A DNA stretch of 64,000 bases from Phyllobates terribilis (GCF_046119375.1 NW_027362768.1:369830001-369894000), one strand, 5' to 3'. Positions 1 through 64,000 are shown, counted from the stretch's first letter. Notes: generated from the sequence alone by a model not told the origin. Numbers and translations: made by a program.

Positions 1-317
1 ACGTCAGAGGGGCACTGAAGCCGTCTGAATCCAGCGATCCACCCAACTTCAGTGCAGCACTTACAACCTCTTTTTTTTCTTCAGAGCTTGTAAGTGCTAC
101 ACTCCTCGCCTAGTGGACAGCCAGTGCTGAAAGATTGTGGAGGCGGCCTGTAGCCTTTTGCAATTTTAACCATTGAAGGACTTTCTGACTCTTCCCCTGT
201 AGGGCAGTAGACTGGGTCACCAGCGATATTTCTGTCTCCTACCATAGAGCATTGGCCTAGGTGTCTATGGAGTGTGTGACCGGCAGGCTGAGCTCTCTCT
301 TCCCTCTTCATCCTCAG

Positions 318-3300
318 GTCATGGCACATTCCTCCCATCACTGCGCCGTCTGCATGCAGTTTGTCCGGAAGGAGAACCTGCTGTCTCTCGCCTGTCAGCA
401 CCAGTTTTGCCGCAGCTGTTGGGAGCAGCATTGCACAGTTCTAGTGAAAGACGGAGTCGGCGTTGGTAAGATCAGTACATGACGTCTTGTGCTTTCAGCT
501 CCTCGATTAAGACATTGATCCATCATTTCCACCTTCCATTTTTCTTTCACCAGGGATCTCTTGCATGGCCCAGGAATGCTTGCTCCGAACGCCAGAAGAC
601 TTTGTTTTTCCTTTACTTCCTAATGAAGAACTGAAGGACAAATACAAGCGATATCTTTTCAGGGACTATGTAGAGGTATGTCTCTTTAGAACTGCCATTA
701 TTAGGGATGATGAAAGAGGCTCTATCCCCCATGCTTTACACTGCAGGTGTTCTTAGTCTGTCCATTACAGGAAGGATAAAATGAATATAAACTGATAGTA
801 ATATTAGTGAGATGCTATAATTATTCAATATTCGAGTTGGTGAGAATCAATTCACAGGACCCAGTCCAGCGGCCTCTTCGATAATCTGTGGTTTTTGGAT
901 GGAAGCCCTGAGGACCATCTCCTACCTCCCGGCATCCACGACACCTCTTTTGATTAGCCGGTCACGCCGCAAAGACAACATCGTGCCAGGCTGGCTAATC
1001 AAGAGTCGCGGATGCTTGGGAGGTAGGAGATGGTTCTCGGGGGTCCCGTCCAGCAACACCAACTCTATTAGCTATCCCATCTTTAATTATTCACAAGGCA
1101 CCTTCTTCTACCTCCTGAAGTGAGTGGAAGCACTGGTAGCTTTTATAAGGGTGTAACCTCCTGGTTGTGGGGTCACTCTCATCTCCTAAAAAGATGAGAT
1201 ATCGGTAGGATCTGCCATCATTTTATGAACAGTGGGGTCTGACATGAGAATATGGGGTAAATTTGGCGCTGCAGCCTCTACGCTGGTTTTCACTGCACAG
1301 TGGGCGGCTGGAAAAGACTCTGAAATCGGCACTGGGGTCCCTTTATTCTCAGGTTGAAGTCTGCACCGACGCTCGTCTGCACCGACGCTCGTCTGCACCG
1401 ACGCTCGTCTGCACCGACGCTCGTCTGCACCGACGCTCGTCTGCACCGACGCTCGTCTGCACCGACGCTCGTCTGCACCGACGCTCGTCTGCACCGACGC
1501 TCGTCTGCACCGACGCTCGTCTGCACCGACGCTCGTCTGCACCGACGCTCGTCTGCACCGACGCTCGTCTGCACCGACGCTCGTCTGCACCGACGCTCGT
1601 CTGCACCGACGCTCGTCTGCACCGACGCTCGTCTGCACCGACGCTCGTCTGCACCGACGCTCGTCTGCACCGACGCTCGTCTGCACCGACGCTCGTCTGC
1701 ACCGACGCTCGTCTGCACCGACGCTCGTCTGCACCGACGCTCGTCTGCACCGACGCTCGTCTGCACCGACGCTCGTCTGCACCGACGCTCGTCTGCACCG
1801 ACGCTCGTCTGCACCGACGCTCGTCTGCGATCCCAGTGGTCATTCCTCCCACAATCATAACATGATAACATAGCCTAACAATATGGGACTATTCCTTTAG
1901 AGGGACCTGATTCATACTATCCAAACCACGGGCAGCATGAATCATGATTGCGGCTGGTTTTATTTTTCTCTTAAATGCTCCGGTGTTGCAGAAAAAGTAT
2001 TTAAAAAAAATAAATAAACTCTACTAGTCCGGAGCGCCCCAGGATGGCTTTTCCCAGTGCCGCTCCAGATGATGGACAGATCTCTCGCTGTGGGACAGAC
2101 CTGTCAATCACCTCTACATCTTCTAACTATATTTTCTCTAAAATGTCAGAGCGTTTCAAAGAAAAATATATTTGTCAGGCTCCCTTTAAAATCCACTCTC
2201 CCATTGATTTGGGTCCTTTCCTATTGCAATATGGAGGTGAGGGATGATTTCTTCTTGTTTCCTCCCCCAGAGCCACTATCAGCTGCAGCTCTGCCCCGGT
2301 GCTGACTGCCCCATGGTCATACAGGTTCAGGAGCCGAAGGCTCGGCGAGTGCAGTGCAATAGGTGCAGCGAGGTCTTCTGGTAAGTGCCATCCTAGTGCA
2401 ATAGACACCCGGTACGGCCGCGTTATACATTGGCTTCAGATTGGTTTTCCCTTTAGATAAATGGAAACCACTATATATGGGGGGGCTTCTGTTGGCGGTA
2501 CTACCTCATCTAGGAGCATCGCCCTCTAGTGCAAATATTGGAGAGTAATACAGTGCTCTCAATAAATAATTTGTCAATGAACTGAAATATTCAGCACGAA
2601 GCCTTCAGACCCAAATGGGTTACTTTGTCAGGAAAAAGTCTGAAAACTTGCATAGTCTGCCAGAGCCATTTATAAAGGCCTCCGGGGTACTCGGCGTCTA
2701 TAAATCTCCTGCCATTTACTTCTTGCAGTGGGCTGTTGTGTTTTATAACCTTCCCGTCGATATAGATATAACCATTGATCTCTCATATACAGGACAGTGT
2801 CCGCTATTATACGCAGTTTTCATCTTCCTCCATACTTTGTCATTTCTCTACATATTAATCAGCTTCCGGTGCCGCCAAATGTACCATGCCCCCACAGACT
2901 GCGCCACCATCCGGAAGTGGCTAACGAAATGTGCGGACGACTCGGAAACGGCAAACTACATCAGCGCTCACACTAAAGACGTAAGATGTGCAGAACTTAG
3001 AGGGGTCGTCCCAGCGTCTGATAGCTCTGGGGGTCCCACTGCTCAGACCCATTTGAATGGCGCAGCAGTCGATAGTTCTCTGTTGGGATCTCAACAGTGG
3101 GACCCCCAGTGATTATCACTTTTCACAAAAACTGTCAATCATCTGGGCTCATTCTGATCTGCAACATACAGAAAGGGGCATATAAATCGCTGACTCCAGC
3201 ACTGGCACAAAGTGTGATGTTGCTTTAAGAGCCTGGCATTTCCAGCAGCTGTTTGCTGTGTCAGAGCTGGCGGTCAGCGATCCGGCATCACGTCAGCGGT

Positions 3301-6300
3301 AATCGCCGGCTCCCTGTAGTGTAAAACAATCACGTTCCAGAAAATCTCACCCTCTTTCTAGTTTAACCCTTAATTCATATTGGATTTGTTCTGTAGAGGA
3401 AAAAGTGAGAATGACTGACTGAAACTGGCTATGCAAAGCCTCATTCAGAAGACCCTGTGTTACGGGTCCAAGAACGGACTGCAATGCACCAACCGGCTAC
3501 GGGTCTGCTGACTTGTACGCCTATGAGACATCAGAGTTCATCAGACTGTGAAGTCAGGAGACCCCCAGTCAGTGCGCATTTCACGGTCCGTACTTGGACC
3601 ATGATACACAGACGACTGAATGAGGCCTTAGCTCGAGCAATCGAGTGTGGAGCACTGCTATAATACATTGTGTGTGTGTGTGTATCTATATCTAGAGATA
3701 GATAGATGGGTAGATATAGCTATCCATCTATAGAGAGAGAGAGATAGATATCTACATATAGATAGAGATATTGAGATATCGCAATAGAGATATATCTATC
3801 TCTAGATAGAGATAGACATATCTCTATCTATATACAGTACAGACCAAAAGTTTGGACACACCTCATTTAAAGATTTTTCAGTATTTTCATGACTATGAAA
3901 ATTGTACATTCACACTGAAGGCATCAAAACTATGAATTAACACATGTGGAATTATATACTTAACAAAAAAGTGTGAAACAACTGAAAATATGTCTTATAT
4001 TCTAGGTTCTTCAAAGTAGCCACCTTTTGCTTTGTGACTGCTTTGCACACTCTTGGCATTCTCTTGATGAGCTTCAAGAGGTAGTCACCGGAAATGGTCT
4101 TCCAACAATCTTGAAGGAGTTCTCAGAGATGCTTAGCACTTGTTGGCCCTTTTGCCTTCACTCTGCGGTCCAGCTCACCCCAAACCATCTCGATTGGGTT
4201 CAGGTCTGGTGACTGTGGAGGCCAGGTCATCTGGCGTAGCACCCCATCACTCTCCTTCTTGGTCAAATAGCCCTTACACAGCCTGGAGGTGTTTGGGGTC
4301 ATTGTCCTGTTGAAAAATAAATGACGGTCCAACTAAACGCAAACCGGATGGAATAGCATGCCGCTGCAAGATGCTGTGGTAGCCATGCTGGTTCAGTATG
4401 CCTTCAATTTTGAATAAATCCCCAACAGTGTCACCAGCAAAGCACCCCCACACCATCACACCTCCTCCTCCATGCTTCACGGTGGGAACCAGGCATGTAG
4501 AATCCATCCGTTCACCTTTTCTGCGTCGCACAAAGACACGATGGTTGGAACCAAAGATATCAAATTTGGACTCATCAGACCAAAGCACAGATTTCCACTG
4601 GTCTAATGTCCATTCCTTGTGTTCTTTAGCCCAAACAAGTCTCTTCCGCTTGTTGCCTGTCCTTAGCAGTGGTTTCCTAGCAGCTATTTTACCATGAAGG
4701 CCTGCTGCACAAAGTCTCCTCTTAACAGTTGTTGTAGAGATGTGTCTGCTGCTAGAACTCTGTGTGGCATTGACCTGGTCTCTAATCTGAGTTGCTGTTA
4801 ACCTGCGATTTCTGAGGCTGGTAACTCGGATAAACTTATCCTCAGAAGCAGAGGTGACTCTTGGTCTTCCTTTCCTGGGGCGGTCCTCATGTGAGCCAGT
4901 TTCTTTGTAGCGCTTGATGGTTTTTGCAACTGCACTTGGGGACACTTTCAAAGTTTGCCCAATTTTTCGGACTGACTGACCTTCATTTCTTAAAGTAATG
5001 ATGGCCACTCGTTTTTCTTTTTACTTAGCTGCTTTTTTCTTGCCATAATACAAATTCTAACAGTCTATTCAGTAGGACTATCAGCTGTGTATCCACCTGA
5101 CTTCTGCACAACACAACTGATGGTCCTAACCCCATTTATAAGGCAAGAAATCCCACTTATTAAACCTGACAGGGCACACCTGTGAAGTGAAAACCATTTC
5201 CGGTGACTACCTCTTGAAGCTCATCAAGAGAATGCCAAGAGTGTGCAAAGCAGTCATCAAAGCAAAAGGTGGCTACTATGAAGAACCTAGAATATAAGAC
5301 ATATTTTCAGTTGTTTCACACTTTTTTGTTAAGTATATAATTCCACATGTGTTAATTCATAGTTTTGATGCCTTCAGTGTGAATGTACAATTTTCACAGT
5401 CATGAAAATACAGAAAAATCTTTAAATGAGAAGGTATGTCCAAACTTTTGGTCTGTACTGTATATCTATAGATAGGTAGATATTAATAAATATTTATTGC
5501 ATATACACATTTATATATATATATTTTTTTCTTTTTATAGTGCCCCAAGTGCAATATCTGTATTGAAAAAAATGGAGGTTGTAACCACATGGTGAGTAAA
5601 AATGAACAACAAATGCATTTATCACGTTAATCTGACTTTTCAGTATCGTGCTTTTCCTTATTCTTAGCTCATAAGGTGATGACATGTTGCTACGATGTGC
5701 CATCATTTTATATTCAGTGGGTATACGGTCTGTTTTCCTCTGCACAGACCGGGCATACAGGAAACTGCAGAATGTCACCATTCCCTATCAATGAATTGTT
5801 GTGATGTGTGGCGGGGTATGGCTGTGGGGTACAAGACTGTTGGGGGCATCATCAGTGTAGCCCCTTCATTCTCTGTATCGGTGGGGGTCCTAACGGTCAG
5901 ACCTCCACTGATCATATCCTTAGATGTTTGTGGCTCATCCCTCATATATGCCAAAAATATTTGGGGATGCTGTGCCCCCTTCTAAGACCTTTACGGCACC
6001 AATATCGATTGACCGACTCTCCCATTTACATGTTGCACGTGACTGGAGTGTATGGATGATCCTCATGTAACTCTATGTTTAATCTCTTGCAGCAATGCTC
6101 GAAGTGCAAGCACGGTAAGTGTCTCCTGCTCATGTATCACGGGGATATATAACGTTACATTTGTGTATTTGTGGTTAAAGCTGCCATTACTGTAGGCCAT
6201 TGGTTCCATCCTGATGGTGCAATACTACAACTCCCAGCATGCACTGATGGCCACAGGATGCAAAATGTTTTTGCTCCCACAATAATGTAGTAATTGTGTT

Positions 6301-9300
6301 GTCAGACTTCTGCTGGATGTGCCTTGGTGACTGGAAAACACACGGAAGCGAATATTACGAGTGCAGCCGATATAAAGAAAACCCCGATATTGTAAACCAG
6401 AGTCAGCAGGCTCAGGCCAGAGAGGCCCTCAAGAAATACCTCTTCTACTTTGAGAGGGTAAGTAAGATCCGCCAGAAGATTAAAAAAAAAAAAAAATCAT
6501 AACGGCGAAGCCCAGGATTATCCTCCTTTTTGTTTTTACTGTCTGGCAGTGGGAAAATCATAATAAGAGTCTGCAGTTGGAAGCTCAGACCTACCAGCAA
6601 ATTCAGGAGAAGATCCAGGAACGGGTAATGAACAACCTTGGCACCTGGATTGATTGGCAGTACCTGCAAAATGCTGCAAAGTTACTGGCTAAGGTGAGAC
6701 ATCGCGGCACGGTTAACCCCTTCATGACTGTACGATTTTCAGGGGTTTTTTTGCGCTTTTCCTTTTTTCCTCCTTCCATGTGCCATAGCTTTTTTTTTTT
6801 TTTTTCCGCCAATATGGCCGTATGAGGCTGGGCTTGTTCTTTTGCGGGACTAGTTGTACTTTTGAATGACACCATTGATTTTTACCATATAATGTACTGG
6901 AAAACGGGGAAAAAAAATTCCAAGTGCAGGGAAACTTAAAAAAAAAAGTGCAATTCTACAATTTTTTCTTTTTTTTTTATTTATCATGTTCACTTTATGG
7001 TAAAACTGACCGGGAAATATGATTCCTCAGTTTAGTACGAGGACGCAGATACCAAATATGTATACGTTGGGTTTTTTTTTTTTAAGTGGTGAATTTGTAA
7101 AATAAAAAAAATTTCACTTATCACCATTTTCTGAGACCCATAGTATTTTTATTTTTCGGGATCTGGAGCTGGGTGAGGACTATTTTTTTTTTGCTCCCTG
7201 AGCTGATGTTTTTGATACCATTTTGGGGTAGATACGATGTTTTGATCACCTCTTAATGAATTTTATTGCAGCGTTGCGGCGACCAAAAAAAACATAATTG
7301 TGGCGTTTTTTTTTTGTTTTTTTCTCGTTACGTCATTTGCTGATCAGATTGTTTTTATATTTTGATCTGACCTTTCTGAACACAGCGATACCAAAAAGTT
7401 TTTTTTTTCTTTCTAATGGTTTTATTTTCAATAGGGCAAAAAGGGGGTGACTTTTTAAACTTTTTTTTTTTTTTTTTTTTTTTATTTGTGACGCGCTTCC
7501 GGTCAGCACGTACTAAATTTTGCTGTCAGCATTTAACAAGTTAACAGCCGTGAGCGGAGCACCACTCTATCCGCCGCTGTTAAAGGTACTTGATGGCTGA
7601 TTTAATTAGCCATCAAGTGCGGACAAAGATGTGGGCTCTGCATCGGATCCCGCATCAAAGGCAGGGACACTACCTTTGATGTAAATATACGTCAGAGGGG
7701 TTAATGTATTCGGCGCACAGGTCCGGCATCAGTCACTGATTGTATGTTAACGGAGGTCTGGTCTCCGTTCTCGTTTTCTCCTTTCCAGCAATGGTTCTGA
7801 CCCTCCCAGGAACCTGTGTAGGAAATATGTCTCATTCTGCTTGTGTGTTGAGTAATTTTCCATACAGGTTCCCGGGCTTGTCATTACAAGCACTGCCGGA
7901 GACCTGTACAGATCTGCAGAGGCCATAGTCACTAATAGATGTATGTGCCATAGTAAGTTGCTATGAGCATCGCTGCCAGATCTGGAGTGTTACTCCCATC
8001 ATTAACGCCAGTTTTGTTTCTCTTCCTTCTACGTTCAGTGCCGATACACTCTGCAATATACATATCCCTATGCTTACTACATGGAGTCCGGCCCACGTAA
8101 GAAGCTGGTAAGTTCCCGAGCGCGGAGCGGTCTCTAGTGTTTTGTGCATGTGCCGCCGTGTTCACACCTCGCTGCTTTCCTCCTGCAGTTTGAGTATCAG
8201 CAGGCCCAGCTGGAGGCCGAGATCGAGAACCTTTCCTGGAAGGTAGAACGAGCCGACAGCTACGACAGAGGGGTGAGTGCTGCCATCAGGTTCGGACCCT
8301 GCGAGCCGTGTCACACCGCAGAACAAGGGGATGTCCACAACTCGGCTGCACTTATTTGTGCTGCCGAGGAAATAAGCAGAATTTGGGTCATTTTTATCTT
8401 AGAGTTTGCTCAGAAAAGCTGAAAATTTTCCCATTTAAAGGGGTTGTTCATGTTTATCATGGAAGTCTACAGTCATTTTGTGACTATGAACTTCCTGCGC
8501 AGCGAGGATTTTCCAGTGCCGGCGGCGAAACCCGAGCGCAAGTCATGTGAGCGCAAGTCATGTGAGCGCAAGTATGCAATAGAGCGACTGCAGACTTCAG
8601 TGATAAACATGGACAACCCCTTTAAAAGTCGTTCGGATCTACCTTAAAAAGTGTAATAAGGATTGAATAGAAGGTGCACAAACTTTCTGTTGAATCTTTA
8701 CTCTTCTCTGTTCGCATCCTCAAACCCGTGCGGATCCCCACCGATCTACAGGGACTTTAAGGGACTACCAAATGTGATATATTTTTTTACCGAGTTTAGG
8801 TAAACTTGAAAGGTACAGTAAATTCCCATCTTAGAAATTTCTGACACATCCACAAGATAAGCCATAAATGTCTCCCCAGCTCCTGCACCTAGCCCCCACT
8901 GCTGCTGCAGTGTCTGTTGTCAGTACCGCTGACATCACATTGACACCGCTGCTGTCAGTCAGCTCAGCGGCTTATATAGTCTTTTTATTTTTATTTTTTT
9001 TTTCCCCTTTAAAAAAAATATATATATATCTATTTCTCTATCTCACACACGTGGATGTCAAAATAAAAAATTAAAGTCATGGCTCTTGGATGAAGGAGGA
9101 AAAAAAAAATATTACTAACTAANNNNNNNNNNNNNNNNNNNNNNNNNNNNNNNNNNNNNNNNNNNNNNNNNNNNNNNNNNNNNNNNNNNNNNNNNNNNNN
9201 NNNNNNNNNNNNNNNNNNNNNNNNNNNNNNNNNNNNNNNNNNNNNNNNNNNNNNNNNNNNNNNNNNNNNNNNNNNNNNNNNNNNNNNNNNNNNNNNNNNN

Positions 9301-11530
9301 NNNNNCTTTATTTTTTATTTTTCCGGCCACATATCTGTATGATGGCTTGTCTTTTTTGCAGGATGAGCTGTACTCTTGAGTAACACCATTCACTCTACCA
9401 CATGGTGATCTGTGATACGGGGAAAAAAATTCCAAGTGTGGCGATATTGCAAATTAAAGTGCAATTCCACAATTGTTTTTTATTTACCATATTCACTATA
9501 TGGCAAAATGATTCTCCAGGTCAATACTAGTTTGCAAATACCAAACATGTATAGTTTAGTTTATTTTTTATTTAAAGGGGTTTTCCCGCAAATCAAAAAA
9601 ATTCATTTTAATCAATAGATCTTGGAATATTAATAATTTCTACAATTGGATGTGTTTAAATAAAATGTTCCTGTGCTGAGATAATCTTATAAATGTCCCC
9701 TGCTGTGTACTGTGTAATGGCTGTGTCTGACCGTGCAGGAACATGGTCTGATCATACCACAGCTACTGGGCAGGGGAGGAAGCAAAAGAGTATACAGACA
9801 GGACAGCAGGAGATTGCAAATGATTCTTTCTTTGAAGTAAAACGTTGTTTAAAAACAGGCAGGGAAATGTTTTAAATCACAAAAAAAATTAGCAGTGATC
9901 CTTTGCTATCCTGTCTGTATTCTCTTTTGCTTCCTCCCCTGCCCAGGAGCTGTGGTATGATCAGACCATGTTCCTGTACGGTCAGACACAGCCATTACAC
10001 AGTACACAGCAGGGGCACATTTATAAGATTATCTCAGCACAGGGACATTTTAATTACACGCATCCAATTGTGGAAGTTATTATTATTCCAAGATCTTTTG
10101 ATTAAAATGAACTTTCGTTCATGGAAAAACTCCTTTTAAGTGGTGGAAAAAAAATTCCAAAATTTGTGCGGGAAAAAAAAGTTTTTACTTGTCGCTGAGC
10201 CCTTTTCATTTTTCGTGATCTTGGTCTGGGTGAGGGCTTATTTTTTGTGTCCCGAGCTGACGTTTTTACTGATACCATTTTTGGGGTAGATACGATGTTT
10301 TGTTCTCCTCATATTGCAATGTTGCAGCAGCCAAAATAAAAAAACGTAATTCTCGTATTTACATTCTTTTTCCCCCGTTTACACAGTTTACCGATCAAAT
10401 TTATTTTATTTTTATTTTTTTTATTAGTTTATTAAACAATAATAATAATAAAGTACACATTTTGTATATAACCAATATAACGTATACACACTTATAATAA
10501 TTATAAGAAAAGAGCAAGTTTGTATAATGAGTTATTTGTATAAACTTCAATTCCACAAGTCCATATTCTTTTGCGAGTCTTATGGAACAATTGAGGAGTA
10601 ATAAAAAGACTTTATTTTATATTTTCATAGATGGGACATTTCTGAACTCAGCGATACCAAATGTGTATTTTTTTTTTTTCAATAGGGCAAAAAGGGGGTC
10701 ATTTTGAACTTTTTTTTTTTTTTTTCATATTTTTAAAAACTTTTTTTTTCAACTTTTTAGTTTATTAGTGCCCTTAGGATACTTGAAGCTGCGATCGTCT
10801 GTGCTATACATCATGATCTTTGAATGCCGGCCACGAGATGGTGTTCACAGGAGAGTATCTGAATGACAGGGATGGGGGTCATCAGCAGACCCCCGGCTGT
10901 CATGACAACCCATTGGTGCCTCGTGATCACGTTATGGGGGAGTCGATGGGAGCGTGGAATGATGTGCGTGTTAAATCCCGATGTCAGTTTGACAGCAGGA
11001 TTTAACAGGTTAACAGCCGCTTGCGGAGCCCCACTCTACCTGCGGCTGGTAAAGGCACATGACTAATTAAATCAGTCATCACGTGCGGGGAAAGATGTGG
11101 GCTCCGTGTCGGAGATCATAATCAGGGACATGAAGGGGTTAAGATTAGAGGAAAACCCTTTTAAGCCCAATGTATATATACTATGCATTCAGCTCCCCCT
11201 AGTGGTGGCCTCAGGGAACATTAAAACACTATGGGTAATTTTCAAGGGTGGATTTGGGATTGTAAAACATTGCTTCATTATAGAAACCCAGCGCCACCCC
11301 TGTCCGCAGGTCGTGTGTGGTATTGCAGCTCTATCCCATTCACTTCAAAACACCAGACACGACCTTTGGAAGGGGTGGCACTGTTGCTTGCAGAAAGTAT
11401 CCATGTTTTTCTATACCAATAGAGTGGACTGTGACTGATCTGCCTGTTCCTCCCCCAGGACCTGGAGAATCAGATGCATATAGCCGAGCAGCGTAGAAGA
11501 ACTTTGTTAAAGGACTTCCATGATACATAA
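318..11530 (+). CDS. arih2: Ariadne RBR E3 ubiquitin ligase 2 (TRIAD1), 5'-partial, 11 coding exons
   Basis: GT-AG exons in consistent phase: 318-465, 554-675, 2271-2380, 2863-2980, 5541-5591, 6093-6114, 6306-6457, 6550-6693, 8039-8107, 8189-8272, 11459-11530 (TAA). They encode RING1 ([28 protein letters not shown]), IBR (LCPGADC...QCNRC), RING2 with the catalytic Cys ([17 protein letters not shown]) and the Ariadne domain ending [11 protein letters not shown]. Upstream exons lie outside the window. Confidence 0.97.
1359..1828. repeat. 16-bp tandem array (gtctgcaccgacgctc), about 29 identical copies, arih2 intron
   Basis: Direct reading; the overlapping ORFs have a 16-aa period (3 units). 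Confidence 0.95.
3669..3834. repeat. (TG)n plus AT/AG low-complexity microsatellite tract, host site of the Tc1-like insertion
   Basis: tgtgtgtg...tatctatatctagagatagatag; the tract resumes after 5460 (tatatctatagataggtagat). Confidence 0.75.
3835..5460 (-). mobile_element. Full-length Tc1/mariner element, DD38E (Intruder-like), about 265-bp TIRs, inactivated transposase
   Basis: TA flanks (3833-34, 5461-62). Termini CAGTACAGACCAAAAGTTTGGACA. TIRs 3835-4098 and 5193-5460. Transposase ATG at about 5046 with paired-like [16 protein letters not shown] and SPDLNPIE. Frameshifts near 5020, 4290 and 4035 and a TGA at about 4123. Confidence 0.93.
6717..7700. mobile_element. Non-autonomous piggyBac-type (TTAA, CCC...GGG) element in arih2 intron
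   Basis: TTAA|CCCCTTCATGAC...GTCAGAGGGG|TTAA; internal sequence shared with 9306-11138 and 48217-49495. Confidence 0.75.
8439..8621. mobile_element. T2/Kolobok-type MITE
   Basis: TTAA|AGGGGTTGTTC...GGACAACCCCT|TTAA. Confidence 0.7.
9123..9305. other. Assembly gap (183 N)
   Basis: Run of N; MITE-like sequence on both sides. Confidence 0.99.
9306..11138. mobile_element. piggyBac-type non-autonomous element (left end lost in the gap) carrying a nested MITE
   Basis: Ends GGGACATGAAGGGG|TTAA at 11138; homologous to 6717-7700 and 48217-49495. Confidence 0.65.
9576..10135. mobile_element. Long palindromic T2/Kolobok-type MITE nested in the piggyBac-type element
   Basis: TTAA|AGGGGTTTTCC...GGAAAAACTCCT(T)|TTAA; arms about 9615-9800 and 9900-10095 are reverse complements. 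Confidence 0.75.
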
Positions 11531-14500
11531 AGGGTGAAGCGTTGTCCCTGGGAGCAGCGAGCGCATGTTGTGGAGGAACCGATTCTGCAAAGAAACCCAG
11601 TAGCTCTGAGGAATGTGCCGAAAATCAGAGAATCCACTTTTCTTATCCCGCTCGTTAATTTTGGGACGTGGTCCGTTCGTATTTTTTCCTCCTCTTACGC
11701 GTTTTTCTTCAGGTCCCAGGCGCCTTCCTTTACCCTTAGTAGATGCCGTAAGAGGCCGACCGTTCCAGATTTTGCTCTTTTCCATTTTTTTTTTTTTTTT
11801 TTCCCTCCTTCCTTTTCCTTGTTGTTTAAGCCTTCCAACGCTCCACCATCTTGCAGAGAATTGTTTGGGCAGTGAAAGGGTTGATCTTCATTTTTCTTTT
11901 TTTTTTCTTTTTTTTTTTTTCTTCTTCTTTCCTTTTTGTTCCTTTTTGTTCCAGATGGCAAGTGTTGGAAAAGTAGTTCAATTTTTTGAATGGCTGTTAA
12001 TAGAATTAGATTATTATGCAAACTGTCATTTTGAACTGTTGTACAATTATACAGAAAAAAAATAGAATTACAAAAAAAAAAAAAAGAAAAAAACACTTTT
12101 TAAAAACCTTTAAAGTGCAGAATATTTTTTTTATTTAACATTTTCCTTTCTGTTTTTGCTTACACCGGGGCTGCAATCTAGGGGGGTCCCGAGGATAATG
12201 CTCCTTTATACACTGTCCTTTCTTAAGAACACAGGCACGGCAGCACACGTCTTTCTGCTGCAGTGTATCAGTGCAGGTATCTGTTTGCATCCAGACTTTT
12301 TGAATGGAAGCAAATACTCAGCTGTGAGAAGTATTGGGGGGGGGGGGGGTATTTCTGCAACAAATTGGCTCCGTTGACCTGGTTGGGGATGGTTCTGCAG
12401 CATGTGCAAGGATTACTGTCAGATTGCAGGAACACATCTGCCCTGTCTAAATTCACTCTTGGGGTGCAATCAGACGACTGAGATTGGACCGCAATGCGTG
12501 GACTGGCCGGCAGCTCTCCAGATATTTCTATGCAGCGGTCACGCTCGGGTCGGTGGAGCCTCCGGCCAGTCCGTGCACTGCGTTCTGATCTTCCTCCGAT
12601 TTATACGGCTGTCTGACTGCTCTCTTAAAAGGGTATTCCATTAAAGCAAGTATAGGATAGGTGTTAACTGCTAGATCTTTGGGGGTCCTACCACTGGGTC
12701 TCCCACCAATCACAAGAACATGGGTTGAGCGCTGAGACTGTCACCCACCTCTCGGCTTAGAGCAGGATTAGCGATGTACAGGATTGCTGCCTCTGCACGC
12801 TAGCTGTTCTCATTCACTGACAGCAAGCACTTAACTTAGAAATTGGTGAACTGATACAAGACCTTTATGGAACGTCACATATACACCGAGATCAATTATT
12901 TTATGCTTCTGAACCCACCACCCCTCACTTTTAGGATGTAATGAACTTGGTTGTCTTTGTAACTGTTCCTTACATCTGACTAAGGCCGGATTTCACACGC
13001 CCTTGTGTCACTGTTCAAGCCGTGAGGCTGTTCATTTTGGATTGGGAGACCCTCGACCAGACCCCGGATGTGTGAATACAACCTTGGGGTGCTGACTGCC
13101 ACAAAAAAAAAAGATTGAACCTGAGATTCAGTTGCAGAAATTTCTTATTGGGCAGAGACGTGGCTGTGGAAGGGGAAAATCGGCGATCTTGTGTGACGGT
13201 GGCAGCACCTGCACATTGAGCGGCGCCATATTGTCTAAGTGCCAGAATTCATCCATGAATATTATTTTTGTGCCCGGTCCCCCCACAATGACTTGTAGCC
13301 ATAATCCAGTGTTACAATTGTCTTCTATAATGATGCACAAAAGCAACTTTTCTTGTCGCTCGGCACATGCAGATGATCTGTGGTTAGTCTGGCCGCCGGC
13401 ACTTCCGCACTAATCCCAGCTCTCTGGTGGGGGTGATTTGGCTTTCTCCAGGCTGCCCACATCGTCTCTCTGCAACCACAATGATGCAGTGATTCCTCCC
13501 TGTGCTTCATCTGCGTATTGTTCATGTCCAGGAAGGCACAATGGTGACGCCGTGCCCAGCTCGAGTATGAAGCACATGCACAAGATCTCCCTCGCCTGAG
13601 AGATGACGGGGGCAGCCTGGAGCATGTCAGTATCACCGCCTGATTGGATAGTGAGGCCGGACTGTTCTGTGGAAGCGTCACCTGCCCGGACAAGTCGGAG
13701 ATAACTTTTCCAGATGCAAAGTGATGGCACTGAACCAAAGTATCATAGAAACCCCCCCCCCCCATGTTTCTTATACTGACCCTATTTTTTGCTGGATTAA
13801 CATGATTCCAGGCTATCAGTTGCTGGATTAATGGACTGTGCATCCTCAGCTGTCCCCCGTCTGTCTATACAAACCCTCCCTGACGCAGGTTAACCCTTTC
13901 TGCTATTTATCACAGGCTCTGCCACTTTGCTCTGATTCCTTGGTGCTCCATTTCTTATACCGGCAGCCTCTCTGTGCCAGTCCTATCCTAGATAAATGAA
14001 ACGTCCGCCCTGCAGAATGCGCTGGGATTAGGAGGGGGGCGTACGACACCTCGCCGAATGTGCGGCTATAAATACCCGGAGGGTCGTGCCACCGCCGAGC
14101 TGAAAACTGTGTGGGATCTGACAAAAACCAGCTCCTCTCTGTTATCTCGAGGGGAATGCGATTCTTCATGACGGCGCCGCTGCTGCTTTGTTTTGATAAG
14201 TCCAAGATTGCCTGTATGTTTAGATGCAGCTTCTGCTCCGTTCCCGGCCGTCAGTCTTTTCCTTCTGTGTCTGGGAAATATATGATCTTTTTTTCCTTAA
14301 AATGTGCCGTTCTGGAGTCTGAGAAAGTCCGAAAGTGGCAGATGATGGAGCCGCTGATGGTCAAACTACAGTCTGACGTTTTTTAAATGGAGAAACTATT
14401 AAGTGATCGACGGTCATATTACCAGGAAAGCTGGGTGACTGTGGCTACGGCAGGTCATTGCCCATTACTATTGCTTCCTAATGCTCCTCCACCATCGCTG

Positions 14501-15743
14501 GAAGTAGAGTCGGCAGCGTGGCCTCTTCTTAACCCCTTGGCACAAGAGCTTACATGTTCGGCATATGGACGACATAGTGCTAAAGTTGACACGGAAAATG
14601 TAGTAGAGCTGCGGCCTTCCTCAGCGACGGCCGAGATCAGAGCTACCTCCTATCTCAGGCTTGCACCCCCCCCAGGCCTCATTATCACAGCTGGAATATA
14701 GACGTATCCTAATCTATGGGGTAGTTCACTTTTGTGTCTTTTTTTGCATACCCCACAAATTTATTTTTTTCCACAGACGTTTTTTGTGATCTGGATAAAA
14801 ATCATCCATTCATGGAGGTACGTGACAATCACAGATGCCAGGCGCTGTCTGTTTTTAATAGGTACAAGATTTGCTTTTTTTTTTTTTTTTTTTTTTTTTG
14901 CATATGAGAAAATTACTGATCGTAAAAGCCACTGATGAAAATCCGGCCGCTCCCCCCCCCCTTATTGCATTTTATAGCGTCTGCACCGTGCACGAGATCT
15001 TAAAGGGCTCTTCCCATCCTACTAGGTGGATATGGTCTGATTGTTTTGATCAGTTTTATAATTTACTTTTAATTAAAATTTGCAGCCGTTCTTGCGCTAT
15101 CAACCCTTTTATTTTTAAATCCGCTGTTGCCTAGGCAACCGACCGCCGCCGCTGCCTAGCGTGCAAGCAATCCTCAAAGCTTCAAAACGGCTCGACAGAC
15201 GAAAGGTTGTAAGCGCTGCGCAGGTTCTGTTGTCTAGCAGCAGTGGTCGGTCTCCAAAGCAACGAGCTGTAAACAAAGGGTTACGATCTCAAGGACAGAA
15301 CATTTTAATAAACAGCAAATTGCAAAATTCCTTATTACAACCCTCCAAAATTAGAAACGTCAACCCCCCGAAATGTTTCTTATAGGGACTTTTTTTTTTT
15401 TTTTTTTTTTTTAGTTAAATACAGTTGGGGCTAAAAATCATTTTTGCAATTGGATCCCATTAAAACCGTTGAACTTTTACAAAGCTTTGGTGTCAGCCAC
15501 CCGCGAGGAGCTCAGAAAAAGATGGCTGAAAGGGTTAAACTCCTGTCAAGACTTTCAGAACCAGCTCGCTGACAGGTTCTAGGTTTACTCCTCCTGCAGC
15601 TCACAGTGCAAGGAGGAGGCTGGAGAAAGGAAATGGTGCTAAATTCTTAATGGTATCCAAGATGATATTTAGCCAAAAAATACATGCGTTTAAGGGAAAA
15701 AAAAAAGCACAAATCCTACAAGGTGGATGATCCCTTTAAAGGA

Positions 15744-15862
15744 GTCACGTGACTGCGGTGAGCAGGTGCAGCAGGATCAGAACGTGTCAATCACATGAGG
15801 AAGCCGCCGTCTCCTAGCAACCTCCCTCCTGGTCCTCCCGTGACGTCAGCGGCCCCGCCCCC
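15744..15862 (+). promoter_or_regulatory. p4htm proximal promoter: E-box GTCACGTGAC, CRE TGACGTCA and GC box in a CpG island
   Basis: GTCACGTGAC 15744-15753, TGACGTCA 15841-15848, CCCCGCCCC 15853-15861, 80-200 nt upstream of ATG 15943; CpG-rich to about 16330. Confidence 0.6.
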
Positions 15863-15942
15863 AGGTGTCGCCAGCAGGTAGCACGCGCGGTTGCCCGGGT
15901 GACGCGCGGCCCCGGCTCGTGTCGCTCAGGCCGGGGGTCTGG

Positions 15943-18900
15943 ATGGAGGCCGCCGGGATCGGGGGCAGCGCTCCGGAACATGACGAGGAGCCGCCGATCA
16001 GGGACCGGCTCGCCGGAATCCAGAAGGGGAACAGCGTGTGCTCCCGCTCGTACTTCGTGGTGGTGATGGTGTTCGTGCACGTCTACATCCTGAATGTCAT
16101 CGCGCTGCTGCTCTACGTCTACTACAGCAACGGCAGCCAGAGCGGAGAGGACACCGGGGGACCGATCGCCGCCGTCAGCACCCCGGCCCCGGAGCACAGA
16201 GCCCCCCTGCGGCATGAGGACGGCGGCGCCCCGTACAGCTACCTGCCCCGGCTGGAGGGCATTAAGGTGGGTGACGGCCCCTGGTCATGTGACTGCCGCT
16301 GTCAGCGCGTGGGGAGGTCAGGTGACTTTTACAGCAGAGGTGTAAAGTGAAACGAGAAGTTTCCCATAGCAACCAATCAGAACGTCGCTTTCTTTCCATG
16401 TGGCTGCCTAAAAAAATAAAAGCAGCCAGCTGATTGGCTGCTAGTGTTAATAAGTGAATGCGCCCCCCTATAGGTGACAGGGACGGACTCCAGTAATGCT
16501 GGAGTGTTTCCCACCAAGGTCCGATGTCTGGGGGCTTTCACTCGTCACTAGAAGGGGCCCCCAGAGAGGAGAATGGTGCAGCGACCCTGCACACAGACAT
16601 AGGGGGCGCCGTCTCCATGGTTGTACCTAGCGGCCGCTCGCCGTGTTTCCTCCTCGCCTTTATTATTTTTCCGCTCCATATAACTGAGGTGACGTTCCTA
16701 TTGGGACCATTTTGGGGTCCAGACGACTTTATCTTTTTATTTAGGAGGTGAAACGACCAAAAATCAGCGATTCTGACAGAAGGTTTTATTTTTTTTTAAT
16801 TCACCGTACGGGATAAATAATCCGATATTTTATGACGCAGTGGTGACACCAGATAGGGGGATTTCTCATGATGCTCCTCCTGTATTTTTTACAGTTTTAT
16901 TCCTGCCATCTTTTGTACATTTCTCTGCTTTGATGTCGCTGGGTATTGTATAATTATCCATCTCCTATGGAGACGCAGGTGTAGAAACATGGCCGACACG
17001 GGCCCTCGGTAGCCCCCACACTGGTTGGTGCAGGCTCAGCTCCTGACAGCGCTCCATACATACAGAGCCGAGCACTTGTCTGCTGCACCAGATCCTGCAG
17101 CCCCCCAGCATTGCAGGCGAGACCCCCGACCCACCTGTAAGCAAAAAAGATTAGAGGCATCAATTTGTCTGGACTTGATCTCAAAATTTGGGACAGTTGT
17201 CATACAACCCTGCAGCTGCACTTTAGGTTGGAGGACATTTTCTATCTCTACCACCTGCGCCGGGGTCCAGCAAGCCCCTCAAGAGCCCTCCGACGCAATC
17301 AATCCTCTGCATTATCAACATCTCTGATTGCTGTCAGTGAATTGAAGCAATCTTGTATCCAGAAGCTGCAAATTAATCCTATTGGCTTAAGTGCACATAC
17401 AAGGGGATGCGCTGATACATTGTAACGAGTCTTGCACCGGTGTATACAAATGATACAAGTATCTGAAATTCTGTGTTATAGTAAAGTGTTCCAGACGAGG
17501 GACATGCTGGGAGTTGTAGTTTTGCAGCAGTTGGAGAACCACCGTCCTACTCCTTGGACCGCTGGCAAACTATGGCGTCCTCTGCAGGGGAAATGTAGTG
17601 TAACATAGCAGCTGATAGGATGAATGGACGTCCATGTAATACAAGGTTGGTTTGTTTTTTTTGGAACGGGAACCGCTTATATTGGTCATAAGGCGAGCTC
17701 CTGAGCCGGGGCCCCCTCCATGGCATGGATAATAATGAGATAACCCCAGTTGTATAAATGATGGCGCCCCAGATGTATGGCAGCAGTGCTATGTACGGGA
17801 GATCCTTCCTGCAGCCCACAATCTCGCGTCTCCCTTCTTGGCGGCCGATCTGATCGCAGCGGACATCGCCGCACTGTCGGAGGACGACACAGTTGCCGTC
17901 TATGCCCCAGTATACGCCGTATCCACAGGGCTCTGCTTATTCTTAGCCTGACCTATTTCTGATAATAAATTGTTATTTATTACTTCCTATATCTGCACTT
18001 TATTAAAGGGGTCGTCCAGTTTTTTCTGTTTTTCTCGGCTTGCTGTCAGTGGACGGGAACGTTTTTGTTTATATCCAGAGATCGTAAATTCTTAAACTAC
18101 ATCCTGACATAATGGATGAAACCCACGTGTGATCCAACTCACGGATCGTGCTGCAAATTCACTGTGGATTTCACCACCATGAAAATCTGCGGTCAGCTCC
18201 TGGGCCCATCAGCAGTCCAGAGGAATCTGCAGACATTACATACCGGTGTGAACCCGGCCTTAGTCACAGCCATTTAAAGGGGTATAACCACGGATCAGAA
18301 GAATTAAAGGGCCAAAGCATTAATTTAGCTCTGCAGCCCCTTCATTGTTTTTCCATGCCCCTGGAATTGGTGAGGGTCCCACTCATCGGACCTCCGCAAT
18401 TATCCAGCTATGCCATCACTTCATCAAATCGGATTAACACTTTCAGCTCACAGAGGATTATCTAGGATACAGCTGGGGGTAATCTGCTGTGAGAAGTATA
18501 AGGCTGTGTTCACACTGGAGTTTTTTTGGGAGCCTAGTTGCAAAAATAGAACATTTTGCACAACTTTTTGTACAATTAGAATCAACGGCTTTCCACTGAC
18601 AGCTATGACTTCCCCATACACATATACCCAGAAACAGCTGATAACAGAGAACAATAGATGATATCCAGCCGTGTCGTAGACTGAGATGAGTCAGGCTTTA
18701 AGCGAATAGTTCACTTCTAGGTACAACTATTATTATTTTATTTTTCTTTAATACATGTATTTGGAGCTAAATATCATTTTTGCTTTTCGGTTTCATAAAA
18801 GATACTGCACTGTTTGACTTTTACAGGCTCTTTTGTTCCTCTGCACATTCAACTTTGATGTGGTCATAAATCAGCCGAGAGGAGCTCAGAAAATGCAGAT

Positions 18901-21900
18901 AAAAGATAAAAACTGTCCCATCGGACCGTCAGAATGAGCTCGCTGACGGATTCTCAGTTTGCTCATTCTGCAGTCAGAAACAGACAATGAAATACGGAAG
19001 ACATAGAAGGCAAACAGTGCACAATTTTTTTAATAAAAACCCCAATTTAAAAAAAAAAAGATTTTTAGCCAAAAATACATGTATTTAAGTAACAAAAAAA
19101 GTTGGACGAGCCCTTTAAATGCCCCCCATACACGCTAAATTGTCACATGCTGCATAATCCCGGTATTATTCCATCGCTGTGGGACTTTTCTGCTTTGACC
19201 GGACCTGGATCTTAGATTTCTGTACAGATTCTAATTCCTGTGAAGGAATGTGTCTTAACCTCCAGTGACCCCAGTAAGTTCCAGCCCCTCCGGTCAGGAC
19301 CTCGTACATTCAGCTCTCCCTCCCCCATTCATTGTGTCCATCAAACTCCAAGTGGCCCTACTTTTGTCCCATTTTCTTGCTTTGTATCTAGGTTATAAAT
19401 TAATGATCTGACCATCGAGACCCTCACTGAGCACGAGAGCAGGGATCCTGTGTCGTCCCCGTCCCCCCCCACCCCGTATGAATAAAGCTGTGGTGCGCAT
19501 GCGTGGCTTTCTTCTACGGTCACACATGCGCATGATCTATCTGCGGACACTGGACCCCATTCTTGTGATCAGATCCCCTCCGATCAGAGTGCTGCTGTTG
19601 CGATCTGCTGATGATGAATCTTCCATTTTCCTGTGGCGCCACCACAGGACGAGAGAGGTATTGCACATTGCTCTGGCCACCAAATGCATGGATATGTCCT
19701 GGCTAATACATGTGAGACCCGAAGGATCGTACTGATCGCTCCTCTCTTTCAGGTCGGCTACAAGCAGAAAGTGGAGCTGGGCAACAACAAGCTGTACGAC
19801 ATGAAGACGCTGAGCCTGAAGCCCCTGCTGTTTGGTAAGCGTTGAGCCCCCCGTGACGTAGGGGCATGTAATCGTCTTAATGCCGTAGGATGGGGGGGTA
19901 GAAATGAGCAGCAAATCAGCAGATGTAATCGTGTCTGCATAGGGGTCACGGGGTCCGGCCGCTCTGTAATCCCCCAGATCCCGCGCTGCCGCCTTCCTGC
20001 AGATTTCATCCCAATGAGCGAAGCTCCCTGGTCTCCTGCACATAAGCATCCGGTCTCTGGGCCAGGGGACCCCAATAAGTGACGCACACACCAGACGTTT
20101 ATTACAGCCACACGTGTATTGGTTTCCATCCCACATATATACAGAGCTATATACAGTCATCAGGCTCGGCACCTTCTCTTTTACTCTAGGGCTACACACC
20201 AAAACCAGCGTTATGCTGCCCGGTAGAAGGGCTACTTGCCATCACCCCGGGTGGTTCCTCGCGATTTTTGGTGCATTCATCAAGATTTGTCGCACTCATG
20301 ACAATCATGATTTAAAGGGGTTGTCCACAGCTTGTTTCTGAAGCAAGAAAAGGCTAAAACCCATGACATACCGGCTTCAACGTCCACGGCTCCCATGCAG
20401 CCAACTCTGGGGTCTACCGCAGGACAGGCGGCAATGATATCCTGTTCTTTGGTCACCTGACTGCTGAGGTTTGTGATTGGCTGCAGCGATCAGCTGACTG
20501 GAACGATTTCATCATCAGATGACATCCCATTGCAGTCACCTGCAGCCAATCACAAAGCTCTGCAGTCAGGTGACCAGGATGTCATGGCTTTCTGACTTGC
20601 CGTTTAGTTGGACAACCCCTTTAATAAGTCGCTGCCTTTAAGGACGTCTTTCACCAATGAATAACAGTTATCTGTTCCCAGGAAAGCTGTGTGACCACCT
20701 CTATGGCTTCCATTACCGCACCCACCTTCTCCAGGAGATCAGGTCTGCCCAGCCACCGGGGGGTGTAATGGCGGCCATATCTGATGTCACCCAGCTTTCC
20801 CAGGATTAGACAGACTACGATACAGCAAAGGATAACGCAAGGCTGAGATTTACTGGTGATTTGCTGATTATTAGGGGGAACTGTTCATGCGCAGCCGCCG
20901 CCCCGGGGGTCCTACGATCTGCACTTGTGATGCTTCCATTTCTTGGCAGCGAAGTGCAGGTTCTTGTTCCTCTTCTGCCAGGCGTAGGCTTTGTGCACCA
21001 CGATCTTGTCTTCTTGCACGTCCCCGCTGACGACATAAGCGCCCGTCCGGGTCCCACGCATTATGTTCTGCACACACGTGGCATCCAGGTCCAGCCACTG
21101 CTGGAGTCTGGGGAGGATGTCCCCCCTGGACAGCGGGCCGTGCTTTATGACGTCCACCCTGGAGTCCATGTCAAAGTCGGAGACGGAGCTGGAGGTCGTG
21201 TTCCTCTTTGTGATACGAATTTTTGCAGCTGCAGAAAGAAAGAATAAAAGATGGAGCCGCGCGCAACTCCTGGCGCTCCCTCCACCCGTACGGAGCCGCG
21301 CGCAACTCCTGGCGCTCCCTCCACCCGTGCGGAGCCGCGCGCAACTCCTGGCGCTCCCTCCACCCGTGCGGAGCCGCGCGCAACTCCTGGCGCTCCCTCC
21401 ACCCGTGCGGAGCCGCGCGCAACTCCTGGCGCTCCCTCCACCCGTGCGGAGCCGCGCGCAACTCCTGGCGCTCCCTCCACCCGTGCGGAGCCGCGCGCAA
21501 CTGTCGGCGCTCCCTCCACCCGTACGGAGCCATCGCGCAACTGTCGGCGCTCCCTCCACCCGTACGGAGCCATCGCGCAACTGTCGGCGCTCCCTCCACC
21601 CGTACGGAGCCATCGCGCAACTGTCGGCGCTCCCTCCACCCGTACGGAGCCATCGCGCAACTGTCGGCGCTCCCTCCACCCGTACGGAGCCATCGCGCAA
21701 CTGTCGGCGCTCCCTCCACCCGTACGGAGCCATCGCGCAACTGTCGGCGCTCCCTCCACCCGTACGGAGCCATCGCGCAACTGTCGGCGCTCCCTCCACC
21801 CGTACGGAGCCATCGCGCAACTGTCGGCGCTCCCTCCACCCGTACGGAGCCATCGCGCAACTGTCGGCGCTCCCTCCACCCGTACGGAGCCATCGCGCAA

Positions 21901-24900
21901 CGCTCGGCGCTCCCTCCACCCGTACGGAGCCATCGCGCAACTCTCGGCGCTCCCTCCACCCGTACGGAGCCATCGCGCAACTCTCGGCGCTCCCTCCACC
22001 CGTACGGAGCCATCGCGCAACTCTCGGCGCTCCCTCCACCCGTACGGAGCCATCGCGCAACTCTCGGCGCTCCCTCCACCCGTACGGAGCCATCGCGCAA
22101 CTCTCGGCGCTCCCTCCACCCGTACGGAGCCATCGCGCAACTCTCGGCGCTCCCTCCACCCGTACGGAGCCATCGCGCAACTCTCGGCGCTCCCTCCACC
22201 CGTACGGAGCCATCGCGCAACTCTCGGCGCTCCCTCCACCCGTACGGAGCCATCGCGCAACTCTCGGCGCTCCCTCCACCCGTACGGAGCCATCGCGCAA
22301 CTCTCGGCGCTCCCTCCACCCGTACGGAGCCATCGCGCAACTCTCGGCGCTCCCTCCACCCGTACGGAGCCATCGCGCAACTCTCGGCGCTCCCTCCACC
22401 CGTACGGAGCCATCGCGCAACTCTCGGCGCTCCCTCCACCCGTACGGAGCCATCGCGCAACTCTCGGCGCTCCCTCCACCCGTACGGAGCCATCGCGCAA
22501 CTCTCGGCGCTCCCTCCACCCGTACGGAGCCATCGCGCAACTCTCGGCGCTCCCTCCACCCGTACGGAGCCATCGCGCAACTCTCGGCGCTCCCTCCACC
22601 CGTACGGAGCCATCGCGCAACTCTCGGCGCTCCCTCCACCCGTACGGAGCCATCGCGCAACTCTCGGCGCTCCCTCCACCCGTACGGAGCCATCGCGCAA
22701 CTCTCGGCGCTCCCTCCACCCGTACGGAGCCATCGCGCAACTCTCGGCGCTCCCTCCACCCGTACGGAGCCATCGCGCAACTCTCGGCGCTCCCTCCACC
22801 CGTACGGAGCCATCGCGCAACTCTCGGCGCTCCCTCCACCCGTACGGAGCCATCGCGCAACTCTCGGCGCTCCCTCCACCCGTACGGAGCCATCGCGCAA
22901 CTCTCGGCGCTCCCTCCACCCGTACGGAGCCATCGCGCAACTCTCGGCGCTCCCTCCACCCGTACGGAGCCATCGCGCAACTCTCGGCGCTCCCTCCACC
23001 CGTACGGAGCCATCGCGCAACTCTCGGCGCTCCCTCCACCCGTACGGAGCCATCGCGCAACTCTCGGCGCTCCCTCCACCCGTACGGAGCCATCGCGCAA
23101 CTCTCGGCGCTCCCTCCACCCGTACGGAGCCATCGCGCAACTCTCGGCGCTCCCTCCACCCGTACGGAGCCATCGCGCAACTCTCGGCGCTCCCTCCACC
23201 CGTACGGAGCCATCGCGCAACTCTCGGCGCTCCCTCCACCCGTACGGAGCCATCGCGCAACTCTCGGCGCTCCCTCCACCCGTACGGAGCCATCGCGCAA
23301 CTCTCGGCGCTCCCTCCACCCGTACGGAGCCATCGCGCAACTCTCGGCGCTCCCTCCACCCGTACGGAGCCATCGCGCAACTCTCGGCGCTCCCTCCACC
23401 CGTACGGAGCCATCGCGCAACTCTCGGTGCTCCCTCCACCCGTACGGAGCCATCGCGCAACTCCTGGCTCTCCCTCCACCCGTGCGCAGCCGCGCGCAAC
23501 TCCTGGCGCTCCCTCCACCCGTGTGGAGATGTGGCAAAACTACAACTCCCAGCATGCTTTAACCAACCTGCAGCTCATCGGCTGCTGAAATACTATGACT
23601 CCCAGCATGCCCTGATAGCTCGATAATAGAACATTACCCAGCCGATGCCGGGGCATGCTGGGACTTTAGCTTTTCAGCAGTCAGAGAGCCACAGGTTGGA
23701 ACCCCCCATACTGATTAACTAGTTGCTGGATAACCCAATGAATGGTTTCTTCTAAGGCAGATATACGCTGCAGTAGATGGTATATACTGTATACTGCTAA
23801 TACCCACCGGCGCTGCTGGATGTGGACGTGACGTGACATCAGCCCGAGCCTTGTGTCTTTATATGGTCCCAGAGCCGGTGTCAGCGGCTGTAATTTACTT
23901 TTCCAAGGGGGGCTCCCGTCACGTCTCCCCCCATACACAGGGCTCGCCTCCTGTATATGCAGCGCGGCTTCCGAGACAGAAAGCATGACTTTCCAAGGCA
24001 TCTACGCCTCGGACGAGCGCCGCTCTGGAGACGACACGGCCATTTATGGGTCTGAACTATTCAGCGACAGATGGTTCACCTGCAGCAATGTATCATCGCG
24101 CCACCTGTTCGCCTAAAATTATCCATGGATAGGAAAATCTTGCTGCTTCCTTCCAGAAACGGCGCCATCCCTGTGCACAGATTGCATCTGGTATTGGAGC
24201 TCAGCTCTGCTGCAATGAATGGGGCTAAGCTGCAATACCAGTCACAGCCTGTGGACAGGGGTGGCGCTGTTTTTGGAAAAAAAGACAGACCTGGTTTTTC
24301 CAACCCTGTACAACGCATTTAAAATCTTTTTTTTTTAAACTTAACTGATTCATTAACTTTAAACGGGCTGCGGTCGGTGGGGATCAGCAATTGGTTGATT
24401 ACGCTGCAGCGCCACCACAGGATGAATGAAGTATTGCAGGCTGCCCATTGAAATCAATCCATGTGTCAGATCCTCCAGAGTGGGGAGCTCTCTTGCAGAT
24501 AAGAGGGTCTTGAGTAAGCCCCCTCCACCCTACCCATTAATTAATGATGAGACGGAAGGGCAACAACGCAGGGAAAAGATCAAAGGGAATTTGTGTGACT
24601 GCCCCTGGCGGCAGCGTAGATGGACACTGAACTGTTGGCATCCGTCTCCCCCCTGCCGTTACCTGTACCCATTTACAATGGGCACAGATGACGCTGGCAC
24701 AAGTGCAAGCTTCGCTAAGTGGCGGCAGCACTCGAGGTGCAACATGTCAGCACTTACTGAAATCATTAGCACAGAAGGTATCCAGGATCTCCTTGGCAGA
24801 GCTGGCCTCGTCGAGTTCACAGTCCCTGCAGCTGGCACGGGGCACCGCTGTAAGAGGAGAGGAGCATTAGTATCCGGGGTCCTATATAGCCCCAAATATA

Positions 24901-27900
24901 CCGGAGCCCCTCTATATCCGGTGATCGCCCGTCACGTTCATCAGTTATTCTTGACGGAACCTGAGTTAGAACGTCGGTGTCTGAGACGCGTCACCCACGC
25001 GTCCAGCAATGCTGGATGACATCCGCAGAAGATCGGGGGCAGTCCTCCAAGATGTTTGGAACAAGCCCCCTGCCGAGATCCTTCTAAGACTGTGTGTAAG
25101 GGACAAGTGACCATGAAGACGTTATGATGGTGACGGGCGGTCGCCAGATACTGATGGGATTTACATTTCTCTTTTTGTTCATTCTCTTTGCATTTTTATA
25201 ATTGATACAAATAAACTATTATCACTTCTATTTTTGGAAGCGTCTTACGCTGCAATATTTTTTCCACACCTGCCTAAAACTTTTTTTGTTTCTCGCTAAT
25301 ATGGAAACCATCATCAAGCAGGCTAGCGCCTGTGCACAGAGCTTATTATAGCTTTATTATAATAGTAATAAGTGTATGACTCTTTTACACCAGAAAATGT
25401 GCACCAGCAGAATAGTGAGTGCAGCTCTGGAGTATAATACAGGAGGTAACTCAGGATCAGTAATGTAATGTATGTACACAGTGACTGCACCAGCAGAATA
25501 GTGAGTGCAGCTCTGGAGTATAATACAGGAGGTAACTCAGGATCAGTAATGTAATGTATGTACACAGTGACTGCACCAGCAGAATAGTGAGTGCAGCTCT
25601 GGAGTATAATACAGGATGTAACTCAAGATCAGTAATGTAATGTATGTACACAGTGACTGCACCAGCAGAATAGTGAGTGCAGCTCTGGAGTATAATACAG
25701 GAGGTAACTCAGGATCAGCAATGTAATGTATGTACACAGTGACTGCACCAGCAGAATAGTGAGTGCAGCTCTGGAGTATAATACAGGAGGTAACTCAGGA
25801 TCAGTAATGTAATGTATGTACACAGTGACTGCACCAGCAGAATAGTGAGTGCAGCTCTGGAGTATAATACAGGATGTAACTCAAGATCAGTAATGTAATG
25901 TATGTACACAGTGACTGCACCAGCAGAATAGTGAGTGCAGCTCTGGAGTATAGTACAGGAGGTAACTCAGGGTCAATACAGGATCATTAATGTAATGTAT
26001 GTACACAGTGACTCCATCAGCAGAATAGTGAGTGCAGCTCTGGAGTATAATACAGGATGTAACTCCGGATCAGTAATGTAATGTATGTACACAGTGACTG
26101 CACCAGCAGAATAGTGAGTGCAGCTCTGGAGTATAATACAGGAGGTAACTCAGGATCAGTAATGTAATGTATGTGCACAGTGACTGCAGCAGCAGAATAG
26201 TGAGTGCAGCTCTGGAGTATAATACAGGATGTAACTCAGGATCAGTACAGGATAAGTAATGTAATGTATGTACACAGTGACTGCACCAGCAGAATAGTGA
26301 GTGCAGCTCTGGAGTATAATACAGGATATATTGTGTTGGACGTCACTTACTACTTCCGCCGGTTCTTGTGTCGTTGCTAATAGTGGAGATACACATCCCA
26401 TGATCAATAGGAAACTGTTCACACTTCAGTATTTCTGGCCACGGGTACCCATAGCACGCCATGATGGGGGCACAGCTGGTCCTCACCGCCTCGCACAGGC
26501 TCCGGCACGGCTTTATAATCCTGTCACTGTAGACATGAGGATGTCATTATTAATTCTAGAAATCACATTTCAGTAACATTTCCCCCTATAATCGGTGTAA
26601 GCCCCTAAGTCGTCGTCAGTTGGAGGATGATCAGTTTGCCGCCTTGCAGTCATTCCCGGTGACAACCCTCCTGGTAGCTGCGGTCACCTTGGTTGTCAGC
26701 CAGCTTTCCCAGACACAGATGTAGCTAATATACTGCCGGCAGGGTGCCGGCCGCCCCTGGTTAGCTGCCATAATCCCTAATCCGCGGCGCTGGGCTCTGG
26801 CGGTAGGTGGCCCTAATTCTGTTGTCAACTTGTATGATTCACTGAAACAAAGAACAGGAGACTCAGCTCTGCCCAGAGAGCCGGAGTGACGCACGTACGG
26901 CTCCATCAGCCGTAATTCAAGGAGACACCCCACAATGCCAAAACCACTAATGGGAAAACACGGCTCCTAATTACCGTGCCAATGACGCAAGTAAGAGTGG
27001 TAAGTCCACATGTGCAGCCAGGAACATAATCGCATCCCCCAGAGGGTATCGGCAGCGCTCTAATGGCCCCTAATGTCTAAATGTCAGGGACGCTCTCGAC
27101 CTTCAGGACGCTCTACTCACTGACGTGCTGCAACCTGGGCTCGGCTCTGTGATAACCCTACACGTTCATGTATCACATGCCAGCGATGGCCGACTGTCTA
27201 TGCTGCACTTTGGAAAGCTCGGGCCACACACTGTATGTCGGACTTATCCAGAGGGTCCGATTCGGCTCGCAGAGGTCAGAATAGTGTCCTTTTAGCCCCC
27301 ATTGGGCATCACGTTGCCCGATGCGATATCATATCCCAATTCGGAACTGATGATGGGCACAAATGGCACGGTTTGGCATTTGCACCCACTGCTTGGCAAG
27401 CTCGTCGTTGGTGCTCCCCCCCCCCCTTTATGCCCTGATCATACATACAGAATGGAAGTGAATAGTTCGAGGGGTACTTTACCCATCCAGACATATCGGT
27501 GCCATTAGCGAGCACAAGAAGATTCTGGCATCCGGGTGGCATTCACGGGCAAGGAGCGGCAGCCAACTGGAAGATTGCTGGATCACCTCCGCCATCGTCT
27601 CGTGCTCCAGCAGATTGGGAATCCTCATGTCTGTATATCCGATGCCATAACATAGGGGCATGTGCTTGGGGATGGTCATACACCGGGACGAGCTGCTCAC
27701 GTACATCGCCCCAGAGACACCGGTCCAAAAACAGAGCAGGACGATCAGATGCCACTTTGGGTATTGGCATCCGGGGCATCTGCCCTGCCATGCACTCATC
27801 ATCTTCATCCCTGCACAGGCGACTGAGTCTCCCCGTAGCCCCAAGCTTGGGGTTTTTATAGGGCCGGGGGACACTTTTTCCTACTAATCCTTTCTCATTA

Positions 27901-30900
27901 AGATCCAGCACACTTGGACAAGACAATCCCACAGTTTGCGTTTGCCAATGGGGCTGATTGTTTGGTCTTGTTAGGGGGGCAGCTTAAACCAGCAGGTGTC
28001 GTAATAGGGGCCGACAAGGAGGCTGAATGTTTGAACTCTCCGGCCTGGCATTATCTCGACCCATTATTGTACTCATGATTGGATCTCTGCTGGAAGCCAT
28101 TTGTCCACCAATCCCCCCCTTTTCTCCGATTTGTGATCATTAACCATTACGTGTTCCTCCTGGCTGTTCTCAAGACACAAAAAAAACAATCATTTATTGA
28201 CCCGGGAGCAAAGGGGGGAGGATAAGTCAGGGCTGTTGATTTAGCCCTGGGGGCGCTCAAACAACCCGTGATGGGACGCCGGGCTCATTAAATGTTTTCC
28301 TTTTTAAAACAATCCTCCACGTCTCATTAAGTTTTTTTAGGATCTGGAGATCAATCACGATGTCTTTTGCTGGGGTGGAAAACGAAAAAAAAATCACATT
28401 TATGGGTTTAAAGGGAAATAAAAAAAAAAATCAAAGTTTTTGAGTTGTTCTTTATCAGTATAGCCGCCCCTACAGACCTCACAGGGGTAGTGAGCAAACT
28501 TCCCCGGACATCTCAAAGCACCGAGGAGGCAAATTCATCTTTTGGGTTGGGTCACAGCATGAGAAATATGTGCAACTTTTGATTTGGGTCCCATGCATTT
28601 TTTGGGGGACTTTGGCCTGAGGTTTCGGGCCAGAATGAAGAGAGGACTGGTTTGGACTCCTTTGCTCAGAGTATCTACAGTTTCCTAAACTTGGCTCAGT
28701 GATTAAGTTCTCTCCTCTTGTCTTGTGTATGAATACCCCAGCCTATAGAAAGTGACTTGTTAGCGCCCCTCCAGGCACCTAGACCCAAGAGGGACATGTC
28801 TTGTCTGCCACAAACCCTAACTATACACCCAAAGTCACAAAAAGTTCCATCCATCCTCTGAACTACCGGCCAAGACGGCTGAGGTCCCGGCCAAGACGGC
28901 TGAGGTCCCGGCCAAGACGGCTGAGGTCCCGGCCGACACGGCTGAGGTCCCGGCCGACACGGCTGAGGTCCCGGCCAAGACGGCTGAGGTCCCGGCCAAG
29001 ACGGCTGAGGTCTGGCCAATCCATATTTTGTGAGATATATGTCTCTTAAAAGATCGAACTACATTTTTTTTTTCTTTATCAAAATGGATCCACAATTTCT
29101 TCCTGAATTATTTATTAGTGCCAGAACTCAGTTTTCTGAAACCAAGCACCAAATCTCCAGCACTGATTTAAAATGCAAGAATTAAAGGGGTTTTCCAGTT
29201 TTGGAAATTCTTCCTACCCCGGTTGCAGTTTATCTTTAAAAAAAACAAAAAAAAAAACAACAACCTGGGCTCTACTCGCCCTCTCCAGCTCCAGCACTGA
29301 GTGTCCACCGAGGCTCCCGGTCTATGGTATTGTCAGCAGCACTGACGGAATGACGACAGCACTGCAGCCAATCACAGAGCTCAGTGGCTCTGCCTGAGTT
29401 AACAGCATGAGCCGCTCAGAGCTGCTGAGCTTACTGATCGGCTGCAGCGCTGCAGAAAATAACAGACTCCGGGAGCAGTGGGAGAGACTCAGCATTGGAC
29501 CCTTGGAGGGTGAGTAAAGCACCGCTGAGGAACAGGGGATTTCAGAAAATGGAAAGCCCCCTTTAAATTCTGCTCTTACCACTTAGGGGGACTGAGTTTC
29601 ACCTGATCACCTTTTCACTTCATAAGAAGTAGATATCCGAACACTGGGGTCCCACTATTGATCTCAAGAATAGAGGTCCCGTGTCCCCCATTTAAGCGGA
29701 AAAGTGGTCGCACGCGCTTTGGGGCTCCAACATTGAGCGTGGCACTCGTCACCAGTCACATGCACAACGCTCCACTCAAATGGTGGACACAGGACCCCTG
29801 ATCTTGTGATCGGCGGGACCCCCAGAGATGAGACTCATCACCTATTTTGTATGTTAACCCCTTAAGTTCTGTGTCTTGTTAATCTGACACCGTGCCCCCC
29901 TGTTTCTTATAACATTCCCAATCCCGTTTTTTGCAGAAATCCCCAACTTTTTATCGGAACAGGAGTGCAAGCTCCTCATCCACCTGGCCCAGCTGAAAGG
30001 ACTGCAGGCCAGCCAGATCCTCCCCGTGGACGGCTACAAGGAGGCCATGGAAAATCTGGAGATAAGCAAGGCCGACATCTTCAATCTGCTGGATCACAAT
30101 CAAGACGGGCAGCTGCAGATAAAAGAGGTGAGGAAAGGGTTAAACAACTGCAGGGGCATTCGGGCTTAAAGGGGGCTCTGCTATCCACCTGGGCAACTTT
30201 GTAATATACCTTGTTTTGGGTTATTCACACCTCTGTTTGCTGTCAGTGAATGAGAAGCAGTCCGGACTGATACTTTTTACCTAAACTGATACATTGTAAC
30301 AAACTATGTGTGGCGCTGTTATGTCTGGGCTCTCCCATATGACTCTTGTCTATTCTCAGGATGATTGATGGTCTCTGTGGTCAGACCCACACTTGATCCT
30401 CAAGTTATCGCCTATCCTTTAAATAGGTGATAACTTTAACTGTCGGGAATATCCCTTTAAGGAGTTATTTCCCGTCCTCATACATAGATATATAGTCTGA
30501 TAGTACTTTTAAATCTAAGCACTTTTGCCATTTACTGCTTGTTAAAATTTTCAGCTGTTCTTGAGATATTCACACTTTTCTTATTGTTTCGTAGCTCGTT
30601 GCCTAGGAGACCGACCACCACTGCTGTCGATAGCTTGCAATCGCTGCGCTGAAGCTGGCCAGAGTTAGGAGTTAACAGCACACTCCAGCGATCCTGGACA
30701 GCTTCAAAACAGCAGGAGAAAAGAACTTGTAAGCACTGCATATGTTCTGAAGTCTAACAGCAGTGGTCGGTCTCCAAGGCAACGAGCTATAAACTAAAGA
30801 AAAGTGTTAATATCTGAAGAACGGCTGAACATTTTAATAAGCAGTAAAGTGCAAAATTGCTTGTATTTACAAGTAAATTTATATTTTTTAAGCTGGGAAT

Positions 30901-33900
30901 ATCCCTTTAAGGCTTTATCTATAGGGAAGGAAAATCTCTTTAAACTGGGTACAGGCTAAAAATGATTTTCTGTAGTATCTCTTTAAGCATTTTGCACCGT
31001 CTACAGGCACCACGCTGCACTGTCTATTGCTGACTGCAGAATGAGTTAACTGAGAATCGGCAAGTGAGCTCATTCTGCTTTACTCCTTCTGAGCTCCTCT
31101 CAGCTGATTAATGACCACCTGAAAGTTGAGGTCACCTGAGAAGGAAGATAAAAGTTATACACTCTCCTATCACAAGGAGCTCACTGATGAATTCTCAGTT
31201 AACTCAATTTTCATGTTTGGTAAACCTCTGCTTGCTGTCAGCAAGTGGTAGAAAGGTGCTAAGGACATCAGACTGATACTTTGTAACAAGCTACCTGGAC
31301 TGAAGAGAGATCACCTAGACTGGGTGCAGTTGTAACAAACCCTCAGTTGTGAGAAGTATTAGGTTTATATGTTTTTGGGTTGTTTTTTTTTTACTTCAAA
31401 CAGGGTTGTGAAGGGGTTAATATGAAGGGGGCTCGCTATGCGCTGGCCACGGGGGTCTTGAAGACCTCGTACTGTACACAAACTCTTCTTCTTATTCTTA
31501 GGAAGATGCTCGAACGCTCATAAAAGCCATTATGTACGGCCATGTTTATATTCTGCTCTTCCCTTACCCATTGTGAAAGAACAGACCCTCCATCATCGGT
31601 GGCACGCACCACATAAACATGCCCGCCTCGCCAACATTTCATTTTTATTGCCAGGGGAACGGGCGTTTGGCTCCGACCCATATAAAGCAAGTGAATGTAT
31701 AGCGAATGCACGGACCCAGCGAGGTCTGCAAAGCCCACCCGGAGCCAGACGTGTCCTGCAGGTCCGGACCCCCGGATATTTACCGATGCAGCAACGTATT
31801 AATCCTGGAATTCTGACCCTATAAAAATCAATAGACAGATACACTGCATGGAGATAAGTATGTGCCCCCCACATCCGCCTCCAGGAGCTTTTCGCAGCTC
31901 CCATACTACATCCATAGACATTAATATGGAGTCGCCCCTCTGCAGATATAACGGCTCCGATCTTCTGGGAAGGATTTTTACAAGATGTTGGTGGCGTCTG
32001 TGGAAATTTTTGTCACTTCATCCATTAGAGCATTTGTGAGGTCAGACCCTGATGTTCGGGGGTCCGGGCTCACAATCTCCATTATAGGATGGGGCTGGGG
32101 TCTGTGCTGCCGCTCATGTTCTCCCCTCCATGTCTGTATGGACCTTGTGCACTGGGCACAGTCATGGGGAACAGAAAAGGGTCTTCCCCAAACTGTTACC
32201 ACAAAGCTGGAAGCTACAATTGTCCACAATGTCTTGTGCTGAACAATTATGATTTCCTTTCATTGGAACGAAGGGCCCAATGCCGACCCCTGATAGCAGC
32301 CCATAGCATTATCCTCCACCATCTGTACAGCGGGAATCACCAAACCCAGACTCCTTCATCGGACGCCGATAGAGAAGTGCGATCCGTCACTGCACAGGAC
32401 ACATCTCCACCAGAGTCCAGTGGTGGCAGCTTTACACCACTCCATCTGATGCTCGGCATCGTGCTTGGTGATGTACGGCTACATGCAGCTGCTCGACCAC
32501 TAAGCTCCCGGCGGGGGCGCAGTGTTTGCACTGATGAGGAGATCTGGACTCTGCAGTTATAGGGTCAGCAGTGACTTTTCAGCCGTCTGCTCCTCACCAC
32601 TCGGCCCCCCAGCGTTACGGGGTCTCCACTTCGGATACGGATAGATATGAGGTATATGGACGGTCAGACATGGGTTAATTCCTGCTTCTCATCAGTATAA
32701 TCGTCCAGTTATAATGACCCGCTGTCTCCGCTGCTCATTAGACCCCAGGGTCGCGCTGTTCACACTAGGAGGCATCAGGCTCTGCGCCGCCCGGCATCGG
32801 GGTAGAGGGGATTTATAGATGAGGACGGAGCATTTCCTCTCTCTCCGTGCTGCAGTAATTGACCCTGGACTTTTACATTGTAGCATTAATATTATTTTAA
32901 TCTCTTCTGCAGGTATTAACCCATTCCCGCCTGGGTAACGGCAGATGGATGACGCCCGAGAATATCCGGGAAATGTACACAGCTGTTAAAGCCGACCCTG
33001 ATGGAAACGGTGAGCCACTCAGTGTCAGTCTGCTGCCGCACGGCTCGCAGTGTTTATATCACCACACCGTCCCGGCTTCGTCTTAATGGATGCGGTCTCT
33101 CGAGTGCTTGGAATAGGATTAGGATAGAATTTCCGCCATGTAGTGGCTGCTAAACTGTAAAATACCGGTTCACTTACTTAATAATGCGTCTCTAGCACTG
33201 GGTTAACCATTTATTTCACTTCTGTTCTCAGTGGGTAACTTAAAGGGAACACGTCGTCAGAAAATGATAGTTTTGTGTTACATGCATTTTTAAAATATAT
33301 ATATTTTTTCAATATAAATTTGCAAGATTTCTATTTTTTTTTAATACAGACCGTGATATGGAAAAATCATAAAAAAAAATACATTTATCACAAAAACCTG
33401 ATTAAAACAATCGGCTCTCTTCGGGTTATCTGATTTAGTATTTTGCAAACTTTTTAGAACTTTTTCCATGTATATTTATTATTTGTGAAAGGTGAAAACC
33501 AGACCAAGACGCTATAAATGTAATAACATCCCTCTGTCTATACGGACCCCAGACCAAACCCGTAAATTTATCAGCCACCCCCCCTTCCCTAGCTAAGACC
33601 CCTAAAATTAATAAAACCTTAGACCGAACCGCTAAACTCATTCAGACACCAAAAAGTAATTTTGGACCCACTGGAAAATTGTTCCGGACCCCTAAAATTA
33701 ATTCCGACTCTAGATCAAACCCCCTTAAAATTTTATATCTGAGGCTGAAACACCCCTATACAATTAGCCAGCCCCCCAGAAAACATCCCTAAAATATTTT
33801 CAGCCACAGATCAGACCTGGAAAAAAAGTAACAGATCCCCAAAAAATAATTCAATCCCAGACCCCTATAATTAATTCAGACCCTAGACTCAAACCTCTAC

Positions 33901-36900
33901 TAGTACTCCATGGTATTCAGGTTCAGTACCCAATATCTGCAGAGCATTGCACTGTCTGCAGAGCATTGCACTGTCGGCAGATCATCCCTCAAGAACACAA
34001 GGCTTAAGACATTGGAAATAATTTCCAGCCCTGGAAGGAAGGTAGCGTGTCCCCCCTGAGACGGAGCAGCTCCAGACATCAGTAATGCCTGCACTGACTC
34101 TAATGTAGGAATGCATAGGACTGCCGGCCGCGGACATTACACAGGACTTCTTGTCTTTTATAGGGGTCCTCAGTCTGGAGGAATTCAAGAAGCTGAACCT
34201 CAGGGACTTCCACAAGTACCTGGGCAATCGAGAAATCACCATGAACGACCTGGTGAGGAATAGTCAGCACACCTGGCTGTACCAGGGAGAGGGCGCCCAC
34301 CAGGTGCTGAGGTCCATACGCCAGCGGTGGGTATACAGGGCAGGACCGGAGACAGTCACCCCCGTCCCCCCCTCTCCCTGTACCTATAGGAAGTAAGGGG
34401 TCAATGCACGAAATCCACCTTGCATTCTCTTAAAATCCACATCTCGTGCACATGAATCAATTCTGCCGCCCCGTTCACACACAGAAGATAATTTTTGTGC
34501 AGATTTTTTTTTGCTGCCACCATAGAAAAAAAAAAGCAGAAGACGTTCTCAGATTCTGCACCGAAAATCCGACTGGGTGATAACGAGGGTGTTCCGTGAT
34601 CTGCGGCAGAAATCCGAGGATCGTGTCCTAAGGTCCTAGTTCACACATGTCCTAAGGTTTAGTTCACACGGAGTTTTTCAGGCGGAAACCGCTGCAGAAA
34701 TCGCTCAGCGTCACTTCTCGCTTTCCATTTCTGCAGTTGGCAGCGATTAATGGTCGCCCATGAAGGGTGTAAATCTCCGATCTGATCGCCTCTTTTCTGT
34801 GACTCCGTCCTACAGTAATTAATGGGGGCAGGTCCTGCACTGTGCGGTCAGAAGGGGATCGCAGACCTCGGCCCCTGCATAATCCGCTCTATTTACTGAG
34901 CCTAATGTGGTGTTAATGGGGGGGGGGGGGGCGGCGGAGGAAATGAGAATCCGGCCTGTCCTGTAATTATCAGCAAACAGCCCGGGAATCCGCAAACACG
35001 GCCGCCCCCCTGTTTACTGCCATTCACTTTGTCCTAATTAATACCATGCGTCGACCAGAAGGATTTATTAGGGCCGTGTTCACACTCCGCATTGAGACGC
35101 TGAAAACGCCACAAAGCAAAACTCTGTGCATGTAGAGATTTCTTCACTCGCTGGCTATAAAACTCTGAGAAATAAGTGCCGCAAACAAAGTTGCACTAGT
35201 TTTAAAGTTTTCATCCATATGCGATAACTGGGGGTCCGAGCGCTCAGACTTAGGGGGGGGGGGGCTGGAGGTGCCGCAGTCCTGTGGAGTGAATGCATCA
35301 CGTGAACTCCGCTCCATTCAGACAAAGCCCCAATCTTGGGATGGATGGGGGTCCTATCGGTCAATCCCACACCGATTATTCAGTTATGGGGGACGACTTG
35401 GTGCACACTTGTTTCAGCGCTGATTTGCAGCCTGGGAGCTTTAAAGTGCTTTTTTTGGGGGGATTTTCAGCACATTTCCAGATTTGAGATTTTATGATCC
35501 AACATTGTTGAATTGCGGTGAGCTGCAATACCAGACACGACCTAACCACAATAGTGGCGCTGTGTCTGGGCCAAGAGAAAAAAAAAAACACCCAAACTCT
35601 TCACATGACAATATTACAACCTTTTGGTTTATTCCCTTTTTTTTTTTTTTTTTTTTTTTTTTAGAGTCATCAAATTAACCCATCTGCCCCCCGATGTGGT
35701 GGAGAACAGCGAGCCCCTGCAGGTAGTTAGGTACAATGCCGGCGGCCATTATCACGCCCACATGGACAGCGGGCCGGTGTTTCCGGAGACTGCGTGCGCC
35801 CACACCAAGCTGACGACCAATGAGAGCTCGCCTTTTGAAACCTCCTGTCGGTAAGAGCCCCCCGATTCCCCCCCCCCCCCCCGTCACTACCCCTGACATC
35901 TGCCCTGTGCCCCTTCCCAGACATGGCCCTAGACAGATATAGAAATGCTGCCCCCTGCTGGATATATAGACATATGACGTGTTCACACCCATGTGCTGTG
36001 CTTTCTTGCCAGGTACGTCACCGTTCTCTTCTACCTAAACAACGTCACCGGCGGCGGAGAGACCACGTTCCCCATCGCTGATAACAGGACCTACGAGGAG
36101 CTGGTGAGCGGCCGCACAATAATGGCCTCCATTAATGGGGTCTTCCACTAGCACTGTACTTCGTCCTCGGAGGTCGGATGCCCACCGAAGCCCCCGGCTC
36201 CATTCAGGATGGGACTGTACAGGATCTCTGGAGTGCCGGGGGTCCCACCTACCCCAATGATAGGGGGGATAGCTTTCAATTTTAGGAAACAGCCTTTAAT
36301 TCTCCCGATTACACAATTCATATTGAGGTCACATCGTTCCCATTCATTGTCTTATTTTTCTCGCTTTTCTTAGTCTTTGATCCAGAACGACGTGGATCTG
36401 AGAGACACGAGGAAACATTGCGACAAGGGGAACCTGCGGATAAAGCCGCGGCAGGGAACAGCCGTCTTCTGGTACAATTACTTGTCCAATGGCAAAGGTA
36501 GGCCGGTGACCAGCAGCAACACCGGGATCTGGGGACTGGCTGCATCGCGGTCTCCTCAATACCCATCTATTTTCCACCAACTTTTTTAGGATAAAGGACC
36601 AGGGAGGCAGAAAAGTTGCAATTTTTAGCATCGTTATCCCTTATCCAAAAGTGATCATGTTTCGATGCCAGAGCTGCGTCGCCCGACCCTTCATATAGCC
36701 CCCTATAGAGTGTAGTCATAAAGCTCTACTAGCAGCCACCACTAGAGGGAGCCTGGGAGCTAATCGCATACAGCCGTCTCCATCCTCATCATTATTTGTC
36801 TATAACGGTCGGTTGGGTTCATATGTAAATAACCCACCTGGAGGTATTTTTTAACATTTTTTCCTGCGCCACGTCTACTTTGGACACTATATTTTTTGTT

Positions 36901-37651
36901 AATACAGCGCTATAAATACCTTGTATAGTCATAGACTTCCATTTTACAATTCTGTCTGCCTGCAGTGACCACTAGAGGGCGCCTGTGAATTCACTGTATA
37001 CAGTCAGCTCTAAGGCTCCCTCTAGTGGTGGCTGTAGGTAAAAAGAATTTTATCATTAAACTATGATTTATGCAAGAGATTTGGAGCTCTGTGATTGTAA
37101 ATAAGACGTAATGATAAAGGTCTGTCTGTAGTCTTAAAGGGGATGTCCAGGACTAAGTTACTGATGACTTATCCCTACCCCGACGCCTGCACTGCTCAGA
37201 TCAGACCTGGAGCCTTGGCTGATGGCAGTTCACAGTGTAGGAGCTGGGATACCCCAGGTCTGTGGTGAATCTGATCTGAGCAGTGTATCCAGCACCAGAT
37301 ATTGGCTGATCCTCGGGGGTACCAGGTGTCGGACCCCCACCGATCTGATATTGATGACCCTACCCTAAGAATAATCTCATAAGCATCCTGGTCCTGGACA
37401 ACCCCTTTAAGTTTTGTTTTCCCCCACCCTTAGGCTGGGTCGGGGACGTGGACGAGTTCGCCCTCCATGGCGGCTGCCTCGTGACCGAGGGAACCAAGTG
37501 GATTGCAAACAACTGGATCAACGTGGATCCCAACAAGGCGCGACAGCTGTGGTTCCAGCAGGAGATGGCCCGATACGCCCAAGACGAGCAAGAAAGCCAG
37601 AAGGAGTGGACGGTGGACAAGTCGTACAAGGACATCCATGTGGACTTATAG
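15943..37651 (+). CDS. p4htm: Transmembrane prolyl 4-hydroxylase, complete, 9 exons, 491 aa
   Basis: Exons 15943-16266, 19753-19834, 29937-30127, 32913-33009, 34164-34326, 35665-35850, 36013-36103, 36374-36497, 37434-37651 (1476 nt, in frame). Features: TM helix [25 protein letters not shown], two EF-hands ([24 protein letters not shown]), Fe(II) ligands HxD (HAHMDSG) and H (ALHGGC), 2-OG Lys (TKWIAN), C-terminal HVDL. Confidence 0.97.
20098..20103 (-). terminator. Candidate poly(A) signal of crescent
   Basis: AATAAA on the - strand (plus TTTATT) followed by GU-rich gtgtgtgcgt; the first canonical hexamer I found downstream of the stop at 20912. Confidence 0.45.
20316..20620. mobile_element. 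T2/Kolobok-type MITE with internal inverted repeat, in the predicted crescent 3' UTR
   Basis: TTAA|AGGGGTTGTCCA...TGGACAACCCCT|TTAA; internal arms ggtcacctgactgc...tgtgattggctgcag / ctgcagccaatcaca...gcagtcaggtgacc. Confidence 0.75.
20912..21228 (-). CDS. frzb2: crescent exon 4 (NTR domain)
   Basis: ttctttctgcag|CT GCA AAA ATT...[11 protein letters not shown]...[20 protein letters not shown]...HHKCRS TAG. Confidence 0.93.
20912..27808 (-). CDS. frzb2: Crescent (secreted frizzled-related protein, sizzled/crescent clade), complete, 4 exons, 300 aa, nested antisense in p4htm intron 2
   Basis: Exons 27808-27483, 26520-26351, 24847-24758, 21228-20912 (326+170+90+317 = 903 nt), all GT-AG, phases 2/1/1. 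Signal peptide, Frizzled CRD ([104 protein letters not shown]) and NTR domain ending KWKHHKCRS*, matching crescent as I recall it. Confidence 0.93.
21253..23523. repeat. GC-rich 39/40-bp minisatellite, about 57 units, crescent intron 3
   Basis: Unit ggagccatcgcgcaactctcggcgctccctccacccgtac (40 bp) in the centre; 39-bp variant ggagccgcgcgcaactcctggcgctccctccacccgtgc at the ends. Confidence 0.95.
24758..24847 (-). CDS. frzb2: crescent exon 3 (90 nt, absent from ORF track)
   Basis: ctcttacag|CG GTG CCC CGT GCC AGC TGC...(T)[30 protein letters not shown]|gtaagt. Confidence 0.92.
24950..25285 (+). mobile_element. Degraded Tc1-like remnant (transposase C-terminus and right TIR)
   Basis: CAGTCCTCCAAGATGTTTGGAAC (VLQDVWN-like) and ...acacctgcctaaaactttt, which resembles a Tc1 terminus. 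Confidence 0.45.
25401..26326. repeat. 86-bp minisatellite, about 10-11 copies, crescent intron 2
   Basis: Unit gcaccagcagaatagtgagtgcagctctggagtataatacaggaggtaactcaggatcagtaatgtaatgtatgtacacagtgact; repeated ORFs are offset by 86 nt. Confidence 0.93.
26351..26520 (-). CDS. frzb2: crescent exon 2 (170 nt, absent from ORF track)
   Basis: gtgacag|G ATT ATA AAG CCG TGC...[57 protein letters not shown]|gtaagt. Confidence 0.93.
27483..27808 (-). CDS. frzb2: crescent exon 1 (signal peptide and CRD N-half)
   Basis: ATG AAG ATG ATG AGT (MKMMSAW...[25 protein letters not shown]...APICLD) GG|gtaaag. The exact start Met is inferred. Confidence 0.88.
27853..27860 (-). promoter_or_regulatory. TATA box of crescent
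   Basis: TATAAAAA on the - strand, 45 nt upstream of ATG 27808, preceded by a GC-rich run. Confidence 0.6.
28866..29012. repeat. 21-bp minisatellite, 7 copies
   Basis: ccggccaagacggctgaggtc, with ccggccgacacgg variants in two central copies. Confidence 0.92.
29186..29562. mobile_element. T2/Kolobok-type MITE
   Basis: TTAA|AGGGGTTTTCC...GGAAAGCCCCCT|TTAA. Confidence 0.7.
30461..30906. mobile_element. Palindromic TTAA MITE (related copy near 15000-15390)
   Basis: TTAA at both ends; arms agctcgttgcctaggagaccgaccaccactgctg / cagcagtggtcggtctccaaggcaacgagct. Confidence 0.65.
32140..32330 (-). mobile_element. Degraded Tc1 transposase remnant
   Basis: The - strand reads as a corrupted VPMKGN..QDI.DN....LW.QFGE.PF segment of a Tc1 catalytic domain. 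Confidence 0.45.
37138..37406. mobile_element. T2/Kolobok-type MITE just upstream of the last p4htm exon
   Basis: TTAA|AGGGGATGTCCAGGAC...GTCCTGGACAACCCCT|TTAA. Confidence 0.75.
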
Positions 37652-40557
37652 GAGGAGAAGAGCCTGGCTAGTGGCCGACGCGGGGACAGAGCGCGGCCAT
37701 CGCTTCCCCCCCGTCCTCTACACGCCCCGTCCATCTCGCTCCACTTCCCGATTTTTGAGCTGGGGGCTTTTGGTCGGTCGGGGGTCTGCCATTAGGGCCC
37801 CAGTATGGAGGCGATGAGGAGGGTCTGCATGGCGGGAATACAGGGAGGATAGCGCAGACGGGCTCGTCACACAGGGCAGACGGATGTGCCGCGCTCAGCT
37901 GGAGCCTTTGGCTTCTTACACGCGGCCAGGTTACATTTTTTTGTAAAATTTCCAATTTTGCATGTCTTAAGACCACCGAATATTACCATTCATATCACCG
38001 CCGCGATGGCTGCATCATATCTGGTCGACCAGGGTTTAGAAAAAAAAAAAATAGCTGCCTTGTAGAAGCATGTCTCCTGCTGATCCCTATGACAACACTT
38101 CCAGTCCTGCACCTTTAAAAGGGGACTTTTTGCAAATCAGGATTTGCATCAGTGCCCGCATCAGTAGGGGGCAGATTTTGGTGTTAATTGTGAGGTCCAA
38201 GGGGTCAAAATAGAGACCGGCTTTTACAAGACACCGTGGATCAATAGTATTTATTATGAAGCTAGAAAATACCTTCAAAGAACATATTAAAGGGGCTTGT
38301 GTCCTCTTTGACACCACGTCATTTTAGACGCATTATTCTAGCAGATACAGCACTCCAAGTCTCCCCTGCAAACAGTGAGGTGATGTAATTCTGTCTGACA
38401 CCACTAGAGGGAGCGCACTGTTTTATTACTGGGAGAAGGGAGCTCCCTCTAGTGGTGACTGCTGGGAAACAGAATTTTATCTTTTAACCGTCTATGCAGG
38501 GGATTTGGTTCTTTGTATCAGATAAATGGACCCTGCACAGGTACAAAGATATAAGAAAAATACGACAGATCTATTGCGACAGGCTTATCTCCTGTACCCA
38601 TGAGCTGAGGAAGGAACCATCTCATCAGTGCATGCGTAAAAAATTCTTTATCATCAGACGGGGGTCACTTTTTTTTTTTGCATTTGCACCCAAAGAACAA
38701 CATATTTATTTATTTATTGATTGAATATAATCAGGGTATTTGCATTAATTAATGATGAATGTGGATGAGCTTCAGTAGTCAGCGGGGCTCCACTTTATTG
38801 GAAAAGCGCTGAAACAAAACTGACCCTCTTTTATATTTATTTTCCTATTTATTCATTATTGTACATTTTTTGAGATCTATAGCTTTAAAATGTTTCCATA
38901 ATGGATCGAAGGTGAGAAGATGACGTATCCCGAGCACGGGGACCCCATGGGAATCATCATCTCTGAATACAATGCAAAGAAGTATCAGATATCCTGCGAG
39001 CTGCTGTAATCAGTGTTATAAATTATGTCTAGCTTTTATGGTCACATCATCTTGTTTTTTTTCCCTGTGCTGATTAATATCATTTTAGGATAGATTTTTT
39101 CCGATACAGAGCTCCAAATCCCCAGTTTAGTAGAAATAAAGTTATAGGAGTTTTCTGTTTTTAATTAAATATTCTTTACTTTCAGCCACCACTAGGGGGA
39201 GCTCACTGCAGGCCGTTTAACGATTGGGTTCAATGTGTAACTTTCTATGCTTTAATCTTGAGTTCCACCTAGTGGTGACTGCAGGTAGTGAAAATATAAA
39301 TTTTTTTGTTTTTGCAATTCTGTTTTCATCCTTTAATAATAATTATTTTTTATTTATATAGCGCCAACATATTCTGCGGCGCTTTACAATTCAGACAATT
39401 TAGAGATATTATCCTTCTTCTAAAACACTTTAATTTATTATACTTGTACAAGGACTTTTTTTTTTTATTTTATTTTGCAGGACAAAGTTGTTATTTTGAG
39501 TGACGCCATTTACTTTATCATACAATGTACTGAGAAACTTGAAAAAAAAATTGTAAATAGGTTGAAAAAGTCAAAAAAACAATAACATTTTTGGCTACCT
39601 GCTGTCACCAGTAGGGGGAGCTCCGGAGCTCGCTGCATACAGTTTATACATTGAATGTAATATGAAAACAGTAGGCTAATCTCTTCGGCTCCCCCTAGTG
39701 GTGACTGCATGTAGCCATAATTTTAATAATTTAAAGTGGTATCCCAGGCACTTTTACACTGATAAGCTATCATCCGGATAGGTCATTAAACTCTTATTGG
39801 TGGGGTCTGACTTCTGGTACCCCAATTTATCAGCTGTTGAAAAAGAACGGCAGTGCAGCGCTCTGTACATAGTGTTGTGACTCTGAGCGGTACAGCAACT
39901 TTCTCCTATTCCACTTTCATGGGACAGAGCCTGCAGTACCATTGATGGCCACTAGTGTGCATGGCGCTGCACCAGTTTTTGTGCACTGCGGCACTTCTAA
40001 TCTGCGGATCGGAGGCCGGTGGAAAACTGCTGGGGGTCCGAATCCCACTGATGAGGAGACGTCAATGATTGGTAGATGCAGGGGATTTGGAGCTAGGCAG
40101 TTAAAAACTGCTTTAAACTGCGGAGTCGGAGCGGCAGACAAAGGTTTTAAGATTTTCTTCTTTGTTCACAACTAAAGCTAAATTCAGAATTTTAAAGGCA
40201 GCTCTGGATGTGAATAGAGCAGAAGCGAAGTGTGAACCTGACCTTATATTCTTTCATCCTGTTATTGGAAATGTTTCCAGTCTATTCTAGAGGTTTATGT
40301 CTTTGTCACTTTATCACTGTGACTCCTGAAACGCGTGGGAGGATTGTACCTCACTGTTTACCCCCCAGGAGCAGGAGACTCGGCAGAACCATCTCACATC
40401 TTATTTATTTGCACGTTTCACTTTATATCGATGTTTCCTCCAATCATCAGGTTGTTTGTTCTGTTTAAATTATTAAAAAATAAAAATCTATTTATATTGT
40501 CTCCGCGTCCTGCGCCACCATTATACTCCACAAAACACTGCACCTAGTACTCCACCT

Positions 40558-43500
40558 GCTAGTATTATAGTAGTTATATTACTGTCCATAGGGGGCAGTA
40601 TTATAGTAGTTATATTCTTGTACATAGGAGCAGTATTATAGTAGTTATATTCTTGTACATAGGGGCAGTATTATAGTAGTTATATTCTTGTACATAGGGT
40701 GCAGTATTATAGTAGTTATATTCTTGTGCATAGGAGCAGTATTATAGTAGTTATATTCTTGTAATAGGAGCAGTATTATAGTAGTTATATTCTTGTACAT
40801 AGGGGGCAGTATTATAGTAGTTATATTCTTGTACATAGGGAGCAGTATTATAGTAGTTATATTCTTGTACATAGGGGGCAGTATTATAGTAGTTATATTC
40901 TTGTACATAGGGGGCAGCATTATAGTAGTTATATTCCTGTACATAGGGGGCAGTATTATAGTAGTTATATTCCTGTACATAGGGGGCAGTATTATAGTAG
41001 TTATATTACTGTCCATAGGGGGCAGTATTATAGTAGTTATATTCCTGTACATAGGGGGCAGTATTATAGTAGTTATATTCTTGTACATAGAGGGCAGTAT
41101 TATAGTAGTTATATTCTTGTACATAGGAGCAGTATTATAGTAGTTATATTCTTGTACATAGAGGGCAGTATTATAGTAGTTATATTCTTGTACATAGGAG
41201 CAGTATTATAGTAGTTATATTCTTCTACATAGGGGGCAGTATTATAGTAGTTATATTCTTGTACATAGGGGGCAGTATTATAGTAGTTATATTCCTGTAC
41301 ATAGGGGGCAGTATTATAGTAGTTATATTCCTGTACATAGGAGCAGTATTATAGTAGTTATATTGTTGTACATAGGGGGCAGTATTATAGTAGTTATATT
41401 CTTGTACATAGGGGCAGTATTATTGTAGTTATATTCTTGTACATAGGAGCAGTATTATTGTAGTTATATTCTTGTACATAGGAGCAGTATTATTGTAGTT
41501 ATATTCTTGTACATAGGAGCAGTATTATAGTAGTTATATTCTTGTACATAGGGAGCAGTATTATAGTAGTTATATTCTTGTACATAGGGTGCAGTATTAT
41601 AGTAGTTATATTCTTGTACATAGGGGCAGTATTATAGTAGTTATATTCTTGTACATAGGGGGCAGTTTTATAGTAGTTATATTCTTGTACATAGGGGCAG
41701 TTTTATAGTAGTTATATTCTTGTACATAGGGGCAGTTTTATAGTAGTTATATTCTTGTACATAGGGGCAGTATTATAATAGTTATATTCCTGTACTTAGG
41801 GGCAGTATTATAGTAGTTATATTCCTGTATATAGGGGCAGTACTATAGTAGTTACATTCTTGTACATAGTAGTAGTAGTATAATAGTTATATTCTTGTAC
41901 ATAGGGGGAAGTATTATAGTAGTTATATTCTTCTACATAGGGGGCAGTATTTTACTAGTTATATTCCTGTACATAGCGGGCAGTATTATAGTAGTTATAT
42001 TCTTGTATATAGGGGGCAGTATTATAGTAGTTATATTCTTCTACATAGGAGCAGTATTATAATAGTTATATTCTTGTACATAGGGGGCAGTATTATAGTA
42101 GTTATATTCTTGTATATAGGGGGCAGTATTATAGTAGTTATATTCTTGTACATAGGGGGCAGTATTATAGTTATATTCCTGTACATAGGAGCAGTATTAT
42201 AGTAGTTATATTGTACATAGGGGGCAGTATTATAGTAGTTATATTCTTGTACATAGGGGGCGGTATTATATTAGTAATATTCTTGTACATAAGGGTAGTA
42301 TTATAGTAGTTATATTCTTGTACATAGGAGCAGTATTATAGTAGTTATATTCTTGTACATAGGGAGCAGTATTATAGTAGTTATATTCTTGTACATAGGG
42401 GCAGTATTATAGTAGTTATATTCTTGTACATAGGGGCAGTATTATAGTAGTTATATTCTTGTACATAGGGGCAGTATTATAGTAGTTATATTCTTGTACA
42501 TAGGGGGCAGTATTATAGTAGTTATATTCTTGTACATAGGGGCAGTATTATAGTAGTTATATTCTTGTACATAGGGGGCAGTATTATAGAAGTTATATTC
42601 TTGTACATAGGGACAGTATTATAGTAGTTATATTCTTGTACATAGGGGCAGTATTATAGTAGTTATATTCTTGTATATAGGGTGTAGTATTATAGTAGTT
42701 ATATTCTTATACATAGGGGGAGTATTATAGTAGTTATATTCTTGTACATAGGGGGCAGTATTATAGTAGTTATATTCTTGTACATAGGGGCAGTATTATA
42801 GTAGTTATAATCTTGTATATAGGGTGTAGTATTATAGTAGTTATATTCTTATACATAGGGGGAGTATTATAGTAGTTATATTCCTGTACATAGGGGCAGT
42901 ATTATAGTAGTTATATTCTTGTACATAGGGGCAGTATTATAGTAGTTATATTCTTGTACATAGGGGTAGTATTATAGTAGTTATATTCTTGTACATAGGG
43001 GCAGTATTATAGTAGTTATATTCTTGTATATAGGTGTAGTATTATAGTAGCTATATTCTTGTACATAGGAGCAGTATTATAGTAGTTATATTCATGTACA
43101 TAGAGGGCAGTATTATAGTAGTTATATTCTTGTACATAGGGGCAGTATTATAGTAGTTATATTCTTGTACATAGGGAGCAGTATTACAGTAGTTATATTC
43201 TTGTACATAGGGAGCAGTATTATAGTAGTTATATTCTTGTACATAGGAGCAGTATTATAGTAGTAATATTCTTGTACATAGGAGGCAGTATTATAGTAGT
43301 TATATTCTTGTACATAGGGGGCAGTATTATAGTAGTTCTATTCTTGTATATAGGAGCAGTATTATAGTAGTTATATTCTTCTACATAGGAGGCAGTATTA
43401 TAGTAGTTATATTCTTGTACATAGGAGGCAGTATTATAGTAGTTATATTCTTGTACATAGGAGGCAGTATTATAGAAGTTAAATTCTTGTACATAGGGGT

Positions 43501-45140
43501 AGTATTATAGTAGTTATATTCTAGTACATAGGAGCAGTATTATAGTAGTTATATTCTTGTACATAGAGGGCAGTATTATAGTAGTTATATTCTAGTACAT
43601 AGGAGCAGTATTATAGTAGTTATATTCTTGTACATAGGGGACAGTATTATAGTAGTTATATTCTTGTACATAGGGGCAGTATTATAGTAGTTATATTCTT
43701 GTACATAGGAGCAGTATTATAGTAGTTATATTCCTGTACATAGGGGGCAGTATTATAGTAGTTATATTCATCTCTATAGGGTGTAGTATTATAGTAGTTA
43801 TATTCTTGTATATAGGAGGCAGTATTATAGAAGTTATATTCTTGTACATAGGGGGCAGTATTATAGTAGTTATATTCTTGTACATAGGAGCAGTATTATA
43901 GTAGTTATATTCCTGTACATAGGGGGCAGTATTATAGTAGTTATATTCTTCTCTATAGGGTGTAGTATTATAGTAGCTATATTCTTGTACATAGGGAGCA
44001 GTATTATAGTAGTTATATTCTTGTACATAGGAGGCAGTATTATAGTAGTTATATTCTTGTACATGGGGCAGTATTATAGTAGTTATATTCTTGTACATAG
44101 GGGGGCAGTATTATTGTAGTTATATTCTTGTACATAGGAGGCAGTATTATAGTAGTTATATTCTTGTACATAGGGGGCAGTATTATAGTAGTTATAATCT
44201 TGTACATAGGGGCAGTATTATAGTAGTTATATTCTTGTACATAGGGGGCAGTATTATAGTAGTTATAATCTTGTACATAGGGGCAGTATTATAGTAGTTA
44301 TATTCTTGTACATAGGAGGCAGTATTATAGTAGTTATATTCTTGTACATAGGGACAGTATTATAGTAGTTATAATCTTGTACATAGGGGCAGTATTATAG
44401 TAGTTATATTCTTGTACATAGGAGGCAGTATTATAGTAGTTATATTCTTGTACATAGGGACAGTATTATAGTAGTTATATTCTTGTACATAGGGGGCAGT
44501 ATTATAGTAGTTATATTCTTGTACATAGGCGGCAGTATTATAGTAGTTATATTCTCGTACATAGGGGCAGTATTATAGTAGTTATATTCTTGTACATAGA
44601 GGGCAGTATTATAGTAGTTATATTCTTGTACATAGGAGCAGTATTATAGTAGGTATATTCTTGTACATAGGGGGCAGTATTATAGTAGTTATATTCTTGT
44701 ACATAGGGGCAGTATTATTGTAGTTATATTCTTGTACATAGAGGGCAGTATTATAGTAGTTATATTCTTGTACATAGGAGCAGTATTATAGTAGGTATAT
44801 TCTTGTACATAGGGGGCAGTATTATAGTAGTTATATTCTTGTACATAGGGGCAGTATTATTGTAGTTATATTCCTGTACATAGGAGCAGTATTATAGTAG
44901 TTATATTCTTGTACATAGAGGGCAGTATTATAGTAGTTATATTCTTGTACATAGGAGCAGTATTATAGTAGGTATATTCTTGTACATAGGGGGCAGTATT
45001 ATAGTAGTTATATTCTTGTACATAGGGGCAGTATTATTGTAGTTATATTCCTGTACATAGGAGCAGTATTATAGTAGTTATATTCTTGTACATAGGGGCA
45101 GTATTATAGTAGTTATATTCTTGTACATAGGGGGCGGTAT
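40558..45140. repeat. 35/36-bp satellite array, about 4.6 kb (roughly 130 units), between p4htm and uqcrc1
   Basis: Unit gcagtattatagtagttatattcttgtacatagggg with a variable G-run or ggagc. Confidence 0.96.
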
Positions 45141-45180
45141 CATAGGTGTTAGCCGTGTAATCGCCACTAGAGACCTCCTA

Positions 45181-45283
45181 GCAGCAGAGGGCGCTCTTAC
45201 AAAATCTAGTATCACGCTGCTGCTTTCTTGTGTCTTTCTGCGCATGCGCTTGTCTGTCTCAGTGTCACCTGGAAGATGGCGGC
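45181..45283 (+). promoter_or_regulatory. uqcrc1 promoter: CTCF-like site, NRF1 site and YY1 motif
   Basis: GCAGCAGAGGGCGCT 45181-45195; TGCGCATGCGC 45239-45249 (NRF1 consensus, typical of OXPHOS genes); AAGATGGCGGC 45273-45283 over the ATG. Confidence 0.62.
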
Positions 45284-48200
45284 GTCCGTGTATAGAACCG
45301 GCAGTGCTGCGGGCAGGGCCCTGCTTTCCGCCCGCTCGGTGGGTGTTGCTCGGTTCCGGGTGACGGTGGGGGTCCTGGTGGGCTCTGGGGGTCGTCACCT
45401 CTTGTTCTGTGGTGGTCCGGCCGCTGTATAGAGAGGCCTCCGCTGTTTTCGGTGAAGGTCACCCAGTCCCCGGACACCGGAGGCCGCTGTGCTCGGTGTT
45501 GTCCTTTTCTCTCCGATCCCGCTGTTGTTATCTGGTGTCAGTTATTGGGGAGTGAAGACTTTTGCTGATTCTTGTGATTTTCTGCTGTTAACCCCTTATC
45601 ACCCGGCGGCTGTTCTTTCGGATGATGTGGTCATGTGACCTTATTCTGGGGCGTTTACGTGACGTGCGCTACTGTACGATCCGTATAATCTGGTTGTAAG
45701 TTTATTACAGACAGCGCCCCCCCGGTCCTCAGGTCCTGTCTGGTACTGCCGCTCTTCTGGTCACTTCAGGGTAGCGGAGCTATAATACCAGACACAATCA
45801 GCAGACAGGGAGGGGCGCTGGTCTTATAACAAACCCATTTTTTTTTTTTTTAAATGTTGGATAATCCCTTTAAGACGTCTTAAAGGAATATTAATCAGTG
45901 ATGTTTGATTAGGTTCTGTGATTGTGGCGCAGGGAGCCCATGGGGTGCAGGGGGACGCTGGGAACCTCTATTGGTCTTGTCAGTGGGACACAGCTGCAGG
46001 GCTTGTTACATTGTATCAGCGTGCACTAGGAGTCACAGACAGACATTGGGGATTCCTGCGCTCTTGTCTCTATGTAGCACATGGCCAGAAGCAGCAGCAC
46101 TGAGGACATTATACAGGAGTACTGAGCAGTGTAGCTGTGAATCCAGCACTTTAATGAGGTAACACTTGCTACAAAGCAGCAGGATAGAGAACGTTATACA
46201 GTAGTACTGTGCAGTGTAGCTGCAAGTCCAGCACCAGGGTGAGAGAGAACATTTTACTATGAAGCAGCAGGAGAAATATACGGCCGAACGTACTGATCAG
46301 TGAAGCTGTGAATCCAGCACTTTACTGAGGTAACACTTGTTATAAAGCAGCAGGATAGAGCATGTTATACAGTAGTACTGTGCAGTGTAGCTGCAAATCC
46401 AGCACCAGGGTGAGGGAAAACATTTACTATGAAGCAGCAGTAGCAGGAATAACATATGGCAGAACATACTGATCAGTGTAGCTGTGAATCCAGCACTGGT
46501 TGAGGTAACAATTGCTGTAAAGCAGCAGCATAGAGAACATTATACAGCAGCATTGTTCAGTGCAGCTTTGAATCCAGCACCAGGGTGAGATGAAACATTT
46601 TCTAGGAAGCAGCAGTAGCATTATTCAGCAGTGCTGAGCTGTGTAGCTGTGAATCCTTTTCTTAGGTGATATATAACACTTCCTACAAGTAACAGGTTGT
46701 TTCTGTGCCTCTCACTTTTTCATCCCCTGATAGAAAATTGCAGGAGGACACTATGTAGGTTTGGGGGATTGTAATCTTCTTATGATTCTCTTCCTGCAGT
46801 CCGCACTGTTAGGTGTGAAGAGGAGCCGCAGCGCCGTGTCCTACGCGCAGACAATAAGTAACATTCCCGATACCCAGGTCAGCTCACTGGAGAACGGACT
46901 GCGCGTCGCCTCTGAGGAGTCTGGACAACCCACGTGCACCGTAAGTCCTAATAAAAGGTCCCGCTCCTTTATAATAATCCTGTGTTTTACTGTTTATTTT
47001 GTTTTTAAACTTTTGTTTTTCTTCCTCTTACAAAAGTCAGAACTTTATTTTTCTGTCGATACGGCCGTACGAGGGCCGGTGTTCTGTAGTGGGGTGAAGC
47101 GTAACACGGATGGCCAGAATGGGACCATGGGCCTTAAATGCTGCTGTCATAGATTTACAGCGGCTTTTAAGGGGTCAACAGCAGCGATTGGCGCTAAGGG
47201 TTAATGACATCTGCTGGCTATAGTGCTTGCTCGGGACTTGGGCCTGCTCCATACACCAGTCTAAGAGCTTACATGTCCAGAAGATGCTGGGTAGGGATTA
47301 TAATGTTGATGTCCTATCTGCAGTCTGAGTCATCAGTATCAGATGGGTGCGGGTCTGACATAGGGCACCATTGGGGATCAGCAGTGGCCGGATATATGCA
47401 AGATACGGGGCCGGAACGGAGCAGCTCCTTACACTTTGTAGTGGCTGCTCCACTCCTGTTCACTTCAATGGTAACTGAGCTGCAGCACTTGTGAAGGTTG
47501 GAGCTGCTCCTCTCCATTTACTATTTACATCTGGAGGTGAGACTCCCACCCTTCTGATATTGATGACCCCCTTTTAGGTTCCTCCTTGCTTTCTGTGAAC
47601 TGGAACAATTGTGTTTACGTCCTGATGAAGGCTGACATCTGACATCCAGGCTGCACCATGACACGTTTTAGTTCCCTTTTGGATGCAATCGTGCATTCAC
47701 TGACACCAAGCAGAGATCTTGTAGTAGTTACAGATACAAGAACTGTTTGGAACAACCGTTTTGTTTCTGCCCGTCTGTAGGTCGGAGTGTGGATTGCAGC
47801 CGGAAGCCGCTATGAAAACGAAAAGAACAACGGAGCGGGATATTTCCTGGAACATCTGGCCTTCAAGGTAATAATGTGATTGCTTTTCTGAGCCCTGAAA
47901 CATTTTATTTTCTCATCGAGGGAGCAGTGCGAGGACTTGTTTCTCTCATACTGACATGCAGTTTTTATTGATACCATTTCGTGCTATATTTAACATTTTA
48001 ATTGCATTTTTTGGGTCGTTTCAGTGACAGTAAAACTTACATTTGGGTGTGTTGATCTTTTTATTTTACACAATTGAAAGATTGAACTTTTATGAACATG
48101 GCTATACCGAATATACAGTGGGTATGGAAAGTATTCAGACTCCTTTAAATTTTTCACTCTGTTTCATTGCAGCCATTTGGTAAATTCTAAAAAGTTATTT

Positions 48201-51200
48201 TTTTTTTTCTCATTAACCCTTTCGCAACCTTGGGTTTTGTCGTTTTTGCTTTTTCGTTTTTTGCTCCCCTTGTTCCCAGAGCCATAGCGTTTTTATATTT
48301 TGGACAATATGGCCGTTTGAGGGCTTATTTTTTGCGGGACGAGTTGTACTTTTCAACGCCATTACTAGTTTTACCATATCTTGTACGGGAAAACGGGAAA
48401 AAAATTCCAAGTGCGGTAAAATTGCAAAAAAAGTGCAATACCACAGTTGTTTTTTATTTATTTTTTTTACCACGTTCACTGAATGCTAAAACGGACCAGC
48501 CATTCTTATTCTCCAGGTCATTACGAGTTCGTAGACACCAAACATGTATAGGTTCTTTTATATTTAAGTGTTGAAAAAAAATTCCAAAATTTGGTAAAAA
48601 AAAAATAAATAAAAAAATAGCGCCATTTTTCGAGACCTGTAGCGTCTCCATTTTTCGTGATCTGGGGCTGGTGAGGGCTTATTTTTTGCGCGCCGGGCTG
48701 ACGTTTTTATTGATAACATTTTGGGGTAGATCCGATGTTTTGATCGCTCGTTGTTGCATTTTATTGCAATTTTGTGGTGACCAAAAAACGTAATTCTGGC
48801 GTTTAGAATTTTTTTCTCGTTACACCGTTTACCGATCGGATTAATTATTTTTTTATATTGATAGATGGGGCGATTCTGAACGCGGCAATACCAAATATGT
48901 CTATGTAGGGTTTTTTTTTTAGATTTTATTTTGAATGGGTTGAAAGGGGGGTGATTTAAACTTTTATATTTTTTTTATTTTTAAAAACTTTTTTTTTTTT
49001 TTTTCCACTTACTGCATGCTTCAATAGTCTCCATAGGAGACTAGAAGCAGCAGTTGTCTGATCGGCTCTGCTACATACTGGGGACCAGCAGATCCCCTGC
49101 ATGCAGCAGAAATGGTCCTGTGCTATGAGCGCCGACCACTAGGTGGCGCTCATAGCGACCAGATCATGACAACCACAGGCGTCTGCTACAGACCCTGGGT
49201 TGTCATGCCCACCCATCGGTGACCCGCGATCACGTGACGGGGTCGCCGATGGGCGGGGCTTATGACGCGCAACCTGGAAGTGCGCGTTAAATGCCGCTGT
49301 CGAAGATTGACAGCGGCATTTAACATGTTAACAGCCGCGGGTGGATCGCGATTCCACCCGCGGCTGTTGCGGGCACATGTCAGCTGTAAGAATCAGCTGA
49401 CATGTGCTCGGTTCAGTGTGGGCTCAGCGCAGCAGCCCTCACTGAACGGGGGGTACGCAAATGTGCGTACTAAGACGTCATGGGTTGTAAAGGGGTTAAA
49501 GTACACTCTGCACCCCATCTTGACTGAAAAAAACAGAAATGTAGAAATTTTTGCAAATTTATTAAAAAAGAAAAACTGAAATATCCCATGGTCATAAGTC
49601 TTCAGACCCTTTGCTCAGTATTGAGTAGAAGCACCCTTTTGAGCTAGTACAGCCATGAGTCTTCTTGGGAATGATGCAACAAGTTTTTCACACCTGGATT
49701 TGGGCATCCTCTGCCATTCTTCCTTGCAGATCCTCTCCAGTTCCGTCAGGTTGGATGGTGAACGTTGGTGGACAGTCATTTTCAGGTCTCTCCAGAGATG
49801 CTCAATTGGGTTTAGGTCAGGGCTCTGGCTGGGCCAGTCAAGAATGGTCACAGAGTTGTTCTGAAGCCGCTCCTTTGTTATTTTAGCTGTGTGCTTAGGA
49901 TCATTGTCTTGTTGGAAGGTGAACCTTCTGCCAAGTCTGAGGTCCAGAGCACTCTGGAAGAGGTTTTCATCCAGGACATCTCTGTACTTGGCCGCATTCA
50001 TGTTTCCTTTAATTGCAACCATTCGTCCTGTCCCTGCAGCTGAAAAACACCCCCATAGCATGATGCTGCCACCACCATGTTTCACTGTTGGGATTGTATT
50101 GGGCAGGTGATGAGCAGTGCCTGGTTTTCTCCACACATACCGCTTAGAATTGTCACCAAAAAATTCTATCTTCGTCTCATCAGACCAGAGAATCTTATTT
50201 CTCATAGTCTGTGAGTCCTTCATGTGTTTTTGAGCAAACTCTATGCAAGCTTTCATATGTTTTGCACTGAGGAGAGGCTTCCCTCGGGCCACTCTACCAT
50301 AAAAGCCCGACTGGTGGAGGGCTGCAGTGATAGTTGACTTTGTGGAACTTTCTCCCATCTCCCTACTGCATCTCTGGAGCTCAGCCACAGTGATCTTGGG
50401 GTTCTTCTTTACCTCTTTCACCAAGGCTCTTCATAGTAACATAGTTTGTAAAGCCGAATAAAGACTTGCGTCCATCAAGTTCGACCTGTTAGTTCTGTAA
50501 TTGCTAAAGTTGATCCAGAGGAGGGCAAAAACCCCAAATGATTTGGCCAATCTTCACCTGAGGAAAAATTCCCTCCCGACTCTGAAACCAGCAGTCAGAA
50601 TAAATCCCTGTATCAACCTACTATTTTATTTTATTTTTAAGTATATGCTGAAATCTGCCTGGTATCTAGAAAAGCATCCAGTCCCCGCTTGAACTGGTTT
50701 AGTGAATCCGACATTACCGTCTCCTCACTCAGTGAATTCCATATTCTCACTGCTCTTACCGTAAAGAACCCCTTCCTATGCTGGTGCTGAAACCTTTTCT
50801 CTTCCAGTCTTAGTGAATGCCCTCTTGTTACCGTAATATCCCTCCTTTTGAACAAATCCCGGCCAAGGTCTCTATACTGTCCCCTAACATATTTGTACAC
50901 ATTTATTATGTCCCCCCTCAACCTTCTCTTTTCCAGGCTGAATAGTCCTAGTTTTGCCAACCTCTCTGGGTATTGCAGTCCCTCCATTCCCTTTATTAAT
51001 TTTGTTGCCCTCCTTTGTACCTTTTCAAGCTCATTTATATCCTTTCTATATATTGGGGCCCATAACTGAGCACAGTATTCCAAGTGTGGTCTGACCAGTG
51101 CTTTGTACAGTGGAAGAACAATGTTCTCATCCTTTGCAGCTATACCTCTTCTGATACATCCCATTACCCTGTTTGCCCTTACAGCAGCGGCCTGACTTTG

Positions 51201-54200
51201 GGCACTCCAATTTAGTTTGCCACCAATCAAGATGCCCAAGTCCTTCTCCATCTCTGAATTCCCCAATGATTTCCCATTCAGTGAGTACTGGTGACTTCCA
51301 TTTTTCCTTCCCATATGTATGACCTTACATTTCTCCTCGTTAAACCTCATTTGCCATTTAATGCTCCACATACCCAGCTTATCCAAGTCCCTCTGTAGGT
51401 CTGCACTATCCTCTTTTGTATTAATTGTTTTACATAACTTTGTGTCATCTGCAAATATTGATATTTTACTATTTATCCCGTTGACTATGTCGTTAATAAA
51501 GATATTAAATAACATTGGGCCTAGTACAGACCCCTGTGGTACCCCACTAGTGACGCTTACTCAATCTGAGTATATTCCATTTATAACCACCCTCTGCCTT
51601 CTATCCTTTAGCCAGTTAGCTACCCACTTGCAGACATTTTCCCCCAGCCCCATCATTCTCATTTTGTATACCAACCTATTATGTGGCACGCTATCTAACG
51701 CTTTTGAGAAGTCGAGATACACGACATCCACTGGTTCCCCCTGATCTACTCGAGAGCTAACCTCCTCATAGAAGTCATGATTGCTCAGTTTGGCTGGACT
51801 GCCAGGTCTAGGAAGACTTCTGGTGGTCCCAAACTTCTTCTATTTAAGAATTATGGAGGCCATTGTGCTCTTAGGAACCTTGAGTAATGCAGAAATTCTT
51901 TTGTTACCTTGGCCAGATCTGTGCCTTGCCACAATTCTGTCTCTGAGCTCCTTGGGCAGTTCCTTTGAGCTCATGATTCTCATTTGGTCTGACATGCACT
52001 GTGAGCTGTGAGGTCTTATATAGACAGGTGTGTGCCTTTCCAAATCAAGTCCTCTCAGTTTAATTAAACACAGCTGGACTCCAATGAAGGAGTAGAACCA
52101 TCTCAAGGAGGATCACAAGGAAATGGACAGCATGTGACTTAAATATGAGTGTCTGAGCAAAGGGTCTGAATACTTATGACCATGTGATATTTCAGTTTTT
52201 CTTTTTTAATAAATTTGCAAAAACTTCTACATTTGTTTTTTTTTTTTTTTCAATCAAGATGGGGTGCAGAGTGTACTTTAATGAGAAAAAAATGAACTTT
52301 TTATACTTTGAGTACTTTCCGTACCCACTTTACTTATTTGTTTTTTACAGCCAGACTTGGGGGTGGTTTAATTTGCAATATAAATCTTCACAGGAGTACA
52401 AACATGGTAGTGATGGGGACGGGGGGGCAGCCAGTATTAACCTAGATGGCATGGTAGCCGCCTCGGCACAGGGGTAGCGATCAGTGCTCAACTTGACCCT
52501 CCACACTGCTTAGGACCACTTAAAAAGATAGACAGCGGCATCATATTAGTAGTTCATACATATTGTTTCCCTTTCCTGACATATAATATAGAATAAAGGA
52601 TAAACTTAAATCTTTTTCATCCAGGGAACAAAGAAGCGCCCCCAGACCGCCCTGGAGCAAGAGGTGGAGAGCATGGGAGCCCACCTCAGTACATACACCA
52701 CCCGGGAGCAGACGGCTGTCTACATAAAGGCGCTGTCCAAGGATCTGCCTAAAGGTAAAGACCTTACTGTGGACTTCATGGAGGCAGGAGATGACATAAT
52801 GTGAGGTCAGACGTGCCGGATATCCATCGCCCCCCCGATCGTACAGATCAGCCAAACTTTATCTCTAAATCCAATCGCGTTTTTTGGTTCCCATCACCCA
52901 GGACTGTAAGCTCAGTGTCTGATGTCTTCCTCTGTCCTCAGCTGTTGAGATCTTGGCCGACGTGGTTCAGAATAAGAGCCTGGAGGACTCTCAGATCGAG
53001 AAGACGCGAGAGGTGGTGCTGAGGGAGATGCAGGAGCTTGACTCTAACCTCGAGGAAGTGACGTTCGATTATCTCCACGCCACCGCGTATCAAGGAACCC
53101 CCCTCGGCCAAACCATTGTGGGCCCATCGGAAAATATAAAGTAAGCAAAATGTGGAAATGTCATCATTGCTTTCTCTATGTGCCGTGTATAATATCAGTT
53201 CAATGACTCTAGTAAATGACTCCTAGGACACACACTCATCTATAATGATCTCTTCCTCCAGGAGGTTCACACGGGCCGACCTTCTCGACTACATCAACCT
53301 TCACTACAAGGCTCCTCGTATGGTCCTTGCTGCAGCAGGAGGTAACGCTGCACCCATCATAGGTCCTATGACATGATGTAAACCCCCTCTGCGATCCCTC
53401 CAGCCTGCAGGAGGGATCACAGAAAATGATTATTAAATATAATTTACATGTTTTCAGGAATCAATCACAAGGAGCTGTGTGAACTCGCCCATAGACACTT
53501 TGGCGGCCTTTCTTCTGAATACGAGGACGGTGTCATCCCCGTGCTCGCCCCGTGCAGGTTTACAGGAAGCGCAGTGAGTAGATGAATTTTGAGCATTTTT
53601 GCAACCAACGTATCTGAAATAAAAGCAAAATAAAGATATTCATACCGTTCATTGCACACAGCTCCTATGCAAACAATGTCTTTCTCCATCAGTGATTGTA
53701 TGGCTGGTCCAGTTTCATTGACAGTTCTGGATCCAGTATGAACAACTACATTTTGCATATATGACCCCATTATCTTGTTCTTGTATTCTGTGTAATATTT
53801 CTCATTATTTTTGTCCTCTTCTTAGCTCTCTGCCCGCAATGACGACCTGCCCTTGGCTCACGTTGCTATTGCAGTGGACGGACCAGGATGGAACAGCGCT
53901 GATAACGTCGCTTTGGCTTTAGCCAACACCATCCTCAGCAACTACGATGCCACATACGGAGGCGGGAAGGTAGGGCGAATAAATAAATCCAGCGTGAGAA
54001 AATATTCTACACACTGAAGCGTAATGTGAATTCTGCAGCCAATCAGCAGTCACTGATTGGCTGCAGCACTGTTGTGACACCCCACTACATGTTGGTGTCA
54101 GGAGACCAGTTAGGGATTTAATAAGCATGAGTATGGGCCTAGAGGTGGGAATAAATATTTTTTGGATGTTTTGTCCAATAGTGGACCATCCCTTTAAGAA

Positions 54201-57200
54201 ACCAATAATTATTATTTTAATTTCTCCAGAGCACCTTTTTTTTTTCTTCTTCTTCCAGGAGCTGCACCATTTTTGATGCATATATTTTATAGATTTTTTT
54301 TTTTCTCTTTTTATGGTGCAGAAAAAACTTAACAATTTAAGGTCAGACATGATGTGGAAAGCGTTGATGCTCTTCTGCATCAGACAGAGACATGGCCTAC
54401 TATATGCTTGAGGCAAATGGAGGGGCCACAATCATGTTGCCGACAGAAGGGGCTTCTCTTGAGATGCCATAATCGCAATTGACAGCAGTATCTATCGGAG
54501 TCCATCTCATCGATGCCCCCGGGCTCTACTCAGTGGCCCCCGGGCTGTGATCAGCGGCCCCGGGAATTAGACTTGTGCAATTTTCCGGGGCTCCATGTCA
54601 GAAAGAGAACCCTTAACGGATGGCAAAAAAAAAAGTACATCAGTCAGTAAGGGGTTAATTCTTAATAGTTTATAGCCTGCAGAGATTTTTTACTTTTGTA
54701 AGAAGTTTTTTTAAATCAAATATTTTTTATTGTTAAAACTTTTTTTTGGAACACAACAGTAAAACAAATAAAACAACCCAACCAAAGAAGGGACCCCGTC
54801 CCTATTCTATCCCTCCCCCCATAACACTTCGCCCTTTCAAACAAAACATTTTGAGTTAAATGTTCCACAGTTCTGTCTACAGCAAATTAACAATCTTACA
54901 GTATGAATAGTCACAGTTGTATTAAGGGCTATCTAACTCTTGCTTTGGAGCAGTTATATACATGTCTAAAGCAGCCCAATGTAGGATTTTGCACCTGTCA
55001 AGTAATCTATACACCAATCATAGCAGACCAAGTGGAAATCTATGCAGTTCTCTGGATGCCGGGCCGGAGCCGTCAATCCATGGAGCCCATATTTTTTTCA
55101 AATTTGGAGATGGCCTTCCTTTTCAGATATATACTTTTTTCCAGATTTAATAACCAATTAATCTTATTTATAAATTCCGTCACCGTGGGCGCCTGCTCTG
55201 ATAACCAATGTTGGGCTATTAGTTTCCTGGCCATGTATAACATGCGTGCCACCGCTATTTTGCCATGTTCATCAGTGCTCAGATCTTCTATATATCCCAG
55301 TATACATACTATTACATCCCTCCAGAAGTTTTCCAGAGCAGGGCCGGTCCACATTATATGAAGCATGTTAGCCGGGGATGCTTTACATCTAGCACATAGG
55401 GAGTCTGGTCGAAGCCCTAAATCGTGGAGAAATTGGGGTGTTCCATATGACTGGTGCAGCACCTGTAAGTGGGAGAATCTATGGGACTCACTCAGAGATA
55501 ACTGGGGAACTCTTTCCAGTATTTCAGACCACAGCCCCTCTTCAATAGGGCCTATCATGCCCTCCCATTTTTCTTTTGATCTTATGGGGTGTTTTGCTAA
55601 TACCAGGTCCAGCAGACGCCTATAAAGCGATGAGATTAGCCCCCCAGAATTATGTGACCTAGCCATTCTCTGTATTATAGCATTTTGAGGAACTCCATTA
55701 TTTAGGACAAGACCCTCTGCCTGATATGCATGTCGTAACTGAAGGTACTTATAAAATTCGGTGTTGGGCAGTCCATATTCATTTTGTATCTGTGAAAACT
55801 CCTTGAGTGAATCTCCCACTAAAACATGAGTGAATCTTTCTAGTCCTTTTAGACTCCCAATTTTTAAACCCTTCCAATTTATCTAGGTTAGGGAGCCATG
55901 GCGTTTCCCACAGTGATGTAAATTGTGAGACTTTTGCAAGAAGTTTTAATAAGAAAAAAAATGATTATTTTTTTTCAGAATCTCTCCAGCAATGTTGCGA
56001 GGGCCGCAGCCGAGTACAATCTGTGCCAAAGCTTCCAGTCCTTCAATATCCGTTACTCTGACACCGGACTCCTCGGACTTCACTTCGTGACCGATAAACA
56101 CAGTATTGAGGACATGCTCCATATTGCTCAGGGAGAATGGTGAGGAGACGGGCAGATGGTGCTGGGAGGTTGGGGGTTTATTTTGTTAAAGGGGTTGTCT
56201 TGGCTTCTGTGGGATCATTTATATTAGACATATGGAAAAAAAAAACCTTTAAAACGTTCTCAGCGATCGGCTGCGGTGGAATTTAGCGGTGGGCGACCTA
56301 TCCTTCTGCGGCGCCACCACAGGGGAAATGTGGTATTACACAGCACAAGTTACTAATCAATAACCCCCTATAGAAAAATCCTTAAGTGGTTTTACTATCT
56401 GTATCACAGGATGCGTCTTTGTACCAGCGCAACAGACGGTGAAGTGTCCCAAGCTAAGAAGACCCTGAAGACTGCTCTGGTGGCCCAACTGGACGGTAAG
56501 TGGGGTTCTAATTGCGGGGGGGTCCTATGATGGCTTATCCCTCAGCTTATTACATCTTTGTGATTTACCTCTAAAGGAACAACCCCGGTGTGTGAGGATA
56601 TTGGGCGCCAGGTATTGGCTTACGGCCAGCGCGTCTCCTTGGAGGAATGGAATTCCAGGATTGATGTGAGTATTGGATGCTTGGTCTGCAGGGGGTCACA
56701 AAGCTGCTGCTGCGCCCCCCAGAATGCAGCTGCGCCCCCCGTGGTGTCTTATAGTTTCTGTGGATGGATCTGGAGATCAATCTAAGCTGCTTTCAGTTCC
56801 ATAGACATTGCATAACCTTACATCAGATTAAAAAAGGAGATCAAACACTCTCCCGACTGCCCCCTATACACGTGCGCGCTCTGCTCAGTTGAGCATGCTT
56901 GTGTTATGAATGCTGTGGTGCTTGAATTTCTAAAACCTAGAAACAAGCTTGTTCGATCCTTTATGAGGCCTCAACACACAAAGCCAGGGTTCAGTGAGGG
57001 TTTTTTTTTTGCTAATGTGAATTGGGGCTGAACAAATAACTGGTGCTTTAAGGATGAAATATTAATCTCTGATGTGTCTTCTTACAGGCCGTCAATGCCA
57101 AGACACTGAGGGACGTCTGCTCCAAATACCTGTATGATCGGTGCCCTGCCGTGGCTTCAGTCGGTACGTTTTCCTGAAGTGCAAGCTTCGGGGTACACGG

Positions 57201-57334
57201 ATGATCTGTGTATGAGCCGCAGGTGCAGTCTTACTCATTGCATCGCGTCGTCCTCTTGTTTTCTCTTAGGTCCCGTCGAGCAGGTTCCTGACTACAACCG
57301 TATCCGCAATGCGATGTACTGGCTGCGTTTCTAA
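45276..57334 (+). CDS. uqcrc1: Cytochrome b-c1 complex core subunit 1, complete, 13 exons, 478 aa
   Basis: Exons 45276-45338, 46800-46940, 47781-47867, 52625-52754, 52942-53140, 53262-53341, 53458-53573, 53826-53969, 55979-56139, 56410-56495, 56577-56665, 57088-57163, 57270-57334 (1437 nt). Mitochondrial transit peptide [18 protein letters not shown]16 fold ([20 protein letters not shown]), ending [10 protein letters not shown]. Confidence 0.97.
46097..46650. repeat. Degenerate tandem repeat (about 60-bp monomers) in uqcrc1 intron 1
   Basis: Recurrent cagtgtagctgtgaatccagcac...aagcagcag blocks. Confidence 0.65.
48217..49495. mobile_element. piggyBac-type non-autonomous element inserted in the Tc1 left TIR
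   Basis: TTAA TSD (48213-16, 49496-99); termini CCCTTTCGCAACC / GGGTTGTAAAGGGG. The empty site ctcaTTAAagtacactc is visible in the opposite TIR. Confidence 0.85.
50433..51775 (-). mobile_element. 5'-truncated CR1-clade LINE (RT domain, 3' UTR, ACTATGTT tail) inside the Tc1 transposase gene
   Basis: [38 protein letters not shown]; tail actatgttactatg; one in-frame TGA upstream of the 292-aa ORF. Confidence 0.92.
54710..55929 (-). mobile_element. 5'-truncated L1-clade LINE (ORF2 C-terminus, 3' UTR, A-rich tail) with 18-bp TSD
   Basis: ORF 55073-55819 with FYKYLQLRH and a zinc-knuckle-like CARC...LHIMW; AATAAA and A-rich tail near 54710-54750; TSD acttttg(t/c)aagaagtttt at 54692-54709 and 55930-55947. 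Confidence 0.85.
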
Positions 57335-57536
57335 ACTCCAGAAAAACCTCCGTTTTGTCCTGTAAGAAGCTCGCGTGGAGAAAAAAAGACAAATTTTTTT
57401 TCTATGTAACGTTTATGCGGCTGCAGCAGAACGTGTCACCAGGTAGAGCTTGTAAGATGTCGGCGTCCACAGGTAGAGCTTGTAAGATGTCGGCGTCCAC
57501 CTGTGTCTGTCCCCAGAATTGCTGAAAACAACATGG

Positions 57537-57542
57537 AATAAA
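57537..57542 (+). terminator. uqcrc1 poly(A) signal
   Basis: AATAAA about 200 nt after the stop codon. Confidence 0.65.
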
Positions 57543-57581
57543 GTTAATTTAATCAATGTGATTGGTACTGAAAACTTCACA

Positions 57582-58036
57582 CTCGATGCTGCCCGTATCA
57601 CAGGTAACGCTGCAGACAATCTTTGTGCTGACGACTTTGCTCTCAATGCCGCCCGTATCACAGGTAACACTGCAGACAATCTTTATGCTGACGACTTTGC
57701 TCTCGATTCCGCCCGCATCACAGGTAACACTGCAGACAATCTTTGTGCTGACGACTTTGCTCTCGATGCCGCCCGTATCACAGGTAACACTGCAGACAAT
57801 CTTTGTGATGACGACTTTGCTCTTGATGCCGCCCGTATCACAGGTAACGCTGCAGACAATCTTTATGCTGACGACTTTGCTCTCGATGCCGCCCGTATCA
57901 CAGGTAACACTGCAGACAATCTTTGTGATGACGACTTTGCTCTTGATGCCGCCCGTATCACAGGTAACGCTGCAGACAATCTTTATGCTGACGACTTTGC
58001 TCTCGATGCCGCCAGTATCACAGGTAATGCTGCAGA
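57582..58036. repeat. 60-bp minisatellite, about 7.5 copies
   Basis: Unit ctcgatgccgcccgtatcacaggtaacactgcagacaatctttgtgctgacgactttgct. Confidence 0.93.
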
Positions 58037-60257
58037 CAGTCTTGGATTTCCTGAGATTCTGCACAGATTATTTCAGCTTTGGTGTAGAATTAAGGCTTTT
58101 AATTTATATGCAAATGAGCTGGAAAGTGCATCAGGGCGTGTCAAAGCACTTTCAGCTCTTTAATCCTCACTCTTTATTCCGCACCCTGCGTCTTGATTAA
58201 CAGGACCTGTCAATCATTCACATGGGGCAGAGAATATGGAGTGAGGGTTGGATTTGCTTTGACACACCCCAATGTACTTTTTGCTCATTAGCATATAAAT
58301 TTGACGCCGGAATCCCAGCATTTCCTATGAGAATTTGGAAGATCTGTGCACATGATCAGGATTTCATGTGCATTTAAATATGCAGCATGTCCATTCTTTG
58401 TGCGGATTTGCCAGCGTTTTTCCTATACAATGCATTGGAGAAAAAAAACGCATCAAAAACGTGCGGTATTTCCGCAACGTTTTTTTCTGCCAAGTGGTGC
58501 TGAAACGCTGCAGAAATTTTTGCAAGCAAATACTGATGGTGCGCACATTCCCTTAATGTTCTCGTCCCTTCTTAATGCAGATCTGCTCTACAGCGCCGCC
58601 CTCCGGTGGCCATACCCTCCAATCTCCTCCAGTAGCAGGCTCCCCTTCCCTATGCCAGCAGATATGATGCTGCCCCCCGGCTGTGTTTTCTGCTGGTTGC
58701 TATAGAAAGTCCCGACATGTTAGAGGTGCAGACATTTTACAAGTAACGTCACCTCGGTGTCCTGCGACGCTTAAGATTTATTTTACTACCTCCATAAATC
58801 AGCGGGAAGGTTGATGGATATGTAAGAAGACAGGCGGCGGTTGTTAAGGCACGCAGCAGCAGGCATGGGGCATATGGACCTTCTAGGCTTCCCTCATGCA
58901 GATTCTTTAGCCTGTGATTTTTTTTGTTGCTTTTTAACACGTGCACACTTTTTTTTTTTCATTAAATTTGGAGAAAAAATTGTTAAAAATGGCGCTTAAA
59001 ACCCCAAAAACATCATTTTTGCAAGAAAAAAAAAAGTTAGTGTGAACTCGCTTTTTAAGAGCTTTTATGTGCAGAGGGTCCGACCTCCCAGCTATATACA
59101 CAAGAGGTGACGTACCAGGAGGGGATTGTTGCTCCGTATTCATTGCCGCATGCTACAGCTTATAATGCCGCATGTGCTCGCGCCCCCCTGGTGTCATGCA
59201 GGGCACAAGTCTGGTGTTGTGTGAGAGCTGCCACCTTGCCGTGGTTTTGCAGGGTCCTCCGCCCTCTCTGCGGGGCCGCCGCTGGCACCGCACCAGACGG
59301 AGACATATTAGCTTAATCGTAGCGGGTGCTATAAGACTCCCGAGGCTACAGACAGATTTGGGCTACGAGCCGCCTCGCAGGGCAGGGTGGATTTCTGCAT
59401 TGTCTTTCTTTTGTGTTTTATCCACAAATTTTTTTGGTTGTGGAAAGTTTCCAGGAATTGTGCGAGTCGTGACGGGTGCAGAAATCCCCTGGTGAGCGGC
59501 CCGAGGGTGGGAGACGGGCGGCACGGGTGACTAACCAGCATGGCTTCCTCACTCCAGGGCCCGAGTGTAGTGTAAGGGCCACTCCTCCATGGAGTGAAAC
59601 ATAATGCATATCCACGCTTCACATCACACCTTATACACAAGTCACAGCCAGAGCTGCAAATCAACAGATCCATCAACAAGATGCCGAAAGCCTAGAGACC
59701 CCCGTACACATCCGGTAATGATTGCCGCTGATCACATCCGTCCATCTGTCCTCTCGTGCGTTACAACATATTTTTTTTTTTTTTCTCTAAAACTATTTTG
59801 AGAGCGATCTATACAAGTTGTGACATCGGACCGGCTGTAGCCGAGGGGGCGACGATCGCCTGCCTGCAGAATGTCTGAGCCGCTGAATAGAGCAGAACCT
59901 GATCTCTCCTCCGGGGGGCAGGGTAGAGCCTGCCCTACAGATATGGGGTCCATGTCATCCTGGGAAGCCGCATCTCCTCCGTCACTACAGCTCCTCTCCT
60001 CCTAGAGTCCTCAGTGGCCGGTTACACCCATACCGCCATCTCTGCCACTCAGGAGCCTCTCTAGATTGTTAGCTCTGCAGCTCCAGATGTCATACAATAT
60101 TATACAGCCTGTAATGATTGCTATAAAGGTGACCGCACAGACCAGACAGGTAACAATCCGCTGCTCCGCCAGGATCCTGGGACATTGCCGCCAAAATACA
60201 CAGACAGTGCTGCGCTCATCACAGCAGAGCCCATGTGCTAGTGACTCTCGGTTTGGC

Positions 60258-63200
60258 AGCTCCTCCTAATGGTGACTTCAGACAGAATCTAATCATATAT
60301 CTCTGTATACAGGGAGCTCCCCCTAGTGGAGGCTGCAGACAGAATCTTATCATGTATCTCTGTATACAGGGAGCTCCTCCTAATGGTGACTGCAGACAGA
60401 ATCTAATCATATATCTCTGTATACAGGGAGCTCCCCCTAGTGATGACTGCAGACAGAATCTAATCATATATCTCTGTATACAGGGAGCTCCCCCTAGTGG
60501 TGACTGCAGACAGAATCTAATCATATATCTCTGTATACAGGGAGCTCCCCCTAGTGGAGGCTGCAGACAGGATCTTATCATGTTTCTCTGTATACAGGGA
60601 GCTCCTCCTAATGGTGACTGCAGACAGAATCTTATCCTGTATCTCTGTATACAGGGAGCTCCTCCTAATGGTGACTGCAGACAGAATCTTATCATATATC
60701 TCTGTATACAGGGAGCTCCCCCTAGTGGTGACTGCAGACAGAATCTTATCCTGTATCTCTGTATACAGGGAGCTCCCCCTAGTGGAGGCTGCAGACAGAA
60801 TCTTATCATGTATCTCTGTATACAGGGAACTCCCCCTAGTGGTGACTGCAGACAGAATATTATCATGTATCTCTGTATACAGGGAGCTCCCCCTAGTGGT
60901 GGCTGCAGACAGAATCTTATCATGTATCTCTGTATACAGGGAGCTCCCCCTAGTGGTGGCTGCAGACAGAATCTTATCATGTATCTCTGTATACAGGGAG
61001 CTCCCCCTAGTGGAGGCTGCAGACAGAATCTTATCATGTATCTCTGTATACAGGGAGCTCCCCCTAGTAGTGGCTGCAGACAGAATCTTATCCTGTATCT
61101 CTGTATACAGGGAGCTCCCCCTAGTGGTGGCTGCAGACAGAATATTATCATGTATCTCTGTATACAGGGAACTCCCCCTAGTGGTGGCTGCAGACAGAAT
61201 ATTATCATGTATCTCTGTATACAGGGAGCTCCCCCTAGTGGTGGCTGCAGACAGAATCTTATCATGTATCTCTGTATACAGGGAACTCCCCCTAGTGGTG
61301 ACTGCAGACAGAATATTATCATGTATCTCTGTATACAGGGAGCTCCCCCTAGTGGTGGCTGCAGACAGAATCTTATCATGTATCTCTGTATACAGGGAGC
61401 TCCCCCTAGTGGAGGCTGCAGACAGAATCTTATCATGTATCTCTGTATACAGGGAGCTCCCCCTAGTGGTGGCTGCAGACAGAATCTTATCCTGTATCTC
61501 TGTATACAGGGAAGGGAGCTCCCCCTAGTGGTGGCTGCAGACAGAATCTTATCATGTATCTCTGTATACAGGGAGCTCCCCCTAGTGGTGACTGCAGACA
61601 GAATCTTATCATGTATCTCTGTATACAGGGAGCTCCCCCTAGTGGTGGCTGCAGACAGAATCTTATCCTGTATCTCTGTATACAGGGAGCTCCCCCTAGT
61701 AGTGGCTGCAGACAGGATCTTATCATGTATCTCTGTATACAGGGAGCTCCCCCTAGTGGTGGCTGCAGACAGAATCTTATCATGTATCTCTGTATACAGG
61801 GAGCTCCCCCTAGTGGTGGCTGCAGACAGAATCTTATCATGTATCTCTGTATACAGAGAGCTCCCCCTAGTGGTGACTGCAGACAGAATCTTATCCTGTA
61901 TCTCTGTATACAGGGAGCTCCCCCTAGTAGTGGCTGCAGACAGGATCTTATCATGTATCTCTGTATACAGGGAGCTCCCCCTAGTGGTGGCTGCAGACAG
62001 AATCTTATCATGTATCTCTGTATACAGGGAGCTCCCCCTAGTGGTGGCTGCAGACAGAATATTATCATGTATCTCTGTATACAGAGAGCTCCCCCTAGTG
62101 GTGGCTGCAGACAGAATCTTATCATGTATCTCTATACAGGGAGCTCCCCCTAGTAGTGACTGTAGACAGGATCTTATCATGTATCTCTGTATACAGGGAA
62201 CTCCCCCTAGTGGTGGCTGCAGACAGAATCTTATCATGCATCTCTGTATACAGGGAGCTCCTCCTAATGGTGACTGCAGACAGAATATTATCATGTATCT
62301 CTGTATACAGGGAGCTCCCCCTAGTGGTGGCTGCAGACAGAATCTTATCATGCATCTCTGTATACAGGGAGCTCCCCCTAGTGGTGACTGTAGACAGGAT
62401 CTTATCATGTATCTCTGTATACAGGGAGCTCCCCCTAGTGGTGGCTGCAGACAGAATCTTATCATGTATCTCTGTATACAGGGAGCTCCCCCTAGTGGTG
62501 ACTGCAGACAGAATCTTATCATGCATCTCTGTATACAGGGAACTCCCCCTAGTGGTGACTGCAGACAGAATCTTATCATGCATCTCTGTATACAGGGAGC
62601 TCCCCCTAGTGGTGGCTGCAGACAGAATCTTATCATGCATCTCTGTATACAGGGAGCTCCCCCTAGTGGTGACTGTAGACAGGATCTTATCATGTATCTC
62701 TGTATACAGGGAGCTCCCCCTAGTGGTGGCTGCAGACAGAATCTTATCATGTATCTCTGTATACAGGGAGCTCCCCCTAGTGGTGACTGCAGACAGAATC
62801 TTATGTATATCTGTATACAGGGAGCTCCCCTAGTGGTGACTGCAGACAGAATCTTATCATGTATCTCTGTATACAGGGAGCTCCCCCTAGTGGTGACTGC
62901 AGACAGAATCTTATCATGTATCTCTGTATACAGGGAGCTCCCCCTAGTGGTGACTGCAGACAGAATCTTATCATGTATCTCTGTATACAGGGAGCTCCCC
63001 CTAGTGGTGGCTGCAGACAGAATCTTATCATGTATCTCTGTATACAGGGAGCTCCCCCTAGTGGTGGCAGCAGACAGGATCTTATCATGTATCTCTGTAT
63101 ACAGGGAGCTCCCCCTAGTGCTGACTGCAGACAGAATCTTATAATGTATCCCTGTATACAGAGAGCTCCCCCTAGTGGTGGCTGCAGACAGAATATTATC

Positions 63201-63469
63201 ATGTATCTCTGTATACCGGGAGCTCCCCCTAGTGGTGACTGCAGACAGGATCTTATCATGTATCTCTGTATACAGGGAGCTCCCCCTAGTGGTGACTGCA
63301 GACAGGATCTTATCATGTATCTCTGTATACAGGGGGCTCCCCCTAGTGGTGGCTGCAGACAGGATCTTATGTATCTCTGTATACAGGGAGCTCCCCCTAG
63401 TGGTGACTGCAGACAGAATCTTATCATGTATCTCTGTATACAGGGGGCTCCCCCTAGTGGTGGCTGCAG
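60258..63469. repeat. 57-bp satellite array, about 56 units, each with a CTCF-like motif
   Basis: Unit gggagctccccctagtggtggctgcagacagaatcttatcatgtatctctgtataca; the ORFs show a 19-aa period. Confidence 0.95.
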
Positions 63470-64000
63470 TCTATACTGTCCATACAGGGGTTTTGGTGCT
63501 CTGTATCAGATAAGCTGAGCTTTTTCTGCTCTAAAAATATATTAGGATATTATCCAGTGCAGAATCTTCAGTCAAATACAAAGTTACAGACGTGGCAATT
63601 TGTGATTAATCAACCAGGATCTTAAAATTGCAATTTCCTATCCAAACAATCCCATTAAATAGTTGCTCCTAAGTGTCTCGGATGAGCGCTCATCCCTCGG
63701 GGTCTGTCGTGCAGACCCTGCCCCTGTTTGATCAAGAAACACTGAGTCCCAAACAGTGTGAGCCCTGGAGCGGAGCCGCATTCCTGAGACATTATCATCT
63801 TACCGGGGGAGACACCTCCACATAATCAGCCATTATCCAGAAGGAAGACGTTACTGTATCATTATCCAGAGTCTCATTAGTCTGGGTCGTCCTCGCTGTG
63901 CTGGTACTGAGCGCGGGGCAGGACCATCCCGAGTGCTGGGATCATCAGGTTCATGTTTCCAGCTCTAACCGTGTACACAGGCAATTACTTTTCAAAGGGA

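Follow-up and report, generated by a model that had tools for sequence, protein, structure and literature searches.

Two genes on opposite strands

The window analysed here is a stretch of 64,000 nucleotides from Phyllobates terribilis. Its plus strand carries p4htm, and inside p4htm intron 2, on the minus strand, lies a four-exon crescent/frzb2 gene with a tandem repeat in each of two introns. The features are listed in order of position, with splice sites marked by a slash.

15943..16266, plus: p4htm exon 1, coding part (start codon, transmembrane stretch)
19753..19834, plus: p4htm exon 2 (donor TTTG/GTAAGC; match to 6tp5, E 0.05)
20098..20625, minus: candidate crescent 3′ UTR from a motif scan (ATTAAA at 20625-20620, AATAAA at 20103-20098)
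20912..21228, minus: crescent exon 4, coding part (rest of NTR; TGCAG/CT ... TAG, stop at 20912-20914)
21253..23522, no strand: GC-rich minisatellite, 40 bp x 57, copies 99% identical, filling most of crescent intron 3
24758..24847, minus: crescent exon 3 (linker and start of the NTR domain; CAG/CG ... A/GTAAGT)
25400..26326, no strand: 86-bp x 10.5 tandem repeat in crescent intron 2
26351..26520, minus: crescent exon 2 (second half of the Fz domain; donor A/GTAAGT at 26351)
27483..27808, minus: crescent exon 1, coding part (ATG at 27808; signal-peptide-like N-terminus; first half of the Fz domain)
27821..28011, minus: putative crescent promoter inside p4htm intron 2 (motifs and frog-chicken conservation)
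29937..30127, plus: p4htm exon 3 (acceptor TTGCAG/AAAT; 6tp5 residues 61-129, E 5e-23)
32910..37648, plus: other p4htm coding blocks, approximate bounds, collinear with chicken and pika P4HTM
about 32910-33014, 34130-34327 and 35663-35851, plus: later p4htm blocks, by collinearity
about 35993-36121, 36374-36499 and 37427-37648, plus: last p4htm blocks, by collinearity

The first-pass annotation had ended p4htm exon 2 at 19834, started exon 3 at 29937 and placed crescent antisense between them in intron 2, and these boundaries proved exact. The two p4htm exons are contiguous on human P4HTM (6tp5), where they match adjoining residues. Nine collinear coding blocks match a chicken gene carrying EF-hand and 2OG-FeII_Oxy_3 domains; Pfam searches with single p4htm exon pieces gave no informative match. 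Intron 2 measures 10.1 kb and crescent overlaps no p4htm exon, its stop codon lying 1,077 bp from exon 2 and its ATG 2,128 bp from exon 3.

All four crescent exons of the first-pass model lie where it had put them, are bounded by GT-AG introns (three of three, with compatible phases) and splice in frame. The donor of exon 1 (GG/GTAAAG at 27483) follows the residues ...ICLDG in phase 2, and its position (GAC AG/gt-type) is common to chicken, pika, ray and bass. At the start of exon 2, the acceptor at 26520 (CAG/G) matches the orthologous acceptor. A second in-frame AG lies 6 nt upstream and would start the exon at 26526, giving 302 aa with an Asp-Arg insert. Seven residues separate the two cysteines flanking the exon 1/2 junction in 13 of 13 aligned homologues, and the model using 26520 agrees with this spacing. 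The acceptor at 26526, the first AG, was dropped after the junction was compared with that of four other species. On orthology only, 26520 is thus the predicted acceptor in preference to 26526, and with it the 300-aa length originally proposed is reached. Exon 3 shares 81% DNA identity with chicken over 105 nt, and exon 4 has 91% identity with its Ranitomeya counterpart and 71% with that of X. tropicalis frzb2.

The minisatellite of intron 3 ends 23 nt short of the exon 4 acceptor AG, and a TTTAT branch-point-like motif and a pyrimidine tract sit between the two. Its 57 copies of a 40-bp unit give rise to long spurious ORFs, and exon 4 is in frame with one such pseudo-ORF of 868 aa. Earlier remarks on the ORF track were right: exon 4 is fused to the repeat ORF, exon 3 has no ORF and exon 2 appears only as an ORF of 47 aa.

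Domains and family membership of the predicted protein

The spliced product would be secreted and would combine a signal-peptide-like N-terminus with a Frizzled CRD and a netrin-like (NTR) domain. By eye, the N-terminus runs from a basic N-region through a hydrophobic core to VSGA, a small-residue motif ahead of the CRD, and it is conserved with Ranitomeya. Pfam Fz matches exon 1 over profile positions 3-63 (E 1e-13) and exon 2 over positions 69-108 (E 2e-11), complementary ranges that make up one domain, and all ten conserved Fz cysteine columns are kept in the alignment. Exon 1 also matches Sizzled 7el5 (E 6e-23). The Pfam NTR model gave no match on exons 3 and 4, nor on the full-length Ranitomeya protein, so the NTR assignment follows from homology to Sizzled: exon 4 aligns with the NTR of the Xenopus protein at 7el5 residues 168-267 of 275 (E 6e-18). 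The protein terminates at residue 300, directly past the last NTR cysteine, and has no transmembrane part.

Its closest relatives are Ranitomeya variabilis (92-93% identity), the X. tropicalis 'frizzled related protein 2' (72%) and chicken 'crescent' (66%). Identity falls to about 38-40% for sizzled (38% in teleosts), 38% for SFRP5 and 32% for SFRP1. The sFRP tree that the first-pass annotation had called for places the window protein beside Xenopus frzb2 and chicken crescent, with SFRP1 and SFRP5 set apart. The window and Ranitomeya proteins pair at 100/100, with a terminal branch of 0.04, within an anuran group that includes Xenopus frzb2 (80/97; 98 SH-aLRT in a quick tree). Crescent and sizzled together form a clade at 100/100, split from SFRP1/5 at 99/98, and the order of lineages inside the crescent group matches the species tree. 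The branch excluding the long-branched sizzled from crescent is not resolved, and the separation of the two is therefore drawn from identity and synteny.

The interdomain disulfide between Cys115 and Cys156 of Sizzled is a signature of the crescent/sizzled subgroup, and Asp92, at the tip of a loop, and the acidic Glu44 are determinants of BMP1/Tolloid inhibition by Sizzled (PMC9437010). In the alignment, the two cysteines correspond to C131 and C172 of the window protein; at the first of these positions SFRP5 has Ser and SFRP1 Phe. The equivalent of Asp92 is D108, in the loop C106-L-D108, where SFRP1/5 have Glu, and the equivalent of Glu44 is D60, a conservative Glu-to-Asp change at a site occupied by Lys or Arg in SFRP1/5. 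The reading frame is open, with each of the 16 structural cysteines and every signature residue retained.

The crescents of Xenopus and chicken are alike to the window gene in their four coding exons, CRD-plus-NTR layout and tree group. The window gene differs from them in having CLDG for an otherwise conserved CLDR (Arg to Gly, likewise in Ranitomeya), Asp for Glu at the Szl Glu44 position, the extra in-frame AG 6 nt 5′ of the exon 2 acceptor, and introns 2 and 3 enlarged by the two young tandem-repeat arrays.

That the gene is instead sizzled, or a true SFRP5, is scarcely credible. Most database names read 'secreted frizzled-related protein 5-like', almost all annotated orthologues being labelled SFRP5-like, SFRP5, SFRP1 or SFRP2, and the best match among solved structures is Xenopus Sizzled (5XGP, 7EL5), the nearest for both domains. 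To our knowledge, however, the PDB holds no crescent structure, so Sizzled is merely the nearest solved relative. It has the interdomain cysteines in common with the window protein, as well as an Asp at the tip of the CLD loop and an acidic side chain at position 44. Its identity, however, is only about 38-40%, its branch is long and separate, and sizzled of Osmerus adjoins a MOV10-like helicase, outside p4htm. SFRP1 and SFRP5 share the domain order and the ten CRD cysteines; they lack the extra CRD cysteine, read CLE in place of CLD, are basic at the Szl-44 position and show a CxC pair within the NTR. True SFRP5 (of birds and crocodilians) and SFRP1 form the separate clade at 99/98, 32-38% identical to the window protein, whereas Xenopus frzb2 and chicken crescent are named members of its own group. 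The tree grouping and synteny thus agree with the original identification of a complete crescent/frzb2 gene.

By homology with Xenopus Crescent and Sizzled, the protein most likely binds Wnt ligands extracellularly through its CRD. It would most likely also block BMP1/Tolloid proteases competitively via the Asp-tipped loop C106-L-D108. Expression of crescent in the organizer and anterior endoderm, Wnt binding and Tolloid inhibition come from Xenopus literature, as cited in PMC9437010 and PMC3296468.

Promoter, transcripts and integrity of the locus

Upstream of the crescent ATG, the putative promoter contains a TATA box (TATAAAAA) at 27860-27853, an Inr-like TCAGTC at 27826-27821 and homeobox-type motifs (TAAT/GGATTA) at 27901-27885. 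Frog and chicken share a conserved block at 27907-28011 (72.6% over 106 nt by blastn), and in their alignment the TATA box, CTTAATGAG..GGATT and CACCTG are conserved. The factors assigned to these motifs are putative, being read from the motif type. At the other end of the gene, both candidate polyadenylation signals are intronic and lie at least 260 bp away from p4htm exon 2.

RNA from the same species was sparse over the gene. Among four runs, one only touches the crescent exons, at a word depth of 1-3; within the stretch examined, from exon 1 to exon 3, no RNA contig crosses a junction and exon 2 is uncovered. A contig over exon 3 stops exactly at its end (24758) and continues with 216 letters from elsewhere. 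Another, over exon 1, extends to 27874, 14 nt upstream of the TATA box, which implies either a start site further upstream or a contig derived from p4htm pre-mRNA. The RNA runs found were adult-type only. The 86-bp repeat family is very abundant in contigs of these runs, and the shares of 0.07-0.16 seen in the runs stem from this intronic repeat, not from exons.

Near-zero RNA coverage and two large young tandem repeats in the introns, one of them 23 nt from an acceptor, would also fit an intact but silent or decaying gene (a very young pseudogene) or a segment misassembled into the p4htm intron. We consider this very improbable. The ORF is open, the cysteines and signature residues are kept, and the identity of 92-93% to Ranitomeya goes with a short branch. 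Splice signals are canonical, and the branch-point-like motif and pyrimidine tract fit between the minisatellite and the acceptor. Crescent is expressed in early embryos, and the RNA runs probably do not sample that stage, so that silence in them is expected. Six other species have this order of genes too, which opposes misassembly, as does an independent DNA sample of P. terribilis, in which 94% of the sampled words of 26340-27900 are present. By analogy, we infer that the window gene is expressed in the embryo.

The most probable reading, to which we give a probability of roughly 0.92, is that the frog crescent/frzb2 is an ordinary intact four-exon gene with its own TATA promoter, lying antisense in p4htm intron 2 in an inherited nest.

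Age and distribution of the nest

The first-pass annotation had left open whether this nesting was already annotated, and it is: public gene calls place a Fz gene antisense in a gene with EF-hand and 2OG-FeII_Oxy_3 domains in chicken and five other species (Ranitomeya, opossum, pika, electric ray and sea bass). In four of the six (chicken, pika, electric ray and sea bass) the nest was mapped between the orthologous p4htm exons 2 and 3; nesting in Ranitomeya and opossum was read from gene ranges. The position of crescent, antisense in P4HTM intron 2 and next to ARIH2, is conserved. Of the proposed inspection of the locus in Xenopus, chicken, lizard and fish, the chicken and fish parts (the latter in sea bass and electric ray) confirmed the nest. 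The arrangement is thus already annotated elsewhere, from ray to mammal, and the finding is correct but ordinary. It is likewise no different in kind from other opposite-strand nested vertebrate genes, in which one host intron houses a whole gene, promoter and polyadenylation signals included, with no exon overlap; crescent in p4htm is notable only for its age.

One earlier statement is outdated. Loss of crescent in placental mammals is a textbook statement (PMC3296468), which the first-pass annotation repeated, but crescent-clade proteins are annotated in camels, alpaca, a mole, bats, cat, seals, mustelids (otters, mink), pika and rabbit, and one camel record carries the name 'crescent precursor'. 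In the tree these placental proteins form a clade beside the marsupials, and the pika gene has four intact exons in p4htm intron 2. The literature searched yielded no description of the crescent/p4htm nesting or of placental copies; a trout paper merely lists p4htm and sfrp5 among the neighbours of slc6a8a.

The nest dates back to the ancestor shared by all jawed vertebrates. Most simply, it would be a frozen arrangement, since a single intron holds both the compact gene and its promoter, which are hard to part from the host. Survival over this span could instead reflect functional constraint, through shared regulatory DNA or head-on transcriptional interference. The same intron and orientation recur in ray, teleost, frog, bird, marsupial and placental, the promoter block within the intron is conserved between frog and chicken, and placentals that retain crescent retain it in place. 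Long retention, however, is expected for any small gene confined to one intron, as separation would break the host, and the mature crescent and p4htm mRNAs do not overlap. Species reported to be without crescent still have P4HTM (PMC3296468), so the host does not need its guest. Constraint is accordingly unlikely, and the frozen arrangement is preferred. Equally doubtful is the wider proposal that the nest has been a selected regulatory unit since the first jawed vertebrates and that crescent was lost repeatedly, lineage by lineage, rather than once at the base of the placentals. If that were true, P4HTM intron 2 of the losing lineages should keep exon remains or the promoter block, and the losses could be dated.

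For the P. terribilis genome, the finding is a point of annotation: a real developmental gene was overlooked by ORF-based tracks because of two short exons and another that runs into a pseudo-ORF derived from a repeat. More widely, nesting within p4htm intron 2 offers a synteny marker, simple and very old, that parts crescent from sizzled and from true SFRP5, and many fish, reptile and mammal genes named 'sfrp5', 'sfrp2' or 'SFRP5-like' are crescent orthologues. Placental loss of crescent no longer holds for camelids, carnivores, bats, a mole and lagomorphs, and these copies change the account of how mammals lost early axis-patterning genes.

The crescent gene within intron 2 of p4htm

The crescent gene (frzb2 in Xenopus) consists of four exons on the - strand at 20912-27808, encoding 300 aa. 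Its introns are GT-AG throughout with compatible phases in the window DNA. The gene call and its limits, made in the first-pass annotation from sequence alone, were correct. The same annotation had placed the gene antisense inside p4htm intron 2, and exons 2 and 3 of p4htm do flank it.

Exons of crescent, its host and the upstream neighbour, with the intron 2 repeat (window coordinates)
~261-479, + strand (that of p4htm): ARIH2 exon, upstream of p4htm
15943-16266, + strand: p4htm exon 1, with start codon and transmembrane stretch
19753-19834, + strand: p4htm exon 2, canonical splice site, 6tp5 chain residues 38-64
29937-30127, + strand: p4htm exon 3, canonical splice site, 6tp5 chain residues 61-129
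27808 (ATG)-27483, - strand: crescent exon 1 (coding), donor GG/GTAAAG
26520 (preferred; alternative 26526)-26351, - strand: crescent exon 2, donor A/GTAAGT
24847-24758, - strand: crescent exon 3, acceptor TTACAG/CG, donor A/GTAAGT
21228-20912, - strand: crescent exon 4 (coding), acceptor TCTGCAG/CT, stop codon TAG
25400-26326: 86-bp x 10.5 tandem repeat in crescent intron 2

Exons 2 and 3 of the host match adjoining residues of human P4HTM (structure 6tp5), and a collinear series of six more coding blocks, shared with chicken and pika, extends to 37648. The intron measures 10,102 bp, with 1,077 bp separating the crescent stop codon from p4htm exon 2 and 2,128 bp separating its ATG from exon 3. 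Candidate crescent polyadenylation signals at 20625 and 20103 lie inside the intron, so mature crescent and p4htm transcripts would not overlap. Any interplay between crescent and p4htm is speculation. ARIH2 is a neighbour in chicken too. Downstream of p4htm, several exons on the + strand (46700-54000) belong to a UQCRC1-like gene of the mitochondrial processing-peptidase type; the gene that follows P4HTM in chicken and pika is, by contrast, WDR6.

Two in-frame AG acceptors 6 nt apart precede crescent exon 2 (TCTACAG/TGACAG/GATT, 26520-26527). The upstream one (26526) yields 302 aa and the downstream one (26520) yields the 300 aa of the first-pass model. In chicken, pika, electric ray and sea bass the exon 1/2 junction reads GAC AG/gt...ag/G NTN AT., with which the frog junction GAT GG/gt...cag/G ATT ATA aligns; the corresponding stretch of the annotated Ranitomeya protein is ICLDGIIKPC, and seven residues separate the flanking cysteines in all 13 aligned homologues. 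On these grounds acceptor 26520 is preferred as the probable site, and use of 26526 may still occur.

A block at 27907-28011, approximately 100-200 nt upstream of the crescent ATG and just upstream of a TATA box (27860-27853), is 73% identical between frog and chicken. The two species share the TATA box, a CACCTG box, AACAAT and ATTGTC motifs, CTTAATGAG..GGATT and a CTCAGTC motif, none of them evidently conserved in pika. This conserved block and TATA box within the intron fit a putative autonomous crescent promoter. The block also contains a CCAAT-like motif and is adjoined by TAAT/GGATTA homeobox-type sites at 27885-27901. The stretch of p4htm intron 2 from the putative promoter to exon 3 contains a 21-bp x 7 repeat.

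Crescent intron 3 is filled by a GC-rich minisatellite (40 bp x 57, 21253-23522) that comes to within 23 nt of the acceptor AG of exon 4. Its copies are 99% identical, and this near-identity points to a probable recent expansion. The array produces stop-free pseudo-ORFs of ~780-870 aa on both strands, one of which, of 868 aa, is joined in frame to exon 4. Exon 3 has no ORF and exon 2 just one of 47 aa, which bears out the first-pass remark that the ORF track lacks two exons and fuses one to a repeat. Further tandem arrays lie at 1300-1860, 28866-29019, 40500-45200, 57500-58200 and 60150-63500; one is AT-rich, strongly GC-skewed and ~4.5 kb long, and others of short period carry long stop-free frames.

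Four P. terribilis RNA runs were compared with the gene region. The words they have in common with it come from the 86-bp repeat of intron 2 (RNA-contig depth ~10^5). This family reaches a summed word depth of 10^4-10^5 in the contigs of every run (4/4), which means that it is present in abundance, or heavily transcribed, at some place in the genome. Words related to it turn up in sequencing runs, both RNA and DNA, from several further species. Contact with crescent exons is confined to one run, X1. There, a 285-nt contig matches 24758-24826, the match ending exactly at the predicted exon-3 donor and giving way to 216 letters lying elsewhere, as would be expected of a spliced exon 3/4 transcript. 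Another X1 contig, over 27729-27874, covers the start of exon 1 and reaches 14 nt beyond the TATA box; either transcription starts further upstream or this contig derives from p4htm pre-mRNA. RNA contigs covered no further unique intronic sequence of the crescent region. Together the RNA data lend the gene weak, partial support.

Identity and signature residues of the protein

The Fz domain is encoded in complementary halves, with exon 1 matching Pfam profile positions 3-63 and exon 2 positions 69-108. Among solved structures, Xenopus Sizzled is the best match to the CRD part (E 6e-23) and to the exon-4 part (E 6e-18), the latter spanning the NTR domain of Sizzled. The Pfam NTR model gave no match, even with the full-length Ranitomeya orthologue as query. 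Database matches begin with the dendrobatoid frogs Ranitomeya variabilis (302 aa) and Anomaloglossus and continue, in order, with other anurans, X. tropicalis 'frizzled related protein 2', X. laevis frzb2.L, a salamander and turtles before reaching chicken 'crescent' and further entries. Over its whole length the protein shares 92-93% identity with Ranitomeya, 72% with X. tropicalis frzb2 and 66% with chicken crescent; the values for teleost sizzled and crocodilian SFRP5 are 38% each, and that for caecilian SFRP1 is 32%.

Trees were built from the database-match proteins and full-length sFRP-like representatives found by an exhaustive profile-free search, with names assigned via clusters. The window protein pairs with Ranitomeya (100/100) inside an anuran group containing Xenopus frzb2, and the tetrapod, coelacanth, shark/ray and ray-finned crescent lineages branch as in the species tree. 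Crescent and sizzled form a clade (100/100) clearly separate from SFRP1 and SFRP5 (99/98). Sizzled itself is a very long branch whose attachment point within this clade the trees do not fix; the choice between crescent and sizzled consequently rests on identity and synteny. The gene is the known crescent/frzb2; its position is the ancestral one and has been annotated before.

Sizzled has an interdomain disulfide pair (Cys115-Cys156), and its Glu44 and Asp92 are necessary to inhibit BMP1; Asp92 tips a loop reaching into the protease active site. Crescent likewise inhibits BMP1-type proteases (PMC9437010). Equivalents of all Sizzled signature residues align in the window protein. It shares the interdomain cysteines (C131 and C172) and the Asp at position 92 (D108, in C106-L-D108; Glu in SFRP1/5), and differs in having Asp for Glu at position 44 (D60; Lys or Arg in SFRP1/5). 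From these conserved residues we infer that the protein would bind Wnts and inhibit Tolloid/BMP1. The D108 loop spans the exon 1/2 junction, and use of the upstream acceptor would add Asp-Arg to exactly that loop.

Age of the nested arrangement

Public gene calls already contain an opposite-strand Fz-domain gene within the bounds of an EF-hand and 2OG-FeII_Oxy_3 gene in six species: chicken (neighbours WDR6 and ARIH2), Ranitomeya, the opossum Monodelphis, the pika Ochotona, the electric ray Narcine and the sea bass Dicentrarchus. Mapping of the frog p4htm exons placed the guest between exons 2 and 3 at all four loci with DNA (electric ray, sea bass, chicken and pika). Locus inspection, run on chicken and fish as the first-pass annotation had proposed, recovered the same nesting. 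Sizzled of the smelt Osmerus lies in a different genomic neighbourhood. Since the arrangement recurs from electric ray and sea bass to mammals, gene order traces the nesting back to the ancestor that cartilaginous and bony vertebrates share.

Misassembly of crescent into the p4htm intron is disfavoured by the same order in six other species and by an independent P. terribilis DNA sample, in which 94% of the 26340-27900 words recur.

Fish genes in p4htm intron 2 that bear the names 'sfrp5' or 'sfrp2' (sea bass locus L004, electric ray locus L003; proteins P0040-P0121) group with crescent and not with true SFRP5, which makes these database names misleading. Many teleost crescent copies carry a long additional N-terminal stretch (~380 aa in total). 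No description of the crescent-p4htm nesting was found in the literature searched; a trout paper merely names p4htm and sfrp5 as neighbours of slc6a8a.

Crescent in placental mammals

Kuraku and Kuratani (2011; PMC3296468) concluded that crescent is absent from placental mammals, having been lost before their radiation. Current databases do not bear out this view, which the first-pass annotation adopted. They list proteins of the crescent clade from Camelus (one record titled 'crescent precursor'), Vicugna, Talpa, Saccopteryx bats, cat, fishing cat, seals, otters, mink, ferret, pika and rabbit (examples P0041, P0069, P0081 and P0091 with their clusters). In pika, four exons matching the predicted protein lie in P4HTM intron 2 (locus L002:10001-12207). 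Placental crescents retain every structural cysteine and form one clade beside the marsupials, with a long stem branch and short terminal branches; this shape suggests a burst of change on the placental stem, possibly followed by constraint.

The position within the p4htm intron provides a clean marker for crescent orthology. The great age of the nest is a noteworthy by-product of the analysis, as is the persistence of the gene in many placentals, against its published loss (PMC3296468).
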